The position numbers and the translations under genes were made by a program. Positions 1-35,977 of a DNA stretch of 35,977 bases are shown piece after piece; positions within the stretch are counted from its first letter, which is position 1; each line of letters begins with the position of its first letter. Where the stretch lies: the IMG/VR virus record IMGVR_UViG_3300045988_082157. One strand, 5' to 3'. Under the pieces are notes generated by a model. It was not told where the DNA came from. It ran no database searches and saw nothing but the letters and a program-made list of their open reading frames with translations. The stretch comes from a virus.

Positions 1-55
1 AGTCGGCATTGTACCACGCCAGCCTTGCGCCATATTCGTTCCATGCAATGCCGTC
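1..55. repeat. Terminal direct overlap, identical to 35923-35977
   Basis: agtcggcattgtaccacgccagccttgcgccatattcgttccatgcaatgccgtc occurs at both window ends. Confidence 0.95.
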
Positions 56-1699
56 ACCGCCGATGCGATAAATATGAACCGCGCCGCCGTCAAATGGGAT
101 AAAGCCGGTGGTCGTGAAGTGGCTGCTTGCCGACAATACGCCGCTGGAACTGAGCATCTGCCCATCCGTATACGGCGCAGAGGCCCCGCTCGTGTCCACA
201 GCGGTCGGGACAAGGTTATGATACGATACAACCTTTGCCGCCTTCGCCGTAATGACCACGTCGCCCGTGACCTTCGCGATGCGGATGACACCGGAGCTTT
301 CCGTGTAGGCGGAGGCCGTGATGTCCACGCCGCCCATCGTGACCGAGACCGTCTCCATCGTGTAGCCGCTCACCGCCGAAAGCGCCGCCGTATATTCCGT
401 GCCGTCCTCGGCAGCGACTGCGTCATTGCTCGTCGTCACATGCGTCAGCGTGTTCGTGATGCTGTGATAGACCGTTGCCGCGTACCCGATGGTTCTGTCC
501 GTTCCTGCGCCGTAGCAGAACGAATAGATCACCTGCTCAGACGGATTGATGACGTTAATGTTGAACGCCGTGTCTTTGCCCGTCCCTGCCGTCTTGTCAT
601 ATGCCACAGGATCACCGAATGAGATTCCGTACATGGTGACGACGCCGGAGTTGTTGCGGTAAAAGCAGGCGTTCGGCGTGCACATCCGCCATGCGTCAAA
701 CTGTGTGCCTTTCCCGTTTTCCACGCTGTGGAGCTTGCCATACTGGAAGCAGTGATTGTGCCCGTGGACATTTGCGACGAACTTCGCCGCGTTTTTCCCC
801 TGAAAATTGATCCGTTCTCCTCCGACAACGGCTACTTCTCCATTCACATATGCCTTTACGATGTTTCCCGCGGGATACGCGCCGCCCAGATCGAGCGGAT
901 AGTGTGCCAGCACGAGGATGCCCCACTTGGCGGCATCGGCCTTGCTGCCCACATCGCTCAGCGTCTCCGCAAACCACATCAGCTGCGCATCGGAGAAGAT
1001 TTTCGGAGCACTTGCGCCTCCCGTAGTCTCGCCCTCACAGGAGTTCAGACAGATCACGCGCAGCTTTCTGTCCGGAAAGTCCCGATAACAGTAGCCGTAT
1101 TCCGTGCTTCCGTAGACCGCGCCCTCGTTGTATTTCCAGATGTTGTTTTTCAGGAATGCCGCGCCGACAAGCGTGCTGTACTCTCCGGTGTCGTGGTTTC
1201 CGACCGTTCGGAACTGCGGCACATCGCGCCATGCCTCACCGAGCCAGCCGTTGATCTCGTCAAACTGTGCCTGCATCAGTTCGGTCGTGGTCTTTGCGTT
1301 TCCGAACGTCACATCGCCGAGCATACATGCAAAATCGAGCCTCGGCAGGCTGTACGCCAGCACCTTGAGCGCCATGCAGGCGTGCAGATTTCCGGCGTTG
1401 ATGTTCGTCTGCCAGCCGTCCGTCTGCGGCCCGGCGTGGTGAAAGTCGGAGACCGCCGCAAATACAATGCTGTCGTCTTTCAAGACACGCCTGACCTTCT
1501 CCGCCACCGAAAGCGCCTCCGCCTTCACATAGTCCGGAATCTCCGCGTGCTGTATGCTTTCTTTTGCCGAAATCGCATCCACCGCATCTCCGAAGCCCTT
1601 TGCGTCGTCCCAAGCGAGCTTTGCCGCCGAGCCGGTTTTCGCGCGAATCCGGTCTGCCGTGTGGGTCAGCGCCGCACCGTTTGTCAAATATTCACTCAA
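1..1699 (-). CDS. Tail fibre/receptor-binding-type protein with a calcineurin-like metallophosphoesterase domain (N-terminal 566 codons; the ORF continues across the circular junction to its stop at 35720, about 633 aa in total)
   Basis: This ORF is not in the ORF track because it runs off the window edge. It has a TTG start at 1699 overlapping the fibre stop, with GGAGG 9 nt upstream. My translation shows the ordered metallophosphoesterase motifs SDFHH, LGDVTFGN, VGNHD, LAHYP and HGHNH. An Ig-like segment follows (ATVYHSITNTL...VIRIAKVTGDVVITAKA). The frame stays open to position 1. Confidence 0.75.
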   Translation of the reverse strand, partial: MSEYLTNGAALTHTADRIRAKTGSAAKLAWDDAKGFGDAVDAISAKESIQHAEIPDYVKAEALSVAEKVRRVLKDDSIVFAAVSDFHHAGPQTDGWQTNINAGNLHACMALKVLAYSLPRLDFACMLGDVTFGNAKTTTELMQAQFDEINGWLGEAWRDVPQFRTVGNHDTGEYSTLVGAAFLKNNIWKYNEGAVYGSTEYGYCYRDFPDRKLRVICLNSCEGETTGGASAPKIFSDAQLMWFAETLSDVGSKADAAKWGILVLAHYPLDLGGAYPAGNIVKAYVNGEVAVVGGERINFQGKNAAKFVANVHGHNHCFQYGKLHSVENGKGTQFDAWRMCTPNACFYRNNSGVVTMYGISFGDPVAYDKTAGTGKDTAFNINVINPSEQVIYSFCYGAGTDRTIGYAATVYHSITNTLTHVTTSNDAVAAEDGTEYTAALSAVSGYTMETVSVTMGGVDITASAYTESSGVIRIAKVTGDVVITAKAAKVVSYHNLVPTAVDTSGASAPYTDGQMLSSSGVLSASSHFTTTGFIPFDGGAVHIYRIGGDGIAWNEYGARLAWYNAD

Positions 1700-3831
1700 A
1701 ACGACGCACCTCCCGCCGAAGGAACGGTCTCCGCCGTCCAGACTCCGTTCACGACCCGTAGGAACTTTCCGTTGTCCGCCGCCGTTACCGCCGGTGTTCC
1801 CGGCTCTCCTTTCGGGCCTCGTTCTCCGGCAGGGCCCTGTTCACCGCGCGGCCCCTGCACACCGGGGTCTCCCTTCGGCCCCTGTGGGCCGGGCGTTCCC
1901 TCCACGTCTGCCCACGTTCCATCGCCACGCAGGAATTTGGTGTTGTCACCGACAGTTGGGTTCGGAACTATTCCTCCAGCTCCGGGCTCGGTGTCGGTTG
2001 CCCCCTTCATTGCGCGGTCTTTCCACACGACATTCACTTTATCGAAATCATTTACTCGTACCTGATATATCTGCTCGTCTCCAGCGCTTTGGAACAGACA
2101 ATACATCGCAGCACCAGGAACCTCAAATATATTTGTGAAGATGCATTTGACGCTTTTTGGTCCCCACACTCCCTGATCCGGATAATTACAAATTGGCAAC
2201 ATGCCGTTTTCTACCGCCGCCCTAATTTCGGAATACGTCTTATCGGCTTTCCATCCTTCGGCTTCACTGCCCGTGATGTTGATGACGAAACTGGATGCCG
2301 CTCCGGGTTCACCCTTGGGGCCTTTGATGTTCACATTATCAGGATTCGGCTTTCCGCCGTCATTCGTCCAAGAGAGGATGCCAGCGGTGCTGACAGAGGG
2401 AGTAAAGGTCGTTCCGTTGGCTCCGTCCTTGCCGTCAGCGCCTTTGGGGCCGACATCGCCCTGTGGGCCAGCGTCACCCTTCGGCCCTTGTGCGCCGTTC
2501 ATCACGTTTGCGGATGTCGTGCCGTTTCTGTCCTTTACGATGATCTTCGCGCCGCCGTTGATCGGCGTGACCGTCGCCTCCGGGCTGTATCCGTCGCTGC
2601 CGTCTTTACCGGCTGCTCCGTCAGCGCCCTTTGCACCGGGATCGCCCTTTTCACCGCGGGACGGCTTCCCGGTATCCTCGTCGCCGAGATACCAGTTCCC
2701 GTTTGCACCGATGGTCGGCGTGATGCCGTCCTTTCCGGCGGGACCGGTCGCTCCATCCTTTCCTGGGTCGCCCTTCTGGCCTTGGATGCCTTGCTCACCC
2801 TGCGGGCCGGTCTTGCCGATGGGGCCGGTATCGCCCTTCGGCCCCTGTTCGCCGGGTTCGCCCTTGTCACCCTTGGGGCCGGGGTCGCCCTTCGCACCCT
2901 GCAACGGGCCGTTGTTTATCCAAGTGCGCGTCACGCCATCATAGATGTAAATGTCATACGGCTCGGACGCGCCAACGCCGTAAGCATCGCCAACGGCAGG
3001 ATTTTTCACAGAGGTTTGGAGCGCAGAGACCGTGCCATAATAGCCCTTTACAACAAAGCCGGAGCCGGTTTCACCCTTCTGTCCGGGGTCGCCTTTGTCT
3101 CCCTTCGGGCCTTGCGGGCCTCTCTCGCCCTGCGGGCCAGTCTCACCCTTTGCTCCGTCTGCACCCTTTTCACCCGGAACACCCTGCGGGCCGGGGTCTC
3201 CCTTGGGGCCTTGTGCTCCGTCCGCGCCGGGGATGCCCTGCGGGCCAGCCTCGCCCTTGAGGTCGGAAACGGCAATCAGGTTTTCCCACGTAACGCCGTC
3301 GCTGGAATACTGGATGTACCCGCCGGATACCCGCATATCAATCGTGCCGCCGCCGGAGCCGCCGCCCGTGCGCGCTGCCTCGTTGATCGCGGCAACAAGA
3401 TTCTCCTTCGCCTTGGTGGTCAGCTCGGACAGGTCGCCGATTTGCCCCTGTATCGCCTCGAACCATGCCTTGCTCGGCGCGTCGGGTGGCGCGTCGCCTG
3501 CAAGCAGAGACGGCGCGCACACCGTGTCGTAGACGCAGGACTTCGCGAGCGTGCCGCCAACGCGCCACTGGAGCTGCGCCTTGCCGTATCCGGAGCACTC
3601 GGTGTCTGATGCGCTGACGGTCCAGAACGCCGTCCTGCCCTCCACAGACAGCGGCACAGGGTAGGCGGCAGCATCCATGCTGGAGATCGGCCGCCGGACA
3701 AGCAGAGCAGGCACGCCGCCCGGCCAATGCGCCTCGAACTCTTGCAGGTCGAAGGCGACACGCAGCGCGTTTTCCTCGCCGGCATGGCGAAGGAAAATGG
3801 GCTCGCGCAAATTTGCATTGATTGTGATCAT
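1696..3831 (-). CDS. Tail fibre with multiple collagen-like (G-X-Y) repeat blocks
   Basis: 711-aa ORF with at least 5 separate G-X-Y tracts (for example GEAGPQGIPGADGAQGPKGDPGPQGVPGEKG). Globular segments lie between the tracts. It sits at the distal end of the tail module. Confidence 0.85.
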   Translation of the reverse strand: MITINANLREPIFLRHAGEENALRVAFDLQEFEAHWPGGVPALLVRRPISSMDAAAYPVPLSVEGRTAFWTVSASDTECSGYGKAQLQWRVGGTLAKSCVYDTVCAPSLLAGDAPPDAPSKAWFEAIQGQIGDLSELTTKAKENLVAAINEAARTGGGSGGGTIDMRVSGGYIQYSSDGVTWENLIAVSDLKGEAGPQGIPGADGAQGPKGDPGPQGVPGEKGADGAKGETGPQGERGPQGPKGDKGDPGQKGETGSGFVVKGYYGTVSALQTSVKNPAVGDAYGVGASEPYDIYIYDGVTRTWINNGPLQGAKGDPGPKGDKGEPGEQGPKGDTGPIGKTGPQGEQGIQGQKGDPGKDGATGPAGKDGITPTIGANGNWYLGDEDTGKPSRGEKGDPGAKGADGAAGKDGSDGYSPEATVTPINGGAKIIVKDRNGTTSANVMNGAQGPKGDAGPQGDVGPKGADGKDGANGTTFTPSVSTAGILSWTNDGGKPNPDNVNIKGPKGEPGAASSFVINITGSEAEGWKADKTYSEIRAAVENGMLPICNYPDQGVWGPKSVKCIFTNIFEVPGAAMYCLFQSAGDEQIYQVRVNDFDKVNVVWKDRAMKGATDTEPGAGGIVPNPTVGDNTKFLRGDGTWADVEGTPGPQGPKGDPGVQGPRGEQGPAGERGPKGEPGTPAVTAADNGKFLRVVNGVWTAETVPSAGGASF

Positions 3832-3847
3832 AAACTATGCCCTCCAT

Positions 3848-3868
3848 CGGTGTCCGACTTGGACACCG
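3848..3868. repeat. Copy 1 of the 21-bp hairpin motif CGGTGTCCGACTTGGACACCG (intergenic)
   Basis: Exact 21-mer, identical to 23161-23181. It has 8-bp arms and a 5-nt centre. Confidence 0.9.
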
Positions 3869-4111
3869 TCACTTCGGATTCCCAAATGCAAACGCCACGA
3901 CCCAGCTGCCGGAGCAGCGGAGGCACACGACGCGGTTTCCTTTTGCAAATGTGAGCCCGGTGTTGCATTTGTAGTGTTTTGCCGTAGCCTCAGCCTGTCC
4001 GTCAAAAATCAGGCTGAGGCCGTCCGTGTATTTTTCTGCGACGGTCGCAAGGCAAAGGCTGCCCTCAGTCTGCGCCGCGCGCGGCCGATACTCTGTCATT
4101 CCATCCAGCAT
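3869..4111 (-). CDS. Small hypothetical tail/baseplate-associated protein (80 aa)
   Basis: ORF with an ATGA start/stop overlap to the upstream tail gene. Assignment is by position within the tail operon only. Confidence 0.55.
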   Translation of the reverse strand: MLDGMTEYRPRAAQTEGSLCLATVAEKYTDGLSLIFDGQAEATAKHYKCNTGLTFAKGNRVVCLRCSGSWVVAFAFGNPK

Positions 4112-5148
4112 CAGGCGATCACCGCCCTTCTGGCCGTGTGCTCCATCAGCTCACCGGCAGCAAGCGTCAGCGACCATGCCGTCTCCTCGTAGATCCCGCC
4201 GATATCTGCATCATCAATGGAGATCACATCGCCGACTCCATGGCCGCCCTCGGCAAGACCGGAAAACGTTATGGTCTTCGTGGCAAACATCGATTCGTTG
4301 CGGAGTTTGTTGACAAGAGCCTGAAGCTCCGCCTGACTCGCGATGTTTTTCACGGTTGCAACATCCACAATGCGCATTTTGCGCTTGAACGTAGACGTGC
4401 TGGAGGTAGGGGAGTCGTTGACTGCCGTTGCAGTCATCGGCGCCGGAAGATCCGGGTTCGAGCAGATCCGCACGAACACGTTCGGCCGGTCAAACAGGTC
4501 GAACGCCTGCGTCCGATCGTCTGCCATCGGCAGCATTTGCACGTCTCGGCTGCTGTAAGCGTGATCGATGCGGCTGCTGTTCGGCTCGCGGTACGGTTCC
4601 AGGCGGCAGACGCCGCGCGCGTCGAACCACACGGGATTATAGTTGATCTCTGCCAGCAGATCGTTGCAGATCGCCAAATAATCCGTTCCGGCCTGCCAGT
4701 CCTCGCGGTCGGTCGCGAGGACGGCATCAGACGGCGAGGCGAGGATCAGTGTGATCCCTGCCTCCGTCAGCAGCTGCTGCACCGCCGTCAGATACGGCGT
4801 GCCGGCCGAAAAGTGGCGGATGTTTTCCGTCCGGCTCTGCTGCACGCGCCAGCAGCGATCATATGCCTCAATGCGCCAGAGCTTCCCGAACTCCGTCAGG
4901 GTGTCGTCAATGGTCGTCACCTGGAAGACGCCCAGCGGCATTTCTACGCCGTTTACGATCATCACGGGCTGGAGCTCGTCTGACAGCAGATCGGCCTTCT
5001 CGGACGGGCAGAGCGTCGCGGACAGGCTGCCCTTGATCTCTGCGTCCTTGTCAACGTAAATGTTGGGCGGGGAGTCCGTCGGCCACGTCATTTGCGTCAG
5101 CTGCGCGCCATTGCGCAGGACGTTCATCCGGAACGAAACATCACGCAT
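4111..5148 (-). CDS. Tail-associated (Tal/prophage-tail N-terminal-like) protein
   Basis: It follows the Dit-like gene in the standard siphovirus order. The preferred start is the ATG at 5148 (MRDVSFRMNV), which overlaps the upstream stop by 8 nt. The ORF track start at 5184 is an alternative. Confidence 0.6.
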   Translation of the reverse strand: MRDVSFRMNVLRNGAQLTQMTWPTDSPPNIYVDKDAEIKGSLSATLCPSEKADLLSDELQPVMIVNGVEMPLGVFQVTTIDDTLTEFGKLWRIEAYDRCWRVQQSRTENIRHFSAGTPYLTAVQQLLTEAGITLILASPSDAVLATDREDWQAGTDYLAICNDLLAEINYNPVWFDARGVCRLEPYREPNSSRIDHAYSSRDVQMLPMADDRTQAFDLFDRPNVFVRICSNPDLPAPMTATAVNDSPTSSTSTFKRKMRIVDVATVKNIASQAELQALVNKLRNESMFATKTITFSGLAEGGHGVGDVISIDDADIGGIYEETAWSLTLAAGELMEHTARRAVIA

Positions 5149-7453
5149 CAATGCGGATCGCCTCCTCCCAGTCCGCCTGATCAACGGAAAATGTATACAC
5201 GCTGTAAAAACCGCCGTCTGTGCGCTCCGTGAGCTGAGCGAGGCATCCGGTTACCATGCGCCCCTCCGGCGTGCGGACGGTAACAAGGTGGCCGAGCATG
5301 GCCTCCAGCACCGCGCAGTCCTCCTGCGTGTAAAACGCGCAGGCCACCGAGATGCTTTGTGCCATGTGCTCGCTGCGCTCGATCACCGGGTAAGCTCGCC
5401 CGGCGAGCTGGACGGCTTGGACTTCCTGCTTTCGCGTCCGCGACGTCGTCCGATGCGCGCTTTCTGAGTAGGGGAGCGGCAGGATCGCGCCGGTATCCAT
5501 GTCGGACAGCGTGATGTACTGCACCGCGATGGTTGCGGCGACCTCCGGGGACAGGCCATAGTTCGCGCTGCCGCTGTAGCAGCCCCGCACCTGATACCGC
5601 ACGGCGCCGACGCTGGCGGCGTCCGTGAAGCTGCGCTCCGTTGTGCGGCCGATGAGCCGCCCGTCGCGGTAGATCAGGAAGAAATCATAGCTCCCCGTGG
5701 TCTGCCAGGCCAGCAGCGCCGCGTCATCGGCGTCGACCGTCAGAGAGATCGCAGCCCCAGGGACGTTCACAACCTGAAGCGCGGCTTCGCCCCACGGTGA
5801 CCACAGCCCGTATTCGTTCTGCACGCGCACGCGCACAGTGTATGCTCCGTCGGAAAGATACGTCGGGCACGTCCACGTTTTCTCGGTGCCATAGTACACG
5901 CTGCTGACGGGCTGCCCTGCAAGCTCGACCTGGTAGGCAAGCTGTTCGGCAGATTGCCAGCCGACGACTGGGCGCGGCGTCTGAGCGCGGACGGCCAGAC
6001 TGGGCGCGGCAGGCGCGCCGACGCATATAAATTCGGCTGGTTCGCTCCATGCGCCTGCGGCATTGTCAGTGTTGTATGTGCGCACCCGCCAGTATTTTGT
6101 GCCGCCACCGAGCGTATTCGGAGGGGCAGTGTATGTCGTTTCAGCTCCGGTCACGGTTGCCAGCGCGTTCCATGTCTGCTTATCCGCAGATAATTGCAGC
6201 TCGGCCTTTGTCTGCTGCGTTCCGGTTGAGATTATGTGAGCCCACTTAAAAACTGTTGGGCTCGCATTGTCCACGACCTCGCCGTTCGGGGAAACCGCTT
6301 CAGCGCTGGACAGCACCTCCACTGTTGAGAGTTCCATCCATTCGGATGTTGCGGAAATACCTTCCGCAGTGGCCGCCGTTACCTGCCATTGAATTGTGTC
6401 TGTAGTGAATGTTCCGGCAGGTATAGTAACAGATGGCGTTTCACCGCATTGAATTGTGTGGATTGCGGAATTGCTTGAAGACCTCCAGCGGAAGGTTGCT
6501 GTTTTTTGTGGGAGGCGGGTATAGCTGTCGCCGTAATCATTTCTAATTTGGCTGAGCATCCATGTGAACACATTTGGCTTTGTTTTTGCAACATACCCTG
6601 ATGCAGGGCTCGCCGATTTAATTGCTACACCGTATACCTTGTGCTCAAACCATTCCGATGTAACAGTCACACCGTTGTTTGCTGTTGCGACAACGCGCCA
6701 CATAATATCCCCGACAGGGAGCACACCCGGCGGAACGAGAATGTAGCTAGAACTATTCTCATCGGGTTGCGTAGCGGCAATGTCAATATCATGTATGGAG
6801 CTTTCTGTTTTTCGCTTCCATTGCACCTTTGCACTTTGTTGCTTTACTGCTGTGTACGTCACGTTCGAACTCGGAAGTGCGAGCCATGAAATTTTGGTTT
6901 CCGTACCAGCGCCCCATCCAAAATAGTTAGTATCCGTGAAGTTCAGCGTTACGTTGGCATCGTCGAATTCGACTTTCAGCTTGGGTTTCTGTGCATGGCG
7001 CGTTGTTGCAAGAATAAAGTAAATATGAGCGTCAAAAATAGCTCCATTGTCCAAAAAGTATCTAGCTTCCTTTTCGCTGTTGCTCTTGTCCATGATAAAC
7101 GTGTCGGCAGCGTAGCACGGCAAATTGCGTTTTTCGACACCCACGCGGCCATACGTATTTGTTATATCACGGCCCCCAGTTGTATAGGTAATGGCTTCTG
7201 GATCGATCGGCCTATCTATTGAGCCCAAACGTAGAGTTGCATAGGAATCATTGTAAACAAAGGCAACGACATAACAGCTCGCTGTTATACTGATTATCCT
7301 TTTAAACTTATACGAATCTGGGATTTTTTCGAACTGAACGCAAAGATACTGTCCAGATTCATACTGTACCGTTGGCGATGCATGAAAGTTAGTGGTTGGG
7401 CTATTTGGATCAAATGCACCGGATTTAATTCCGTTCAGCGTAAGGAAACTCAT
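5141..7453 (-). CDS. Distal-tail (Dit)-like protein with several FN3/Ig-like repeats
   Basis: 770-aa ORF directly after the tape measure gene. It has recurring modules ending in W-x-V...S-x-W (IMWRVVATANNGVTVTSEW, IQWQVTAATAEGISATSEW, KYWRVRTYNTDNAAGAWSEP, YTVRVRVQNEYGLWSPW). The N-terminal third (about 6380-7453) is visibly more AT-rich. Confidence 0.65.
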   Translation of the reverse strand: MSFLTLNGIKSGAFDPNSPTTNFHASPTVQYESGQYLCVQFEKIPDSYKFKRIISITASCYVVAFVYNDSYATLRLGSIDRPIDPEAITYTTGGRDITNTYGRVGVEKRNLPCYAADTFIMDKSNSEKEARYFLDNGAIFDAHIYFILATTRHAQKPKLKVEFDDANVTLNFTDTNYFGWGAGTETKISWLALPSSNVTYTAVKQQSAKVQWKRKTESSIHDIDIAATQPDENSSSYILVPPGVLPVGDIMWRVVATANNGVTVTSEWFEHKVYGVAIKSASPASGYVAKTKPNVFTWMLSQIRNDYGDSYTRLPQKTATFRWRSSSNSAIHTIQCGETPSVTIPAGTFTTDTIQWQVTAATAEGISATSEWMELSTVEVLSSAEAVSPNGEVVDNASPTVFKWAHIISTGTQQTKAELQLSADKQTWNALATVTGAETTYTAPPNTLGGGTKYWRVRTYNTDNAAGAWSEPAEFICVGAPAAPSLAVRAQTPRPVVGWQSAEQLAYQVELAGQPVSSVYYGTEKTWTCPTYLSDGAYTVRVRVQNEYGLWSPWGEAALQVVNVPGAAISLTVDADDAALLAWQTTGSYDFFLIYRDGRLIGRTTERSFTDAASVGAVRYQVRGCYSGSANYGLSPEVAATIAVQYITLSDMDTGAILPLPYSESAHRTTSRTRKQEVQAVQLAGRAYPVIERSEHMAQSISVACAFYTQEDCAVLEAMLGHLVTVRTPEGRMVTGCLAQLTERTDGGFYSVYTFSVDQADWEEAIRIDA

Positions 7454-9426
7454 TCCTTATCCACCCCCATTCTGTCGGTTCTGCGCTTATTGCGGGCGAT
7501 GCGCGCGATGTCGGTAAACTCCTTTACCGTGCGGGCCTCGATGGTGACGTAGTAGGTGTCTCCGCCGCCAGACTGCCGCGTCTCCTGTGCGGTAAGGATG
7601 CGGCTGCCGCGCGGGAGCACGACTTCCTCCGGGCCGTTCTCACCGAGCAGCGTCCGGCCGCCGCGCCAGAAGTCCGTGCCGGAAGCGTTATAGCCCTTTT
7701 GCATTTTCCACGCCTCGAACGAGCCGACCGGCTTTCCGGAGTTCAGCTCCTCCTCCCAGAGCGCATACAGATATGCGTCGCGGTTGCCGTAGTATTTGCC
7801 GTTTCCGAAGTACTCGCCGTAGCCGTTTGCGCCGGTTGCGTAGTTGGTGTCGGTCTGCATCCACTTTTCCTTCAGCGTCTGCGTGTGGTTGCCGTTTCCG
7901 TAGGAATATCCAAAGCCGGCCGCCTTCCCCATCTGCGACAAACCTTTCCATTTATCAGCACTCCAGATTGGGTTTGAATTGAATGCAATAAGCCCGCGGA
8001 TGAAGTCGATCGTGTCTGCGATCCCGGCCATGACCTCAGCCAAAGGCCGCAGCGCTTGCGTGAGCTTCGGGACGGAGTCCTCGGCAAGCTCGTTTGTCGG
8101 CACGATGAGGTCTCCGACAGACTCAAGGATCATGCCGAACGCATCCACAAGCCCGGAATCCTTGAGCGCCTGCCCGCCGTCCTTGATGAGCCTTGTGATC
8201 TTCTCGTAAAACTCGGTCAGGTACGGCGCGAACTGCTCGGAAAGCTGGTTTTTCACGCCCTCCTGCGTCTTCTGAAGCCTCTGGTATGCGTCATCGACGG
8301 CGCCGAGCGCCGCGAGCGCATCATTGTCGAGGACGTAGCCCATGTCGTGCGCCTCCTGCGCATACTCACGCAGCGTGTCCGCGCCCTGAACGATCAGCGG
8401 GTTGAGATCCTGCGCCGAGCGGCCGAAGATGTCCATTGCCAGCGCGTCGCGCTCGGTGGCGTTCGTCACGTCGCCCAGCGCGTCGATGGCGTCGTAAAAC
8501 ACATCGTTCGCGCTCCGGAGGTGCCCGTCCGCATCGGTAACGGAAACGCCGAGCTGCTGGAAAGCCGCCTGCGCGTTGCCGGTGCCGTTTGCAGTGTCCT
8601 GCATGTTGTTGGTCAGCTTGGTCAGCGAGCCTTGCAGAGTGTCGAGCGACACATCAATCAGCTCCGAGGCATAGGAGAATTCCTGAAGCTGGTCGGTCGT
8701 CTGGCCGGTCGTTAGCGATAGAGTAAGGATGTTGTCGGCGTAGGCCGCCGACTCCTTCGTCATGGAGATCAGTTGCTTTTCATCCTTTACGATAGCCGCC
8801 GCCAGCAGGCCGAGCCCCGTCACAGCAAGCGCTGCGCCCGCGTTGATGCCGTTCAGGGCCTCCGCGGCCTTTGCCGCACCATCCGGGAGCTGAACGCCGA
8901 ACTTCCCGCCAATGTCCGTCAGAGCCGTCCCGAGGCCCTTTGCAGAATCGGTGTTCAGGCTGAATTCTTCCTTGAGATTCGCAAGCGCCGTCTTGACGCC
9001 GCCGCCCTGCTCCTTTGTCTCGGCCAGGGCTTTTTTCACCTTATCCAGTGGAGGCGTCATTTTTTTGATGGCGTCTGTATTCTGATCCAGCTCACGCTGC
9101 ATTTTGCTGAGCTCCGCCTCGGCGTTGTTCAGCGCGACCTTCCAGCCGTTGGTCTTCTCGCTGCTTTCTCCGTACTCACGCGCGGAGTATTGCAGAGATT
9201 CCTTCAGTTTTTCGATCTTCTCCTGCTGCGTCAGAATGCTGCGTTCCAGAATATCATTCTTCTTCGTCAACGCCTCGACGCTCCCGGCGTTGTCGCGAAA
9301 CTGCTCCGAGGCAAGATTCAGCTCTGACTTCAATACCTTTAGGCCGCCGTTGATCTCAGCCAGCGCGGCCTTATACTCCCTTTCGCCGTCGAGCTTGATT
9401 TTTGTGTTGATTCCCGGTGTTGCCAT
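7450..9426 (-). CDS. Tail tape measure protein
   Basis: 658 aa, long alpha-helical/coiled-coil sequence. It lies immediately downstream of the G/GT chaperone pair, and its start overlaps the GT stop (TAATG). Confidence 0.85.
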   Translation of the reverse strand: MATPGINTKIKLDGEREYKAALAEINGGLKVLKSELNLASEQFRDNAGSVEALTKKNDILERSILTQQEKIEKLKESLQYSAREYGESSEKTNGWKVALNNAEAELSKMQRELDQNTDAIKKMTPPLDKVKKALAETKEQGGGVKTALANLKEEFSLNTDSAKGLGTALTDIGGKFGVQLPDGAAKAAEALNGINAGAALAVTGLGLLAAAIVKDEKQLISMTKESAAYADNILTLSLTTGQTTDQLQEFSYASELIDVSLDTLQGSLTKLTNNMQDTANGTGNAQAAFQQLGVSVTDADGHLRSANDVFYDAIDALGDVTNATERDALAMDIFGRSAQDLNPLIVQGADTLREYAQEAHDMGYVLDNDALAALGAVDDAYQRLQKTQEGVKNQLSEQFAPYLTEFYEKITRLIKDGGQALKDSGLVDAFGMILESVGDLIVPTNELAEDSVPKLTQALRPLAEVMAGIADTIDFIRGLIAFNSNPIWSADKWKGLSQMGKAAGFGYSYGNGNHTQTLKEKWMQTDTNYATGANGYGEYFGNGKYYGNRDAYLYALWEEELNSGKPVGSFEAWKMQKGYNASGTDFWRGGRTLLGENGPEEVVLPRGSRILTAQETRQSGGGDTYYVTIEARTVKEFTDIARIARNKRRTDRMGVDKE

Positions 9427-10051
9427 TATTCACACCTCCCCATGAGGTACTCAGACAACGACAAGCGGGCGGGCTTCTGCTCCTCCGGCGCAGGCTGCGC
9501 CTCAGAAACAAAAGGCCGGCACGGTGCGCCCGTGAGTTTGAAATACTCGCGGTAAAGTGCAACACACCGTGCCGGCGTCATGGACCGCCAGAAAACGGCC
9601 TCGTCGTTGTGTAGGATATTGATCCAGATGTTTAGATACCAGGCGAAGTTGATGCCGTTCTGTCGTCCTCGCTGGTCACTGCGTTTTTTTCGTTTCCCTC
9701 CGGCGCTTTCTCCTCCGGCTGCGCGGCTTCCTCCGGCGCGTCCGGGTCGATGACCGACGAGACAAGCAAACCAAAAACGTCGCCGCTTGTGCGCCGAAAC
9801 TCGTGGTAGCCAATACGCTGGCCAATTGCTTCGGCGGTGTAGGATGCAGCCTTGCCCTGTTCGCGCAGCGCATTGTTGATCATGGCGGTCAGCAGCCGCA
9901 AATAGCTGCGCATAGACCGTTCGCTGTCCAGGAGCTCCTCCACATCGCCGTACTGCTCCTGGAGATCTGCGAGCACATTCATATTGCAGCTGAGCGTCAG
10001 CTCGTGCCCGTCGATCTCATACGGCATGGTTTTCAGGCGGCAGTCCATCAC
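9426..10051 (-). CDS. Tail assembly chaperone GT-type fusion product (requires a -1 frameshift near 9686)
   Basis: After a -1 slip at GAA-AAA-AAC, the -1 frame stays open for about 85 codons (KRSDQRGRQNGINFAWYLNIWINILHNDEAVFWRSM...). It ends at a TAA that overlaps the tape measure ATG. Confidence 0.6.
9632..10051 (-). CDS. Tail assembly chaperone (G-like)
   Basis: 139-aa acidic protein between the major tail and tape measure genes. Its start overlaps the major tail protein stop (ATGA). Confidence 0.75.
   Translation of the reverse strand: MMDCRLKTMPYEIDGHELTLSCNMNVLADLQEQYGDVEELLDSERSMRSYLRLLTAMINNALREQGKAASYTAEAIGQRIGYHEFRRTSGDVFGLLVSSVIDPDAPEEAAQPEEKAPEGNEKNAVTSEDDRTASTSPGI
9683..9691 (-). 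promoter_or_regulatory. Candidate -1 programmed ribosomal frameshift slippery site (A_AAA_AAC)
   Basis: The minus strand reads GAA AAA AAC in the zero frame of the chaperone gene, about 17 codons before its stop. Confidence 0.6.
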
Positions 10052-10659
10052 GAGCCCTCCGCTACGACTGTAGGCTCAGTCGTGAAGCAGGCGTCAAGCC
10101 ATGCAATGGCCTCCGCCTCGGTATCAAAGGAATACCACTCAAACAGGTGGCCGAGATCATCAACAAGGGACTCACCGCTTGTCGTCGGCGTGTTGAAGGT
10201 GATCGATTCGCCCATCGTCTGGAGCGTCTTACTGGGCGGGCCGAAAAGCGTCTTGTGGACAAAAACAGCGGTGAACTTCTCAACGCCGTCGATCATGTCC
10301 GGGCTGTAGAAGCCATGGCCGACATACTGGCCGGTCGATGTTCTGCCGGCAGTCATGGACTTGATGGTTTTCGGAGATCCGCTGCCGACCGAGCGGCTAA
10401 GCTCGTAGAAGCCGAAAAGCAGCTTCTGGCAGTCGTCCGGGAGATACTTCACGCCGACGCTTGTCGTCATGCCGGTGCACTTCTTCATGTACTCAGAAAG
10501 CGAAGACTCGGCATAGATGCGGCCTTCGGCAAACTTCATTTCAAGGTTTGCCGTCATGGCCTCGCCCATGCTCACAGCCTCGCCGTATGTGATTTTCTTG
10601 GTGGATTTACTGTAACTGTACTTTGCGGCCTTCATGCCGCGCAGATCAAATTCAGGCAT
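10048..10659 (-). CDS. Major tail protein (phi13-like family)
   Basis: 203 aa, positioned upstream of the chaperones. The sequence style (MPEFDLRGMKAAKYSYS...GVKYLPDD) is typical of siphovirus major tail proteins. Confidence 0.75.
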   Translation of the reverse strand: MPEFDLRGMKAAKYSYSKSTKKITYGEAVSMGEAMTANLEMKFAEGRIYAESSLSEYMKKCTGMTTSVGVKYLPDDCQKLLFGFYELSRSVGSGSPKTIKSMTAGRTSTGQYVGHGFYSPDMIDGVEKFTAVFVHKTLFGPPSKTLQTMGESITFNTPTTSGESLVDDLGHLFEWYSFDTEAEAIAWLDACFTTEPTVVAEGS

Positions 10660-10660
10660 T

Positions 10661-11113
10661 TTATTCTCCTTTCAGTTTCCTCGCCGCGACCTCGGCCATT
10701 GCATCGTTGACGCGCTGCCAAGTGTTTTTCACAGCGTTGCTCCAGTAGTAGTCCGGCGTGATTTTCCCGCCAGTGCGGCGGCCGTAGTTCAGGACAAATC
10801 CCTTGGTAGCATACCGCTGCTTCCGGCTGTCCTTGCCGCTGATTGTCACCTGCATATACGGTACGCCGTGTTTATCCTTTTTCACACTGCGCGACTTGCT
10901 GATATGCCGGTACGTTTCACCGGTACGTCTGGCGCGGCTTACGTTGCTGTGTCCAGCCTCCACAAAGGCGGACTTCACGGAATCAAGCATAATGTTCGCG
11001 CCAACCGTGAGAAGATCCTTTACATTTTCATCTGTAAACAGGTTTGCTCGCTCCATCTGACGGATAACCTCAGTGATGTTGTTTGCACCGGAATTTGTTT
11101 CAAACTGTGCCAT
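10661..11113 (-). CDS. HK97 gp10-like head-tail joining/tail component protein
   Basis: 150 aa. Position and general sequence pattern only. Confidence 0.55.
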   Translation of the reverse strand: MAQFETNSGANNITEVIRQMERANLFTDENVKDLLTVGANIMLDSVKSAFVEAGHSNVSRARRTGETYRHISKSRSVKKDKHGVPYMQVTISGKDSRKQRYATKGFVLNYGRRTGGKITPDYYWSNAVKNTWQRVNDAMAEVAARKLKGE

Positions 11114-11448
11114 CAGATCACCTCACAGGGGATATCTGTAAAATACGTCGCAAGCTCATCATCATACGAATGCTCCGGCGGCTGCATCGCCACATGCGCG
11201 GAGGCCAGCGCCGCCGCGACCAGGCGCGGAAGCGCATCATCTTCCGCTTGCGTTGCAACGGTGACAACTGCCGTTTTGATGCAGGCGAAGGGCTTGCCCT
11301 CGGCATACGCAAAGCGTTCGCCGGTCGGCGTCCAGACCAGAAAACGGGTGATCGGGGTCCCGTCCGCATCCTCGGTTGGTGCTTGCACCTTGTACACCGC
11401 GCCCGGGAGCACGCTTTCAAGCGCACGCTCAATTTTGGTATAGCTCAT
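11113..11448 (-). CDS. Head-tail joining/tail completion-type protein (hypothetical)
   Basis: 111 aa with an ATGA-type overlap to the neighbouring gene. Assignment is by position only. Confidence 0.5.
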   Translation of the reverse strand: MSYTKIERALESVLPGAVYKVQAPTEDADGTPITRFLVWTPTGERFAYAEGKPFACIKTAVVTVATQAEDDALPRLVAAALASAHVAMQPPEHSYDDELATYFTDIPCEVI

Positions 11449-11770
11449 ACTTACCCTCCGGCTCGGCCAGGCTCAGCGTTGTAATCGGGAGCCCATCATC
11501 ATCCGTCTCGCGCTGGGCCTGATCAATGCGGTACACGTGCCCGTCGTCTAACATGCAGTACTGGTCTGCCTCGATTGCCGCGTCGTAAACGCTGCGCGGC
11601 ATGGATACCATCCGCACCAGCTTTGCGCCCGTCTGCTTGCCCGCGTAAAAGCGGGAAGCATAGACGGTGCGCTCGGCGTAATAGTGCTGGCTTACCGCGC
11701 TGAGTTTGCGCGATGCGGGGGAGCGGCCGGGAAGCAGCGTACAGATTTTCAGAATTTTATCGTAAATCAT
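11429..11770 (-). CDS. Head closure/head-tail adaptor protein
   Basis: The preferred start is the ATG at 11770 (MIYDKILK...), which overlaps the upstream stop (ATGA). The listed longer ORF start at 11875 lies inside the previous gene. Confidence 0.55.
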   Translation of the reverse strand: MIYDKILKICTLLPGRSPASRKLSAVSQHYYAERTVYASRFYAGKQTGAKLVRMVSMPRSVYDAAIEADQYCMLDDGHVYRIDQAQRETDDDGLPITTLSLAEPEGKYELYQN

Positions 11771-12057
11771 GCGCCGCCCCCCATCTTGGCAGCACACAGC
11801 CGGTCCTTGATCTGGATATCCAGATTCCGCGGCAGCTGCGCACGGTCTGCGCTTCCGCGTGCGCGGTACATCCACGCAGCGACCGCCGCGACAAGAAGAT
11901 CATCATCTGTGCTGCCATCCTGCAATGGAACGCCTCTGCGGCAAATAAAGTTCTCGGCCGATGTCAGCAGGCTGCGGAGATACAGCTCCTGCGGCTCGGC
12001 ACAGCTCAAAATGCCAAGATCGACTTTAAGCAAATCAATACGCAGTCCTGCCGACAT
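11767..12057 (-). CDS. Head-tail connector (gp6-like) protein
   Basis: 96 aa, first gene after the major capsid gene. Confidence 0.55.
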   Translation of the reverse strand: MSAGLRIDLLKVDLGILSCAEPQELYLRSLLTSAENFICRRGVPLQDGSTDDDLLVAAVAAWMYRARGSADRAQLPRNLDIQIKDRLCAAKMGGGA

Positions 12058-12068
12058 TGCCAGCCTCC

Positions 12069-13748
12069 TTACGCGCCGGCCGTCACGCTGCCGGAACCGG
12101 CAGCAACGGCGCGTCCGGCCTCATCAAGCTCGACGACCGTGACGGTCTCGCCGCTCTTTGCGGCAATCGTCTTGTTTGTCGGCATATCCAGCCAGTCCTT
12201 GCCCAGCCGTTCGCCGTTACCGACTGCGATGGCCTGACCACCAGTCTGGTACTTAAGCGTTCCGGAGCCGTTGCCAGCCACCGTGACGACGCTCTTACCG
12301 GAGCCACCGGCCGCCGTCGTGACGATCAGCGTGCCAAGTTTCTCATTGGCAAGGTCCGGCGCGAACGAGATCGACGTGGTCGGCTGCGTGTTGCGGAAGT
12401 TTACGAGCACAAAGCTCTCGCCGCGTGCAGGCTTACCATCATAGATTCCGATGGAGCGGTATACCGTCATGTTCCGCAGGAACAGCGGGATGTCGGAGGA
12501 CGCGATGGTCGCGCCTTCGCGCTCCACCATGCGCATCATGTCGCCAAAACCACCCGCAATGTCGTTGTCAGCCATGAACTCAAGCTCAACGATGTCACCG
12601 CCGACGATCGGGAAGGTGTTGTTGATGCCGGCAGCCAGCGCCGCTGCGGCATCAAATGCCAGGGCCTTGGCCATCAGGCGGATGTGTGTTTTCCGGTTCA
12701 TCACCCAGAAGGTGCGGCCGTCCGAATACTTCGGGTCCGCAATCCCCAGCGCCTCGATCAGGCTGCCGAAGAAGGATGCACCGGATGTGGAATCAATGTC
12801 CAGTTTGAGGATGTGGCTGGTGTTCAGCGCGGTAAAATCGCCCTGATCGTTGCCCCACCAAGAGGGCTTCTCCGCCGCGGCAAGCCGGGTGATAAAGCCA
12901 ACAGGCATTTTTACGCCCGTGCCGTATACGATCGACTTGTCGAGCGCACGCGCGTTTGCCTCGCCCATCGCGTTGAGGATGCTGGTCAGCAGCTGGAGAT
13001 CGGAATCGGCGGCAAGCACGGCGTTAGAGATAGCCATGTAGCCGGCCAGCATGTATCCGTCCATTTCCAGCTGGGTAAAGTCGAGGACGATCTCATTGAT
13101 ATTGGCTACGGTCTCCGTCCACACGGCATCAGAGGCCGTGCCGACGATGTTCTGGCGGGCCTTTCCGCTCAGAGATTCGCTGTGGACGTACTTCCACAGT
13201 TTGGAGTTCTGATATGTCAGATCGCGCAGGATCTGCATAAACTCAGTCGGAATACCCAGCTCAGCGCCGGTCGCGCTGTTCTGCTGAGCGCGGAGCTGAC
13301 GGAACCGATGAAGGAACTCCTTCGTGCTGTCACGCGCCAGCAGCTCATCGCGCTGCTGATAAGTCAGGCCGAACCAGCGGCGTTCGGGATTGCTCATGTT
13401 TACATTGCCCCTTTCATGATTGGTGTTGCCGGTGTCAGAGTTGGACACCGAATTGTTGGCCGGAGGCGGCGTCTGCGCGGCCTCCAGACTGCGGATCTGC
13501 TCCTCGCGCTGTTCGATCTCACCCTGAATCCGGGAGATCTCCGCCGCGTTTGTGCTGCGTTCCTGCTCAAACGTATCGATCGCCGAAGATACTACGCTGC
13601 GCTCGTCGTCGGTCGCTGCCTCCGTGATTGCCTGACGGAGCTGTTCCTCGCGGGCGGCGAAGCCGTCGCGCACCTGCTCCAGCGGCGTGAGCTGCGCGCG
13701 AAGCGCCTCGATCTCACTGTTGAGCATCAAAACTCTAAGTACTGACAT
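12069..13748 (-). CDS. Major capsid protein, HK97 fold, with an N-terminal coiled-coil delta/scaffold domain and a C-terminal Ig-like extension
   Basis: 559 aa. It directly follows the prohead protease. The N-terminal ~115 aa are coiled-coil. The C-terminal ~90 aa (LGTLIVTTAAGGSGKSVVTVAG...) look like an added beta domain. Confidence 0.85.
   Translation of the reverse strand: MSVLRVLMLNSEIEALRAQLTPLEQVRDGFAAREEQLRQAITEAATDDERSVVSSAIDTFEQERSTNAAEISRIQGEIEQREEQIRSLEAAQTPPPANNSVSNSDTGNTNHERGNVNMSNPERRWFGLTYQQRDELLARDSTKEFLHRFRQLRAQQNSATGAELGIPTEFMQILRDLTYQNSKLWKYVHSESLSGKARQNIVGTASDAVWTETVANINEIVLDFTQLEMDGYMLAGYMAISNAVLAADSDLQLLTSILNAMGEANARALDKSIVYGTGVKMPVGFITRLAAAEKPSWWGNDQGDFTALNTSHILKLDIDSTSGASFFGSLIEALGIADPKYSDGRTFWVMNRKTHIRLMAKALAFDAAAALAAGINNTFPIVGGDIVELEFMADNDIAGGFGDMMRMVEREGATIASSDIPLFLRNMTVYRSIGIYDGKPARGESFVLVNFRNTQPTTSISFAPDLANEKLGTLIVTTAAGGSGKSVVTVAGNGSGTLKYQTGGQAIAVGNGERLGKDWLDMPTNKTIAAKSGETVTVVELDEAGRAVAAGSGSVTAGA
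13430..13450. repeat. Copy of the 21-bp hairpin motif with 2 mismatches (CGGTGTCAGAGTTGGACACCG), inside the capsid gene
   Basis: 19 of 21 positions match the 3848/23161 motif. The 7-bp arms are perfect. Confidence 0.7.
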
Positions 13749-14333
13749 TTACGTATTGCCTCCTAACTTCTTGGTCATTTCCTCGCGCCACGCCTCGGCG
13801 CGCCGCTTCTGAATTTCGGCCAGATCCTTCTGCCTAGCACTGACGGAAGTGGACTCATAGGCCGGGAATGTGCAAACGCTGACTTCGTAAAGCGGGTCGA
13901 CCTCCTCGATCTCCCAGCGGCAATTGCCGCCACCAAGATCCACGAAGGTCTCGCGCTTAATCGCAAAGCCGAAACTGCACTGGTCAACGTCCCCGCGCTG
14001 CACACGCGCGTACAGGCTCATCGCGTCCACGTCGTCGCGGTTAATTCGGACACTGCCCCAAAGGCCGCGTTCATCCTGCCGGAGCGTCAGCGTGCCAGAT
14101 TTTGTCCGGCCAAGAACAAGACTGGTGTCGTGATTGATGAGGGCGCGAACATCTCCGGAGATTGAGGCTGTAAATGCGCCGGGCTTGATTACCTCACTGG
14201 CACCCTCCCAAAGCTGGTATTCGGAGTTAAATACCGCAAAATATCCTTCGATGTACAAATCGTTATCCGCTGCCCGCGTCTGAAACGGCTGCGCCACGCA
14301 GCGGACCTGCCGCAGCTGTCTGTCATGCTCCAT
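13749..14333 (-). CDS. Prohead maturation protease (HK97 family)
   Basis: 194 aa between the portal and capsid genes. It has an IEGYFAVFNSEY-type N-terminus. Confidence 0.85.
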   Translation of the reverse strand: MEHDRQLRQVRCVAQPFQTRAADNDLYIEGYFAVFNSEYQLWEGASEVIKPGAFTASISGDVRALINHDTSLVLGRTKSGTLTLRQDERGLWGSVRINRDDVDAMSLYARVQRGDVDQCSFGFAIKRETFVDLGGGNCRWEIEEVDPLYEVSVCTFPAYESTSVSARQKDLAEIQKRRAEAWREEMTKKLGGNT

Positions 14334-15510
14334 TGTCGTCGCCTCCCTGTGTCAATTTTTTCTGATCGCCGATCATCCTCCGCGGGATGTAATTCTCAAG
14401 GATAACCAGCTCGTTCAGGCCCTCGCGCGGACTCAGGCTGAGCCAGTCGCGGGTCTCGTTGCCATCCATCAGGCCGCGGATGTAAAGCCTCTCGGCGACT
14501 TCGGCAAGTTCCTTGATGCTGTAGCCGTACAGGCGTCGCATCGACATTGTAAAATACAGCTCGCTGGAGATCAGCAGTTTGCGTGTGAGCTCCTGGCAGA
14601 TGATGTTTGCAATGGTTGTGGCCGTTGTTTTGATCATGTTGTTGTGCTCGCTGCTGGAGTATGTGCCGACGCCGAGCATGTATGGTGTCACGCCGACCAG
14701 CGATGCGACTGCACGCTTATCAAGCTCCACGCTGTCACGGATGGCCAAATCGGTAAGGCTCAAAGGCTTAACCTGCTGTACGTCCATCAGCTCTGCCGGG
14801 ATGATCCACGGTGCACCTGCGCTGCTGTTGGACAAATACTGATCGACCAGACGCTTGCGGCCTGCCTCGTCCGCGAACTCATCCGTCAGCGCGTCAACCT
14901 TAACGATAACGCTTGGCTTCCATTTGTCCGACATAAAGCCCTTTTTTGTCGCCGATGTCTGGCGCAGGCTGTTCGCCAGATCGTGCATGCTCATCCGCAA
15001 ACCGAGCCCGCGCCACGGCTGCGCAGGGTCCGGCCAGCGCCGGAAGTGCAGCACTGCGTCGGAGCCGAAGCGGACACCGCGCCACATGACATAGTAGCTC
15101 CGGCCATTGTCATCGCTCATGGCGACCGCATCCGGCATCGGTTCCAACTCTGTCAAACGGCCACCAGACGTGTGCGGCAGCAAAAAGGCGCTTCCGCAGC
15201 TGTTCGTCAGCATTGTCCAGACGATCCATGCAATCAGATCCTTGCGCGTGCCGTGCGCCCACGGCTGGATGTCCATAAACCGTGACAGCGCATTGCGAAC
15301 GCGAACGTCTCCGTCTGGCGTATTCTGCATGAGTTGTATCGTTGCGTTGGATACGATATCGGCAAGGCCACCAACAGCAGCCTGCACGTCCGGGCTATCG
15401 ATCAGCCGCGTATAGCCGGGCACTCGCAGAGTGTCCTGGTCAACCGCGCCAATCAAAAACTTTTGCAGCGCCAAATCCTGCGCAGATCTGCGCTGCACCT
15501 TGACTTTCAA
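14323..15510 (-). CDS. Portal protein (HK97 family)
   Basis: 395 aa, immediately downstream of the terminase. Overlapping starts and stops indicate one operon. Confidence 0.85.
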   Translation of the reverse strand: MKVKVQRRSAQDLALQKFLIGAVDQDTLRVPGYTRLIDSPDVQAAVGGLADIVSNATIQLMQNTPDGDVRVRNALSRFMDIQPWAHGTRKDLIAWIVWTMLTNSCGSAFLLPHTSGGRLTELEPMPDAVAMSDDNGRSYYVMWRGVRFGSDAVLHFRRWPDPAQPWRGLGLRMSMHDLANSLRQTSATKKGFMSDKWKPSVIVKVDALTDEFADEAGRKRLVDQYLSNSSAGAPWIIPAELMDVQQVKPLSLTDLAIRDSVELDKRAVASLVGVTPYMLGVGTYSSSEHNNMIKTTATTIANIICQELTRKLLISSELYFTMSMRRLYGYSIKELAEVAERLYIRGLMDGNETRDWLSLSPREGLNELVILENYIPRRMIGDQKKLTQGGDDNGA

Positions 15511-17642
15511 TCGGCATCATCATCCTTTCCGTCTTTTTTGTCATACCATCCGGCCGCCTTGTTGCTGGCGGTCAGATCCTCCAAATAGGCGCACACCGCA
15601 AACACGGCGGCGTCAAAAACGTCAATGCGTAGGTTCGGCTCGATCTTCTGGTACATCACCATATCGTCCGCCTTCTCAATGCCGGCAACGTTCTGTACGC
15701 AGTATTCAAACGGTTCGGCGTGGAGATAATACAGCGTCCCTTTTTTCGCGCTGTTCTCAATGTAGCGGAATCCCTCGGACTTCCGTGTAAACAGCTGCGG
15801 CTGGTCTTTAATTGGGAAGTGCTCCTGTTTCATCTCGACGAAATACTCCCGGCAGAACTTCCGGTCGTGCCCGACGCGGCGGATTTTAAAACCGTCCTCG
15901 CGGAGCTTTTTGTACCACATCACCACGTCGTGATAATTCGTTACCGCGAAATTCGTCATGTCGAGCCATCCGTCTTCCTGCCAGCCGAACAGCGGGATCT
16001 GATCCTGCTGCGCCTTGACCATCGCGGCAGGCCGAGGAAACCAGCAGTGCGGGATGATGATGTCCACGCCCTTGTAGTGACCGAACAGCGCACCGGCCGT
16101 CAGATCGTACAGCTTCGACAGGTCTGTGCCGCCATACCACCGGATCGGCAGTTTTGCCAGCTGCGCAAGCGTCCAGCTGTACCGTTCGTCGCTCTTGCGG
16201 AACTCCGCAATGTTGAACCATGCCTTCACAGCATTTGTGGTGACATTCAGAGACTTGTTCAAAAACTCCGGTCGAAGCGTCGGGTTTTCGGCTGCCATGG
16301 CTGCGTCATTGATCATGTCCTGCGGCCGGATGGAATAGCCCCAGCCAGGCGAGGCTGCCTTTAACACAGCAGGATCTGATAGATCAACATCGCCGTTTTC
16401 CATGGTCGGGGCAGAACATAAAAAGCAAAACACAGAATCAGCGGCATCGCCGGTAACAGTCCCGCGCAGGATTTTCCGGCAATACTCCAGATGGCCTAGG
16501 AGGAAGCCGCGCGCATGCGGTCCGTTGGAGCTGATGACGATTACAAGCTTATTTGTGTACGCCTTGGTCGCGTCTTTGAGGATCTGGTATTGCTGCGGGC
16601 TTTTGTAGGTGTGTGCCTCGTCTGCGATCACGATGTTACAGTTAAACGAGTCCTGCTTATCCGGGTTCGCCGCGAGTGCATCAATGGACACCATGCCGCT
16701 TCCGATGTCGCCAGAAATTGAGCGTTCCGCGTTATTATCGATCACGCGCAGTCCCTGAACGGGGTCGTCATCGGTTGTGATTCGCAGTCTGGCGAGGTTG
16801 TATTTTAAAAACAAGAATACTTCCTTCGTCTGACGTAACGCGCCGCCAACGGCGTAGACCTTGGAGCCGGATTCTCGTTCGTAAAGCGCCAGCGCGAAGG
16901 CCAGGGCCGCCGCAAAGGTTGTTTTGACGTTTTTTCTCGGGATGAAGTCAACGGCTTCCTTGAAGCGCCGGATCTTCGTGTCTGGGAGATAAAAGCCCAT
17001 AACGTTATACACGATAAACTTGTGATAGGGGAGCAGGAGAAACGGCGTACCGCGGAGTGGAGTGGCATCGAGGAATTCACCCTGCTGGTGGCAAATCATC
17101 GTCTCGATGATGGCAATGATATCGTTCGCGGGCTCAGCACGGAACTCCCACTTTCCGGTGCCCAAATCGGACACGTATCGCTTGCAGGCGAGCACTGCGT
17201 CCTCGCATAGACCAGATTCGCCGGAAAGCACGGACTGCACAAAATTCTCAACGTCGCGCTGATATTGTGCAGCGTGCTCGATGGCATGGCTATGTGCGTC
17301 TTCGAGCATCCGCTCCAGCCTGCTTTGCCCAGGGGCCGGCTGGGCATTCTTAGCGCGAGCCTTGCTCAGCCCGGTTGCGGTAAGACCAAGCTGGTTGCGT
17401 AGGCTCTGCACTGTGGCGCGGAGATCCTCGACCGCCGTCCAGTACGGGCTTTTCGCCGTATATTCCGCGCCGGTTTTATTAACCATCGTGCACACGCGCT
17501 GGCCGCCCTGGGTTTTCCACTCCTTTTCGGCGCGGGAAAGCTCGCGTTCGGTCTTTGCAAGCTGCTTGATCGTCGGCTCGAATATCTCGTTGTAGGTCCC
17601 GACAAGCTGCATGTCCTGCCGGATCATGTCCTCGCGCGCCAT
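15507..17642 (-). CDS. Terminase: P27-like small-subunit region (aa 1 to ~105) fused in frame to a Terminase_1-type large subunit
   Basis: 711-aa ORF. The N-terminus ends with the TerS-like motif LRNQLGLTATGLSKARAKN. A typical TerL N-terminus begins at the internal Met 112 (ATG at 17309). There is no stop codon between the two parts. Confidence 0.85.
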   Translation of the reverse strand: MAREDMIRQDMQLVGTYNEIFEPTIKQLAKTERELSRAEKEWKTQGGQRVCTMVNKTGAEYTAKSPYWTAVEDLRATVQSLRNQLGLTATGLSKARAKNAQPAPGQSRLERMLEDAHSHAIEHAAQYQRDVENFVQSVLSGESGLCEDAVLACKRYVSDLGTGKWEFRAEPANDIIAIIETMICHQQGEFLDATPLRGTPFLLLPYHKFIVYNVMGFYLPDTKIRRFKEAVDFIPRKNVKTTFAAALAFALALYERESGSKVYAVGGALRQTKEVFLFLKYNLARLRITTDDDPVQGLRVIDNNAERSISGDIGSGMVSIDALAANPDKQDSFNCNIVIADEAHTYKSPQQYQILKDATKAYTNKLVIVISSNGPHARGFLLGHLEYCRKILRGTVTGDAADSVFCFLCSAPTMENGDVDLSDPAVLKAASPGWGYSIRPQDMINDAAMAAENPTLRPEFLNKSLNVTTNAVKAWFNIAEFRKSDERYSWTLAQLAKLPIRWYGGTDLSKLYDLTAGALFGHYKGVDIIIPHCWFPRPAAMVKAQQDQIPLFGWQEDGWLDMTNFAVTNYHDVVMWYKKLREDGFKIRRVGHDRKFCREYFVEMKQEHFPIKDQPQLFTRKSEGFRYIENSAKKGTLYYLHAEPFEYCVQNVAGIEKADDMVMYQKIEPNLRIDVFDAAVFAVCAYLEDLTASNKAAGWYDKKDGKDDDAD

Positions 17643-17912
17643 GGCTCATCCTTTCCTCGGAGGCTCTGCCAGACGCGGAGGTCCCCAATCTTCCGCGCCC
17701 AGTAGGAGGTTAACTATGGCTCACTGCGGGCTTTCCGCCCGGCACAGCCTCCGATATGTTTTTGCAGCAGGTGGCTTTGCGCGCCCGCGTCGTTTGCGCC
17801 CGCGTCGCGCAATTCCATTTCGCGCGCGTCCCGCGCACGCCTCTGACCGCCTGCGTACCCCCTCCGCTGATTTTTCCGCCGTCGGAAAAACCGCCCCACT
17901 CCGGTGCTTCGG
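17643..17912. other. GC-rich non-coding gap between HNH and terminase: candidate cos/packaging-recognition region
   Basis: No credible ORF. On the minus strand it has a tandem CGACGCGGGCGC x2 (period 15) bracketed by inverted TTGCGCG/CGCGCAA. A perfect 8-bp hairpin TTTTTCCG-ccgt-CGGAAAAA lies at 17871-17890. Confidence 0.4.
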
Positions 17913-18227
17913 CTAAAACGGCGGCGGCGAATCGAGAGGGGGGATCACTCGCCGTTGCCATGCGAGGCCGCGCTCGGTCAGTTTCCCGGTCGCCCGATCG
18001 TGAAAGCTGTTGTGTGCCTGCTGGCTTACAGCGATCAGGTTCCAACGGCACCACTGCCAGCCGGGGAAATCGTCAACCGGGTAAACGTGGTGAACTGTGG
18101 TCGCCATCTCGTTGCGCCCATAGCGGCTGGCCTCTCGGCATCTGTAGCCGTCGCGCCGCAGGATCGCGTCCCGCAGGCACAGCCAGCGTTTGCTTTTGTA
18201 ATCCATCGACAAATCAAAAAACGCCAC
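17913..18227 (-). CDS. HNH endonuclease (terminase-associated type)
   Basis: 104 aa with a C-x2-C...HHVYP...N...H-x3-H pattern. It sits immediately upstream of the terminase, as in HK97-like cos phages. Confidence 0.8.
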   Translation of the reverse strand: MAFFDLSMDYKSKRWLCLRDAILRRDGYRCREASRYGRNEMATTVHHVYPVDDFPGWQWCRWNLIAVSQQAHNSFHDRATGKLTERGLAWQRRVIPPLDSPPPF

Positions 18228-18322
18228 GACCTCACGCGGAGATCATGGCGCTCATGCCACCCGGCTATCACCTCAGGTGCAGAACAAAAGCGCCAAATGA
18301 TCTTCCGTTTTCACGGTCAAAA

Positions 18323-18529
18323 TCACTTGGCGCTGGCTCTAGCACTCAGGCGTTGGCTCTGGCTCATATTCACGATCGACTCTCGCTTGCACATCTTGCA
18401 GTACAGCGGGAAGTCCGTCAGCCTCGTACTCGGCCGCACGCGCTGCTGCGTCGGCCGTCCGCACAGCGGGCAAACCAATCTGCCATCTGCTGACACTAAC
18501 AGTATATCATGTGCATTTTTGTTTTGCAA
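18323..18529 (-). CDS. Cysteine-rich KTR-type small protein
   Basis: CPLCGRPT...FPLYCKMCKRE motif. The preferred TTG start at 18529 is preceded by AAAGGTGGA. The ORF track start at 18571 has no RBS. Confidence 0.55.
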   Translation of the reverse strand: MQNKNAHDILLVSADGRLVCPLCGRPTQQRVRPSTRLTDFPLYCKMCKRESIVNMSQSQRLSARASAK

Positions 18530-18592
18530 GACTTTTGTTCCACCTTTCCGATAAGTTATAGATTGTTTCAAGCTAAAATGAATATGTGATGT

Positions 18593-19336
18593 TTAATTTT
18601 CCGGGATTTCAAAATCATACAGCACGTATGAACCAAAAGTGTTATCGATTCGCTCCGGGAACTTTTCGCCCTCGAATGGGACTGCTCCGATCGGCGGCAA
18701 GTAGTGCGCGCCAGGCGGCAGCTCGACGTCCAGCCGCTCTGGTTTGATCAGCCCCTTGCTCGGCGTCCACATCCGCTGGCCGACGCGGAGTTTGCCGGTT
18801 TTGCGTGGCTCCTTAGTAAGATACCTCGCGAGTTTCCGGTATCCACCGAAATCCTCAATGGTCCGGATGTCGACAGCGCCTTTCTGCCAAAAATGCCGCA
18901 CAAGCATTTCATCCCCATCCGCGCGGTGGATGACAAAATGATGATGTATGCGGTGATCTCCGTGCATACCCTCCATTACATATATGTATCCAAAAGGCAT
19001 TGCTCGGATGCGCCTTGCCTCGCGGACTTTACGAAAGTAGGCCGGTGCATTTTTTCGCGCCGCCTCATAGTTCGGTGGAAGGTGCTCACCATCATAGGTG
19101 AGCGTCACAAACCAGTCTTGCGGGCTGAAGTTTGCGTAAAGCAAGAACTCAAGCCGCATGCACGCTGTTTTGATATTAACGGCCTCCTGTACCAGGCTGG
19201 TTTCAAATTGCCGCGCTGCACGGCCGCCGGATTGCGGCGGCCGCGAGGCAAGCTCTATCGCACGGACACGGTTGCCCGCGCGCAGCTCAATCACTCGGCT
19301 GATCGTGGTTCGCCTCCAATCTGATGGAAGATGCAA
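18593..19336 (-). CDS. HUH-superfamily rolling-circle replication initiator-like protein
   Basis: Three ordered motifs: WFVTLTYD (motif I), HRIHHHFVIHR (HUH) and YRKLARYLTKE (catalytic Tyr). Confidence 0.65.
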   Translation of the reverse strand: MHLPSDWRRTTISRVIELRAGNRVRAIELASRPPQSGGRAARQFETSLVQEAVNIKTACMRLEFLLYANFSPQDWFVTLTYDGEHLPPNYEAARKNAPAYFRKVREARRIRAMPFGYIYVMEGMHGDHRIHHHFVIHRADGDEMLVRHFWQKGAVDIRTIEDFGGYRKLARYLTKEPRKTGKLRVGQRMWTPSKGLIKPERLDVELPPGAHYLPPIGAVPFEGEKFPERIDNTFGSYVLYDFEIPEN

Positions 19337-19544
19337 ATTCCTGCACGCATTGGATCATGCGCCGCTCCGCGAAGGACGCGGCAAAGTATACCTCGGTGAC
19401 CTTCGCTAGGCAGCAGACCAAGAGACCGTGCACGGCCACCTCCTTGTTCGGCACCCACCTTTGTTTCTTGTCGAGGGCGCGTGTTGCAGTGTTGCGGTCG
19501 TAGCCGTAGCTCATCAGCAGCTTAACTGCGCGTTTTCTCGTCAT
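19287..19544 (-). CDS. Hypothetical protein (85 aa)
   Basis: ORF in the operon with an ATGA overlap to the upstream gene. Its 3' end overlaps the Rep-like ORF by 50 nt. Confidence 0.45.
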   Translation of the reverse strand: MTRKRAVKLLMSYGYDRNTATRALDKKQRWVPNKEVAVHGLLVCCLAKVTEVYFAASFAERRMIQCVQEFASSIRLEANHDQPSD

Positions 19545-19864
19545 GGCTCGATTCCTCTCTCCATCTTTACGCCGCAGTGCGGACAGTATGGCATACCTCG
19601 CATATCGAGTTTTGCGATGGTTCCCTTATCTGTCTTAAAACTGAAATCCGTGCAGCAATTTGAACACTCTGTGTACGGATTACCAGTTGCGGTATGGCGT
19701 AAAATCCACTGCCCACTCGCCCTCGGCGCAACGTCGGCGGCGGGAAGCGTTACGATGTCACAACGAATACGATCAAGCATCGAATTTTGCGCAGGGCTGG
19801 TGTTTGCACACCTCTGTTTTTGTATTGCACGTAAAGCGTCCAGTTTCAGAATATAAGCAGTCAT
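19541..19864 (-). CDS. Hypothetical zinc-ribbon protein (107 aa)
   Basis: CSNCC...CPHCG cysteine pairs. Coupled to its neighbours. Confidence 0.55.
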   Translation of the reverse strand: MTAYILKLDALRAIQKQRCANTSPAQNSMLDRIRCDIVTLPAADVAPRASGQWILRHTATGNPYTECSNCCTDFSFKTDKGTIAKLDMRGMPYCPHCGVKMERGIEP

Positions 19865-20034
19865 CCTTTAGCCTCCTTTTCACGTTCCATCCGTTTCTGT
19901 TCCATACGTGCCGGCCGATCGTCGCTTGCGACAGTCCATTTCCGACGTTCTGCCGATTTCGGGCGGCGCAGGAAATCAGCTCTGGCGTTCGAGGTATAGG
20001 CGGCTGGCATACCCAGCTTTTTCGGCTTAGCCAT
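19861..20034 (-). CDS. Hypothetical basic small protein (57 aa, not in the ORF track)
   Basis: ATG at 20034 preceded by GGAGGAAGCAAAAG. It translates as MAKPKKLGMPAAYTSNARADFLRRPKSAERRKW... and its stop overlaps the next start (ATGA). Confidence 0.5.
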   Translation of the reverse strand: MAKPKKLGMPAAYTSNARADFLRRPKSAERRKWTVASDDRPARMEQKRMEREKEAKG

Positions 20035-20239
20035 CTTTTGCTTCCTCCAATTCGATAACTAATGTGTTGAAAAACCAGCGCGCTTCTTTGATCTCCCGGT
20101 CTGCAAGTTCAAGCGGCAAGGAACGAAGCGTCTCGCCTATCGAGCATTCCTCATAGATGCGTTTCTCATCTTTTACGCAGAGATTTACAGGCGAAAGCGG
20201 ATTCTTCAATTCGTTGAACTTGAACTCACGAAGTTTCAT
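20027..20239 (-). CDS. Hypothetical protein (70 aa)
   Basis: ORF in the operon, in a lower-GC segment. Confidence 0.5.
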   Translation of the reverse strand: MKLREFKFNELKNPLSPVNLCVKDEKRIYEECSIGETLRSLPLELADREIKEARWFFNTLVIELEEAKDG

Positions 20240-20486
20240 CTTCCCTTATCTCCATCTTCTCGAAATCGTCCTGCACCTCCACGCCAGCCTCGTCCAGCAG
20301 GTCAGAAAGATCGGTGTCCACGCTGCTACCAATAAACTCGCCATTTTCGTCGTAGTGGTTGTACTCCGTGGTCGGCCGGGATTCTATCCCTGAAAACTCT
20401 TTTAAAAGTCTCAGATATTCGTCGTTATCGATGAGCTGAGCCTGATAGAGTTGTCTCAACTGCGCTTTGGTTATGCGCTTAGCCAT
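20226..20486 (-). CDS. Hypothetical acidic protein (86 aa)
   Basis: The preferred start is the ATG at 20486 (MAKRITKAQLRQ...), which overlaps the upstream stop. The longer listed ORF overlaps the previous gene out of frame. Confidence 0.5.
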   Translation of the reverse strand: MAKRITKAQLRQLYQAQLIDNDEYLRLLKEFSGIESRPTTEYNHYDENGEFIGSSVDTDLSDLLDEAGVEVQDDFEKMEIREDETS

Positions 20487-20931
20487 CCTTCTTGCCCTCC
20501 ATTGATTCCTGAACTTCGCTAAGATCGGACAAGGCAACCGTCCTTCCGCTCGGTGTCGGCTGATTTTCTGCAAACGCGGTAAGATGGATATTCCAGTGGT
20601 CTGGCTTGAAAGCGATGCCGTTTCGCATGAGAACAATGTCTGCATCGCCCCGGCATGGAAGCAGCACCACGCGCCCGTCCTTGTCAGCCTTAGCAAGTTC
20701 TTTCATGCGGTCGTGGCTGCTGTAGTGTTTAATCGCAGACTCCAAAAGGGGAAGTTCGCCGTACATCTTGAAAAAAAGCTCTGGTGCTCGCACGGTGTCC
20801 TCAAACTGCTTGAGCCGCTCCCACACTTTTTTCTGGTAGCACGCGCCATCCTCGCAGAAGCTTCCGCCCGGAACATTCCTACACTGCGAGATGTCGCAGA
20901 AGTTCCCTTCAAACGTCAACCTCTCCATCAC
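20479..20931 (-). CDS. Hypothetical Cys-rich protein (150 aa)
   Basis: N-terminal FCDISQC...FCEDGAC cluster. Confidence 0.55.
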   Translation of the reverse strand: MMERLTFEGNFCDISQCRNVPGGSFCEDGACYQKKVWERLKQFEDTVRAPELFFKMYGELPLLESAIKHYSSHDRMKELAKADKDGRVVLLPCRGDADIVLMRNGIAFKPDHWNIHLTAFAENQPTPSGRTVALSDLSEVQESMEGKKDG

Positions 20932-21362
20932 TTTACCTCACTTTCAAAAGCTCTGTATGCTGCCACCTGTGGGTTTTCTGCCTTCACCAATGCTTTCATT
21001 TCGCAGGTTTTGCACTCAACGAGATACAACCGTTCCTCGCAGTAATACGCATAGAGCGGACTTTTGCAGAGCCTGCACGTCGCTCCAGTAGCCTTTCCGA
21101 TGTAGTCACGACCGTTGCCGTCGGCGTTGTAAACCTGATGGCACAGCTTGTCAAAGTTCGATGTACCTTTCATCATTTCGCCTCTGGCGGGCAGGCGCTC
21201 GATCAGGTCGGCTGCGGCGGACAATAAGCGTTCTAGGCAATCCCCGTAACCAAAGTATTTGCAAGCTGCGCAGTCAATGCAGTCCTGGTCGCTGCAATAC
21301 CGCAGCGACTGCACGATTTCCTTTTCTGTCATAAATGCCTTTACAATTTCCTCACTTGTCAC
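20928..21362 (-). CDS. Hypothetical Cys-rich protein (144 aa)
   Basis: CSDQDCIDCAACKYFGYGDC and CRLC...CKTC clusters. Confidence 0.55.
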   Translation of the reverse strand: MTSEEIVKAFMTEKEIVQSLRYCSDQDCIDCAACKYFGYGDCLERLLSAAADLIERLPARGEMMKGTSNFDKLCHQVYNADGNGRDYIGKATGATCRLCKSPLYAYYCEERLYLVECKTCEMKALVKAENPQVAAYRAFESEVK

Positions 21363-21759
21363 GACGTTCTCCTTTCTCGCTGCTCCGGACGCGCTGGCAG
21401 TCCGGGCAAAATTTTCGATTCGTGCAGCTCCACACGCCGCCGCGAGGCACGTTGTTCCGGAGCTCGCAATAAACGTTGTAGCATGGGCTTAGTTTGCGCG
21501 GAGCAGGGGAGCGCGCTGGCTTGCGATTGGGTGCCGGCTTCTCCGGCCTCTCCGGCTTCGGCCGCGTCTCGCGCCATGCGTTGCGCGCGCATCCGCAAGA
21601 CTGCGATTTCCCGCTGTTAAGCCGCCACGCCGCAACAACAGTTTCCCTGCCGCAATCGCACCGGCAGAGCCATAGCGCGTGACCATGCTGGTCACGGCCG
21701 GAAAATTCAAGCACATGCAGCTTCCCAAACTGCCTGTTTGTGAGATCAGTCCTGCGCAT
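21352..21759 (-). CDS. Hypothetical zinc-ribbon protein (135 aa)
   Basis: The preferred start is the ATG at 21759 (MRRTDLTNRQFGKLHVLEF...WLCRCDCG...SCGC), with GGAGG 9 nt upstream. Confidence 0.55.
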   Translation of the reverse strand: MRRTDLTNRQFGKLHVLEFSGRDQHGHALWLCRCDCGRETVVAAWRLNSGKSQSCGCARNAWRETRPKPERPEKPAPNRKPARSPAPRKLSPCYNVYCELRNNVPRGGVWSCTNRKFCPDCQRVRSSEKGERRDK

Positions 21760-23224
21760 TGTGTTTCGCCTCCGGCAACGGCAACCAGCGCAGGATTTCC
21801 CCATCATCCGGCTCCTTAAACCAACCGAGATACCCACCATGCACATCGTCGGTCTCATATATTATGGAGCCATATTCGGAGATAAGGAGTAGGACCGGGC
21901 CGTCTGGGAAATCGCGGTCTGTACGCCACCCGAGTTGTTCTGGGCCTGACGGCGTTGGCTTAAGATCATCCGTCAGCCCCAGCAGATAGTCCGCCGAGCA
22001 CCGGAGCGCCTTGCACAGCTCCGGCACATGCTTTGCATCTGGGTCGAGGACGTCCGTGTTATAAAAAAACTCGTCGCCGAAGTCCCCGTTTGCGTATGCG
22101 CGGATTTTCCAGACGGACTTGTCCACAGAATAATTCGCAAAGGCGAGTTTTACATCGTCCGCGAGGCCGGCCGCGTCGATGGCCTTCACGAGCCGCGCGG
22201 CCTTGCACTGGATGGTCGCCCGGTAGACGCGCTGCTTATTCTCCTTCGAGTCCTCCTCTTTTCGCTTCTCATCGGCGTTTTTGTCGGTGCGGTACTGCTT
22301 TGCCTTGGAGCACATCTGATCGCAGACGTCATAGCAGCCACGCGCTTTCGCGCCATACTCGCAGTCCATGCAGCATTTCTCGCCCAGACACTGCCCGCAC
22401 CACGAGTGGCAAAGCGCATCGTGCCGGAGCGTTGCGTCATCGCGGGAGCTCGGGCAGAGTTTGCGGTCGGGGCAGTGCAGACACGCACTCGGCCGCCATT
22501 TTGCACCGCCTTTGGCCAGCCCCCGCACCTGCTCAATTCCGGCAGATGTGGGAAATTCTTTCGTCCGGGCGAATGCGTCGCGCAGGCGCATCTGCAAGGC
22601 CACCTCGCACCGCGCAAGCTCCAAGGCCGTCGCGTCCGGGAGTTTCCCAGCCGCCCACTGCGTTTTGAAATCCTGAATCAGGTTCTCCTCGATCATGTGC
22701 AGGTTCGCAAGCTTTGTCTTACTGACGTTACAGGCTTCTGCCACATGGTCGCGCATCCGGCCGGGGAACTCCACGCCCTGTTCCTTGAGATCGTAGAGAA
22801 GCCGCTCGACGCGCTGCGCCGCCCGACTGATTTCGGCGCTGGTCAAAACGCGCGCGGTGGAGTTTGCCATAATCAGTTCAAGTTCTTCCATCGCCGCGCT
22901 GCGCGGGCTTCTTACAAAAACGGGAACCTTGCGCAGATCCTCTCGCCCTTCCGCGACGAGCGCCCGGACGGCGGCAGTGCGCCGGTGGCCGGAAATAAGG
23001 CGGTACTTGCCGTCCTCGGCCTCGGTTACGGTCGGCGGGTCCATAATGCCGGAAAGCGCGATGGAGTTTTTGAGATCTTCGAGCTTGTCTTCGTCGACCG
23101 CATAAAAGTTCGCGTCGTTTGCGATCAGATCGTCGATGTCCACTTGCAGCAGCTCACGCCCGGTGTCCGACTTGGACACCGCCTGCACCTGCTGGGCAAA
23201 AATACTCGATACGTCAAACGGCAC
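21746..23224 (-). CDS. parB: ParB-like protein (ParB/Srx N-terminal domain) with a Cys-rich middle region, a second HTH and a C-terminal extension
   Basis: YRLISGHRRTAAVRAL ParB-box motif. Immediately downstream of ParA. The preferred start is the GTG at 23224, which has better RBS spacing than the TTG at 23230. Confidence 0.75.
   Translation of the reverse strand: MPFDVSSIFAQQVQAVSKSDTGRELLQVDIDDLIANDANFYAVDEDKLEDLKNSIALSGIMDPPTVTEAEDGKYRLISGHRRTAAVRALVAEGREDLRKVPVFVRSPRSAAMEELELIMANSTARVLTSAEISRAAQRVERLLYDLKEQGVEFPGRMRDHVAEACNVSKTKLANLHMIEENLIQDFKTQWAAGKLPDATALELARCEVALQMRLRDAFARTKEFPTSAGIEQVRGLAKGGAKWRPSACLHCPDRKLCPSSRDDATLRHDALCHSWCGQCLGEKCCMDCEYGAKARGCYDVCDQMCSKAKQYRTDKNADEKRKEEDSKENKQRVYRATIQCKAARLVKAIDAAGLADDVKLAFANYSVDKSVWKIRAYANGDFGDEFFYNTDVLDPDAKHVPELCKALRCSADYLLGLTDDLKPTPSGPEQLGWRTDRDFPDGPVLLLISEYGSIIYETDDVHGGYLGWFKEPDDGEILRWLPLPEAKHNAQD
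23161..23181. repeat. Copy 2 of the 21-bp hairpin motif CGGTGTCCGACTTGGACACCG, inside the 5' end of parB (candidate parS)
   Basis: Exact 21-mer, identical to 3848-3868. It encodes AVSKSDTG of the ParB-like protein. Confidence 0.9.
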
Positions 23225-24020
23225 TTGCAAGCCCTCCCTCCAAAAGCTCGCCCATCGTCACGGGCGGCTGAATGTACTCCTGCACAAATGCCCGATAGTC
23301 GTAGCCTGCCGCCGAACGTGGCGAGTAGACCGTGATGGGCTTGCGCTCAAAGGTCATCTCGTCAATTTTGTCGGTGCGGCGGATGGTCTGCTCGAAGACG
23401 GGAAGAATGCCGCACTGTCGGAGGCTCGCCTCCGCCTCAATCACGACCGGCGTGTTGCGCCACATGGTGATCAAAGCGCCCGCGATCTTGAGTGCCGGGT
23501 TAATTTTGTGCATATTGTCGATCTGCCGCGAGACGTTTGCAAGCCCACGCAGGCTGAACGCGTCTAGCTTGATCGGGATGATGACCTCGTCGGAGGCCAG
23601 AAGCGCCGCAGCGCTTGCCGCGTTGAACGCCGGCGGGCAGTCAAAGATCACGTAATCATACGCATCATCTTCGCGAATGGCGTCGCAGAAATCCTTGAGA
23701 CAGGCGCCCTTGACGCGGTTTCCGATGGCAGACAGATCTAAGTCCATCAGCTGATCGGACGCGGGCAGCAGGTCGACCTTGTAGTCGGTCGCCCAGATAT
23801 TCTCCGCGTAATACGGCTCGGCTTCTCCCAGCATCACCTCGGCGACGCCACAGAGGTTCTGCCCGGCAAGGCCGTAAAACTCGGTGGCGTTGCACTGGCT
23901 GTCGCAGTCAGCAAGCAGCACGCGCTTTTTGTGGTCGGCGGCCAGAATATAGGCCATGTTCACGCTCGTGACGGTCTTTCCGACACCGCCTTTGAGATTT
24001 AATATCGAGATTGCTTTCAT
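23214..24020 (-). CDS. parA: ParA/Soj-family partition ATPase
   Basis: Deviant Walker A motif MKAISILNLKGGVGKTVTS. 268 aa. Confidence 0.9.
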   Translation of the reverse strand: MKAISILNLKGGVGKTVTSVNMAYILAADHKKRVLLADCDSQCNATEFYGLAGQNLCGVAEVMLGEAEPYYAENIWATDYKVDLLPASDQLMDLDLSAIGNRVKGACLKDFCDAIREDDAYDYVIFDCPPAFNAASAAALLASDEVIIPIKLDAFSLRGLANVSRQIDNMHKINPALKIAGALITMWRNTPVVIEAEASLRQCGILPVFEQTIRRTDKIDEMTFERKPITVYSPRSAAGYDYRAFVQEYIQPPVTMGELLEGGLASAV

Positions 24021-24038
24021 GGTTCTGTCCTTTCTTGT

Positions 24039-25370
24039 TTAAAATGGCACCGGGCAATCACCGGGCAGCTCGGTAAAGTCGAGCTGTGACACCTCCTCTG
24101 CCGGCGTCTTCGGGGGCGTCCAGTCGCGGCGCGACTCCATGAAGGTCTGCGTCTCGCCGTTGAATCGCAGATAAAACGAATTCCCAGCGATTCCGGTTTT
24201 GTTTTTCGCAACTGTAACAACGCGATCACAGTCCACGATTTTCTGGTTTTCGCGGAAGAGCAGCAAAATGAAGTCCGCGTCCTGCTCGATCTGACCGGAA
24301 CTGCGCAGGCTTGACATCGTGGGTGGTGGGATTTTGCCGGTCTTTTTGTTCGGCTCCGGGCGGCCCAGCTGCGACAACGCAATGATTGTCGGGCCGCCCT
24401 GGCGGCCGAACTGTTTCAGCGCACGCGAGACTGCGGTAACACGAGCATACTCCTGGTTTCCCCACGGCGTTTTGTCCGAGGACTCAATGAGCTGCAAGTA
24501 GTCGATGTAGATCACATCGTAGTGCTTGGCCATTGAGTACAGCCGGATATCGCCAACCGTCATACCGGCTGCCTCGATGATATCCAAATTTCTACCGCCG
24601 AAATCGCCGCTGATCGCGGCCAGCGTGTCCCAGTCATGGTCGTTCATGGCATTCAGCTGAATTTTCGGCAGGCCGATCTGCGCCGCCGCGGAGATCATTG
24701 CGTCTGCCAGCTTTTCGCAGTCTGTCTCAAAGCTGAAAAAGCCGACTTTCTTCGTCTTTGCCTGCTCGCGGGCGGTTGCTAACGCGAGTGTCGTTTTGCC
24801 GTCCGAGGGGTATCCGCCGATGATGCCAAAGTCACCGCGCATCGTGCGCAGATGGTCGTTGAGCTTTTCAAAGCGCCAGGGCAGATATGTCGGCTTTACG
24901 GATGGATCGTGGCGCTTGTAAAAGTCCGCGAGCGCGGCCTGCATCGTCATTGCCCGAACGCCCGGCCGATCCACCATAACAGCGTTGATGCGATCGAGCA
25001 TGGCCCGAATGTCGTCCTCCGTTTCCGCGGAGAGGATTTCTGCGGCCGCCTCCTGCATCAGCCGAAGGCGCGCTTGCCGTTTGAGATCGGCTATGTATGC
25101 CTTGACATGCGCCGCCGTCGGCGTCAGATCCATGATCTCGCGGAGCAGCTCCGTATAATCCTTGCCGATCACGCCGACGACCGTGACCGGATCGACCGGC
25201 CGCCCGCGTTGGAACAGACCACGCATAGCCTCGAAAATCGTGCGGTACGGGCCGTCGAAATACTCCGGTTTCAAAGCCTGGAGCGCAATGCCGACGGTGC
25301 GGTCGTCGATCAGCATAGACCCGATGACGCCAAGCTGCGCATTCAGCAGCGCTTGCCTGTTCTCCATCAC
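24039..25370 (-). CDS. dnaB: Replicative DNA helicase (DnaB family)
   Basis: DnaB-type N-terminal domain (LLNAQLGVIGSMLID) and a Walker A motif GGYPSDGKTTLAL. 443 aa. Confidence 0.9.
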   Translation of the reverse strand: MMENRQALLNAQLGVIGSMLIDDRTVGIALQALKPEYFDGPYRTIFEAMRGLFQRGRPVDPVTVVGVIGKDYTELLREIMDLTPTAAHVKAYIADLKRQARLRLMQEAAAEILSAETEDDIRAMLDRINAVMVDRPGVRAMTMQAALADFYKRHDPSVKPTYLPWRFEKLNDHLRTMRGDFGIIGGYPSDGKTTLALATAREQAKTKKVGFFSFETDCEKLADAMISAAAQIGLPKIQLNAMNDHDWDTLAAISGDFGGRNLDIIEAAGMTVGDIRLYSMAKHYDVIYIDYLQLIESSDKTPWGNQEYARVTAVSRALKQFGRQGGPTIIALSQLGRPEPNKKTGKIPPPTMSSLRSSGQIEQDADFILLLFRENQKIVDCDRVVTVAKNKTGIAGNSFYLRFNGETQTFMESRRDWTPPKTPAEEVSQLDFTELPGDCPVPF

Positions 25371-26119
25371 ACAAACCTCAAGCCGCTGGTATCAATCGTC
25401 CCCGTTGGCTCAGCTGCCTGCGACGGAGCCGCATCAACGCTTTTCCGGACTTCGTCCGTCCAGCGCTGCTCGTTCAGATACGTCGATGCGTGCGGGATTC
25501 CGATTCCGGCCATCCATTCCGGTGAAGCCTTCTGTGCGGTCAGGGCCCGTCCGATCTCGACGATCAGTGCATCATCCGGCCGCAGCCGATCCCATGCGCG
25601 GATTGCAGCCTGTCTGCCCTCGCCGCGAGGGTAGAACTTCCAAAATCCCTCGAAGCGTTCCGGCTTCCATTCCGCTGCTGATTTTGCGCGTCGCCCCCCA
25701 TGGGGGCTTTTAGGGGGTAATATATTATTATTTAATACATTACCCATCGATTTTTTTGCCGATAAGGGGTCGGTTTTTTTGCCGGTAAGCTTATCGGCAT
25801 TTTTGCCGGTAAGGGGTGGCGCTTGCAGCACCTGATAGATGCTCCGTGTAGGGTGCCCGTCCTTCGGATCAGGGGCATACCGGACTTCAATGTGGCCGGC
25901 CTTTTCAAGCGCCTTGATAAGGCGGCTGACCGAATCCTCGGACAGTTTGTTTGGCCCGGCAAGCTGCGCATTGGTCGCGGTGCAGCACCCGCCCTCGCCG
26001 GTGTATCCGGTGAGCGTGGAGATCTGCCCGTACAGCAGTTTTGCATTTGCCGGGATGGTGTCATCGTAGAGCACCGTCGCCGGGATGACCGCCCAGAATG
26101 CCCGAAATTCTTCGCTCAA
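25367..26119 (-). CDS. Replication initiator/replisome organiser (N-terminal winged-helix, DnaD/lambda-O-like organisation)
   Basis: TTG start at 26119 with a GGGAGGTG RBS. It overlaps the helicase start. A low-complexity linker is encoded by the iteron region. Confidence 0.7.
   Translation of the reverse strand: MSEEFRAFWAVIPATVLYDDTIPANAKLLYGQISTLTGYTGEGGCCTATNAQLAGPNKLSEDSVSRLIKALEKAGHIEVRYAPDPKDGHPTRSIYQVLQAPPLTGKNADKLTGKKTDPLSAKKSMGNVLNNNILPPKSPHGGRRAKSAAEWKPERFEGFWKFYPRGEGRQAAIRAWDRLRPDDALIVEIGRALTAQKASPEWMAGIGIPHASTYLNEQRWTDEVRKSVDAAPSQAAEPTGTIDTSGLRFV
25719..25816. repeat. Candidate origin of replication: AT-rich tract plus 3 direct and 1 inverted iterons (TTTTTGCCGRTAAGG)
   Basis: Direct copies at 25753-25767, 25776-25790 and 25800-25814 (periods 23 and 24 bp). 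An inverted core cttatcggca lies at 25790-25799. The AT-rich run aatatattattatttaatacat lies at 25719-25740. Confidence 0.5.
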
Positions 26120-26162
26120 TGTTTTTCACCTCCCGCCCTTGCATTTTGCGAAAACTGATGGT

Positions 26163-26200
26163 ATACTAAATATGCTTTCATGATTCTGTCATGCAGAATC
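26163..26200 (-). promoter_or_regulatory. Possible promoter/operator upstream of the replication module
   Basis: The minus strand reads ATGACA-18 nt-TAGTAT. A perfect inverted repeat GATTCTG-tcatg-CAGAATC (26182-26200) overlaps the -35. Confidence 0.3.
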
Positions 26201-26248
26201 GCCCGAATCGTCCGGTTGTTCGCAGCAGCCGGGCGGTTCTTTTTATGC

Positions 26249-26707
26249 TCATTTTTCCGCATGGCTGGCACCCTCCGCATAGCGCAGCGTGTAGGCCGCG
26301 CCGACAATATCGTTCAGCTCGCGCACGATCTCGTTGTAGATCGGGCGCTCTTTTTCGTCTATCAGGCCGTCCTCGGCGATCTGTAAAAGCTGCCTGTCCC
26401 GGTTCTGGTCGGCAAACCGAATGATTCGATTCACCAGCCGGATCACAGCCAGCGGCAGCGGCTGGCGCTCGGTATCGGGCAGCACGCCCAGGCAGTCCGA
26501 TGTCTGGCGCAGATGCTTGTACGCATACCAAGACTCGCCGCACAGATCCACCATCAGGCATACGTGGTAGTTTGAGGGGATGCGGATGTTGCGCTCCCAG
26601 CCCTTGACCGTGTCCACCGACACGTGAAGCGCCTCGGCCCATTGCTCCTGGCTGAAATGGGCAGCTTTTCTACATGCGCTGCATATGTTCGTGTATTCTT
26701 GTTCCAT
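26249..26707 (-). CDS. HTH (XRE-like) domain regulator (152 aa)
   Basis: FSQEQWAEALHVSVDTVKGWERN HTH signature. Strong RBS GGGAGGG. Confidence 0.6.
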   Translation of the reverse strand: MEQEYTNICSACRKAAHFSQEQWAEALHVSVDTVKGWERNIRIPSNYHVCLMVDLCGESWYAYKHLRQTSDCLGVLPDTERQPLPLAVIRLVNRIIRFADQNRDRQLLQIAEDGLIDEKERPIYNEIVRELNDIVGAAYTLRYAEGASHAEK

Positions 26708-26738
26708 GGTATTCCCTCCCGTTTTTTGGGATAATAGC

Positions 26739-26831
26739 TTAGGTGGTTTGCGGCAGTCCGTTCAGCTCCCGCCAGCGCCGGATGATCTCCATGTCCTCCG
26801 GGTCCGTCACAAAGATCTCTCGCTCCTGCAT
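26739..26831 (-). CDS. Hypothetical 30-aa peptide (not in the ORF track)
   Basis: ATG at 26831 preceded by GGAGGGAACAAC. It fills the gap in the operon. Confidence 0.35.
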   Translation of the reverse strand: MQEREIFVTDPEDMEIIRRWRELNGLPQTT

Positions 26832-26842
26832 GTTGTTCCCTC

Positions 26843-27034
26843 CTATCCCGATGCGGTAAAATCGCCCTCGACATAAAAATCAACTCCCGGGAACATCGCG
26901 CGCACAAGACGCAGTTTGAGTTCTGTTGCAGCCATGCGCTTCTGGTCGTCCGTCAGCTCCTCGAAGCGGATCAGGCGGCCGTCGGAGCCATGGACATAGC
27001 TTTCCGTGCGGATTACCGGCTTTTTCTTCTGCAT
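26843..27034 (-). CDS. Hypothetical protein (63 aa)
   Basis: ORF with a GGAGG RBS 8 nt upstream. Confidence 0.5.
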   Translation of the reverse strand: MQKKKPVIRTESYVHGSDGRLIRFEELTDDQKRMAATELKLRLVRAMFPGVDFYVEGDFTASG

Positions 27035-27093
27035 GCGCGGCGCCTCCTTCCTGTTCGCATTTTATGCCGCCGGCTGTGTTGTTGTTCGCGTGT

Positions 27094-27207
27094 TCAAATA
27101 ATACCGAGAATGCCCAAAATTCGGACGGTGCAGATCACCAGCGTGATGGTGCAAACGATCAGGCGAAAAAGGAACCGCCTGTTCTCTCGTTCTTCCTTGC
27201 TTTGCAT
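27094..27207 (-). CDS. Hypothetical 37-aa single-pass membrane peptide (not listed as such)
   Basis: MQSKEERENRRFLFRLIVCTITLVICTVRILGILGII. Its ATG overlaps the stop of the Cro-like gene (TGATG). Confidence 0.4.
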   Translation of the reverse strand: MQSKEERENRRFLFRLIVCTITLVICTVRILGILGII

Positions 27208-27386
27208 CACTTTGCCTCCTCTCCGTTGTAAAGCTCGTCGATCGAGCAGCTCAGCGCCTTGGCCAGCGCCGGCAGCTGCGCGGCGCGCGGGTATGCTGAG
27301 CCGGACTCCCACTTCGCGATGCTGCTTCGTTCTACGCCGAGAATATCCGCAAGCTCGCGCTGGGTCATCTTCGCGCGTTCACGCAA
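27207..27386 (-). CDS. Cro-like XRE-family HTH protein (start uncertain: TTG 27386 or ATG 27368)
   Basis: Not in the ORF track (under 60 aa). It translates as ..RERAKMTQRELADILGVERSSIAKWESGSAYPRAAQLPALAKALSCSIDELY, a classic HTH_3 pattern. Confidence 0.7.
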   Translation of the reverse strand: MRERAKMTQRELADILGVERSSIAKWESGSAYPRAAQLPALAKALSCSIDELYNGEEAK

Positions 27387-27406
27387 ATAAGCTAGATTTT
27401 TCGTAC

Positions 27407-27595
27407 CTATCCCTCCCTTGTATCATCTGTATCATCAGTTTTTGGCGGATTCTCTGGCAAGCGAAGAAACTGACTGATGCCTGTAAGGTCGACTGCCTTC
27501 GGAGAAATTTCCATGCGCACCTCGCACGGCTTGTGGAGTTTCTCCAAGGCGGCGACACGCCGCTCAAGTCGGCGAAGCTTTTGCCCCTGATTCAT
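27407..27595 (-). CDS. Hypothetical protein, first gene of the early leftward operon (62 aa)
   Basis: The preferred ATG at 27595 is preceded by AAAGGAGGG with an 8-nt spacer. Confidence 0.5.
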   Translation of the reverse strand: MNQGQKLRRLERRVAALEKLHKPCEVRMEISPKAVDLTGISQFLRLPENPPKTDDTDDTREG

Positions 27596-27657
27596 TTCCG
27601 TTGCCCTCCTTTCTGTGCATATAAGCCACATGCTGTGTGGGTGATATTCACATTCTT

Positions 27658-27687
27658 CTTATAACACACATATGGCACATTTGTCAA
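27658..27687 (-). promoter_or_regulatory. Early (lytic) promoter candidate
   Basis: The minus strand reads TTGACA-18 nt-TATAAG. The -35 is bracketed by the inverted repeat GCACATT (27675-27681) / AATGTGC (27692-27698). Confidence 0.5.
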
Positions 27688-27711
27688 TAGTAATGTGCAA
27701 AAAATTCACTA

Positions 27712-27740
27712 TTGAAACGTTCACTATTTTCACATATACT
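27712..27740 (+). promoter_or_regulatory. Repressor-gene promoter candidate
   Basis: TTGAAA-17 nt-TATACT. Direct repeats TTCACTATT at 27705-27713 and 27720-27728 flank the -35. Confidence 0.55.
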
Positions 27741-27757
27741 TGAATTAGGTGATTCCA

Positions 27758-28087
27758 ATGAATAATTTCAAAAGGTTTCGTGAGCTAAACGGCGAGTCGC
27801 AACAAGCGGTTGCTGATTTTCTTGGCATTGATCGCTCAACATACACGAAGTATGAAACTGAGCAAAAGGCACCTCCATACTCCAAGATTGAGCGATTAGC
27901 GCAGCATTGGGGCACGACCGTCGCTACGCTAATGGGCACAGATGAGGGAACAAAAAACCTCACCGGGATTCCCGATGAGGTTTACGATATTGCACAAAAG
28001 GTCATGAGTCTGCCGCCTGCGGCGCAGACGGAAGCGCTTGCGTATCTCGATTTCCTAAAGCAGCGATATACGCGGAAAAAAGATTGA
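27758..28087 (+). CDS. CI-like XRE-family repressor
   Basis: FKRFRELNGESQQAVADFLGIDRSTYTKYE HTH. Divergent from the early operon. The ATG at 27758 has an AGGTGA RBS; the GTG at 27749 is an alternative start. Confidence 0.8.
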   Translation: MNNFKRFRELNGESQQAVADFLGIDRSTYTKYETEQKAPPYSKIERLAQHWGTTVATLMGTDEGTKNLTGIPDEVYDIAQKVMSLPPAAQTEALAYLDFLKQRYTRKKD

Positions 28088-28250
28088 GTTCTTCGGGGGA
28101 TAGCGTCAACAAATCGTTTATCAGCTCGTCAAACATCTCGCGCTTCCTTTCTCTGTGTTGTTTTCATTTTAGAATGTATGTTTTGAAATATCAATAGCAA
28201 ACCTTTACAAAATTCTCAGTGTTATTTTTACGTAAGGCGAGTGATGCAGT

Positions 28251-29402
28251 GTGAACTACAGCAAGAACATAGATAGCTACGGCTCAGAGTTTTGGAGTTT
28301 CAACGCCGCTGGGGTCAGTTACCCGAACAAAGATGGAACTTTACGGCAAGACATAATTGGCGCCTTGAACTGCGGCTCCCACTATAACTGTCGCATTGAC
28401 GAATATCTGTATCAGGAAGAAAAAGCTTACTACATTGTTATTGACGGCAAGATAGTCGGGAACGTGCCGCGAAACATCGCAAAAGAGTTCGCAGCCAAAT
28501 CGGCCGCTGGATATATAATGGAAATCACCGCCGCTGGGATTCACGGAGGCCCCAGCGCAGATTTTGACGATGACGATGATGACGGCGAGCCGCGATACTA
28601 CGGTGTGCATCTGACGGTAAAACTAATCAGCCCAACCGAGCAGAAAATTAAGAGTATCACTGAAACTGATGGCGTATATGCCGTGGGCGAGCCGGAACGA
28701 CACAGCAGTGTTCGTGACGAGCCAATTGACGAGCACATTGAAAGCCTCGAAAGCAACAGCCCAATCGAGCAAAAAATTAAGAGTAGCACTGAAACTGATC
28801 GCGTATATGCGGTGGGCGAGCCAGAACGACACGACAGTGTTCATGGCGAGCGAACTGATAAGTATATTGAAAGCCCCGAAAGCAACAGACCGCCGAAAAA
28901 AAACAAAAAACGGCTTAGCTTTCTCGGGACAGTTGCGATTCTGTTACTTGCGTTTATGGTGCTGACAGGTATCTCGAACGCACTGGCAAAGGCGCTGCAT
29001 ACAACAAAACACCCTACCGGCGAGCGGCTGAACATAAACAACGTTGAAAAGTATGCTCCGGATCTTAATGATAAACAGGAAGATCAGACTGCGCCAGCTG
29101 CGGCGGAAGCGTCGGACGGCGAAGAATATTACACCGAAGAAGAACAGGCCGCTGCCGCAGCGGCGTATTACGCGAGCATTGGAGGGAATCCATATCTGCA
29201 AGACGATGCAGAAGCAGATATGGCTGAGGAACCGACCGAAGAATCGTACACATATATTCTGAACACAAACACGAAAGTGTTCCATCGGCAAAACTGCTCA
29301 TCCGCAAAGCGGATCAAAGATAGCAGCCGCTCATCAGCGACTGGAACACGTGACGAAATAATTGGAAAGGGATATAGCCCGTGCGGCATATGCAAGCCGT
29401 AG
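28251..29402 (+). CDS. Membrane protein: N-terminal HIRAN-like domain, 2 x 43-aa repeat, TM helix, acidic linker, C-terminal Cys-rich (Ada-type Zn-binding-like) motif
   Basis: GTG start. It has a FNAAGVSY...IVGNVPRNIAKEFA pattern, a TM segment LSFLGTVAILLLAFMVLTGI, and the C-terminus KVFHRQNCSSAKRI...GYSPCGICKP. The segment is lower in GC. Confidence 0.7.
   Translation: MNYSKNIDSYGSEFWSFNAAGVSYPNKDGTLRQDIIGALNCGSHYNCRIDEYLYQEEKAYYIVIDGKIVGNVPRNIAKEFAAKSAAGYIMEITAAGIHGGPSADFDDDDDDGEPRYYGVHLTVKLISPTEQKIKSITETDGVYAVGEPERHSSVRDEPIDEHIESLESNSPIEQKIKSSTETDRVYAVGEPERHDSVHGERTDKYIESPESNRPPKKNKKRLSFLGTVAILLLAFMVLTGISNALAKALHTTKHPTGERLNINNVEKYAPDLNDKQEDQTAPAAAEASDGEEYYTEEEQAAAAAAYYASIGGNPYLQDDAEADMAEEPTEESYTYILNTNTKVFHRQNCSSAKRIKDSSRSSATGTRDEIIGKGYSPCGICKP
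28631..28888 (+). repeat. Tandem 129-bp direct repeat (2 copies) inside the 383-aa gene
   Basis: 28631-28759 and 28760-28888 align without gaps. They are nearly identical over the first ~75 nt and more diverged after that. Confidence 0.9.
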
Positions 29403-29423
29403 CGGTGCCCGACTTGGACACCG
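29403..29423. repeat. Copy of the 21-bp hairpin motif with 1 mismatch (CGGTGCCCGACTTGGACACCG)
   Basis: 20 of 21 positions match. It starts directly after the TAG stop of the 383-aa gene. Confidence 0.85.
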
Positions 29424-29626
29424 AGGGCACGCCGCGGATACGATGATCGCACATAGAGTTGCCCCGTATCGGCGTGCCGGCGTCGACACGGGGCGTTTCT
29501 GTGCGGCAGGCGATTGGGAGCGCCCGTGCTTCTACCTTACGCCGCGGGTAATGGTTAAGTCCACTACCTATCATGGGTTTTTTCGGGGAATGATGGTTTT
29601 CGCAAAATTAACGGAGGTGCATAATC

Positions 29627-30034
29627 GTGGAACGCATGTTGTGGGAGATCTGCCGCGATGCAAAAGCGGAACAGCGGCTGACGTATCAGCAGATTGCCGA
29701 TGCTGCCGGATTATCGGTAAACGCAGTAAGCCAGTATTTGCGAGGTGAGACAAAGAGCCCGTCCGTGTACACCGTGGGGCCGATCTGTGCGGCAATCGGC
29801 GTATCCATGAACGACTATTTCAGGATAGGGGAGAACACGTCGGAGAGTTTCTTGGCTCGCACGGAGGCTCTCCGGCTCGAAAATGCAAGTCTACGCACGC
29901 AGCGTGAGCATATGAAAAAATCATTGCGGATGCATCGCATTACAACCTTCATCTTGCTTGGCATTGTGGCCGTCTGCGTGCTGGCGCTGCTGGTGGACGT
30001 CCTGAACCCCGCCATCGGCTGGGTGCGCGCATGA
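29627..30034 (+). CDS. XRE-type HTH protein with a C-terminal transmembrane anchor
   Basis: GTG start with GGAGG 9 nt upstream. It has the HTH LTYQQIADAAGLSVNAVSQYLRGE, a coiled-coil segment, and the TM segment ITTFILLGIVAVCVLALLVDVL. Its stop overlaps the integrase ORF (ATGA). Confidence 0.7.
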   Translation: MERMLWEICRDAKAEQRLTYQQIADAAGLSVNAVSQYLRGETKSPSVYTVGPICAAIGVSMNDYFRIGENTSESFLARTEALRLENASLRTQREHMKKSLRMHRITTFILLGIVAVCVLALLVDVLNPAIGWVRA

Positions 30035-31497
30035 TGGAGGCTGATATGCAAGCACAGACACAGCGCGTCGCGGCGGCTTACATCCGCGTGTCGACGGACG
30101 ACCAGACGGACCTTTCTCCGGAGTCGCAGTTTGAGAAGATCCGCGAGTATGCCGCAAAAAACAACTTGATCCTGCTCTCGGAGTACATTTTTCGAGATGA
30201 TGGCATATCCGGCAGAGCGGCAGAAAAACGGCCGGGATTCCAACGGATGATCGCAGCGGCCAAAGACGCCGCGCATCCATTCGACGTGGTGATCGTTTGG
30301 AAGTATTCTCGTTTTGCGCGCAACCAGGAGGAATCAATATTTTACAAATCCGTGCTGCGCTCAAAATGCAATGTGGATGTGGTATCGGTTTCGGAGCCAT
30401 TGGTTGCCGGGCCTTTCGGCAGCCTGATCGAGCGCATAATAGAGTGGATGGATGAGTTCTACTCGATCCGCCTCTCCGAAGAAGTGAAGCGATCGATGAC
30501 GGTAAATGCGCAGAAGGGGAGGCTTCAGGCGACGCCGTCCTTTGGCTACTGCGTGAAGGATCACATGCTTGAGATCGTTCCGGAGGAGGCGGAGATCGTG
30601 CAGGAGATCTTCCGCCGTTTTGTCGCGGGCGACGCCATGTATGGAATAGCAATGGATGTAAACGCACGAGGTGTGCGGACGCACCGGGGAAACCCATTTG
30701 AGAACCGCACAGTAGACTATATCCTGAACAACCCAACATACATAGGCAAGCTCCGGTGGACGCCGACCGGGAAAACGCGCCGAAATTTTAAAAATCAGGA
30801 CAGCGTCATCGCGGATGGCGCGCACACACCAATCATCGACATGCAAATGTGGGAGGCCGCACAAGAGCGGATCGCGGAGCTAAAGCGTACATACAAGCGC
30901 TACAGCAAGCCGGCTGGAGATCGTAAGCACTGGCTTTGCGGGATTGTTCGTTGTCCGGGCTGCGGAGGGACGCTCGTGTACACCGCGCCGCATTACATGC
31001 AGTGCAACAACCGGCTAAAGGGCCGATGCGCCAGCTCACAGCATATCGCAGTCGAGCTGCTGGAAGAAGCTTTTTTGCAGCAGCTTCAGCATGATTTCAC
31101 GTTCGCCGAGGCGATGGCGTACACGGCCAACTATACACACAATGATCACGTTGCGGCGGCGCTTGCGCAAAAGCGCTCGAAAATCACAAGCCGCATGGCG
31201 CGGCTGAGGGAAGCGTATCTGGATGGCATCGAGTCGCTGCCAGAATATAAAGCATCCTTGCAAAAATTCCAGGAGCAGCTGTCGGAAATCGACGAAGAAA
31301 TCAAAAAAGCGGCAGAAACGCCCGAAGGCGTTTCCACCGAATCTATGCGTGAAGCCATAGCCTCCGTGCTCCGGACGCTGCGCGCGCCGGACGCAACTGT
31401 TGCGCAGAAATATGCAGCAGCTCAAGCCATCATCGACAAATGCTATTTTGATAAATCAAAGATGCTGCTGACGATTTCATACAATTTCAGCGTTTGA
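30031..31497 (+). CDS. int: Large serine recombinase (phage integrase)
   Basis: Resolvase-type N-terminus AAAYIRVSTDDQ, a recombinase domain, the zinc ribbon CGIVRCPGCGG...MQCNNRLKGRC, and a C-terminal coiled coil. The likely true start is the ATG at 30046 (GGAGG 5 nt upstream). Confidence 0.9.
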   Translation: MMEADMQAQTQRVAAAYIRVSTDDQTDLSPESQFEKIREYAAKNNLILLSEYIFRDDGISGRAAEKRPGFQRMIAAAKDAAHPFDVVIVWKYSRFARNQEESIFYKSVLRSKCNVDVVSVSEPLVAGPFGSLIERIIEWMDEFYSIRLSEEVKRSMTVNAQKGRLQATPSFGYCVKDHMLEIVPEEAEIVQEIFRRFVAGDAMYGIAMDVNARGVRTHRGNPFENRTVDYILNNPTYIGKLRWTPTGKTRRNFKNQDSVIADGAHTPIIDMQMWEAAQERIAELKRTYKRYSKPAGDRKHWLCGIVRCPGCGGTLVYTAPHYMQCNNRLKGRCASSQHIAVELLEEAFLQQLQHDFTFAEAMAYTANYTHNDHVAAALAQKRSKITSRMARLREAYLDGIESLPEYKASLQKFQEQLSEIDEEIKKAAETPEGVSTESMREAIASVLRTLRAPDATVAQKYAAAQAIIDKCYFDKSKMLLTISYNFSV

Positions 31498-31510
31498 TTT
31501 TTATCCCCGA

Positions 31511-31560
31511 AATCTTAGTAAGATGGAGTCCGACCCTCCTTACTCCATCTTACTAAGATT
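31511..31560. repeat. Perfect 19-bp inverted repeat with a 12-bp asymmetric spacer, between convergent genes (attP candidate and/or bidirectional terminator)
   Basis: aatcttagtaagatggagt (31511-31529), ccgaccctcctt, then actccatcttactaagatt (31542-31560). T-rich sequence follows on the plus strand. Confidence 0.85.
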
Positions 31561-32029
31561 ATTTCTTTCGCACGATCCCACTATAATACGCGCACAGCTT
31601 TGCCTCCGGACCGGGGCCGTCCTTGTCCATCAGAAACGCCTCTGCCAGTGCAGCGTAAAACTCCGGGCGATTCACGCCGAAGTCCACGGCGACGCCGTAG
31701 TAATCGGAGTACATCATGTTCATCGCCACACTCCACGCCCAGCGTGGGACATCACGCCCGATGCCGCGCGCATCCGCCACGGCGGAAGTCTGATCCATCG
31801 TCCAGTGCGGGCCGGTCGAGCCGTCGGCATTTTCCATCTTTGCCGCCCACGCCTCTGCATCCTCGCGGGACATGCCCTCACAGGCTCCGTGCCGCCATTC
31901 CAGCTTTTCCAGCACACGGATTGTGCCAGCGTATACACCGGCCTCCTCAGCACGGCAGAGCGTCACAGGGCGCTCCGTGACGGCTTCCAGCTCCTTATAC
32001 AGCTTTTCAATATATTCCTTCATCCTCAC
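31559..32029 (-). CDS. Hypothetical protein (156 aa), cargo operon
   Basis: ORF with an ATGA overlap to the upstream gene. No domain recognised. Confidence 0.55.
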   Translation of the reverse strand: MRMKEYIEKLYKELEAVTERPVTLCRAEEAGVYAGTIRVLEKLEWRHGACEGMSREDAEAWAAKMENADGSTGPHWTMDQTSAVADARGIGRDVPRWAWSVAMNMMYSDYYGVAVDFGVNRPEFYAALAEAFLMDKDGPGPEAKLCAYYSGIVRKK

Positions 32030-32364
32030 GCCTCCTGTATGTATCTGTAAAGCTTATCGAGATCGCCCACATCAAAGCGCAGCTCGCCGAGGATGGGCAC
32101 CGTGACCGGCAGCTTCTGCCCGTCCATCTTCGGGCGGGCGGCATTGTACAGCCGGTCGACATCAATGTTCCCGGACTCATCCATAACGCCCATGAGCTGC
32201 ACCGCCGGATGCTCGCGCAGCTTCATGAGGCGGTCTTTGCCGCCGTCCATGATAAGCGCCAGCGCAATGCCTGCGCCGATGCCCTTTCCGGTCGGCAGGT
32301 GCGGAATGATCTCACTGTCCGCAAACCGCATCGCGCCGCGCATGGCCTGATCGATCGTTACCAT
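32026..32364 (-). CDS. Hypothetical protein (112 aa), cargo operon
   Basis: ORF with a GGAGG RBS 8 nt upstream. No domain recognised. Confidence 0.55.
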   Translation of the reverse strand: MVTIDQAMRGAMRFADSEIIPHLPTGKGIGAGIALALIMDGGKDRLMKLREHPAVQLMGVMDESGNIDVDRLYNAARPKMDGQKLPVTVPILGELRFDVGDLDKLYRYIQEA

Positions 32365-32386
32365 AAGGATACCTCCATCTTATTTT

Positions 32387-32410
32387 TGGGGCGGCGCTTG
32401 CCGCCCCTTT
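32387..32410 (+). terminator. GC-rich hairpin with a downstream T-tract in plus-strand orientation
   Basis: GGGGCGGC-gctt-GCCGCCCC followed by TTTT. On the minus-strand transcript it is followed by A residues instead. Confidence 0.45.
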
Positions 32411-32414
32411 TGCA

Positions 32415-32945
32415 TTAGGTGGTCGCCGTTGCAGGCTCAACCGTCACCTTCGCAGCACCCCAGCCGGGGCATACGGAGGCGTTCGGCACTACGAGCTTTG
32501 TCAGGCCGAGCAGCTGATTCACCTGGGCCTGGATGCAGCCGATCGTTGCAGTGTTGGTGCCGTTGTACACGGCCTGCTGCATGTTGATCGCCACCTGCTC
32601 CTCCTTGTTCGCGCGGACTTCCGCCGCCAGCTCGATCAAGCGTTTTTCGAGCTTGCTGTAGGAATCAGAGATCTTCCGGTTGGTTTCGTCCTGGCCGCGC
32701 CAGTAGGCAATCTCCATATCCTTTTCCGAGATCGTCTTCTGCTGGTTGAGCTCGTAGCGCGTCACCGGCGTGTTCTCGCTGCATACCGCACCGGCAGCCA
32801 TCGCCGCAGCGGCCATTGGATTTGCTCCGATGCCGCCCCAACCGCCAAGCAGGTTTCCAAGCCCGCCGCCGAGCACGCCGAGTCCGGTTCCAATCGCGCC
32901 GAGCGTCACACCGAGATTGCCCTTTCCGTTACTTGCGTATTCCAT
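32415..32945 (-). CDS. Hypothetical protein with a glycine-zipper N-terminus and a coiled-coil middle (176 aa)
   Basis: GNLGVTLGAIGTGLGVLGGGLGNLLGGWGGIG followed by heptad-like sequence. RBS GGAGG. Confidence 0.6.
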   Translation of the reverse strand: MEYASNGKGNLGVTLGAIGTGLGVLGGGLGNLLGGWGGIGANPMAAAAMAAGAVCSENTPVTRYELNQQKTISEKDMEIAYWRGQDETNRKISDSYSKLEKRLIELAAEVRANKEEQVAINMQQAVYNGTNTATIGCIQAQVNQLLGLTKLVVPNASVCPGWGAAKVTVEPATATT

Positions 32946-33044
32946 AATAAATCCTCCGAATCAAAAAGTAAGCTGGCCAGCTCCTATCCTCATTATGCGC
33001 CCTGCCGTCGGAACAAAAAACCAACTTTCCGGCTACTTTTCGGG

Positions 33045-33076
33045 CAAAAAACAGCCACCCCATACAGGGCGGCTGT
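33045..33076 (-). terminator. Rho-independent terminator downstream of the NYN gene
   Basis: The minus strand reads ACAGCCGCCC-tgta-tGGGGTGGCTGT followed by TTTTTTG. Confidence 0.7.
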
Positions 33077-33088
33077 TGCATAGGATGT

Positions 33089-33796
33089 TTAATTCTGTTT
33101 TTCGATCGGAACGATTATTTTTTTATGTTCTCGCTTCTTCCAACACGATTTAAGCCCATCGATGTGCTCGAATAAATCCTTTGGGATTGTCGCCTCCATT
33201 GGGTCAAGGATGAAGTCAATCCCTTCCCGTCTGGCCAGTTTTGCTGCTGGTACGAAGTCGCTGTCGCCCGCAAGCAAGATTATCTGATCCACTTGCTTTT
33301 TGTAAGCTAACGATGCAATATCCAATCCGATGCGCATATCAACGCCTTTTTGGTTGAAGGAAATCGTAAAGTCTGATTCTTTCAAATCATCAACGTTTCG
33401 CTCTTTTCGGCACAGCGCCTTTGTTGCATCCGCGGAAAGTGCAAAGTGTGCACCGGCGTCAGACAACCGCCCCATCCGAAGTGCGACCTTGCGCTTCTTT
33501 TTCAATTCCTCAAAAAATGCATTTGCCCAACGGTAAGTATCGGATTTCCCGAAGTCGATCCCGCGCTTCAACGCCGGGTGATAGACTGTCTTTTTGAGCG
33601 GCGGGCAATCGTAATAGAAGATACGATACAGTTCACGTTCTTCTCTGTGATCATTGTCCTTTCCCTCGTCGCGAATATGCGTCATGCAATAGGCATACAA
33701 TTCGTTTGCACGGTCAATCGGGCTTTTATCGCCCCGAAGGTAAAACGCTCGCTTTCTGTAAAATGCACCATCTACAAGAATCGCTGTCTTTTTCAT
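33089..33796 (-). CDS. NYN (LabA-like, PIN-fold) domain protein, putative RNase
   Basis: ILVDGAFY, GVDMRIGLDI and ILLAGDSDFVPA motifs in the NYN order. The gene is visibly AT-richer than the rest of the phage and has its own promoter and terminators. Confidence 0.8.
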   Translation of the reverse strand: MKKTAILVDGAFYRKRAFYLRGDKSPIDRANELYAYCMTHIRDEGKDNDHREERELYRIFYYDCPPLKKTVYHPALKRGIDFGKSDTYRWANAFFEELKKKRKVALRMGRLSDAGAHFALSADATKALCRKERNVDDLKESDFTISFNQKGVDMRIGLDIASLAYKKQVDQIILLAGDSDFVPAAKLARREGIDFILDPMEATIPKDLFEHIDGLKSCWKKREHKKIIVPIEKQN

Positions 33797-33921
33797 ATGT
33801 CAGCTCCTAAAAAATGATGAAGCCCCCGGTTGCAGCATTCCCCGTATGAATGGGGTGCTTAATACCGGGGGCCTGTTAATGGCACAACGGACGTAGTAAA
33901 CAAACATTACTTTCGTTGTGC
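33797..33921 (-). promoter_or_regulatory. Structured ~120-nt leader of the NYN gene (two consecutive stem-loops, the second followed by a U-run)
   Basis: Stem 1 is GCACAACG (33882-33889) / CGTTGTGC (33914-33921). Stem 2 is GCCCCCGG (33822-33829) / CCGGGGGC (33865-33872), with an inner CCCC/GGGG helix. The A-run at 33809-33814 gives U6 on the transcript, just before the AGGAG RBS. Confidence 0.4.
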
Positions 33922-33925
33922 TTAT

Positions 33926-33954
33926 ATATTATGACAGCGAAAATTCAATGTCAA
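33926..33954 (-). promoter_or_regulatory. Near-consensus sigma-70-type promoter for the NYN gene
   Basis: The minus strand reads TTGACA-17 nt-TAATAT. Confidence 0.6.
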
Positions 33955-33980
33955 CCCATTTTGAAAAATTTAATATTCAA

Positions 33981-34003
33981 GAGCCGCCCTATCCGGGCGG
34001 CTC
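33981..34003 (-). terminator. Hairpin terminator at the end of the lysis/regulator operon
   Basis: GAGCCGCCC-tatcc-GGGCGGCTC spans the stop codon of the 74-aa gene. AT/T-rich sequence follows on the minus strand. Confidence 0.55.
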
Positions 34004-34213
34004 CTTTGCATGCTCCCGCAGTACATTCATGCACCGCGCTATGATCTTCTTGACGCCGTTTACGCTCAAGCCCTCGCGCTCGGCAATGCGCTCATGGCTC
34101 CAATCGTCAAGGATCTTCCGTTTCAGGATCGTCCGGTATCGCTCCGAAAGAATCCATTCGTCGATCAAATGCTCCCAATCGCTGCGGCCCAGACTCGGAA
34201 GCCCCCGCAGCAT
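33989..34213 (-). CDS. Small sigma-70 region-4-like HTH protein (74 aa)
   Basis: LSERYRTILKRKILDDWSHERIAEREGLSVNGVKKIIARCMNVL pattern. Strong RBS AAGGAGG. Confidence 0.6.
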   Translation of the reverse strand: MLRGLPSLGRSDWEHLIDEWILSERYRTILKRKILDDWSHERIAEREGLSVNGVKKIIARCMNVLREHAKEPPG

Positions 34214-34222
34214 ATGTCCTCC

Positions 34223-34918
34223 TTACTTACTCTCCAGCACGGCGATATTGCCCTTATTGCTGACTTTCAGACCCAGCGCGGCGGCAATGTCGCGCACCTT
34301 GACATAGTTCGTGCCGTTTTTCAGGATGCGCTCGACGGATACTTCCTTGCCGTCCACGATCATTTTCGACTTTTCAACCACTTCATCATCAATCCTTTCC
34401 TTGAATCTCGCCCACTGCACGTTGCCGGACGTGTTGTAGTGGGTGTTAATATCGTCTCCGACAAACGGCCTCGGGCACATCTTGCCGGACACATCGTAGT
34501 GCCGGATGACGTTCTCAGCGGGGATGTTGTACTGCTTCATGAGCCGCCGGATGAGCCACACGGCGTTTTCAAGCGTATGCTCGTCAAAGTACCAGTCCGT
34601 GTCATACGCGCCAAGACGCGCCTTGTTGACCTTCCTAGGGCGTACCTCCACGCCGATGGAATTCCAGTTGCGGCACTCCGGGTGCTTCTGTCCGTCTCCG
34701 CAGTGCCACGCAATGTCGGACTCCTTCACGCAGCGGTAGATGGTGCTGCCCTCATCCACGGCATAGTGCGCGCTGGCTCTGGCCTGCGGATTCTTAAACC
34801 ACTCCGCCACGCTTGCTGCCGTGCCGAGCGCGCCAAAGTAGTGCACCACGATGTATTTCGGGCGGCAGCCGCCCTTGCTGTGGTTGCAGCTCGTCAGAGC
34901 GTCCTTAATTACCGGCAT
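34223..34918 (-). CDS. Endolysin: N-acetylmuramoyl-L-alanine amidase (Amidase_2/PGRP type) with a C-terminal cell-wall-binding-like domain
   Basis: KYIVVHYFGALGTAASVAEWF...AHYAVD...AWHCG motifs. The C-terminus reads VDGKEVSVERILKNGTNYVKVRDIAAALGL. The ATG at 34918 is preferred; 34951 is an alternative. Confidence 0.85.
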   Translation of the reverse strand: MPVIKDALTSCNHSKGGCRPKYIVVHYFGALGTAASVAEWFKNPQARASAHYAVDEGSTIYRCVKESDIAWHCGDGQKHPECRNWNSIGVEVRPRKVNKARLGAYDTDWYFDEHTLENAVWLIRRLMKQYNIPAENVIRHYDVSGKMCPRPFVGDDINTHYNTSGNVQWARFKERIDDEVVEKSKMIVDGKEVSVERILKNGTNYVKVRDIAAALGLKVSNKGNIAVLESK

Positions 34919-35129
34919 CTCCCGCGCCGCCTCCTTTCTCGTCCACCGCATCCTGAAGCTTCTGGCTCTGCGTTCCGAAGTAGAACGCGATGATGACCGC
35001 GTAGATGGTCATGAAGTCCTGCGAGATCTTCCCGGCCACCGCCATGTAGGCGAACACGCCCGTCAGCACCAGCGTCACCAGCGACTTCACGCTCAGCAGA
35101 TTCCCCAGCCGTTTCTTGATATTATCCAT
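34905..35129 (-). CDS. Putative holin (74 aa, 2 TM)
   Basis: MDNIKKRLGNLLSVKSLVTLVLTGVFAYMAV...IIAFYFGTQ. The ATG at 35129 follows GGAGG. Confidence 0.65.
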   Translation of the reverse strand: MDNIKKRLGNLLSVKSLVTLVLTGVFAYMAVAGKISQDFMTIYAVIIAFYFGTQSQKLQDAVDEKGGGAGDAGN

Positions 35130-35388
35130 CGTATGTACCTCCATCGTCTTTATCATTTGGTTTTGCAAATACACGTTTTACAAGCAGGAGCAGCAGCTCC
35201 CCGCCGAAGGCCGCGCCCGCGAACACCAGCACGTCCGAAAGGTCGCACGTCCGGTCGAGCAGCAGCGCCGCCGTCTTGACGACCATCGCCCACGCGAGCG
35301 CCGCCGTCAGCGCCCAGAGGCAGTAGTACACCAGCTCCCGCGCCATCTTGCCCTTGGTCACGCGCGACTTCTTCACGATCTTCGGCAT
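35122..35388 (-). CDS. Putative second holin/membrane lysis protein (88 aa)
   Basis: Two hydrophobic helices. The ATG at 35388 lies immediately after the xhlA-like stop. Confidence 0.55.
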   Translation of the reverse strand: MPKIVKKSRVTKGKMARELVYYCLWALTAALAWAMVVKTAALLLDRTCDLSDVLVFAGAAFGGELLLLLVKRVFAKPNDKDDGGTYDG

Positions 35389-35389
35389 T

Positions 35390-35689
35390 TCATCCACCCA
35401 CCCCCAGCTTTGCCAGTGCAAATCCGATCAGCCCCGCGATGAGCGCGGTAATGACGCCCTTCACGACCGCCTCCCAGCGGCTTGCCGGCAGCGCCTTGAG
35501 GCTTTTCACATCGGCCTTGATCTCGTTCACGTTTTCCTCGATCGTCTCCTGCTTGGTGGCCAGAACCTCCACCGAGGTCGCCAGCTGATGCAGCGCCCGG
35601 TTGTCCTCCTCCAGGTCGTTGATGCGGTGCGTGTTCGACTTGCACCGCGCATCCAGCGAGGCGATCTGCGCCTGAATCCCGTCTTCCAT
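35390..35689 (-). CDS. xhlA: XhlA-type lysis-associated protein (coiled coil plus C-terminal TM)
   Basis: An N-terminal coiled coil is followed by RWEAVVKGVITALIAGLIGFALAKL. The ATG at 35689 follows AAAGGAG. Confidence 0.65.
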   Translation of the reverse strand: MEDGIQAQIASLDARCKSNTHRINDLEEDNRALHQLATSVEVLATKQETIEENVNEIKADVKSLKALPASRWEAVVKGVITALIAGLIGFALAKLGVGG

Positions 35690-35719
35690 CTTGTGCTCCT
35701 TTCTCGCGGGCATTGCCCG

Positions 35720-35977
35720 TCATGTGATTTCTTCGTCCAGTGTTACGATCAGATCCGCGCCCTTGCCCTTGGCAGACACACGGAAATACTTCGCCCCCTT
35801 CGGCGGTGCGACATTTTCGTCCGTAGAAAATGCCGCAGCGGCGTTCGGGTCCTCCACCTTGGTCGGGTAATAGATGCTGTTCCCGATCTGATTGTAGCCA
35901 AGTACGTTCCCCTTCAGCGAAAAGTCGGCATTGTACCACGCCAGCCTTGCGCCATATTCGTTCCATGCAATGCCGTC
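35720..35977 (-). CDS. C-terminal part of the metallophosphoesterase tail protein (continuation of 1-1699 across the circular junction; 35923-35977 duplicates 1-55)
   Basis: The frame is continuous across the junction (codon phase checked). It ends ...GKGADLIVTLDEEIT with a TGA at 35720-35722. Confidence 0.75.
   Translation of the reverse strand, partial: DGIAWNEYGARLAWYNADFSLKGNVLGYNQIGNSIYYPTKVEDPNAAAAFSTDENVAPPKGAKYFRVSAKGKGADLIVTLDEEIT
35923..35977. repeat. Terminal direct overlap, identical to 1-55
   Basis: Exact 55-nt match to the window start. Confidence 0.95.

Follow-up and report, generated by a model that had tools for sequence, protein, structure and literature searches.

A 21-bp palindromic sequence dispersed around the genome of a temperate phage is probably the parS that the ParB-like protein encoded by the phage recognises, as comparison with its relatives suggests. 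The sites far exceed chance expectation, show selection on the DNA itself and follow the ParB gene through evolution. Judged from sequence, they most likely belong to a large ParA-ParB-parS family of gut Oscillospiraceae prophages, so far undescribed, in which the sites are scattered and lie mostly in genes. The literature that we covered includes N15, KorB, BisD and a 2025 survey of the ParB-CTPase fold, and it holds nothing on this ParB family or its motif.

The window, meaning the whole stretch of 35,977 nucleotides that was analysed (IMG/VR virus record IMGVR_UViG_3300045988_082157), is a circular 35.9-kb temperate phage. Positions 1-55 are identical to 35923-35977, which bears out the circularity assumed in the preliminary description and gives a circle of 35,922 bp. 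Megablast against GenBank phages returned no match to 20-30 kb of the window, and neither an Rfam family nor a tRNA was found in it. The gene for a large serine recombinase indicates a capacity for integration. The genes that bear on the sites are as follows:

1696-3831, minus strand: collagen-like tail fibre gene, with a GGAGGG ribosome-binding site next to site 1
3869-4111, minus strand: 80-aa ORF, whose TGA borders site 1
5141-7453, minus strand: 770-aa tail gene, holding the decayed site
12069-13748, minus strand: major capsid gene, holding site 2
15507-17642, minus strand: large terminase (TerL) gene, holding site 3
21746-23230, minus strand: parB-like gene, 494 aa; PF02195; phrog_27290, phrog_4715
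23214-24020, minus strand: parA, a 268-aa Walker-type ATPase without an N-terminal HTH; PF13614, PF01656; phrog_164; overlaps the parB start
24039-25370, minus strand: DnaB-like helicase, part of a replication module (24039-26119) directly upstream of parAB
25367-26119, minus strand: lambda-O-like initiator, containing three ~24-bp iterons at 25746-25817
27749-28087 and 29627-30034: two XRE-type HTH regulators
28251-29402, plus strand: ORF, whose TAG stop lies directly before site 5
30031-31497, plus strand: large serine recombinase (integrase); PF00239, PF07508, PF13408; phrog_95

The DnaB/initiator module is context only and dispensable for the motif; relatives with the same motif have modules of different type (50% versus 90% identity).

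Five good copies of the motif and one decayed copy were located in the window:

Site 1, 3848-3868 (core 3850-3866, GTGTCCGACTTGGACAC): exact 21-mer, intergenic, between the TGA of the 80-aa ORF and the tail fibre ribosome-binding site
Decayed site, 5491-5511 (CGCTGTCCGACATGGATACCG on the minus strand): 3 mismatches, PWM score 15.9, inside the 770-aa tail gene
Site 2, 13430-13450 (core GTGTCAGAGTTGGACAC): 2 mismatches, capsid codons 100-106, encoding VSNSDTG in a variable N-terminal segment
Site 3, 17156-17176 (ACGTGTCCGATTTGGGCACCG on the minus strand): inverted relative to the other sites, TerL codons 156-162, encoding VSDLGTG
Site 4, 23161-23181 (core GTGTCCGACTTGGACAC): exact 21-mer, parB nt 50-70 (codons 17-23), encoding VSKSDT
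Site 5, 29403-29423 (core GTGCCCGACTTGGACAC): 1 mismatch, beginning right after the TAG of ORF 28251-29402

The preliminary description had placed the exact 21-mer, CGGTGTCCGACTTGGACACCG, at sites 1 and 4, a two-mismatch copy in the capsid gene and a one-mismatch copy directly behind an ORF stop, and these placements hold. It had missed site 3, however, which scores 27.2 with the PWM against 26.9 for site 5, and so had counted four copies in a single orientation; it had also put the parB copy slightly too early, at codons ~15-21. The spacing of 9.6, 9.7, 6.2 and 10.4 kb that it gave fails once site 3 and the decayed copy are counted, and the perfect 7-8 bp arms that it attributed to every copy are interrupted at site 5 by a C.A mismatch on the plus strand. 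Its judgement that the recurrence goes beyond chance is borne out, with 0.01 matches expected in the window for the 21-mer at up to 3 mismatches. Likewise, the core pattern GTGYC-N7-GRCAC is matched 5 times against 0.14 expected. The repeat unit is only about 21 bp long, because the sequences flanking the copies are not similar to each other. The match at 5491-5511 is the decayed remnant of a strong site; the homologous position in five relatives (L041-L045) carries AGGTGTCAGACTTGGACACCG with a score of 33.3.

The palindrome core is GTGYCCRA-N-TYGGRCAC. The unit is 17 bp long and reaches 21 bp in the lineage of the window, where CG is added on each side. A description by 8-bp arms and a 5-nt loop fits the conserved unit less well than one by two half-sites of 8 bp that flank a single central base. 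What is conserved is the sequence and not the hairpin of the preliminary description: relatives often lack complementarity in the outer arm bases and yet conserve the central ones. A nucleic-acid hairpin acting as RNA or single-stranded DNA (a terminator without a U-tract, an element that stabilises mRNA or marks it for processing, or a replication or packaging structure) could draw on the folding energies of the 21-mers (-8.5 to -16.5 kcal/mol), on changes from T:A to C:G that occur jointly on both arms, and on the two copies directly behind stop codons. Yet the sequence, including the unpaired centre, is common to the copies within a genome and conserved between lineages whose proteins share 30% identity, and site 1, which is syntenic in relatives, is found there in either orientation. 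The copies also lie on both strands relative to transcription, have neither a U-tract nor an Rfam match, and vanish with ParB while the genes that host them persist. A hairpin function is therefore very unlikely.

The ParB family comprises more than 90 loci at 30-97% identity, with Oscillospiraceae as hosts. Related phages with the same parAB and no motif would have argued against the parS proposal; the motif is present in all ParB+ relatives: in each of them parB carries a copy at its 5' end, and 2-7 more occur per ~20 kb. Among viral relatives whose ParB is 65-97% identical, 26/26 have a site at parB nt ~50 and there are 3-6 sites per locus, independently of the type of DnaB, initiator or HTH regulator. 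At 68 loci from Oscillospiraceae genomes (ParB 30-45% identical), 219 matches were counted in 1.02 Mb, compared with 4 in shuffled sequence, and parB invariably holds a copy, at nt +9 to +57. Site 4 is the sole site position conserved throughout the family. The type of the parB-embedded site predicts that of the other sites within a genome (Spearman 0.80, p = 1e-12, n = 52), and the flank preference of the motif differs among lineages. Some relatives additionally carry 2-4 tandem intergenic sites, spaced 37 bp apart, downstream of parB, which is a classical centromere layout. At E < 1e-30 the subfamily counts 407 representative clusters. It corresponds to phrog_27290, listed as of "unknown function", and is found in prophages of abundant gut Clostridia (Oscillibacter, Flavonifractor, Intestinimonas and others); one member (L124) is located in the Oscillibacter valericigenes chromosome. 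Strains with family members include Pseudoflavonifractor gallinarum DSM 107456 and Oscillibacter valericigenes Sjm18-20.

In a sister lineage, a DUF3102 gene takes the place of parB, while ParA (71% identical), DnaB (60%), the initiator (54%) and TerL (86-91%) are retained. This ParB-less lineage has no sites at all. Site 2, kept in all ParB+ close relatives, is gone (the segment reads PPAAEPTG), and site 3, conserved in ParB+ lineages including a more distant one with only 64% TerL identity, has been erased by both synonymous and non-synonymous changes. k-mer counting found no convincing dispersed motif that might have replaced the palindrome in the DUF3102 sister lineage. Of 80 ParB-less gut-phage loci, 1.3 Mb in all, none has a well-formed site; the loose matches number 4.

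Two ParB-less contigs with the parA-DUF3102 cassette do carry sites: IMGVR_UViG_2911186762_000001 (complete, 34,250 nt) has 5 perfect sites and contig L334 has 3. Both are 95-99.6% identical to ParB+ relatives on either side of the cassette, so legacy sites left after a very recent swap are the simplest reading, under which these contigs need not refute the link to ParB. The DUF3102 protein, or ParB from a co-resident prophage, may nevertheless use the sites in them. Profile-profile comparison gave a probability of 2.8% for a DNA-binding domain shared by the ParB family and DUF3102; only an N-terminal peptide, FDxxxx[FL], aligns and is common to both proteins. In a further contig, L336, the DUF3102 gene lies at the contig start.

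These distributions bear on two further readings. The sites could be operators of another phage protein, for example one of the two XRE-type HTH regulators encoded by the phage, in the manner of the dispersed repressor sites of mycobacteriophage L5, and two of the sites do lie directly behind stop codons. However, the motif is the same in relatives whose HTH regulators are 36-37% identical or absent, it is lost when only the ParB gene is replaced, and one copy always lies within parB. Stoperators of L5 are asymmetric, 13-14 bp long and aligned with transcription, and they occupy short intergenic gaps; the sites described here are palindromic, mostly intragenic and present in both orientations, with a syntenic site flipped between relatives. 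We consider operators of this kind very unlikely, hardly more probable than the hairpin. The least likely reading is a generic host repeat (REP-like) or the site of a host protein that merely happens to be present in phages. The two site-bearing ParB-less contigs might be taken to favour it, but well-formed sites are missing from the 1.3 Mb of ParB-less gut phages and from the sister lineage, and the variants are lineage-specific. Moreover, conserved genes carry the sites in frame, and the exact 21-mer has 6 matches in 2.9 million viral contigs, all of them at homologous positions of the window's phage lineage.

Selection at the DNA level is evident in the parB-embedded site, which was analysed codon by codon in 64 diverse parB genes. 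The Leu codon is TTG in 28/34 cases (background 8%), and the Ser codons are TCG in 20/25 (background 12%) and TCC in 38/39 (background 35%), while third-codon positions at the centre and outside of the site vary freely. In the encoded peptide, S/P covaries with D/G (71, 16, 11, 5), as the palindrome predicts. Rare codons are used here in a way that keeps the palindrome. The peptide itself lies in a predicted disordered linker (pLDDT < 50). The DNA site thus appears to shape protein sequence, with the peptide V-S-x-[S/L]-[D/G]-T imposed on three unrelated proteins. For TerL, a by-product of the Walker-A region was considered as the origin of site 3 and rejected, since the similar peptide of the ParB-less lineage, YVADLxxGKW, has different codons and residues.

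The product of the parB-like gene matches PF02195 (N-terminal domain) with E = 6e-9 over aa 29-120. Its SGHRRTAA box aligns with GERRxRA of Noc and ParB, and G81, R83, R84, A87, N123 and R127 are invariant among 48 diverse family members. Residues 14-223 align to Noc/ParB structures, with phmmer matches to 7ol9 and 6t1f that include GRMRDHVAEACNVSK against GKSRSHVAN. A Foldseek search with the AF2 model gave target-normalised TM scores of 0.76 for Noc (7nfu), 0.75 for ParB-parS (6t1f) and 0.64 for KorB. The protein is accordingly modelled with the N-terminal (CTPase-type) and HTH DNA-binding fold of ParB, Noc and KorB. Behind the HTH follow a Cys-rich segment (conserved C253, C259, C281, C286, C287, C290, C303 and C307), a long helix (308-354) and a small beta-rich C-terminal domain. 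A canonical C-terminal dimerisation domain was not found right behind the HTH, where PDB ParB matches end by aa ~220; the protein has about 270 additional C-terminal residues compared with canonical ParB. With parA immediately upstream of parB in 60/60 family loci, the system combines the features of a type I (ParB-CTPase) ParABS: PF02195 with an arginine-rich box, an HTH domain, an upstream ParA and palindromes in cis. No ParB residue could be linked to the variant of site, defined by T:A or C:G at position 4 and by A or G at position 7; the top columns are scattered (19, 235, 244, 252, 269 and others), the canonical HTH hardly varies, and the signal is confounded by phylogeny.

Based on these likenesses, a ParB dimer would read the two 8-bp half-sites (GTGYCCRA, inverted about the central base) through its Noc/ParB-type HTH, and might then close as a CTP-dependent clamp and spread from each site, by analogy with ParB, Noc and KorB. 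The neighbouring ParA ATPase would work on the ParB-site complexes, and the five functional sites around the 35.9-kb circle would load ParB across the whole genome. ParB binding, CTP clamping and a role in partition are what we infer from this comparison. The likeliest use would be the positioning or segregation of an extrachromosomal phage replicon, be it following infection or excision or as a carrier or plasmid-like element, and the position of parAB directly behind the initiator and helicase genes fits such a use. A possible second role would be an effect on transcription. The parS proposal of the preliminary description is thus strongly supported by genome comparison as far as the identity of the putative binding site is concerned, through co-occurrence, loss after ParB replacement, coherent variants and codon constraint. 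Its other part, a centromere for a plasmid prophage, is not established: close relatives occur as integrated prophages, and a lysogen of this kind has no obvious need for partition. The window encodes an integrase, and relatives with a 77%-identical ParB are integrated in contigs of 92 kb and 123 kb, with host genes and a tyrosine integrase next to them.

That close relatives integrate also opens a tentative reading in which ParB does bind the sites and segregation is not its main job. It would then serve the (pro)phage as a genome-wide regulator or organiser, either as a sliding clamp that silences or activates distant genes or by arranging DNA for replication or packaging. KorB of RK2, whose partner IncC is the ParA, is a ParB-family CTP clamp with 12 dispersed palindromes that is both a partition protein and a global regulator (PMC11790492), and BisD on ICEclc is a precedent for ParB-type regulation at a distance (PMC12409273). 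Intergenic DNA makes up 9.7% of the sequence but holds 24% of sites, a 2.5-fold enrichment. In the window, site 1 abuts the tail fibre ribosome-binding site. The HTH gene 29627-30034 and the serine-recombinase operon follow about 200 bp downstream of site 5, which overlaps a weak promoter-like match. The extra C-terminal residues of ParB would also suit such a role. On the other hand, 76% of the sites lie within ORFs, distant from promoters, parA is coupled to parB throughout, and no KorA-like partner was found, whereas the OB sites of KorB are tied to promoters and KorB works with KorA. The regulator is moreover compatible with partition, as KorB does both. We regard regulation as the main job as doubtful, though well ahead of the operator, hairpin and host-repeat readings.

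Among known systems, KorB resembles the window ParB in its NTD and DBD, as the structural match above indicates, and its OB sites show no sequence similarity to the window sites. Another parallel is the linear phage-plasmid N15 (SopA/SopB), which like the window phage is temperate and has a ParA/ParB-type pair and single ~16-17 bp palindromes in place of one array. Its sites are reportedly scattered, partly in late genes, as Ravin & Lane in 1999 and Grigoriev & Lobocka in 2001 are said to have described. The window phage shares this feature, with dispersed single palindromes near the tail fibre gene, in the capsid, TerL and parB genes, and near the lysogeny module. The N15 prophage, however, is an obligate extrachromosomal linear plasmid without an integrase, and the two differ in host phylum and in site sequence, the N15 centromere consisting of four sites, IR1-IR4, with the inverted repeats GTGCGACCnnGGTCGCAC (PMC7205306). 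SopB and the window ParB also belong to different subfamilies: the window ParA has no N-terminal HTH, and the window ParB has Cys-rich and extra C-terminal domains.

In Bacillus subtilis, parS occurs in several dispersed copies, mostly in genes, with one inside parB (spo0J). The chromosomal ParB(Spo0J)-parS system of B. subtilis and other bacteria is like that of the window in its homologous N-terminal CTPase-type and HTH domains and its palindromes with 8-bp half-sites. The window site is nevertheless unrelated to the chromosomal parS TGTTNCACGTGAAACA and of odd length (8+1+8), it lies on a 36-kb phage and not around a chromosomal origin, and the C-terminal half of the protein is different. 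Cluster A mycobacteriophages are temperate phages that reportedly carry parA-parB with phage-borne parS, a finding attributed to Dedrick et al. in 2016. In them parABS stands in place of the integration cassette, with parS repeats on either side of the operon, unlike in the window phage, where an integrase and parAB coexist and the sites are genome-wide; extrachromosomal mycobacterial prophages are covered in PMC7157519.

A doubtful alternative to a plasmid centromere is that, in this family of integrating prophages, ParA, ParB and the sites form a genome-wide ParB-CTP clamp system. It would switch or organise the (pro)phage as a whole, either by silencing or insulating it in the lysogen or by positioning DNA during replication or packaging. 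If so, selection on 5-9 dispersed sites would be strong enough to dictate residues of ParB, capsid and terminase, the ParB/DUF3102 swaps with their shared FDxxxx[FL] would reveal a modular ParA-adaptor system, and newly swapped phages may transiently use the sites or ParB of co-resident prophages. On the preferred reading as parS, a predicted recognition site is now defined for a widespread, uncharacterised ParB subfamily, providing a marker for recognising the family's elements and an exact oligonucleotide for experiments. It also raises the question of why integrating phages retain a complete ParABS. With ParB present, just lost or long lost, these phages would form a natural series for the gain, retention and loss of parS.

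Bases 1-55 of the window recur identically at 35923-35977 (55 bp); the assembly is therefore circular, with a genome length of 35,922 bp. The majority of its genes lie on the minus strand, and its annotation is that of a temperate, siphovirus-like phage:

1696-3831, collagen-like tail fibre
12069-13748, capsid
13749-17642, protease, portal and terminase
26119 down to 21746, initiator with probable iterons, DnaB, ParA and ParB-like genes
27749-31497, plus strand, two XRE-type HTH regulators and a large serine recombinase

The large terminase (15507-17642, 711 aa) matches small-terminase families (phrog_361) over aa 6-100, which suggests that small and large subunits are fused. Three ~24-bp direct repeats (ATCGnTTTTTTTGCCGrTAAGGGGT, 25746-25817) within the lambda-O-like initiator gene (25367-26119, minus strand) are probably the origin iterons. 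The 383-aa ORF at 28251-29402 (plus strand), which has no family assignment, holds a 129-bp tandem duplication of 87% identity (28628-28885), and the plus-strand block around it (27-30 kb) has a GC content of 0.49-0.51 versus ~0.58 elsewhere in the window. The partly palindromic 13-mer CGCCGCTGCGGCA is found at 12639, 29153 and 35831 on mixed strands; in coding DNA rich in GC, such a triple occurrence could be accidental.

Exact copies of the 21-mer CGGTGTCCGACTTGGACACCG stand at 3848-3868 and 23161-23181, a 1-mismatch copy at 29403-29423 and a 2-mismatch copy at 13430-13450, as the preliminary description had it. Its judgement that exact recurrence by chance is negligible also holds, dinucleotide-preserving shuffles giving 0.01 expected matches even when as many as 3 mismatches are allowed. 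The copies share no similarity in their flanks, and the repeat unit is thus only ~21 bp. Scoring with a position weight matrix derived from relatives revealed a fifth, previously overlooked copy in inverse orientation within the terminase gene (17156-17176), whose score of 27.2 is on a par with that of the accepted 29403 copy; the core pattern GTGYC-N7-GRCAC has exactly 5 matches in the window versus 0.14 expected. The weak match at 5491-5511 corresponds to a strong homologous site of relatives and has decayed. There are therefore five live sites and one fossil, instead of the four copies of one orientation first proposed; their orientation is mixed, and the intervals round the circle are irregular (1.6/7.9, 3.7, 6.0, 6.2 and 10.4 kb). 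The three intragenic sites (13430-13450, 17156-17176 and 23161-23181) have a common codon phase and impose one and the same peptide on unrelated proteins (capsid SVSNSDTGN, terminase YVSDLGTGK, ParB AVSKSDTGR). At the 29403 copy, a weak sigma-70-like match (TGGACA-18-TACGAT, 9/12, 29415-29444) shares bases with the right half-site TTGGACA; the HTH-integrase operon lies ~180 bp further downstream.

Across 26 viral contigs whose ParB is 65-97% identical, the consensus is nnGTGTC[A/c]GA[C/g/t]TTGGACACCG; its centre is conserved and the outermost "arm" bases are often non-complementary. In 68 Oscillospiraceae genome loci with ParB only 30-45% identical, the general form of the motif is a palindrome 17 bp long, GTGYCCRA-N-TYGGRCAC, made up of two half-sites of 8 bp, with 219 occurrences in 1.02 Mb versus 4 in shuffled sequence. 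Just outside this core T/A is preferred in the wider family and CG in the window's lineage, and the latter preference gives rise to the 21-bp form. By synteny the sites can be sorted into classes (upstream of the tail fibre, a tail gene, capsid, TerL, the 3' part and 5' end of parB, and the lysogeny module), and that at the tail fibre stands in either orientation, depending on the relative. Because the centre is conserved, the outer arms are often unpaired and a syntenic site flips between relatives, the motif fits a sequence-specific double-strand recognition site. The 21-mers can indeed fold as hairpins (-8.5 to -16.5 kcal/mol), as initially described, but a hairpin does not suit this conservation pattern.

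ParB, the product of the window's parB-like gene, can be aligned over residues 14-223 to crystal structures of Noc and ParB; the GxRR box and the HTH are part of this alignment. Its AlphaFold2 model (pLDDT 87) gave target-normalised TM-scores of 0.76, 0.75 and 0.64 against Noc, ParB-parS and KorB over the N-terminal and DNA-binding domains, while the C-terminal 270 residues, comprising a Cys-rich segment, a long helix and a beta domain, have no ParB counterpart. This is a large family of 407 representative clusters at E < 1e-30, with parA directly upstream of parB in 60/60 loci.

Essentially all family members have one site at nt +9 to +57 of parB, and this extends to a lineage with a 367-aa ParB of 39% identity. 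In 64 diverse parB genes, the Leu codon at the site is TTG in 28/34 (background 8%) and the Ser codons are TCG in 20/25 (12%) and TCC in 38/39 (35%), far above background, so codon choice preserves the site; variation is free at the central base and at the third codon position immediately beyond the site. In the encoded peptide, V-[S/P]-x-[S/L]-[D/G]-T, an S-D/P-G covariation (71, 16, 11, 5) mirrors T:A/C:G changes in both half-sites, and the peptide lies in a segment of ParB (residues 18-23, pLDDT below 50) that AlphaFold2 predicts to be disordered. Within a genome the site variants agree: from the type of the site embedded in parB, the type of the remaining ones can be predicted (Spearman 0.80, p = 1e-12). 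In another 80 gut-phage loci without ParB (1.3 Mb) no well-formed site was found. Additionally, the motif is present irrespective of DnaB, initiator or HTH-regulator type, which rules these out as the site-binding protein.

A sister lineage keeps ParA (71%), DnaB (60%), initiator (54%), Rep247 (71%) and TerL (86-91%), and in it parA is followed by a gene for a DUF3102 protein, which has only the first 11 residues in common with ParB:

L159:3796-4884, DUF3102 (PF11300) gene replacing parB, with relatives L160, L162, L171, L174, L186 and L191

This lineage, a natural knock-out of ParB, carries no sites at all; since it retains ParA, ParA is likewise ruled out as the site-binding protein. At the TerL site, ParB-encoding lineages, including one with only 64% TerL identity, encode YVSDLDTGKW via TAC GTG TCA GAC TTG GAC ACC, whereas the ParB-less lineage has YVADL(G/D)(S/R/C)GKW with different codons, and its capsid site is also missing. 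From ParB the DUF3102 proteins, to which those of L334:8750-9800 and L252/L295 also belong, retain only an N-terminal FDxxxx[FL] (MTVPFDVSRIL vs MQVPFDVSSIF), probably the ParA-contact segment, past which no profile similarity between the two was detected. The proposal that the motif is a candidate parS of the ParB-like protein is borne out by comparative sequence analysis to the extent that it tracks ParB across relatives and is gone where the DUF3102 gene replaced parB long ago, and its identity as the ParB site is well supported.

Scanning viral contigs for GTGTCCAANTTGGACAC (at least 120 loci) revealed two site-bearing elements that lack ParB and carry the parA-DUF3102 cassette:

IMGVR_UViG_2911186762_000001, complete, 5 sites
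L334, 3 sites

The former is 95-96% identical, on both sides of the cassette, to L083, a ParB-encoding prophage of Pseudoflavonifractor gallinarum, and L334 is 95-99.6% identical to the ParB-encoding contig L264; with such flanks, both look like recombinants of very recent origin. The L334 protein is a DUF3102/ParB chimera with the ParB-family C-terminal domain. Possibly the DUF3102 protein uses the same sites, or ParB acts in trans, as the same isolate genome also holds L003, a ParB-encoding relative of the window. Taken with the old DUF3102 lineage, which has no sites, these cases form a consistent series: sites are long maintained where ParB is present, still intact where it has just been lost and gone where it was lost long ago.

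A centromere role of the sites is less well supported than their identity as ParB sites. It is weakened by the integrase of the window phage (large serine recombinase, 30031-31497) and by integrated relatives: those with a 77%-identical ParB lie in 92-kb and 123-kb contigs, adjoining a tyrosine integrase and host genes, and another family member is located in the Oscillibacter valericigenes chromosome. The 77%-ParB relatives have the same gene order with a tyrosine integrase (L239:2213-3253), so the integration module is exchangeable while parAB and the sites stay. Room should also be left for ParB acting as a regulator at the sites, for which KorB and BisD are precedents (PMC11790492, PMC12409273); intergenic DNA is 2.5-fold enriched for sites, and the placement of the copies at 3848 and 29403 points the same way. 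Some relatives have 2-4 sites in tandem at 37-bp spacing, a classical centromere layout, in intergenic DNA ~1.3 kb downstream of parB:

L094:12829-12956 (also L088, L089 and L097), tandem site array just upstream of a ribosome-binding site

The SopB sites of N15 are dispersed, and one copy of chromosomal parS lies inside spo0J. These and the RK2 KorB operators are the nearest precedents. The phage-plasmid N15 has four single palindromic SopB sites (PMC7205306) and RK2 twelve KorB operators (PMC11790492). The window system differs from them in host range, site sequence, ParB architecture and coexistence with integration, and our literature searches found no description of this ParB family or motif. 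It probably works as these precedents do and, canonical C-terminal domain excepted, has the sequence-testable features of a type I ParABS system. The parA-parB pairing is constant, the two genes follow the replication genes and some relatives have tandem arrays, all of which favours positioning or segregation of the extrachromosomal form of the phage as the role of the sites.

Follow-up and report, generated by a model that had tools for sequence, protein, structure and literature searches.

A predicted membrane protein with a divergent HIRAN-like head and an Ada-type zinc module, encoded between the repressor and the integrase of a temperate phage

Introduction

Genes beside prophage repressors have proved to encode exclusion and defence functions, yet very few of them are understood in the phages of gut Clostridia. 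The superinfection exclusion (Sie) proteins of Gram-positive phages are membrane-anchored products of lysogeny-module genes that block DNA injection (PMC3952083). The window analysed here, a stretch of 35,977 nucleotides from a virus (IMG/VR record IMGVR_UViG_3300045988_082157), comes from a temperate phage of gut spore-forming bacteria and carries an open reading frame (ORF) in such a position. A sequence-only reading described the product as an orphan membrane protein with two nucleic-acid-binding-type modules on opposite sides of the membrane, and proposed that it serves superinfection exclusion, a block to DNA entry or another prophage-encoded defence. Which domains does the protein contain, how are they arranged, and what may they do for the lysogen?

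Results

The ORF is a gene of the lysogeny module

The ORF (28251..29402, plus strand, stop codon included) is complete and encodes 383 aa from a GTG start. A ribosome-binding site, AAGGCGAG, was read from the sequence at 28234..28241 (+), 9 nt before the GTG, and is also kept in L004 and L005. The MNY start of the protein is invariant in all relatives. The ORF is a real gene.

The genes on both sides belong to the lysogeny module. An XRE-type HTH repressor-like gene of 112 aa (27749..28087, +; Pfam HTH_31 and HTH_3) lies directly upstream, and its product has no cleavage domain of its own. A consensus scan located a promoter-like site (TTGAAA-17-TATACT; 27712..27740, +) in front of the repressor gene and no plus-strand terminator-like site between the repressor gene and the ORF. 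A Cro-like HTH gene (27207..27386, -; Pfam HTH_3, E 5e-14) diverges from the lysogeny genes and has homologues in the same position in L017-L022. On the downstream side, a large serine recombinase, the integrase, is encoded at 30031..31497 (+; Pfam Resolvase, Recombinase and Zn_ribbon_recom), and the homology of integrated prophages to the window stops at about 31536. The other large ORFs of the phage, outside the lysogeny genes, are all on the minus strand, and the GC content drops to 0.45 at 27501-28500 compared with about 0.58 elsewhere. The ORF listing, the Pfam matches and the GC profile thus agree with the earlier placement of the gene between repressor and integrase, on the lysogeny strand and in an AT-richer segment. 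As for Sie-type proteins, the gene sits in the lysogeny module, co-oriented with repressor and integrase. The same slot is used in the sibling prophages L001, L004 and L017-L022.

An additional gene, which the sequence-only reading omitted, lies between the ORF and the integrase. It encodes a 135-aa HTH protein with a C-terminal transmembrane (TM) helix (29627..30034, +; Pfam HTH_3) and is conserved downstream in L001, L004 and L017-L022. The phage also encodes ParA, ParB and DnaB. The window gave no match in Rfam or tRNA scans, and a DNA search with 27400-31500 found none among 50,697 phage records.

A divergent HIRAN-like domain at the N-terminus

Profile matches and a structural model define a HIRAN-like domain at aa 1-126 (28251..28628, +), which is predicted to be cytoplasmic. 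The AF2 model of this domain, built with an 8-sequence alignment, reached a pLDDT of 87 and a pTM of 0.79; a single-sequence AF2 model of the whole protein (pLDDT 48) was unusable. The DDDDDD run reported earlier is present, within the sequence DFDDDDDDGE (aa 104-113; 28560..28589, +), where it occupies a low-confidence loop between two strands inside the domain (pLDDT below 50 at residues 107-110) and not a linker that follows the domain. This loop is variable, still acidic, in the relatives.

The relationship to HIRAN was traced through intermediate sequences. A profile of eight close relatives (A3), none of which is recognised as HIRAN by Pfam, matched P0065 at 8e-16 and P0110, P0148, P0160 and P0167 at 3e-11 to 9e-10 in a search of 1.84 billion proteins, and all five carry above-threshold Pfam HIRAN matches at coordinates that coincide with the A3 match. 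L023 forms a bridging sequence to HIRAN at 22 bits, and phrog_37629 matches the N-domain at E 1e-5. When the profile was broadened, so that it includes HIRAN-positive members, five HLTF HIRAN chains became the top PDB sequence matches (E 0.012). A protein named 'HIRAN domain' ranked fifth in a BFVD structure search (E 0.013, TM 0.43). An hhalign comparison of the shallow A3 profile with an HLTF sequence gave an E of 0.06, which is not significant, and phmmer searches of PDB with the whole protein and with the N-domain returned chance matches only. The Pfam HIRAN model (PF08797) had no match at E<=10 in the isolated N-domain, P0016 or P0020; it recognises only 14 of 142 relatives. Judged by these profile comparisons, the N-domain is a divergent HIRAN-superfamily domain.

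The secondary-structure order and the core 'A-x-x-V ... G-x-x-(I/V)-G-x-(V/L)-P ... la..la' align between HIRAN of HLTF and the N-domain. The N-domain family differs from PF08797 in a signature of its own (GV(T/S)(F/Y)xNxDGxxRQ, PA and IGNVP) and in being acidic, with an acidic insert loop. Unlike known HIRAN domains, the N-domain is predicted to be membrane-tethered and is not fused to a helicase or kinase. HIRAN proteins associated with HipA are also known (HipN/HipL; PADLOC PDC-M03; PMC8262856, PMC11706625); in contrast, the 383-aa gene has no adjacent or fused HipA-family kinase or HipS-like domain and no PADLOC match.

The domain had been read as a binder of 3´ DNA ends. In the alignment to HLTF, the residues of the 3´-OH pocket are not conserved: a consensus Gly stands opposite Asp94, the Tyr that precedes Asp94 has no counterpart, and the family consensus at the pocket is Y-x-Y-x-G-x-P-A. 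The 3´-OH/base-stacking pocket of HLTF comprises Tyr72, Tyr93, Asp94 and Phe142 (partly PMC8262856). Because the Tyr93 and Asp94 equivalents are absent, binding of 3´ DNA ends is doubtful. The net charge of -8 appears likewise unfavourable for it; the family median is -7, and 94% of family members have a net negative domain. A Foldseek search of PDB with the N-domain model had no HIRAN among the 50 matches listed (best E 0.34). The proposed resemblance to HIRAN therefore holds at the superfamily level, through the transitivity of the A3 profile and the marginal HLTF match, and the literal 3´-end-binding function is weakened.

Acidic spacers flank a single membrane segment

The HIRAN-like domain is followed by a 129-bp tandem repeat of 2.0 copies (28628..28888, +; 87% matches, no indels, Tandem Repeats Finder), which encodes two 43-aa units (aa 127-212; 32 of 43 residues identical), as the earlier reading had noticed. 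The repeat region is an acidic, predicted-disordered cytoplasmic spacer with pLDDT below 50. Relatives have one or two copies, and the dN/dS between the two copies is 0.57. The repeat was also considered as a set of iterons or operators acting at the DNA level; this was rejected because the repeat is in frame, changes in copy number by entire units and evolves as a relaxed coding spacer does.

A KKNKKR cluster (aa 216-221; 28896..28913, +) lies on the N-terminal side of a single predicted TM helix (aa 222-244; 28914..28982, +), for which the Kyte-Doolittle 19-residue mean is 2.3. No further segment of the protein rises above 1.4. The AF2 model of the whole protein is helical at 224-249. The hydropathy calculation thus upholds the earlier call of a basic cluster with one TM helix, and the membrane anchor expected of a Sie-type protein is located by that calculation at aa 222-244.

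The region behind the helix (aa 245-332; 28983..29246, +) is acidic and predicted to be extracytoplasmic. It bears out the long acidic linker described before, with 20 D/E versus 4 K/R at aa 251-330, and contains two conserved motifs. The first, PxGERLNxxNxExYAP (aa 255-270), is invariant at P255, G257, E258, R259, L260, N261, N264, E266, Y268, A269 and P270. The second, YYTEEEQAxAAxxYYxSIGGNPY (aa 293-315), is present in P0016-P0025 and missing from 320-aa variants; a tblastn search with the YYTEEEQ...GGNPY motif gave no match, probably owing to low-complexity masking. The dN/dS of aa 245-332 is 0.58.

An Ada-type zinc module at the C-terminus

The last 51 residues (aa 333-383; 29247..29399, +) constitute a putative Ada-type zinc module with the predicted ligands H345, C349, C378 and C381. 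All 14 full-length relatives keep the motif F-H345-x3-C349 ... C378-x2-C381-K-P unchanged, and the ligand positions are also invariant in 16 diverse modules. A profile of these 16 modules had the Ada entries 1adn/1eyf, 1u8b, 1zgw and 1wpk as its top four PDB matches (E 4e-4 to 1e-3, 43 aligned residues). The Pfam model PF02805 scored the isolated module at 15.2 bits (E 0.022), under the cutoff of 23, and P0030 at 20 bits; some relatives carry precomputed PF02805 matches. By this alignment, the module is homologous to the Ada zinc domain (PF02805; 1ADN, 1U8B, 1ZGW, 1WPK), with which it shares the motif F-x-x-x-x-C ... G-(F/Y)-x-P-C-x-x-C-x-P. All four predicted zinc-ligand positions are filled, the first by His rather than Cys: the His aligns with Ada Cys38 and the three Cys with C42, C69 and C72. 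Because an invariant His occupies the position of the methyl-acceptor Cys38 in 16 of 16 modules, Ada-type methyl acceptance, and with it methyl-phosphotriester repair, is ruled out.

In contrast to E. coli Ada, the module stands alone as a C-terminal unit of some 50 aa, without the AraC or methyltransferase part, and is predicted to be extracytoplasmic in most carriers. The same module ends phage and bacterial secreted DNA-entry nucleases, in which an Endonuclea_NS_2 domain is combined with a signal peptide, lipobox or TM anchor; the match of the 16-module profile to 1ADN and these nuclease carriers vindicate the earlier remark that such Cys motifs are appended to secreted nucleases. In these DNA-entry nucleases, which are non-specific DNA/RNA endonucleases (PF13930/PF01223), the module is 44-65% identical, follows a low-complexity linker and is predicted to lie outside the cell. 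The 383-aa protein lacks the nuclease domain and has the TM helix and the cytoplasmic HIRAN-like head instead. The non-catalytic His-Cys3 Ada zinc domain thus appears to be a mobile module that phage nucleases use outside the cell.

Predicted topology

Hydropathy and analogy suggest an N-in/C-out arrangement. Six K/R occur in the 15 residues before the TM helix and three after it, which indicates a cytoplasmic N-terminus by the positive-inside rule. TM segments are found in 102 of 145 cluster representatives of the N-domain family (about 70%), and 26 of these are tail-anchored. From the positive-inside rule, the tail-anchored relatives and the location of the module in secreted nucleases, we infer that the two modules lie on opposite sides of the membrane. 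This arrangement is not essential to the family: the outer module is missing from many relatives, and in L023 the two modules share one side of the membrane.

A modular family under purifying selection

The anatomy described earlier was confirmed, apart from the label 'orphan'. The protein has 34 homologues at E<=1e-3, one of them 100% identical, and an exhaustive search found 822 relatives of the N-domain; in viral contigs, the N-domain family occupies 184 loci. Among GTDB species genomes, a scan recovered the C-terminal module alone, never the full-length protein. Compared with the L004 gene, dN/dS is 0.07 in the N-domain, 0.06 in the C-terminal module and 0.25-0.58 in the spacers, values that place both end domains under strong purifying selection.

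Each half of the 383-aa protein occurs separately in other phage proteins, and most members of the N-domain family have no outer module. In L020 and L022, an FtsK_gamma DNA-binding domain is inserted between the N-head and the tail anchor. The sibling prophage L001 has swapped the N-half, with the junction at 28929, inside the TM helix; its N-head is very basic and unrelated to the acidic N-head, and this speaks against one cytoplasmic ligand common to both. The two modules thus appear to be combined and exchanged through recombination at the TM helix. In literature searches, no description was found of membrane-anchored or prophage-switch HIRAN proteins, or of an Ada-like nuclease tail. The N-domain family amounts to a large branch of the HIRAN superfamily that has gone without annotation: Pfam almost never recognises its members, most of them are membrane-anchored, and an XRE regulator consistently accompanies them.

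Discussion

The closest functional parallels are Ltp of TP-J34 and Sie2009 of lactococcal P335 phages, which are membrane-anchored, prophage-expressed proteins of the lysogeny module without an enzymatic domain (PMC3952083). Like them, the 383-aa protein is encoded beside repressor and integrase, has a predicted membrane anchor and contains no enzymatic domain; unlike them, it adds a large folded, predicted cytoplasmic head to the outer module, and it shares no sequence similarity with either. No homology to known Sie, Abi or PADLOC families was found, and the protein had no match when scanned directly with Pfam (Lipoprotein_Ltp included), NCBIfam or PADLOC. A match to phrog_4980 'superinfection exclusion' (E 0.008) was rejected as noise, since it covers the TM and low-complexity region and did not recur in ten relatives.

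We tentatively favour, at somewhat less than even chances, an accessory envelope protein that is made in lysogens and excludes or defends against incoming DNA. The location of the gene suits this idea, as does the context seen across the family. The lysogen would produce a bitopic, two-headed membrane protein, with the N-head tethered at the inner face of the membrane and the zinc module facing outward, as at the end of secreted DNA-entry nucleases. Because it has no catalytic domain, the protein probably acts by binding. It may hinder foreign DNA, or the machinery that delivers it, at the cell envelope, either by superinfection exclusion or by a defence akin to it. A ligand of the outer module could be the DNA backbone or a different phosphodiester polymer, and the inner head could bind DNA, or a basic DNA-associated protein, on emergence; the number of repeats may set the reach of the inner head from the membrane. 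If the protein does exclude DNA, it would represent an exclusion factor with a new type of mechanism.

A bolder form of the exclusion reading, which we consider rather improbable, is a new class of exclusion protein that guards both faces of the membrane, with the Ada-type module at the entry site and the HIRAN-like head inside. Known Sie proteins work from the outer face or within the membrane. In this form, the outer module, borrowed from DNA-entry nucleases, would bind DNA or a phosphodiester polymer where entry takes place. In the cytoplasm, the inner head would catch the front end of phage or transforming DNA as it comes in, or a basic pilot protein, and repeat copy number would tune the reach.

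The strongest rival places the N-head in regulation. It would be the partner of the adjacent XRE-HTH regulator and take part in lysis-lysogeny control or in autoregulation of the cassette. An acidic domain tethered to the membrane might, for instance, imitate DNA and in this way sequester or sense the repressor, Cro or another DNA-binding protein related to them. The corresponding slot is held by ImmA-type anti-repressors in other Gram-positive elements. The coupling to HTH genes is operon-like: such a gene is immediately upstream in 17 of 25 family clusters from viral contigs (median gap 21 bp, some overlapping), and a divergent HTH gene in five more brings those beside an XRE-HTH gene to 22 of 25. 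This adjacency is also typical, however, of self-regulated defence and accessory cassettes, and in L083 the pair of HTH and HIRAN-like genes follows the lysis genes, in a position for accessory genes. Homology between the window and L001 is lost at 27620 and returns at 28929, so that repressor and N-half were exchanged together, although this may reflect mere linkage in one low-GC cassette. The strong acidity of N-domain and spacers and the 112-aa repressor without its own cleavage domain would suit such a partner. Against it, the N-heads are 47-61% identical and the adjacent repressors 38-79% identical to that of the window, with no obvious co-variation, and the membrane anchor and outward module would be superfluous for this role. 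We consider a regulatory partnership unlikely; if it is true instead of exclusion, lysogeny control would gain a new element.

Less probable again is a lysogenic-conversion factor whose target would be free or transforming DNA and not phages. DNA outside the cell would be caught by the outer module, and single strands on their way in by the inner head, so that natural transformation, and hence prophage curing, is blocked, or eDNA-dependent surface properties are altered. Transforming ssDNA enters Gram-positive cells 3´ end first. The HIRAN domains studied so far bind DNA ends (PMC8262856), and the outer module is that of DNA-entry nucleases, both in favour of this explanation. It is made improbable by the absence of the outer module from most family members, and by the acidity of the N-head and its missing 3´-end pocket residues.

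A tether that holds the phage's own DNA, or its replication or partition complex, at the membrane seems very improbable. ParA, ParB and DnaB would be available for it, together with the downstream HTH+TM protein as a second, conserved membrane-anchored DNA-binding protein, and the FtsK_gamma domain of some relatives points the same way. The gene, however, is on the lysogeny strand, away from the replication genes, the phage integrates via a serine recombinase, the slot is interchangeable with an unrelated N-head, and the family occupies accessory-gene positions in other phages.

A functionless, fortuitous mosaic ORF, produced by recombination and repeat expansion, could account for the junction within the ORF, the variable repeat and linker content and a degenerate frameshifted copy (P0014), but it is effectively refuted by the purifying selection on both terminal domains (omega 0.06-0.07), the invariant start, ribosome-binding site and motifs, the confidently predicted N-domain fold and the size of the family.

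Genomic setting

The ORF (28251-29402, + strand) encodes a 383-aa protein from a GTG start, with a ribosome-binding site (AAGGCGAG) 9 nt upstream; every relative shares the MNY start. It is preceded by a repressor-like XRE-type HTH gene (27749-28087, +), from which a Cro-like gene (27207-27386, -) diverges, and is followed by a gene for a 135-aa HTH protein with a C-terminal TM helix (29627-30034, +) and by a large serine recombinase, the integrase (30031-31497, +). A promoter-like site lies in front of the XRE-type HTH gene, no plus-strand terminator-like site was found between that gene and the ORF, and GC falls to 0.45 across 27501-28500. Outside this block, the window amounts to the complete genome of a temperate siphovirus, encoded on the minus strand, with genes for terminase, portal, major head protein, tape measure, collagen-like fibre, ParA/ParB and DnaB.

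The stop of the 29627-30034 gene overlaps the integrase start (ATGA at 30031-30034), and its product is a second membrane-tethered DNA-binding protein in this operon-like block. Homologues (33-37% identity) are encoded 3' of the HIRAN-like gene in the related loci L017-L022, and HTH genes of equal size fill the same slot in the related prophages L001 and L004.

Protein anatomy and selection

Each element listed in the sequence-only reading was found: a 129-bp x 2 tandem repeat (28628-28888), a DDDDDD run, a KKNKKR cluster with a single strongly hydrophobic helix (aa 222-244), an acidic outer linker (20 D/E against 4 K/R) and a C-terminal F-H-x3-C...C-x2-C-K-P motif. Two linker motifs, PxGERLNxxNxExYAP next to the membrane (aa 255-270; 29013-29060) and YYTEEEQAxAAxxYYxSIGGNPY (aa 293-315; 29127-29195), are kept across divergent relatives, which makes the outer region more than a spacer. 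The latter motif is absent from 320-aa variants and weakly matches phrog_7291.

Between the window and L004, dN/dS is 0.07 for the N-head and 0.06 for the C-module, 0.25 for the repeat region and 0.58 for the outer linker; repeat copies 1 and 2 of the 43-aa unit differ with a dN/dS of 0.57. Judging by these ratios, both heads are functional, and the repeat, whose copy number varies among relatives, behaves like a relaxed spacer. P0014, a 273-aa relative on a 2.1-kb contig, starts at M90; its second repeat is translated in the +1 frame, and the original frame is restored ahead of the TM helix (corresponding to window 28760-28900). Its two compensating frameshifts beside A-runs reflect either an error of assembly or homopolymers prone to slippage on the two sides of the repeat.

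Relationship of the N-domain to HIRAN

The N-domain (aa 1-126) has no match in Pfam, NCBIfam or PADLOC, and its sole PHROG match is phrog_37629, of unknown function. An AF2 model from an 8-sequence alignment is confident (pLDDT 87, pTM 0.79); in it the acidic run forms a disordered loop linking two strands. An exhaustive HMM search with the 8-sequence profile recovers 822 proteins at E<=1e-3. Five of the relatives (P0065, P0110, P0148, P0160 and P0167) match this profile with E 8e-16 to 9e-10 and also score above the Pfam HIRAN threshold at coinciding coordinates; the protein of locus L023 is intermediate (22 bits). At the level of sequence profiles, the link to HIRAN is thus transitive and non-circular. 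With a broadened profile, five HLTF HIRAN chains top the PDB sequence search (E 0.012).

Four observations speak against a canonical HIRAN domain. In structure comparisons, Foldseek of the model against PDB gives no significant match and a BFVD protein named 'HIRAN domain' ranks no higher than 5. The consensus has Gly at the position of HLTF Asp94 and lacks the preceding Tyr. The family has a nearly invariant signature of its own (G21, V22, N26, G29, R32, Q33, A59, G70), and the N-domain is net-negative in 94% of 68 representatives, with a median of -7. The profile link and these contrary results together place the N-domain in a divergent, uncharacterised branch of the HIRAN superfamily, so that the proposed HIRAN-like N-terminus holds at superfamily level. 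DNA ends are a possible ligand, which the charge does not favour. Known bacterial HIRAN contexts are the HipA-associated HipN/HipL and PADLOC PDC-M03 (PMC8262856, PMC11706625). The ORF has neither a kinase neighbour nor a PADLOC match, and these contexts therefore do not apply.

Relationship of the C-module to Ada

When a profile of 16 C-modules from diverse carriers is compared with PDB, the four best matches are all entries of the E. coli Ada N-domain (1ADN/1EYF, 1U8B, 1ZGW, 1WPK; E 4e-4 to 1e-3), and the Ada-like zinc-type motif seen earlier is borne out at superfamily level. H345, C349, C378 and C381 align with Ada Cys38, Cys42, Cys69 and Cys72. Because the His at the Cys38 position is invariant, the module cannot accept a methyl group in the manner of Ada; it is most simply read as a His-Cys3 zinc knuckle, and may retain the backbone-binding surface of Ada. 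As anticipated for a module of a kind often appended to secreted or nuclease proteins, it also ends Endonuclea_NS_2 'DNA-entry' nucleases that start with signal peptides, lipoboxes or TM anchors, among them those of Heliusvirales phages of Evtepia, Faecalimonas, Blautia and Clostridium. In these nucleases the module is predicted to work outside the cell.

Relatives and modular exchange

The protein had been considered an orphan, but database searches returned 34 homologues, one of them identical. Full-length relatives span 305-383 aa, a range that is explained by the 43-aa repeat, which occurs once or twice, and by the outer linker, which exists in three alternative versions. The C-half (TM, linker and Cys motif) also follows a very basic N-terminus of unrelated sequence (MGRKKSxIPGFSLNRALG...; P0017-P0024). 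The N-domain occurs with a different C-terminus (P0020), in ~204-aa proteins ending in a tail anchor (P0037-P0040), and with an FtsK_gamma domain (E 9e-17 in locus L020) placed before the tail anchor. The latter are 314-aa proteins (L020 5001-5945; L022 5001-5945) with a HIRAN-like head, the FtsK_gamma winged-helix domain and a C-terminal tail anchor, and they occupy the ORF's slot beside the repressor. Sibling prophages beside cotJA/cotJB carry either version of the N-half in this slot. Homology between the window and L001 (~93%) stops at 27620 and restarts at 28929, a point within the part of the ORF that encodes the TM helix; the low-GC segment with the repressor and the N-half has therefore been exchanged as a unit.

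Relatives are encoded in 184 IMG/VR loci. As viral loci are redundant, 89 loci from two scans were clustered at 60% identity, which gave 25 clusters. Neighbouring HTH genes were identified by running a locally built XRE-HTH profile over mechanically listed ORFs. An HTH gene lies immediately upstream on the same strand in 17 of the 25 clusters (median gap 21 bp); five clusters have only a divergent HTH gene, two have another HTH gene within 2 kb and one has none. What is conserved is thus the pairing of an XRE-HTH gene with a HIRAN-like membrane protein. In locus L083 the two come after the lysis genes, next to a transposase-like ORF, a classic accessory-gene position.

Predicted membrane topology

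TM segments were called by Kyte-Doolittle windows only, and on this basis are present in 102 of 145 cluster representatives, 35 after the N-domain (26 tail-anchored) and 67 before it. Six K/R residues flank the TM helix of the ORF product on the N-terminal side and three on the C-terminal side. Close relatives lack a signal peptide and are tail-anchored, an arrangement that puts the N-head in the cytoplasm, and in L020 the N-head shares its side of the membrane with a fused FtsK_gamma, a domain that binds DNA in the cytoplasm. Together with the extracytoplasmic nuclease module, these features favour an N-in/C-out orientation. The earlier suggestion of two modules on opposite membrane sides is therefore favoured for this protein; however, in the L023 protein both modules come after a pair of N-terminal TM segments and no TM segment separates them, and the two-sided layout is not obligatory for the pair.

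Proposed function

The ORF product has no catalytic domain and should act by binding. We tentatively propose that it would be a lysogen-expressed envelope factor acting on foreign DNA or delivery machinery, a reading suggested by its Sie-like position, its membrane tethering and the descent of both heads, and of the FtsK_gamma insert in relatives, from DNA-related domains. The Sie proteins Ltp and Sie2009 are membrane-anchored (PMC3952083), and the position of the ORF matches theirs. The exclusion or defence function suggested from the sequence is plausible.

The main alternative is that the protein acts with the adjacent HTH protein in regulation, as suggested by the close coupling of the genes, the exchange of repressor and N-half together and the acidic N-head; we regard it as rather unlikely. 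Interference with transformation or eDNA is improbable, tethering of the phage's own DNA slightly more so, and a functionless mosaic ORF is excluded by the selection data. The protein newly combines known domain superfamilies at a well-known kind of locus; its HIRAN-like family has many members but no annotation, and each hypothesis can be tested directly.

Apparent integration site and further features

Homology between the window and the prophages ends just past the integrase (~31520-31540) at a common core, ...GATGGAGTCCGxCCCxCC. Beyond this core the prophages carry a 35-codon stump (MFVYEKRLEYPVRIANTNPRLAAIIISQYGGPD..; L001 10845-10952, -; L004 11076-11183, -) with a weak Mn_catalase match, directly downstream of cotJA/cotJB. 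The apparent integration target of the phage is thus the cotJC spore-coat gene of a spore-former, as with other serine-recombinase elements that interrupt sporulation genes, and the window carries the attP form.

ParB-like (21746-23230, -) and ParA-like (23214-24020, -) genes adjoin DnaB (24039-25370, -) and coexist with the serine integrase in a phage found integrated. A 770-aa ORF (5141-7453, -) between the tape-measure and tail-fibre genes has no PHROG match at E<=1e-5, and a low-GC island (GC 0.44-0.48) covers its 6501-7453 part. A second low-GC island (33001-34000) overlaps a 235-aa ORF (33089-33796) that matches phrog_5783, of unknown function.

A candidate complete small antisense gene (27955-28194, -) lies between the repressor gene and the ORF. 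It comprises a promoter-like site (TTGATA-17-TAAAAT, 28194-28166), a ribosome-binding site (AGAAAGGAAG), a 44-aa ORF (28136-28002; MFDELINDLLTLSPEELNLFSAYIAALGNRDTQ...) overlapping the final 28 codons of the repressor gene, and a terminator with a 13-bp stem (27983-27955). No gene is called at this site in public contigs. The peptide is conserved at 91% in L004 and L005, 70% in L017, 64% in L018 and 45% in L021, and its 16 non-overlapping codons show five synonymous and five conservative changes between the window and L017.

Follow-up and report, generated by a model that had tools for sequence, protein, structure and literature searches.

Type III toxin-antitoxin loci combine one promoter, a structured RNA, a Rho-independent terminator and an endoribonuclease gene; they are carried on mobile elements, occur in abortive-infection contexts, and their antitoxins are tandem repeats processed by their own toxin. 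The window analysed here, by which we mean the whole 35,977-nt stretch of IMG/VR record IMGVR_UViG_3300045988_082157, contains at 33045-33954 a cassette that an earlier note had likened to such loci. The likeness stands for the order of elements, which is that of ToxIN, AbiQ/antiQ, CptIN and TenpIN: a promoter is present, followed by a structured RNA, a terminator (weak in the window) and a putative RNase gene. It does not extend to the parts themselves, since the RNA is a single hairpin without repeats and the protein matches NYN, a PIN-like family, and not ToxN_toxin or the ToxN/AbiQ or CptN/TenpN fold. The leader has no tandem RNA repeats, as the note had stated, and no direct repeats either: Tandem Repeats Finder gave no result, and the sole match of a repeat search is a 10-nt element that occurs twice, in the promoter region. 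The resemblance nevertheless fits the comparative data, because in one relative (L133) a genuine ToxIN, with 36-nt repeats and a Pfam ToxN gene (E=1e-49), replaces the NYN gene behind the same leader RNA. The literature on type III toxin-antitoxin systems searched together with NYN returned nothing relevant.

Two further groups of described systems come close. Phage lambda carries rexAB in the slot next to its repressor, and the cassette resembles rexAB and the P2-type hot-spot morons in having its own promoter and terminator and a deviant composition, in having relatives that adjoin a repressor or an integrase, and in a cargo that swaps with Abi and toxin-antitoxin genes. Unlike rexAB, the window cassette sits after the lysis genes, outside the immunity region, and its protein family is unrelated to RexAB. 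The known bacterial NYN proteins include non-toxic RNases, e.g. Rae1/YacP and LabA, while the mRNA of Regnase-1 contains a stem-loop that Regnase-1 itself cleaves, a precedent for recognition by an NYN enzyme of a hairpin in the transcript that encodes it. With the NYN RNases (Rae1/YacP, LabA, MARF1, Regnase-1) the window protein shares its match to Pfam NYN and a set of invariant acidic residues of the kind seen in PIN-like nucleases; it differs from them in that its C-terminal half alone matches Pfam, in an insert of ~120 aa, and in that no solved structure is matched by sequence or fold.

The closest described relative of the leader RNA is Rfam TEG147 (RF03535), which has the same hairpin plan and the common apical sequence ACCCCAuUCAUACGGGGAAU, as well as a predicted sarcin-ricin motif that is common to most of the wider family. 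However, TEG147 is described as a Staphylococcus sRNA, and the window copy has AUUA/GCA instead of AGUA/GAA. According to PMC13085918, JAR3D gives Rfam TEG147 a sarcin-ricin motif. Teg147 of S. aureus is an annotated 60-nt sRNA and is listed among the sRNAs defined by their own promoter and terminator in PMC5826253. The available excerpts of the literature mentioning Teg147 contain no link to NYN genes or phages.

Boundaries of the cassette and its NYN-like protein

All features of the cassette lie on the minus strand. The sigma-70-type promoter claimed in the earlier note is present at 33926..33954 (-), with a -35 TTGACA (33954-33949), a 17-nt spacer and a -10 TAATAT (33931-33926), which amounts to 10 of 12 consensus matches and would place the transcription start near 33919. 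By itself such a match is not significant, since 5 kb contain 3 such sites where 2.6 would be expected. Of 116 distinct homologous loci, 91 have a comparable promoter in the corresponding place upstream of the hairpin. At the other end, 3' of the NYN stop codon, the predicted strong terminator was recovered as an intrinsic terminator at 33045..33076 (-), with an 11-bp G+C-rich stem and U6 (-22.1 kcal/mol, z=-3.1); it is absent from the list of a simple terminator scan. The claim of an upstream terminator held only in part. A strong hairpin is present at 33979..34005 (-), overlapping the stop codon of an upstream 74-aa ORF (-23.5 kcal/mol, z=-5.6), but a proper U tract is absent: the hairpin is followed by UUGAAUAUUAAAUUUUU and was not listed by the terminator scan either. 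Because of this poor U tract we regard it as only a possible weak terminator, and insulation from late transcription is therefore doubtful.

Between 32900 and 34100 the GC content is 0.44-0.50, compared with 0.58-0.63 on either flank, in agreement with the previous description of an AT-richer gene. Thus, the cassette can be called self-contained, as had been proposed, with its own promoter and terminator, an AT-richer composition and a gene for an NYN-type protein. In the manner of phage morons, the gene moreover occupies different modules from phage to phage and is absent or replaced in related loci.

The predicted nuclease gene, NYN/LabA-like, occupies 33089..33796 (-) and encodes 235 aa from an ATG start, with an AGGAG ribosome-binding site (33804..33808, -) 7 nt before the ATG. 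The NYN/LabA motifs on which the gene had been singled out (ILVDGAFY, GVDMRIGLDI and ILLAGDSDFVPA) are all present in the translation. Pfam NYN (PF01936) matches the protein above its gathering threshold (40.2 bits, cut-off 24.2; E=6.2e-10) with an alignment confined to aa 131-197, i.e. model positions 56-124 of 145, in the C-terminal half; the ~120-aa insert lies between motif I and the remainder of the protein. The protein is a full-length member of PHROG 5783, a family of unknown function (E=4e-89), and has ~200 relatives at E<=1e-30 and ~1,000 at E<=1e-10 among 50%-identity cluster representatives. Across 43 homologues (67-83% identity), D9, D153, D159, D178 and D180 are invariant, an acidic set that covers the N-terminal D of the beta1 motif, the D of the GVD motif and the GDSD motif. 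An AlphaFold2 model was obtained with a pLDDT of 84.9, and its best structural neighbours in BFVD are predicted models of viral NYN/LabA-like proteins (TM 0.40-0.50, probability 1.0). Foldseek against the PDB returned no NYN structure and only generic Rossmann-like matches (TM <=0.37), and sequence and profile searches of the PDB found no relative. The assignment to NYN is thus a predicted one, made from an HMM whose match lies in the C-terminal half and from TM values of 0.4-0.5 to models that are themselves predictions.

The leader and its second hairpin

The leader (33925..33797) folds into two hairpins, as the earlier note had drawn it, at -47.9 kcal/mol (z=-5.2), a value equalled by 0 of 200 shuffles. 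Hairpin 1, the 5'-proximal one, is an inverted repeat at 33882..33921 (-), GCACAACG ... CGUUGUGC, of -13.5 kcal/mol (z=-3.3). The TEG147-class structured RNA follows at 33811..33881 (-) and consists of a UUAACAG 5' flank and hairpin 2 (33874-33820), of -34.4 kcal/mol (z=-5.6). Its outer stem, GGCCCCCGG/CCGGGGGCU, leads to an internal loop of AUUA (33863-33860) and GCA (33833-33831), then to an inner stem and to an apex that reads CCCC-AUUCAUAC-GGGG-AA. The tail reads UUCAUCAUUUUUU, with UCAUCA followed by U6 at 33814..33809. Since UCAUCA parts the U6 from the stem, the window copy lacks a canonical terminator tail; the stem is strong, but the U tract is weak and displaced, whereas in most relatives the U tract comes directly after the stem. 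A 35-codon ORF running through the leader from an ATG at 33903 was dismissed as spurious, because the hairpin 1 region that holds its start codon varies among relatives.

Of the two stem-loops, hairpin 2 proved functionally meaningful, as the earlier note had suggested for it, while hairpin 1 is conserved in a subset only. It recurs with compensatory changes at the stem base only in L005/L007, L011, L014, L106, L177 and L217, and was also recognised by eye in L063 and L066-L070; the remaining loci have unrelated short 5' hairpins in its place. Hairpin 2, by contrast, is conserved and covarying before nearly all homologues, with compensatory changes in 15-17 of 16-18 pairs. Given 22 distinct copies aligned by MAFFT without regard to structure, RNAalifold predicts the hairpin, with compensatory changes in 15 of 16 pairs. 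With the hand-drawn structure, 86% of the cells pair, compared with 55% when the partners are slid by one column, and double changes occur in 17 of 18 pairs, the observed score being reached by 0 of 500 shuffles. A set of 75 distinct copies from species-representative genomes shows 83.8% pairing against 55% when slid, and 289 double-change cells against 99 in shuffles. As judged from this covariation, hairpin 2 is a conserved structured RNA rather than a local oddity.

The relation to TEG147 came from a permissive search. At gathering thresholds no Rfam family matches the whole window; RF03535 scores 39.0 bits (E=5.6e-6), below its gathering score of 56.1 bits. Other sub-threshold Rfam matches (ceN48 snoRNA, BSR0602, mir-245, Phe leader, RcsR1) were put down to chance. 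Our own covariance model, R1, matches the window with 75.8 bits (E=6e-18). The RF03535 gathering score is passed by three relatives directly before NYN genes (L138, 80.9 bits; L123, 62.9; L113, 58.3), and also by L084 and L118, which are orphan copies, i.e. copies without an NYN gene. The window copy is therefore a divergent homologue within a wider family, of which the Rfam TEG147 model covers only part.

The consensus of the family hairpin combines a sarcin-ricin-like internal loop, AGUA/GAA, with the apex CCC-NNNAUAN-GGG-AA and a U tract; besides AGUA/GAA and the AUUA/GCA of the window, the loop variants include GAUA/GAUA and AAUAG/CGUUC. In the alignment the AGUA/GAA, apical AUA and CCC/GGG columns were called nearly invariant with the window clade as an outlier; counted over its 41 distinct rows, which include 4 weak matches that are not aligned, the bulged-G column is G in 26 and the middle GAA column is A in 31. 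With AUUA/GCA, the window clade departs at both of the most conserved internal-loop positions. The UUAACAG 5' flank and the loop and apex sequences persist from Bacillota to Actinobacteria and Proteobacteria. Of 116 distinct copies, 103 (89%) have six or more T residues among the 10 nt that follow the stem, and since the family stem is directly followed by this U tract the hairpin looks like an intrinsic terminator. The suggestion that the leader could be an attenuator or riboregulator thus fits the comparative data as far as the family hairpin and its direct U tract go, but finds no support for an alternative fold: inspection of the leader by eye revealed no antiterminator or alternative pairing, and no conserved pairing of the apical loop with the ribosome-binding site or start codon.

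Linkage of the RNA to NYN genes and genomic slots

Of 75 loci fetched through the NYN protein, 72 have exactly one strong match to model R1 (41-83 bits), immediately 5' of the NYN ORF, and the same is true of the window. Matches before NYN are likewise found in Lactococcus phage Bacchus (49 bits), Moraxella phage Mcat4 (32 bits) and Burkholderia phiE202 (30 bits), where the NYN gene occupies different phage modules and still has the RNA on its 5' side. The reverse does not hold. Among 110 distinct copies from a conserved-pattern scan with enough downstream sequence, 36 lack NYN and 6 adjoin a disrupted NYN gene. Close NYN homologues are hardly ever without the RNA, whereas the RNA is often without NYN. 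As about one third of the pattern-matching copies have no NYN, the RNA is more than a 5' UTR reserved for that gene. Orphans include the S. aureus-type TEG147 copies, which have no NYN gene after the RNA, and 23 of 35 orphans have a good promoter. Both arrangements meet in Kallipyga gabonensis, which has two RNA copies, one before NYN and the other before an integrase. In enterobacterial NYN homologues a different, terminator-like hairpin without AGUA/GAA stands at the same place, and the motif is therefore not universal for the NYN protein family. Altogether, this co-occurrence suggests that the leader RNA and the NYN nuclease probably work as a pair.

In most of the relatives examined the NYN gene lies in lysogeny, moron or defence slots. 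It immediately follows the cI/LexA-type repressor in enterobacterial phages, lies between repressor and integrase in Streptococcus phage Javan85 and sits beside the integrase and a toxin-antitoxin pair in phiE202; the exception is Mcat4, with NYN between terminase and coat genes. In NYN-less copies the slot is filled by ToxIN, Abi_2, HicAB, Phd/YefM, an integrase, an MNT-type nucleotidyltransferase or a PBECR4 nuclease, and such replacements identify it as a defence and toxin-antitoxin hot spot.

Proposed mechanism and alternatives

We propose, with a probability of roughly 45%, that the cassette is a leaky terminator plus a leader RNA holding a toxic NYN RNase in check, with a role in defence. 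It would be a mobile, self-contained unit of temperate phages made of a constitutive sigma-70 promoter, the leader RNA, the NYN gene and a terminator. The TEG147-class hairpin would act as a leaky intrinsic terminator at which most transcripts stop, and therefore a small stable RNA would be produced in excess while NYN mRNA would come from read-through only. The non-helical parts of the RNA are conserved in sequence across phyla, which suggests recognition of the RNA by a protein inherited along with it, most likely NYN. The RNA might then restrain NYN either by inhibiting it like an antitoxin, in the manner of type III systems, or by serving as operator or substrate in autoregulation. Given its place in a phage defence and toxin-antitoxin slot, NYN would most likely be a toxic RNase, possibly used for superinfection exclusion or abortive infection. 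AUUA/GCA and the displaced U tract may make termination less efficient in the window phage and weaken any binding that depends on the loop.

A bolder and tentative extension, which we consider rather doubtful as a whole, is that promoter, TEG147-class RNA and NYN make up an unrecognised, type III-like class of abortive-infection systems with a PIN-like toxin. The antitoxin would be a single sarcin-ricin-loop hairpin made in excess by premature termination, and the orphans with intact promoters, including S. aureus Teg147, would be relics, or active decoys that shield the phage or host from competitors' NYN toxins. If the RNA does neutralise NYN, RNA-antitoxin systems would gain a toxin fold and an RNA architecture that are both new to them, and PHROG 5783 a function. 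Besides, a narrow Rfam family is widened to a broad phage RNA motif with clear covariation, hosted by Bacillota, some Actinobacteria and Moraxella and Burkholderia phages; the S. aureus sRNA Teg147 gains a genomic origin and a testable partner, and a candidate RNA-controlled nuclease module is added to prophage defence hot spots.

The reading of a checked toxin has to be weighed first against a plain cis-acting attenuator or insulator, in which a leaky terminator and RNA stabiliser limits a costly nuclease with no NYN-RNA interaction at all, and the conserved loops matter for how efficiently the terminator works, for the stability of the RNA or for a general host factor. The U tract in 89% of copies and the constant position of the hairpin between promoter and ORF agree with it, as does the failure to see, by eye, an alternative pairing that would hint at ligand control; the unrelated enterobacterial hairpin at the same place even suggests that a generic architecture may outweigh the specific motif. 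However, a terminator needs no invariant AGUA/GAA, apical AUA or UUAACAG across Bacillota, Actinobacteria and Proteobacteria, and orphans often retain a promoter with nothing left to attenuate. We therefore hold this explanation to be possible but unlikely.

The same orphans could instead point to an autonomous sRNA gene, encoding a trans-acting phage sRNA or decoy, for which NYN would be just the commonest neighbour and the RNA an anchor for recombination at a hot spot for cargo genes. Many of the 36 NYN-less copies have intact promoters, Kallipyga gabonensis places its second copy before an integrase, and Teg147 is expressed independently in S. aureus without a following NYN gene. Orphan copies with promoters fit an independent RNA function as well as an orphan antitoxin. 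What makes this alternative improbable is that the RNA accompanies NYN in 72 of the 75 loci found through the protein, on unrelated backbones and in unrelated positions, which is unexpected for a backbone sRNA; no trans target candidate emerged.

Still less probable, in our estimate, is that NYN is neither toxin nor defence protein and is instead an RNA-processing or housekeeping-type nuclease for phage expression behind an ordinary 5' UTR. The existence of non-toxic NYN RNases such as Rae1/YacP and LabA speaks for it, together with the weakness of the PADLOC matches (1.8e-5 for 'NYN' on the 235-aa protein) and a search of the literature on NYN with prophage or anti-phage topics, which found nothing tying PHROG 5783-type NYN proteins to defence. 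On the other hand, the lysogeny, moron or defence slots of most relatives examined, Mcat4 excepted, the patchy distribution, the repeated disruption of NYN or its exchange for toxin-antitoxin or Abi genes, and a constitutive-type promoter of its own speak against this view. Finally, a riboswitch-like attenuator with ligand-controlled terminator and antiterminator folds would account for a structured leader and a terminator-like element before the ribosome-binding site, but is highly improbable for a single compact hairpin with a region 5' of it that varies between loci, no riboswitch match in Rfam and no antiterminator sequence complementary to the 5' arm seen by eye.

The integrase-adjacent hairpin was also considered as an attP or host-gene reconstitution segment. 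This was rejected because in Kallipyga (L192) the hairpin is located within the prophage 5' of int, with the immunity genes on its other side, and because the hairpin also occurs mid-genome in phage records.

Anatomy of the NYN cassette and its protein

The window carries a complete small transcription unit on the minus strand, running from 33954 to 33045, and the window sequence confirmed all coordinates and motifs reported in the earlier note. The promoter TTGACA-17-TAATAT (33954..33926) is followed by a two-hairpin leader, a NYN ORF of 235 codons (33796..33089) and a terminator composed of an 11-bp G+C-rich hairpin and a U6 tail (33076..33045). The consensus match of the promoter is on its own at chance level, with three promoter-type sites found in 5 kb vs 2.6 expected. 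The leader of about 123 nt folds at -47.9 kcal/mol (z=-5.2 vs shuffled controls) and consists of hairpin 1 (33921..33882, minus strand) and hairpin 2 (33874..33820, minus strand; -34.4 kcal/mol, z=-5.6). The second stem-loop followed by U6 (33814..33809, minus strand) ahead of an AGGAG RBS is present as described, but a UCAUCA spacer separates the two elements. A 35-codon ORF (33903-33796, minus strand) extends from an ATG in the loop of hairpin 1 to a TGA overlapping the NYN RBS; it is probably spurious, since the hairpin 1 region with its start differs among relatives.

GC content is 0.44-0.50 across the cassette vs 0.58-0.63 on either flank, so that the gene is indeed AT-richer than its neighbours. 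The hairpin previously taken for an upstream terminator (34005..33979, minus strand) is strong (-23.5 kcal/mol) but has a poor U tract, and insulation of the cassette from late transcription is therefore uncertain. Around it lie genes for an Amidase_2 endolysin, for a 74-aa sigma-70 region 4 protein and for a convergent large serine recombinase, together with three small ORFs of no assigned function, one of them DUF7841; this gene content places the cassette at the lysis-to-integration end of a temperate phage genome. The same gene is present in near-identical IMG/VR contigs of about 40 kb. The 74-aa ORF (33989-34213, minus strand), directly after the endolysin, consists solely of a sigma-70 region 4/YlxM-like helix-turn-helix (Pfam Sigma70_r4_2, E=2.5e-8), and its stop codon falls in the loop of the strong hairpin. 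Just 3' of the NYN terminator, a 176-aa protein (32415-32945, minus strand) displays a Gly/Ala-rich N terminus, while its C-terminal part resembles a coiled coil; neither Pfam nor PHROG gave a match, and NCBIfam only a faint one, to ZorA_3 (E=0.0024).

The Pfam NYN domain is matched above threshold (E=6e-10) within aa 131-197 only, while the full-length protein matches PHROG 5783 ('unknown function', E=4e-89) and thus belongs to a known, uncharacterised phage family; PADLOC gave weak matches only, to its 'NYN' model and to HEC-09. Residues D9, D153, D159, D178 and D180 are invariant across 43 homologues, as expected from a predicted PIN-like acidic centre. AlphaFold2 modelled the protein with confidence (pLDDT 84.9, pTM 0.78). 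Sequence and fold comparison revealed no meaningful neighbour among solved structures, and among predicted viral structures those nearest to the model belong to NYN or LabA-like proteins (TM 0.40-0.50). In a word-indexed search the family counts at least 8,000 proteins at E<=0.001; representatives of 50%-identity clusters number 202 at E<=1e-30 and 1,076 at E<=1e-10. The assignment as a divergent NYN-type nuclease is well supported, and the protein is presumably an RNase.

A conserved, covarying leader hairpin

In a permissive search, hairpin 2 matched the S. aureus small RNA TEG147 (Rfam RF03535) with 39 bits (E=5.6e-6), below the gathering score of 56.1 bits, and the apical segments of the two are almost identical. 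Comparison of the 200 nt upstream of NYN homologues uncovered a leader plan shared nearly everywhere, which begins with a sigma-70 promoter, followed by a short 5' hairpin that varies between loci and by UUAACAG. The family hairpin then has an outer stem of 7-9 bp, whose sequence is free to vary while pairing is kept, the internal loop 5'-(N)AGUA(R) / 3'-(Y)GAA(N) and, above a short inner stem, the apex CCC(C)-NNNAUAN-GGG(G)-AA; beyond it a U tract precedes the RBS and the ATG.

The earlier note had proposed that the leader be checked for covariation across homologous loci, and the hairpin proved both conserved and covarying. From 22 distinct copies aligned without regard to structure, RNAalifold recovered the hairpin with compensatory changes in 15 of its 16 pairs. 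When the structure was made explicit, 86% of cells pair vs 55% with partners slid by one column, double changes occur in 17 of 18 pairs, and none of 500 shuffles reached the observed score. For a set of 75 distinct copies taken from species-representative genomes, the share of pairing cells is 83.8% vs 55% when slid, with 289 double-change cells vs 99 expected, this alignment having been fitted to the model and hence biased in favour of structure. The hairpin holds under all three tests, and its loops are conserved in sequence.

The family to which the window RNA belongs, as a divergent member, is otherwise known just as a small RNA of S. aureus. In the window copy the internal loop reads AUUA/GCA instead of AGUA/GAA and the tail is the least U-rich of the family, from which we infer that read-through would be higher in this phage and that a loop-dependent interaction may have shifted.

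The RNA with and without its gene

The RNA is near-obligate before NYN. R1, a covariance model built here for the hairpin 2 RNA, gave exactly one strong match in the window, immediately 5' of the NYN ORF (75.8 bits), and a single strong match at this position in 72 of the 75 loci retrieved via the protein. The other three are L004, from an E. coli lambdoid phage, L074, with a 37%-identical homologue, and L051, whose hairpin variant reached 15.5 bits once the filters were switched off. The motif stands in front of NYN in three named phages too: in Lactococcus phage Bacchus (49 bits), in Moraxella phage Mcat4 (32 bits), where the cassette has its own TTGACA-17-TATAAT promoter and lies between terminase and coat genes, and in Burkholderia phiE202 (30 bits), next to an integrase. 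Promoter, RNA and gene therefore travel together over phage types and bacterial phyla.

In the literature, Teg147 is a 60-nt sRNA encoded on a genomic island, and its GC content is unusually high by S. aureus standards. It is counted as one of the 'bona fide' sRNAs, a class defined by possession of a promoter and a terminator of its own; the passages mentioning it give neither function nor target (PMC5826253, PMC3053349). A sarcin-ricin motif was predicted in it by JAR3D (PMC13085918). In the passages of the literature that mention 'Teg147', we found no link to NYN genes or phages. At the Rfam threshold TEG147 was detected in three loci with an intact NYN gene after it (L138, L123, L113), and in two S. 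aureus-type contigs with none (L084, L118). In the S. aureus-type copies the sequence past the terminator is AAAGGATTGATGCAATAG, which we read as an RBS with a three-codon stub, a putative remnant of the gene start. Besides, the RNA occurs with NYN in S. hominis, S. borealis and S. intermedius, and without it in S. schweitzeri, S. kloosii and S. simulans; in S. intermedius the protein matches as two overlapping fragments, so that the gene there looks disrupted. Most simply, a NYN cassette was lost and S. aureus Teg147 would be its leader RNA, left behind as an orphan. In L118, a yjdF azaaromatic riboswitch (98.9 bits; 2933-3033) precedes the orphan by about 1.1 kb.

Scanning with an exact pattern of the conserved nucleotides gave 88 loci from IMG/VR and, from species-representative genomes, at least 120; such a pattern leaves decayed copies uncounted. 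Removal of chance matches lacking the outer stem left 116 distinct hairpins among the matches listed, 91 with a promoter-like site upstream and 103 with at least six T in the 10 nt past the stem. That the hairpin is a plain leaky terminator or insulator would agree with such tails, and has to be set against the conserved loops; we regard it as possible, if doubtful. Orphan RNAs are frequent and some NYN genes are disrupted: for the 110 hairpins with enough 3' sequence among the matches listed, the NYN gene downstream is intact in 68, frameshifted or truncated in 6 and absent in 36. A good promoter is retained in 23 of 35 orphans examined among these matches. That the sRNA is autonomous and NYN just happens to lie beside it often would suit these orphans and sits less well with the protein-retrieved loci; we consider it rather improbable.

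Downstream of some orphans lies directly a tyrosine or serine recombinase; others precede Abi_2, HicA/HicB, Phd/YefM, an HTH-MNT nucleotidyltransferase, a PBECR4 nuclease or a DUF4160 pair. In L133 (IMGVR_UViG_3300029547_000018, 3140..2650, minus strand) a complete type III ToxIN system stands behind an orphan hairpin identical to that preceding NYN in L081, L083 and L230. This ToxIN has its own promoter, three tandem repeats of about 36 nt, a terminator and the gene for ToxN (Pfam PF13958, E=1e-49), and has taken the place of NYN in the slot. The NYN gene lies between cI and N, directly after the repressor, in E. coli ev099, the slot that houses rexAB in lambda; it directly follows a LexA-family repressor in Proteus phage Brookers and lies between repressor and integrase in Streptococcus phage Javan85. 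From this cargo and these positions, the cassette has its home in prophage defence/toxin-antitoxin hot spots, where the ORF is often swapped while the RNA is retained.

Further loci add to this picture of the slot. The PBECR4 gene of S. simulans (L220, about 5500-6100; 192 aa, at +341 nt from the orphan) encodes a Barnase/EndoU/ColicinE5-RelE-like nuclease, a further nuclease carried in this slot. In Kallipyga gabonensis (L192, NZ_CXYV01000001.1, 3697-5901) the order is repressor, ImmA-like protein, RNA, NYN, second RNA copy and integrase, with 32.9 bits for the copy before NYN and 61.6 bits for the copy 36 nt before the start codon of the tyrosine integrase; L124 likewise has two copies in one prophage. 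The Kallipyga layout rules out the hairpin as an att-site remnant. L054 has a second, degenerate copy (3998-4066, minus strand; 39.7 bits) without AGUA/GAA, on the opposite strand between NYN and integrase and with no associated ORF.

A candidate RNA-controlled nuclease

The gene is almost never found without the RNA, while the RNA often stands without the gene or beside a broken one. This asymmetry may reflect a toxin-antidote pair, and is also consistent with a gene merely needing its own promoter and leader. We propose that most transcripts would stop at the hairpin, yielding a small RNA in excess over NYN mRNA, and that the hairpin loops could form a protein-recognition surface read by the co-inherited NYN protein. 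The RNA might then restrain NYN, either by inhibiting it in the manner of a type III toxin-antitoxin system or by serving as an autoregulatory site, and NYN would be a harmful RNase acting against superinfecting phages. That NYN is instead a non-toxic RNA-processing enzyme would fit the same nuclease assignment and fits less readily with the toxin-antitoxin neighbourhood; we give it little credence. A ligand-controlled attenuator, for which the terminator-like hairpin before the RBS would speak, is very improbable, given that no antiterminator pairing was seen by eye, the region 5' of the hairpin is variable and no riboswitch matched in Rfam.

We thus view the locus as an RNA-controlled nuclease cassette of type III-like design, with a putative mechanism, and as a good experimental target. 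In the literature searched, we found no report of the RNA-NYN link, of the breadth and covariation of TEG147-class RNA, or of this RNA as fixed flank of a defence/toxin-antitoxin cargo slot. The observation made in the earlier note is confirmed and its interpretation partly supported: the likeness to type III loci stands for the layout of promoter, RNA, terminator and nuclease, but repeat searches found no repeats in the window leader, in accordance with that note, and the NYN protein is not of the ToxN fold. A further difference is that the enterobacterial branch (E. coli ev099, Proteus phage Brookers) keeps the same layout, with its own promoter, around another terminator-like hairpin. These hairpins are long (2890-2995 in ev099, L004; 2390-2490 in Brookers, L285) and may give this protein a second family of leader RNA, unrelated to the first; between the two phages, one compensatory change is seen, GCAGA/UCUGC vs GUAGA/UCUAC.
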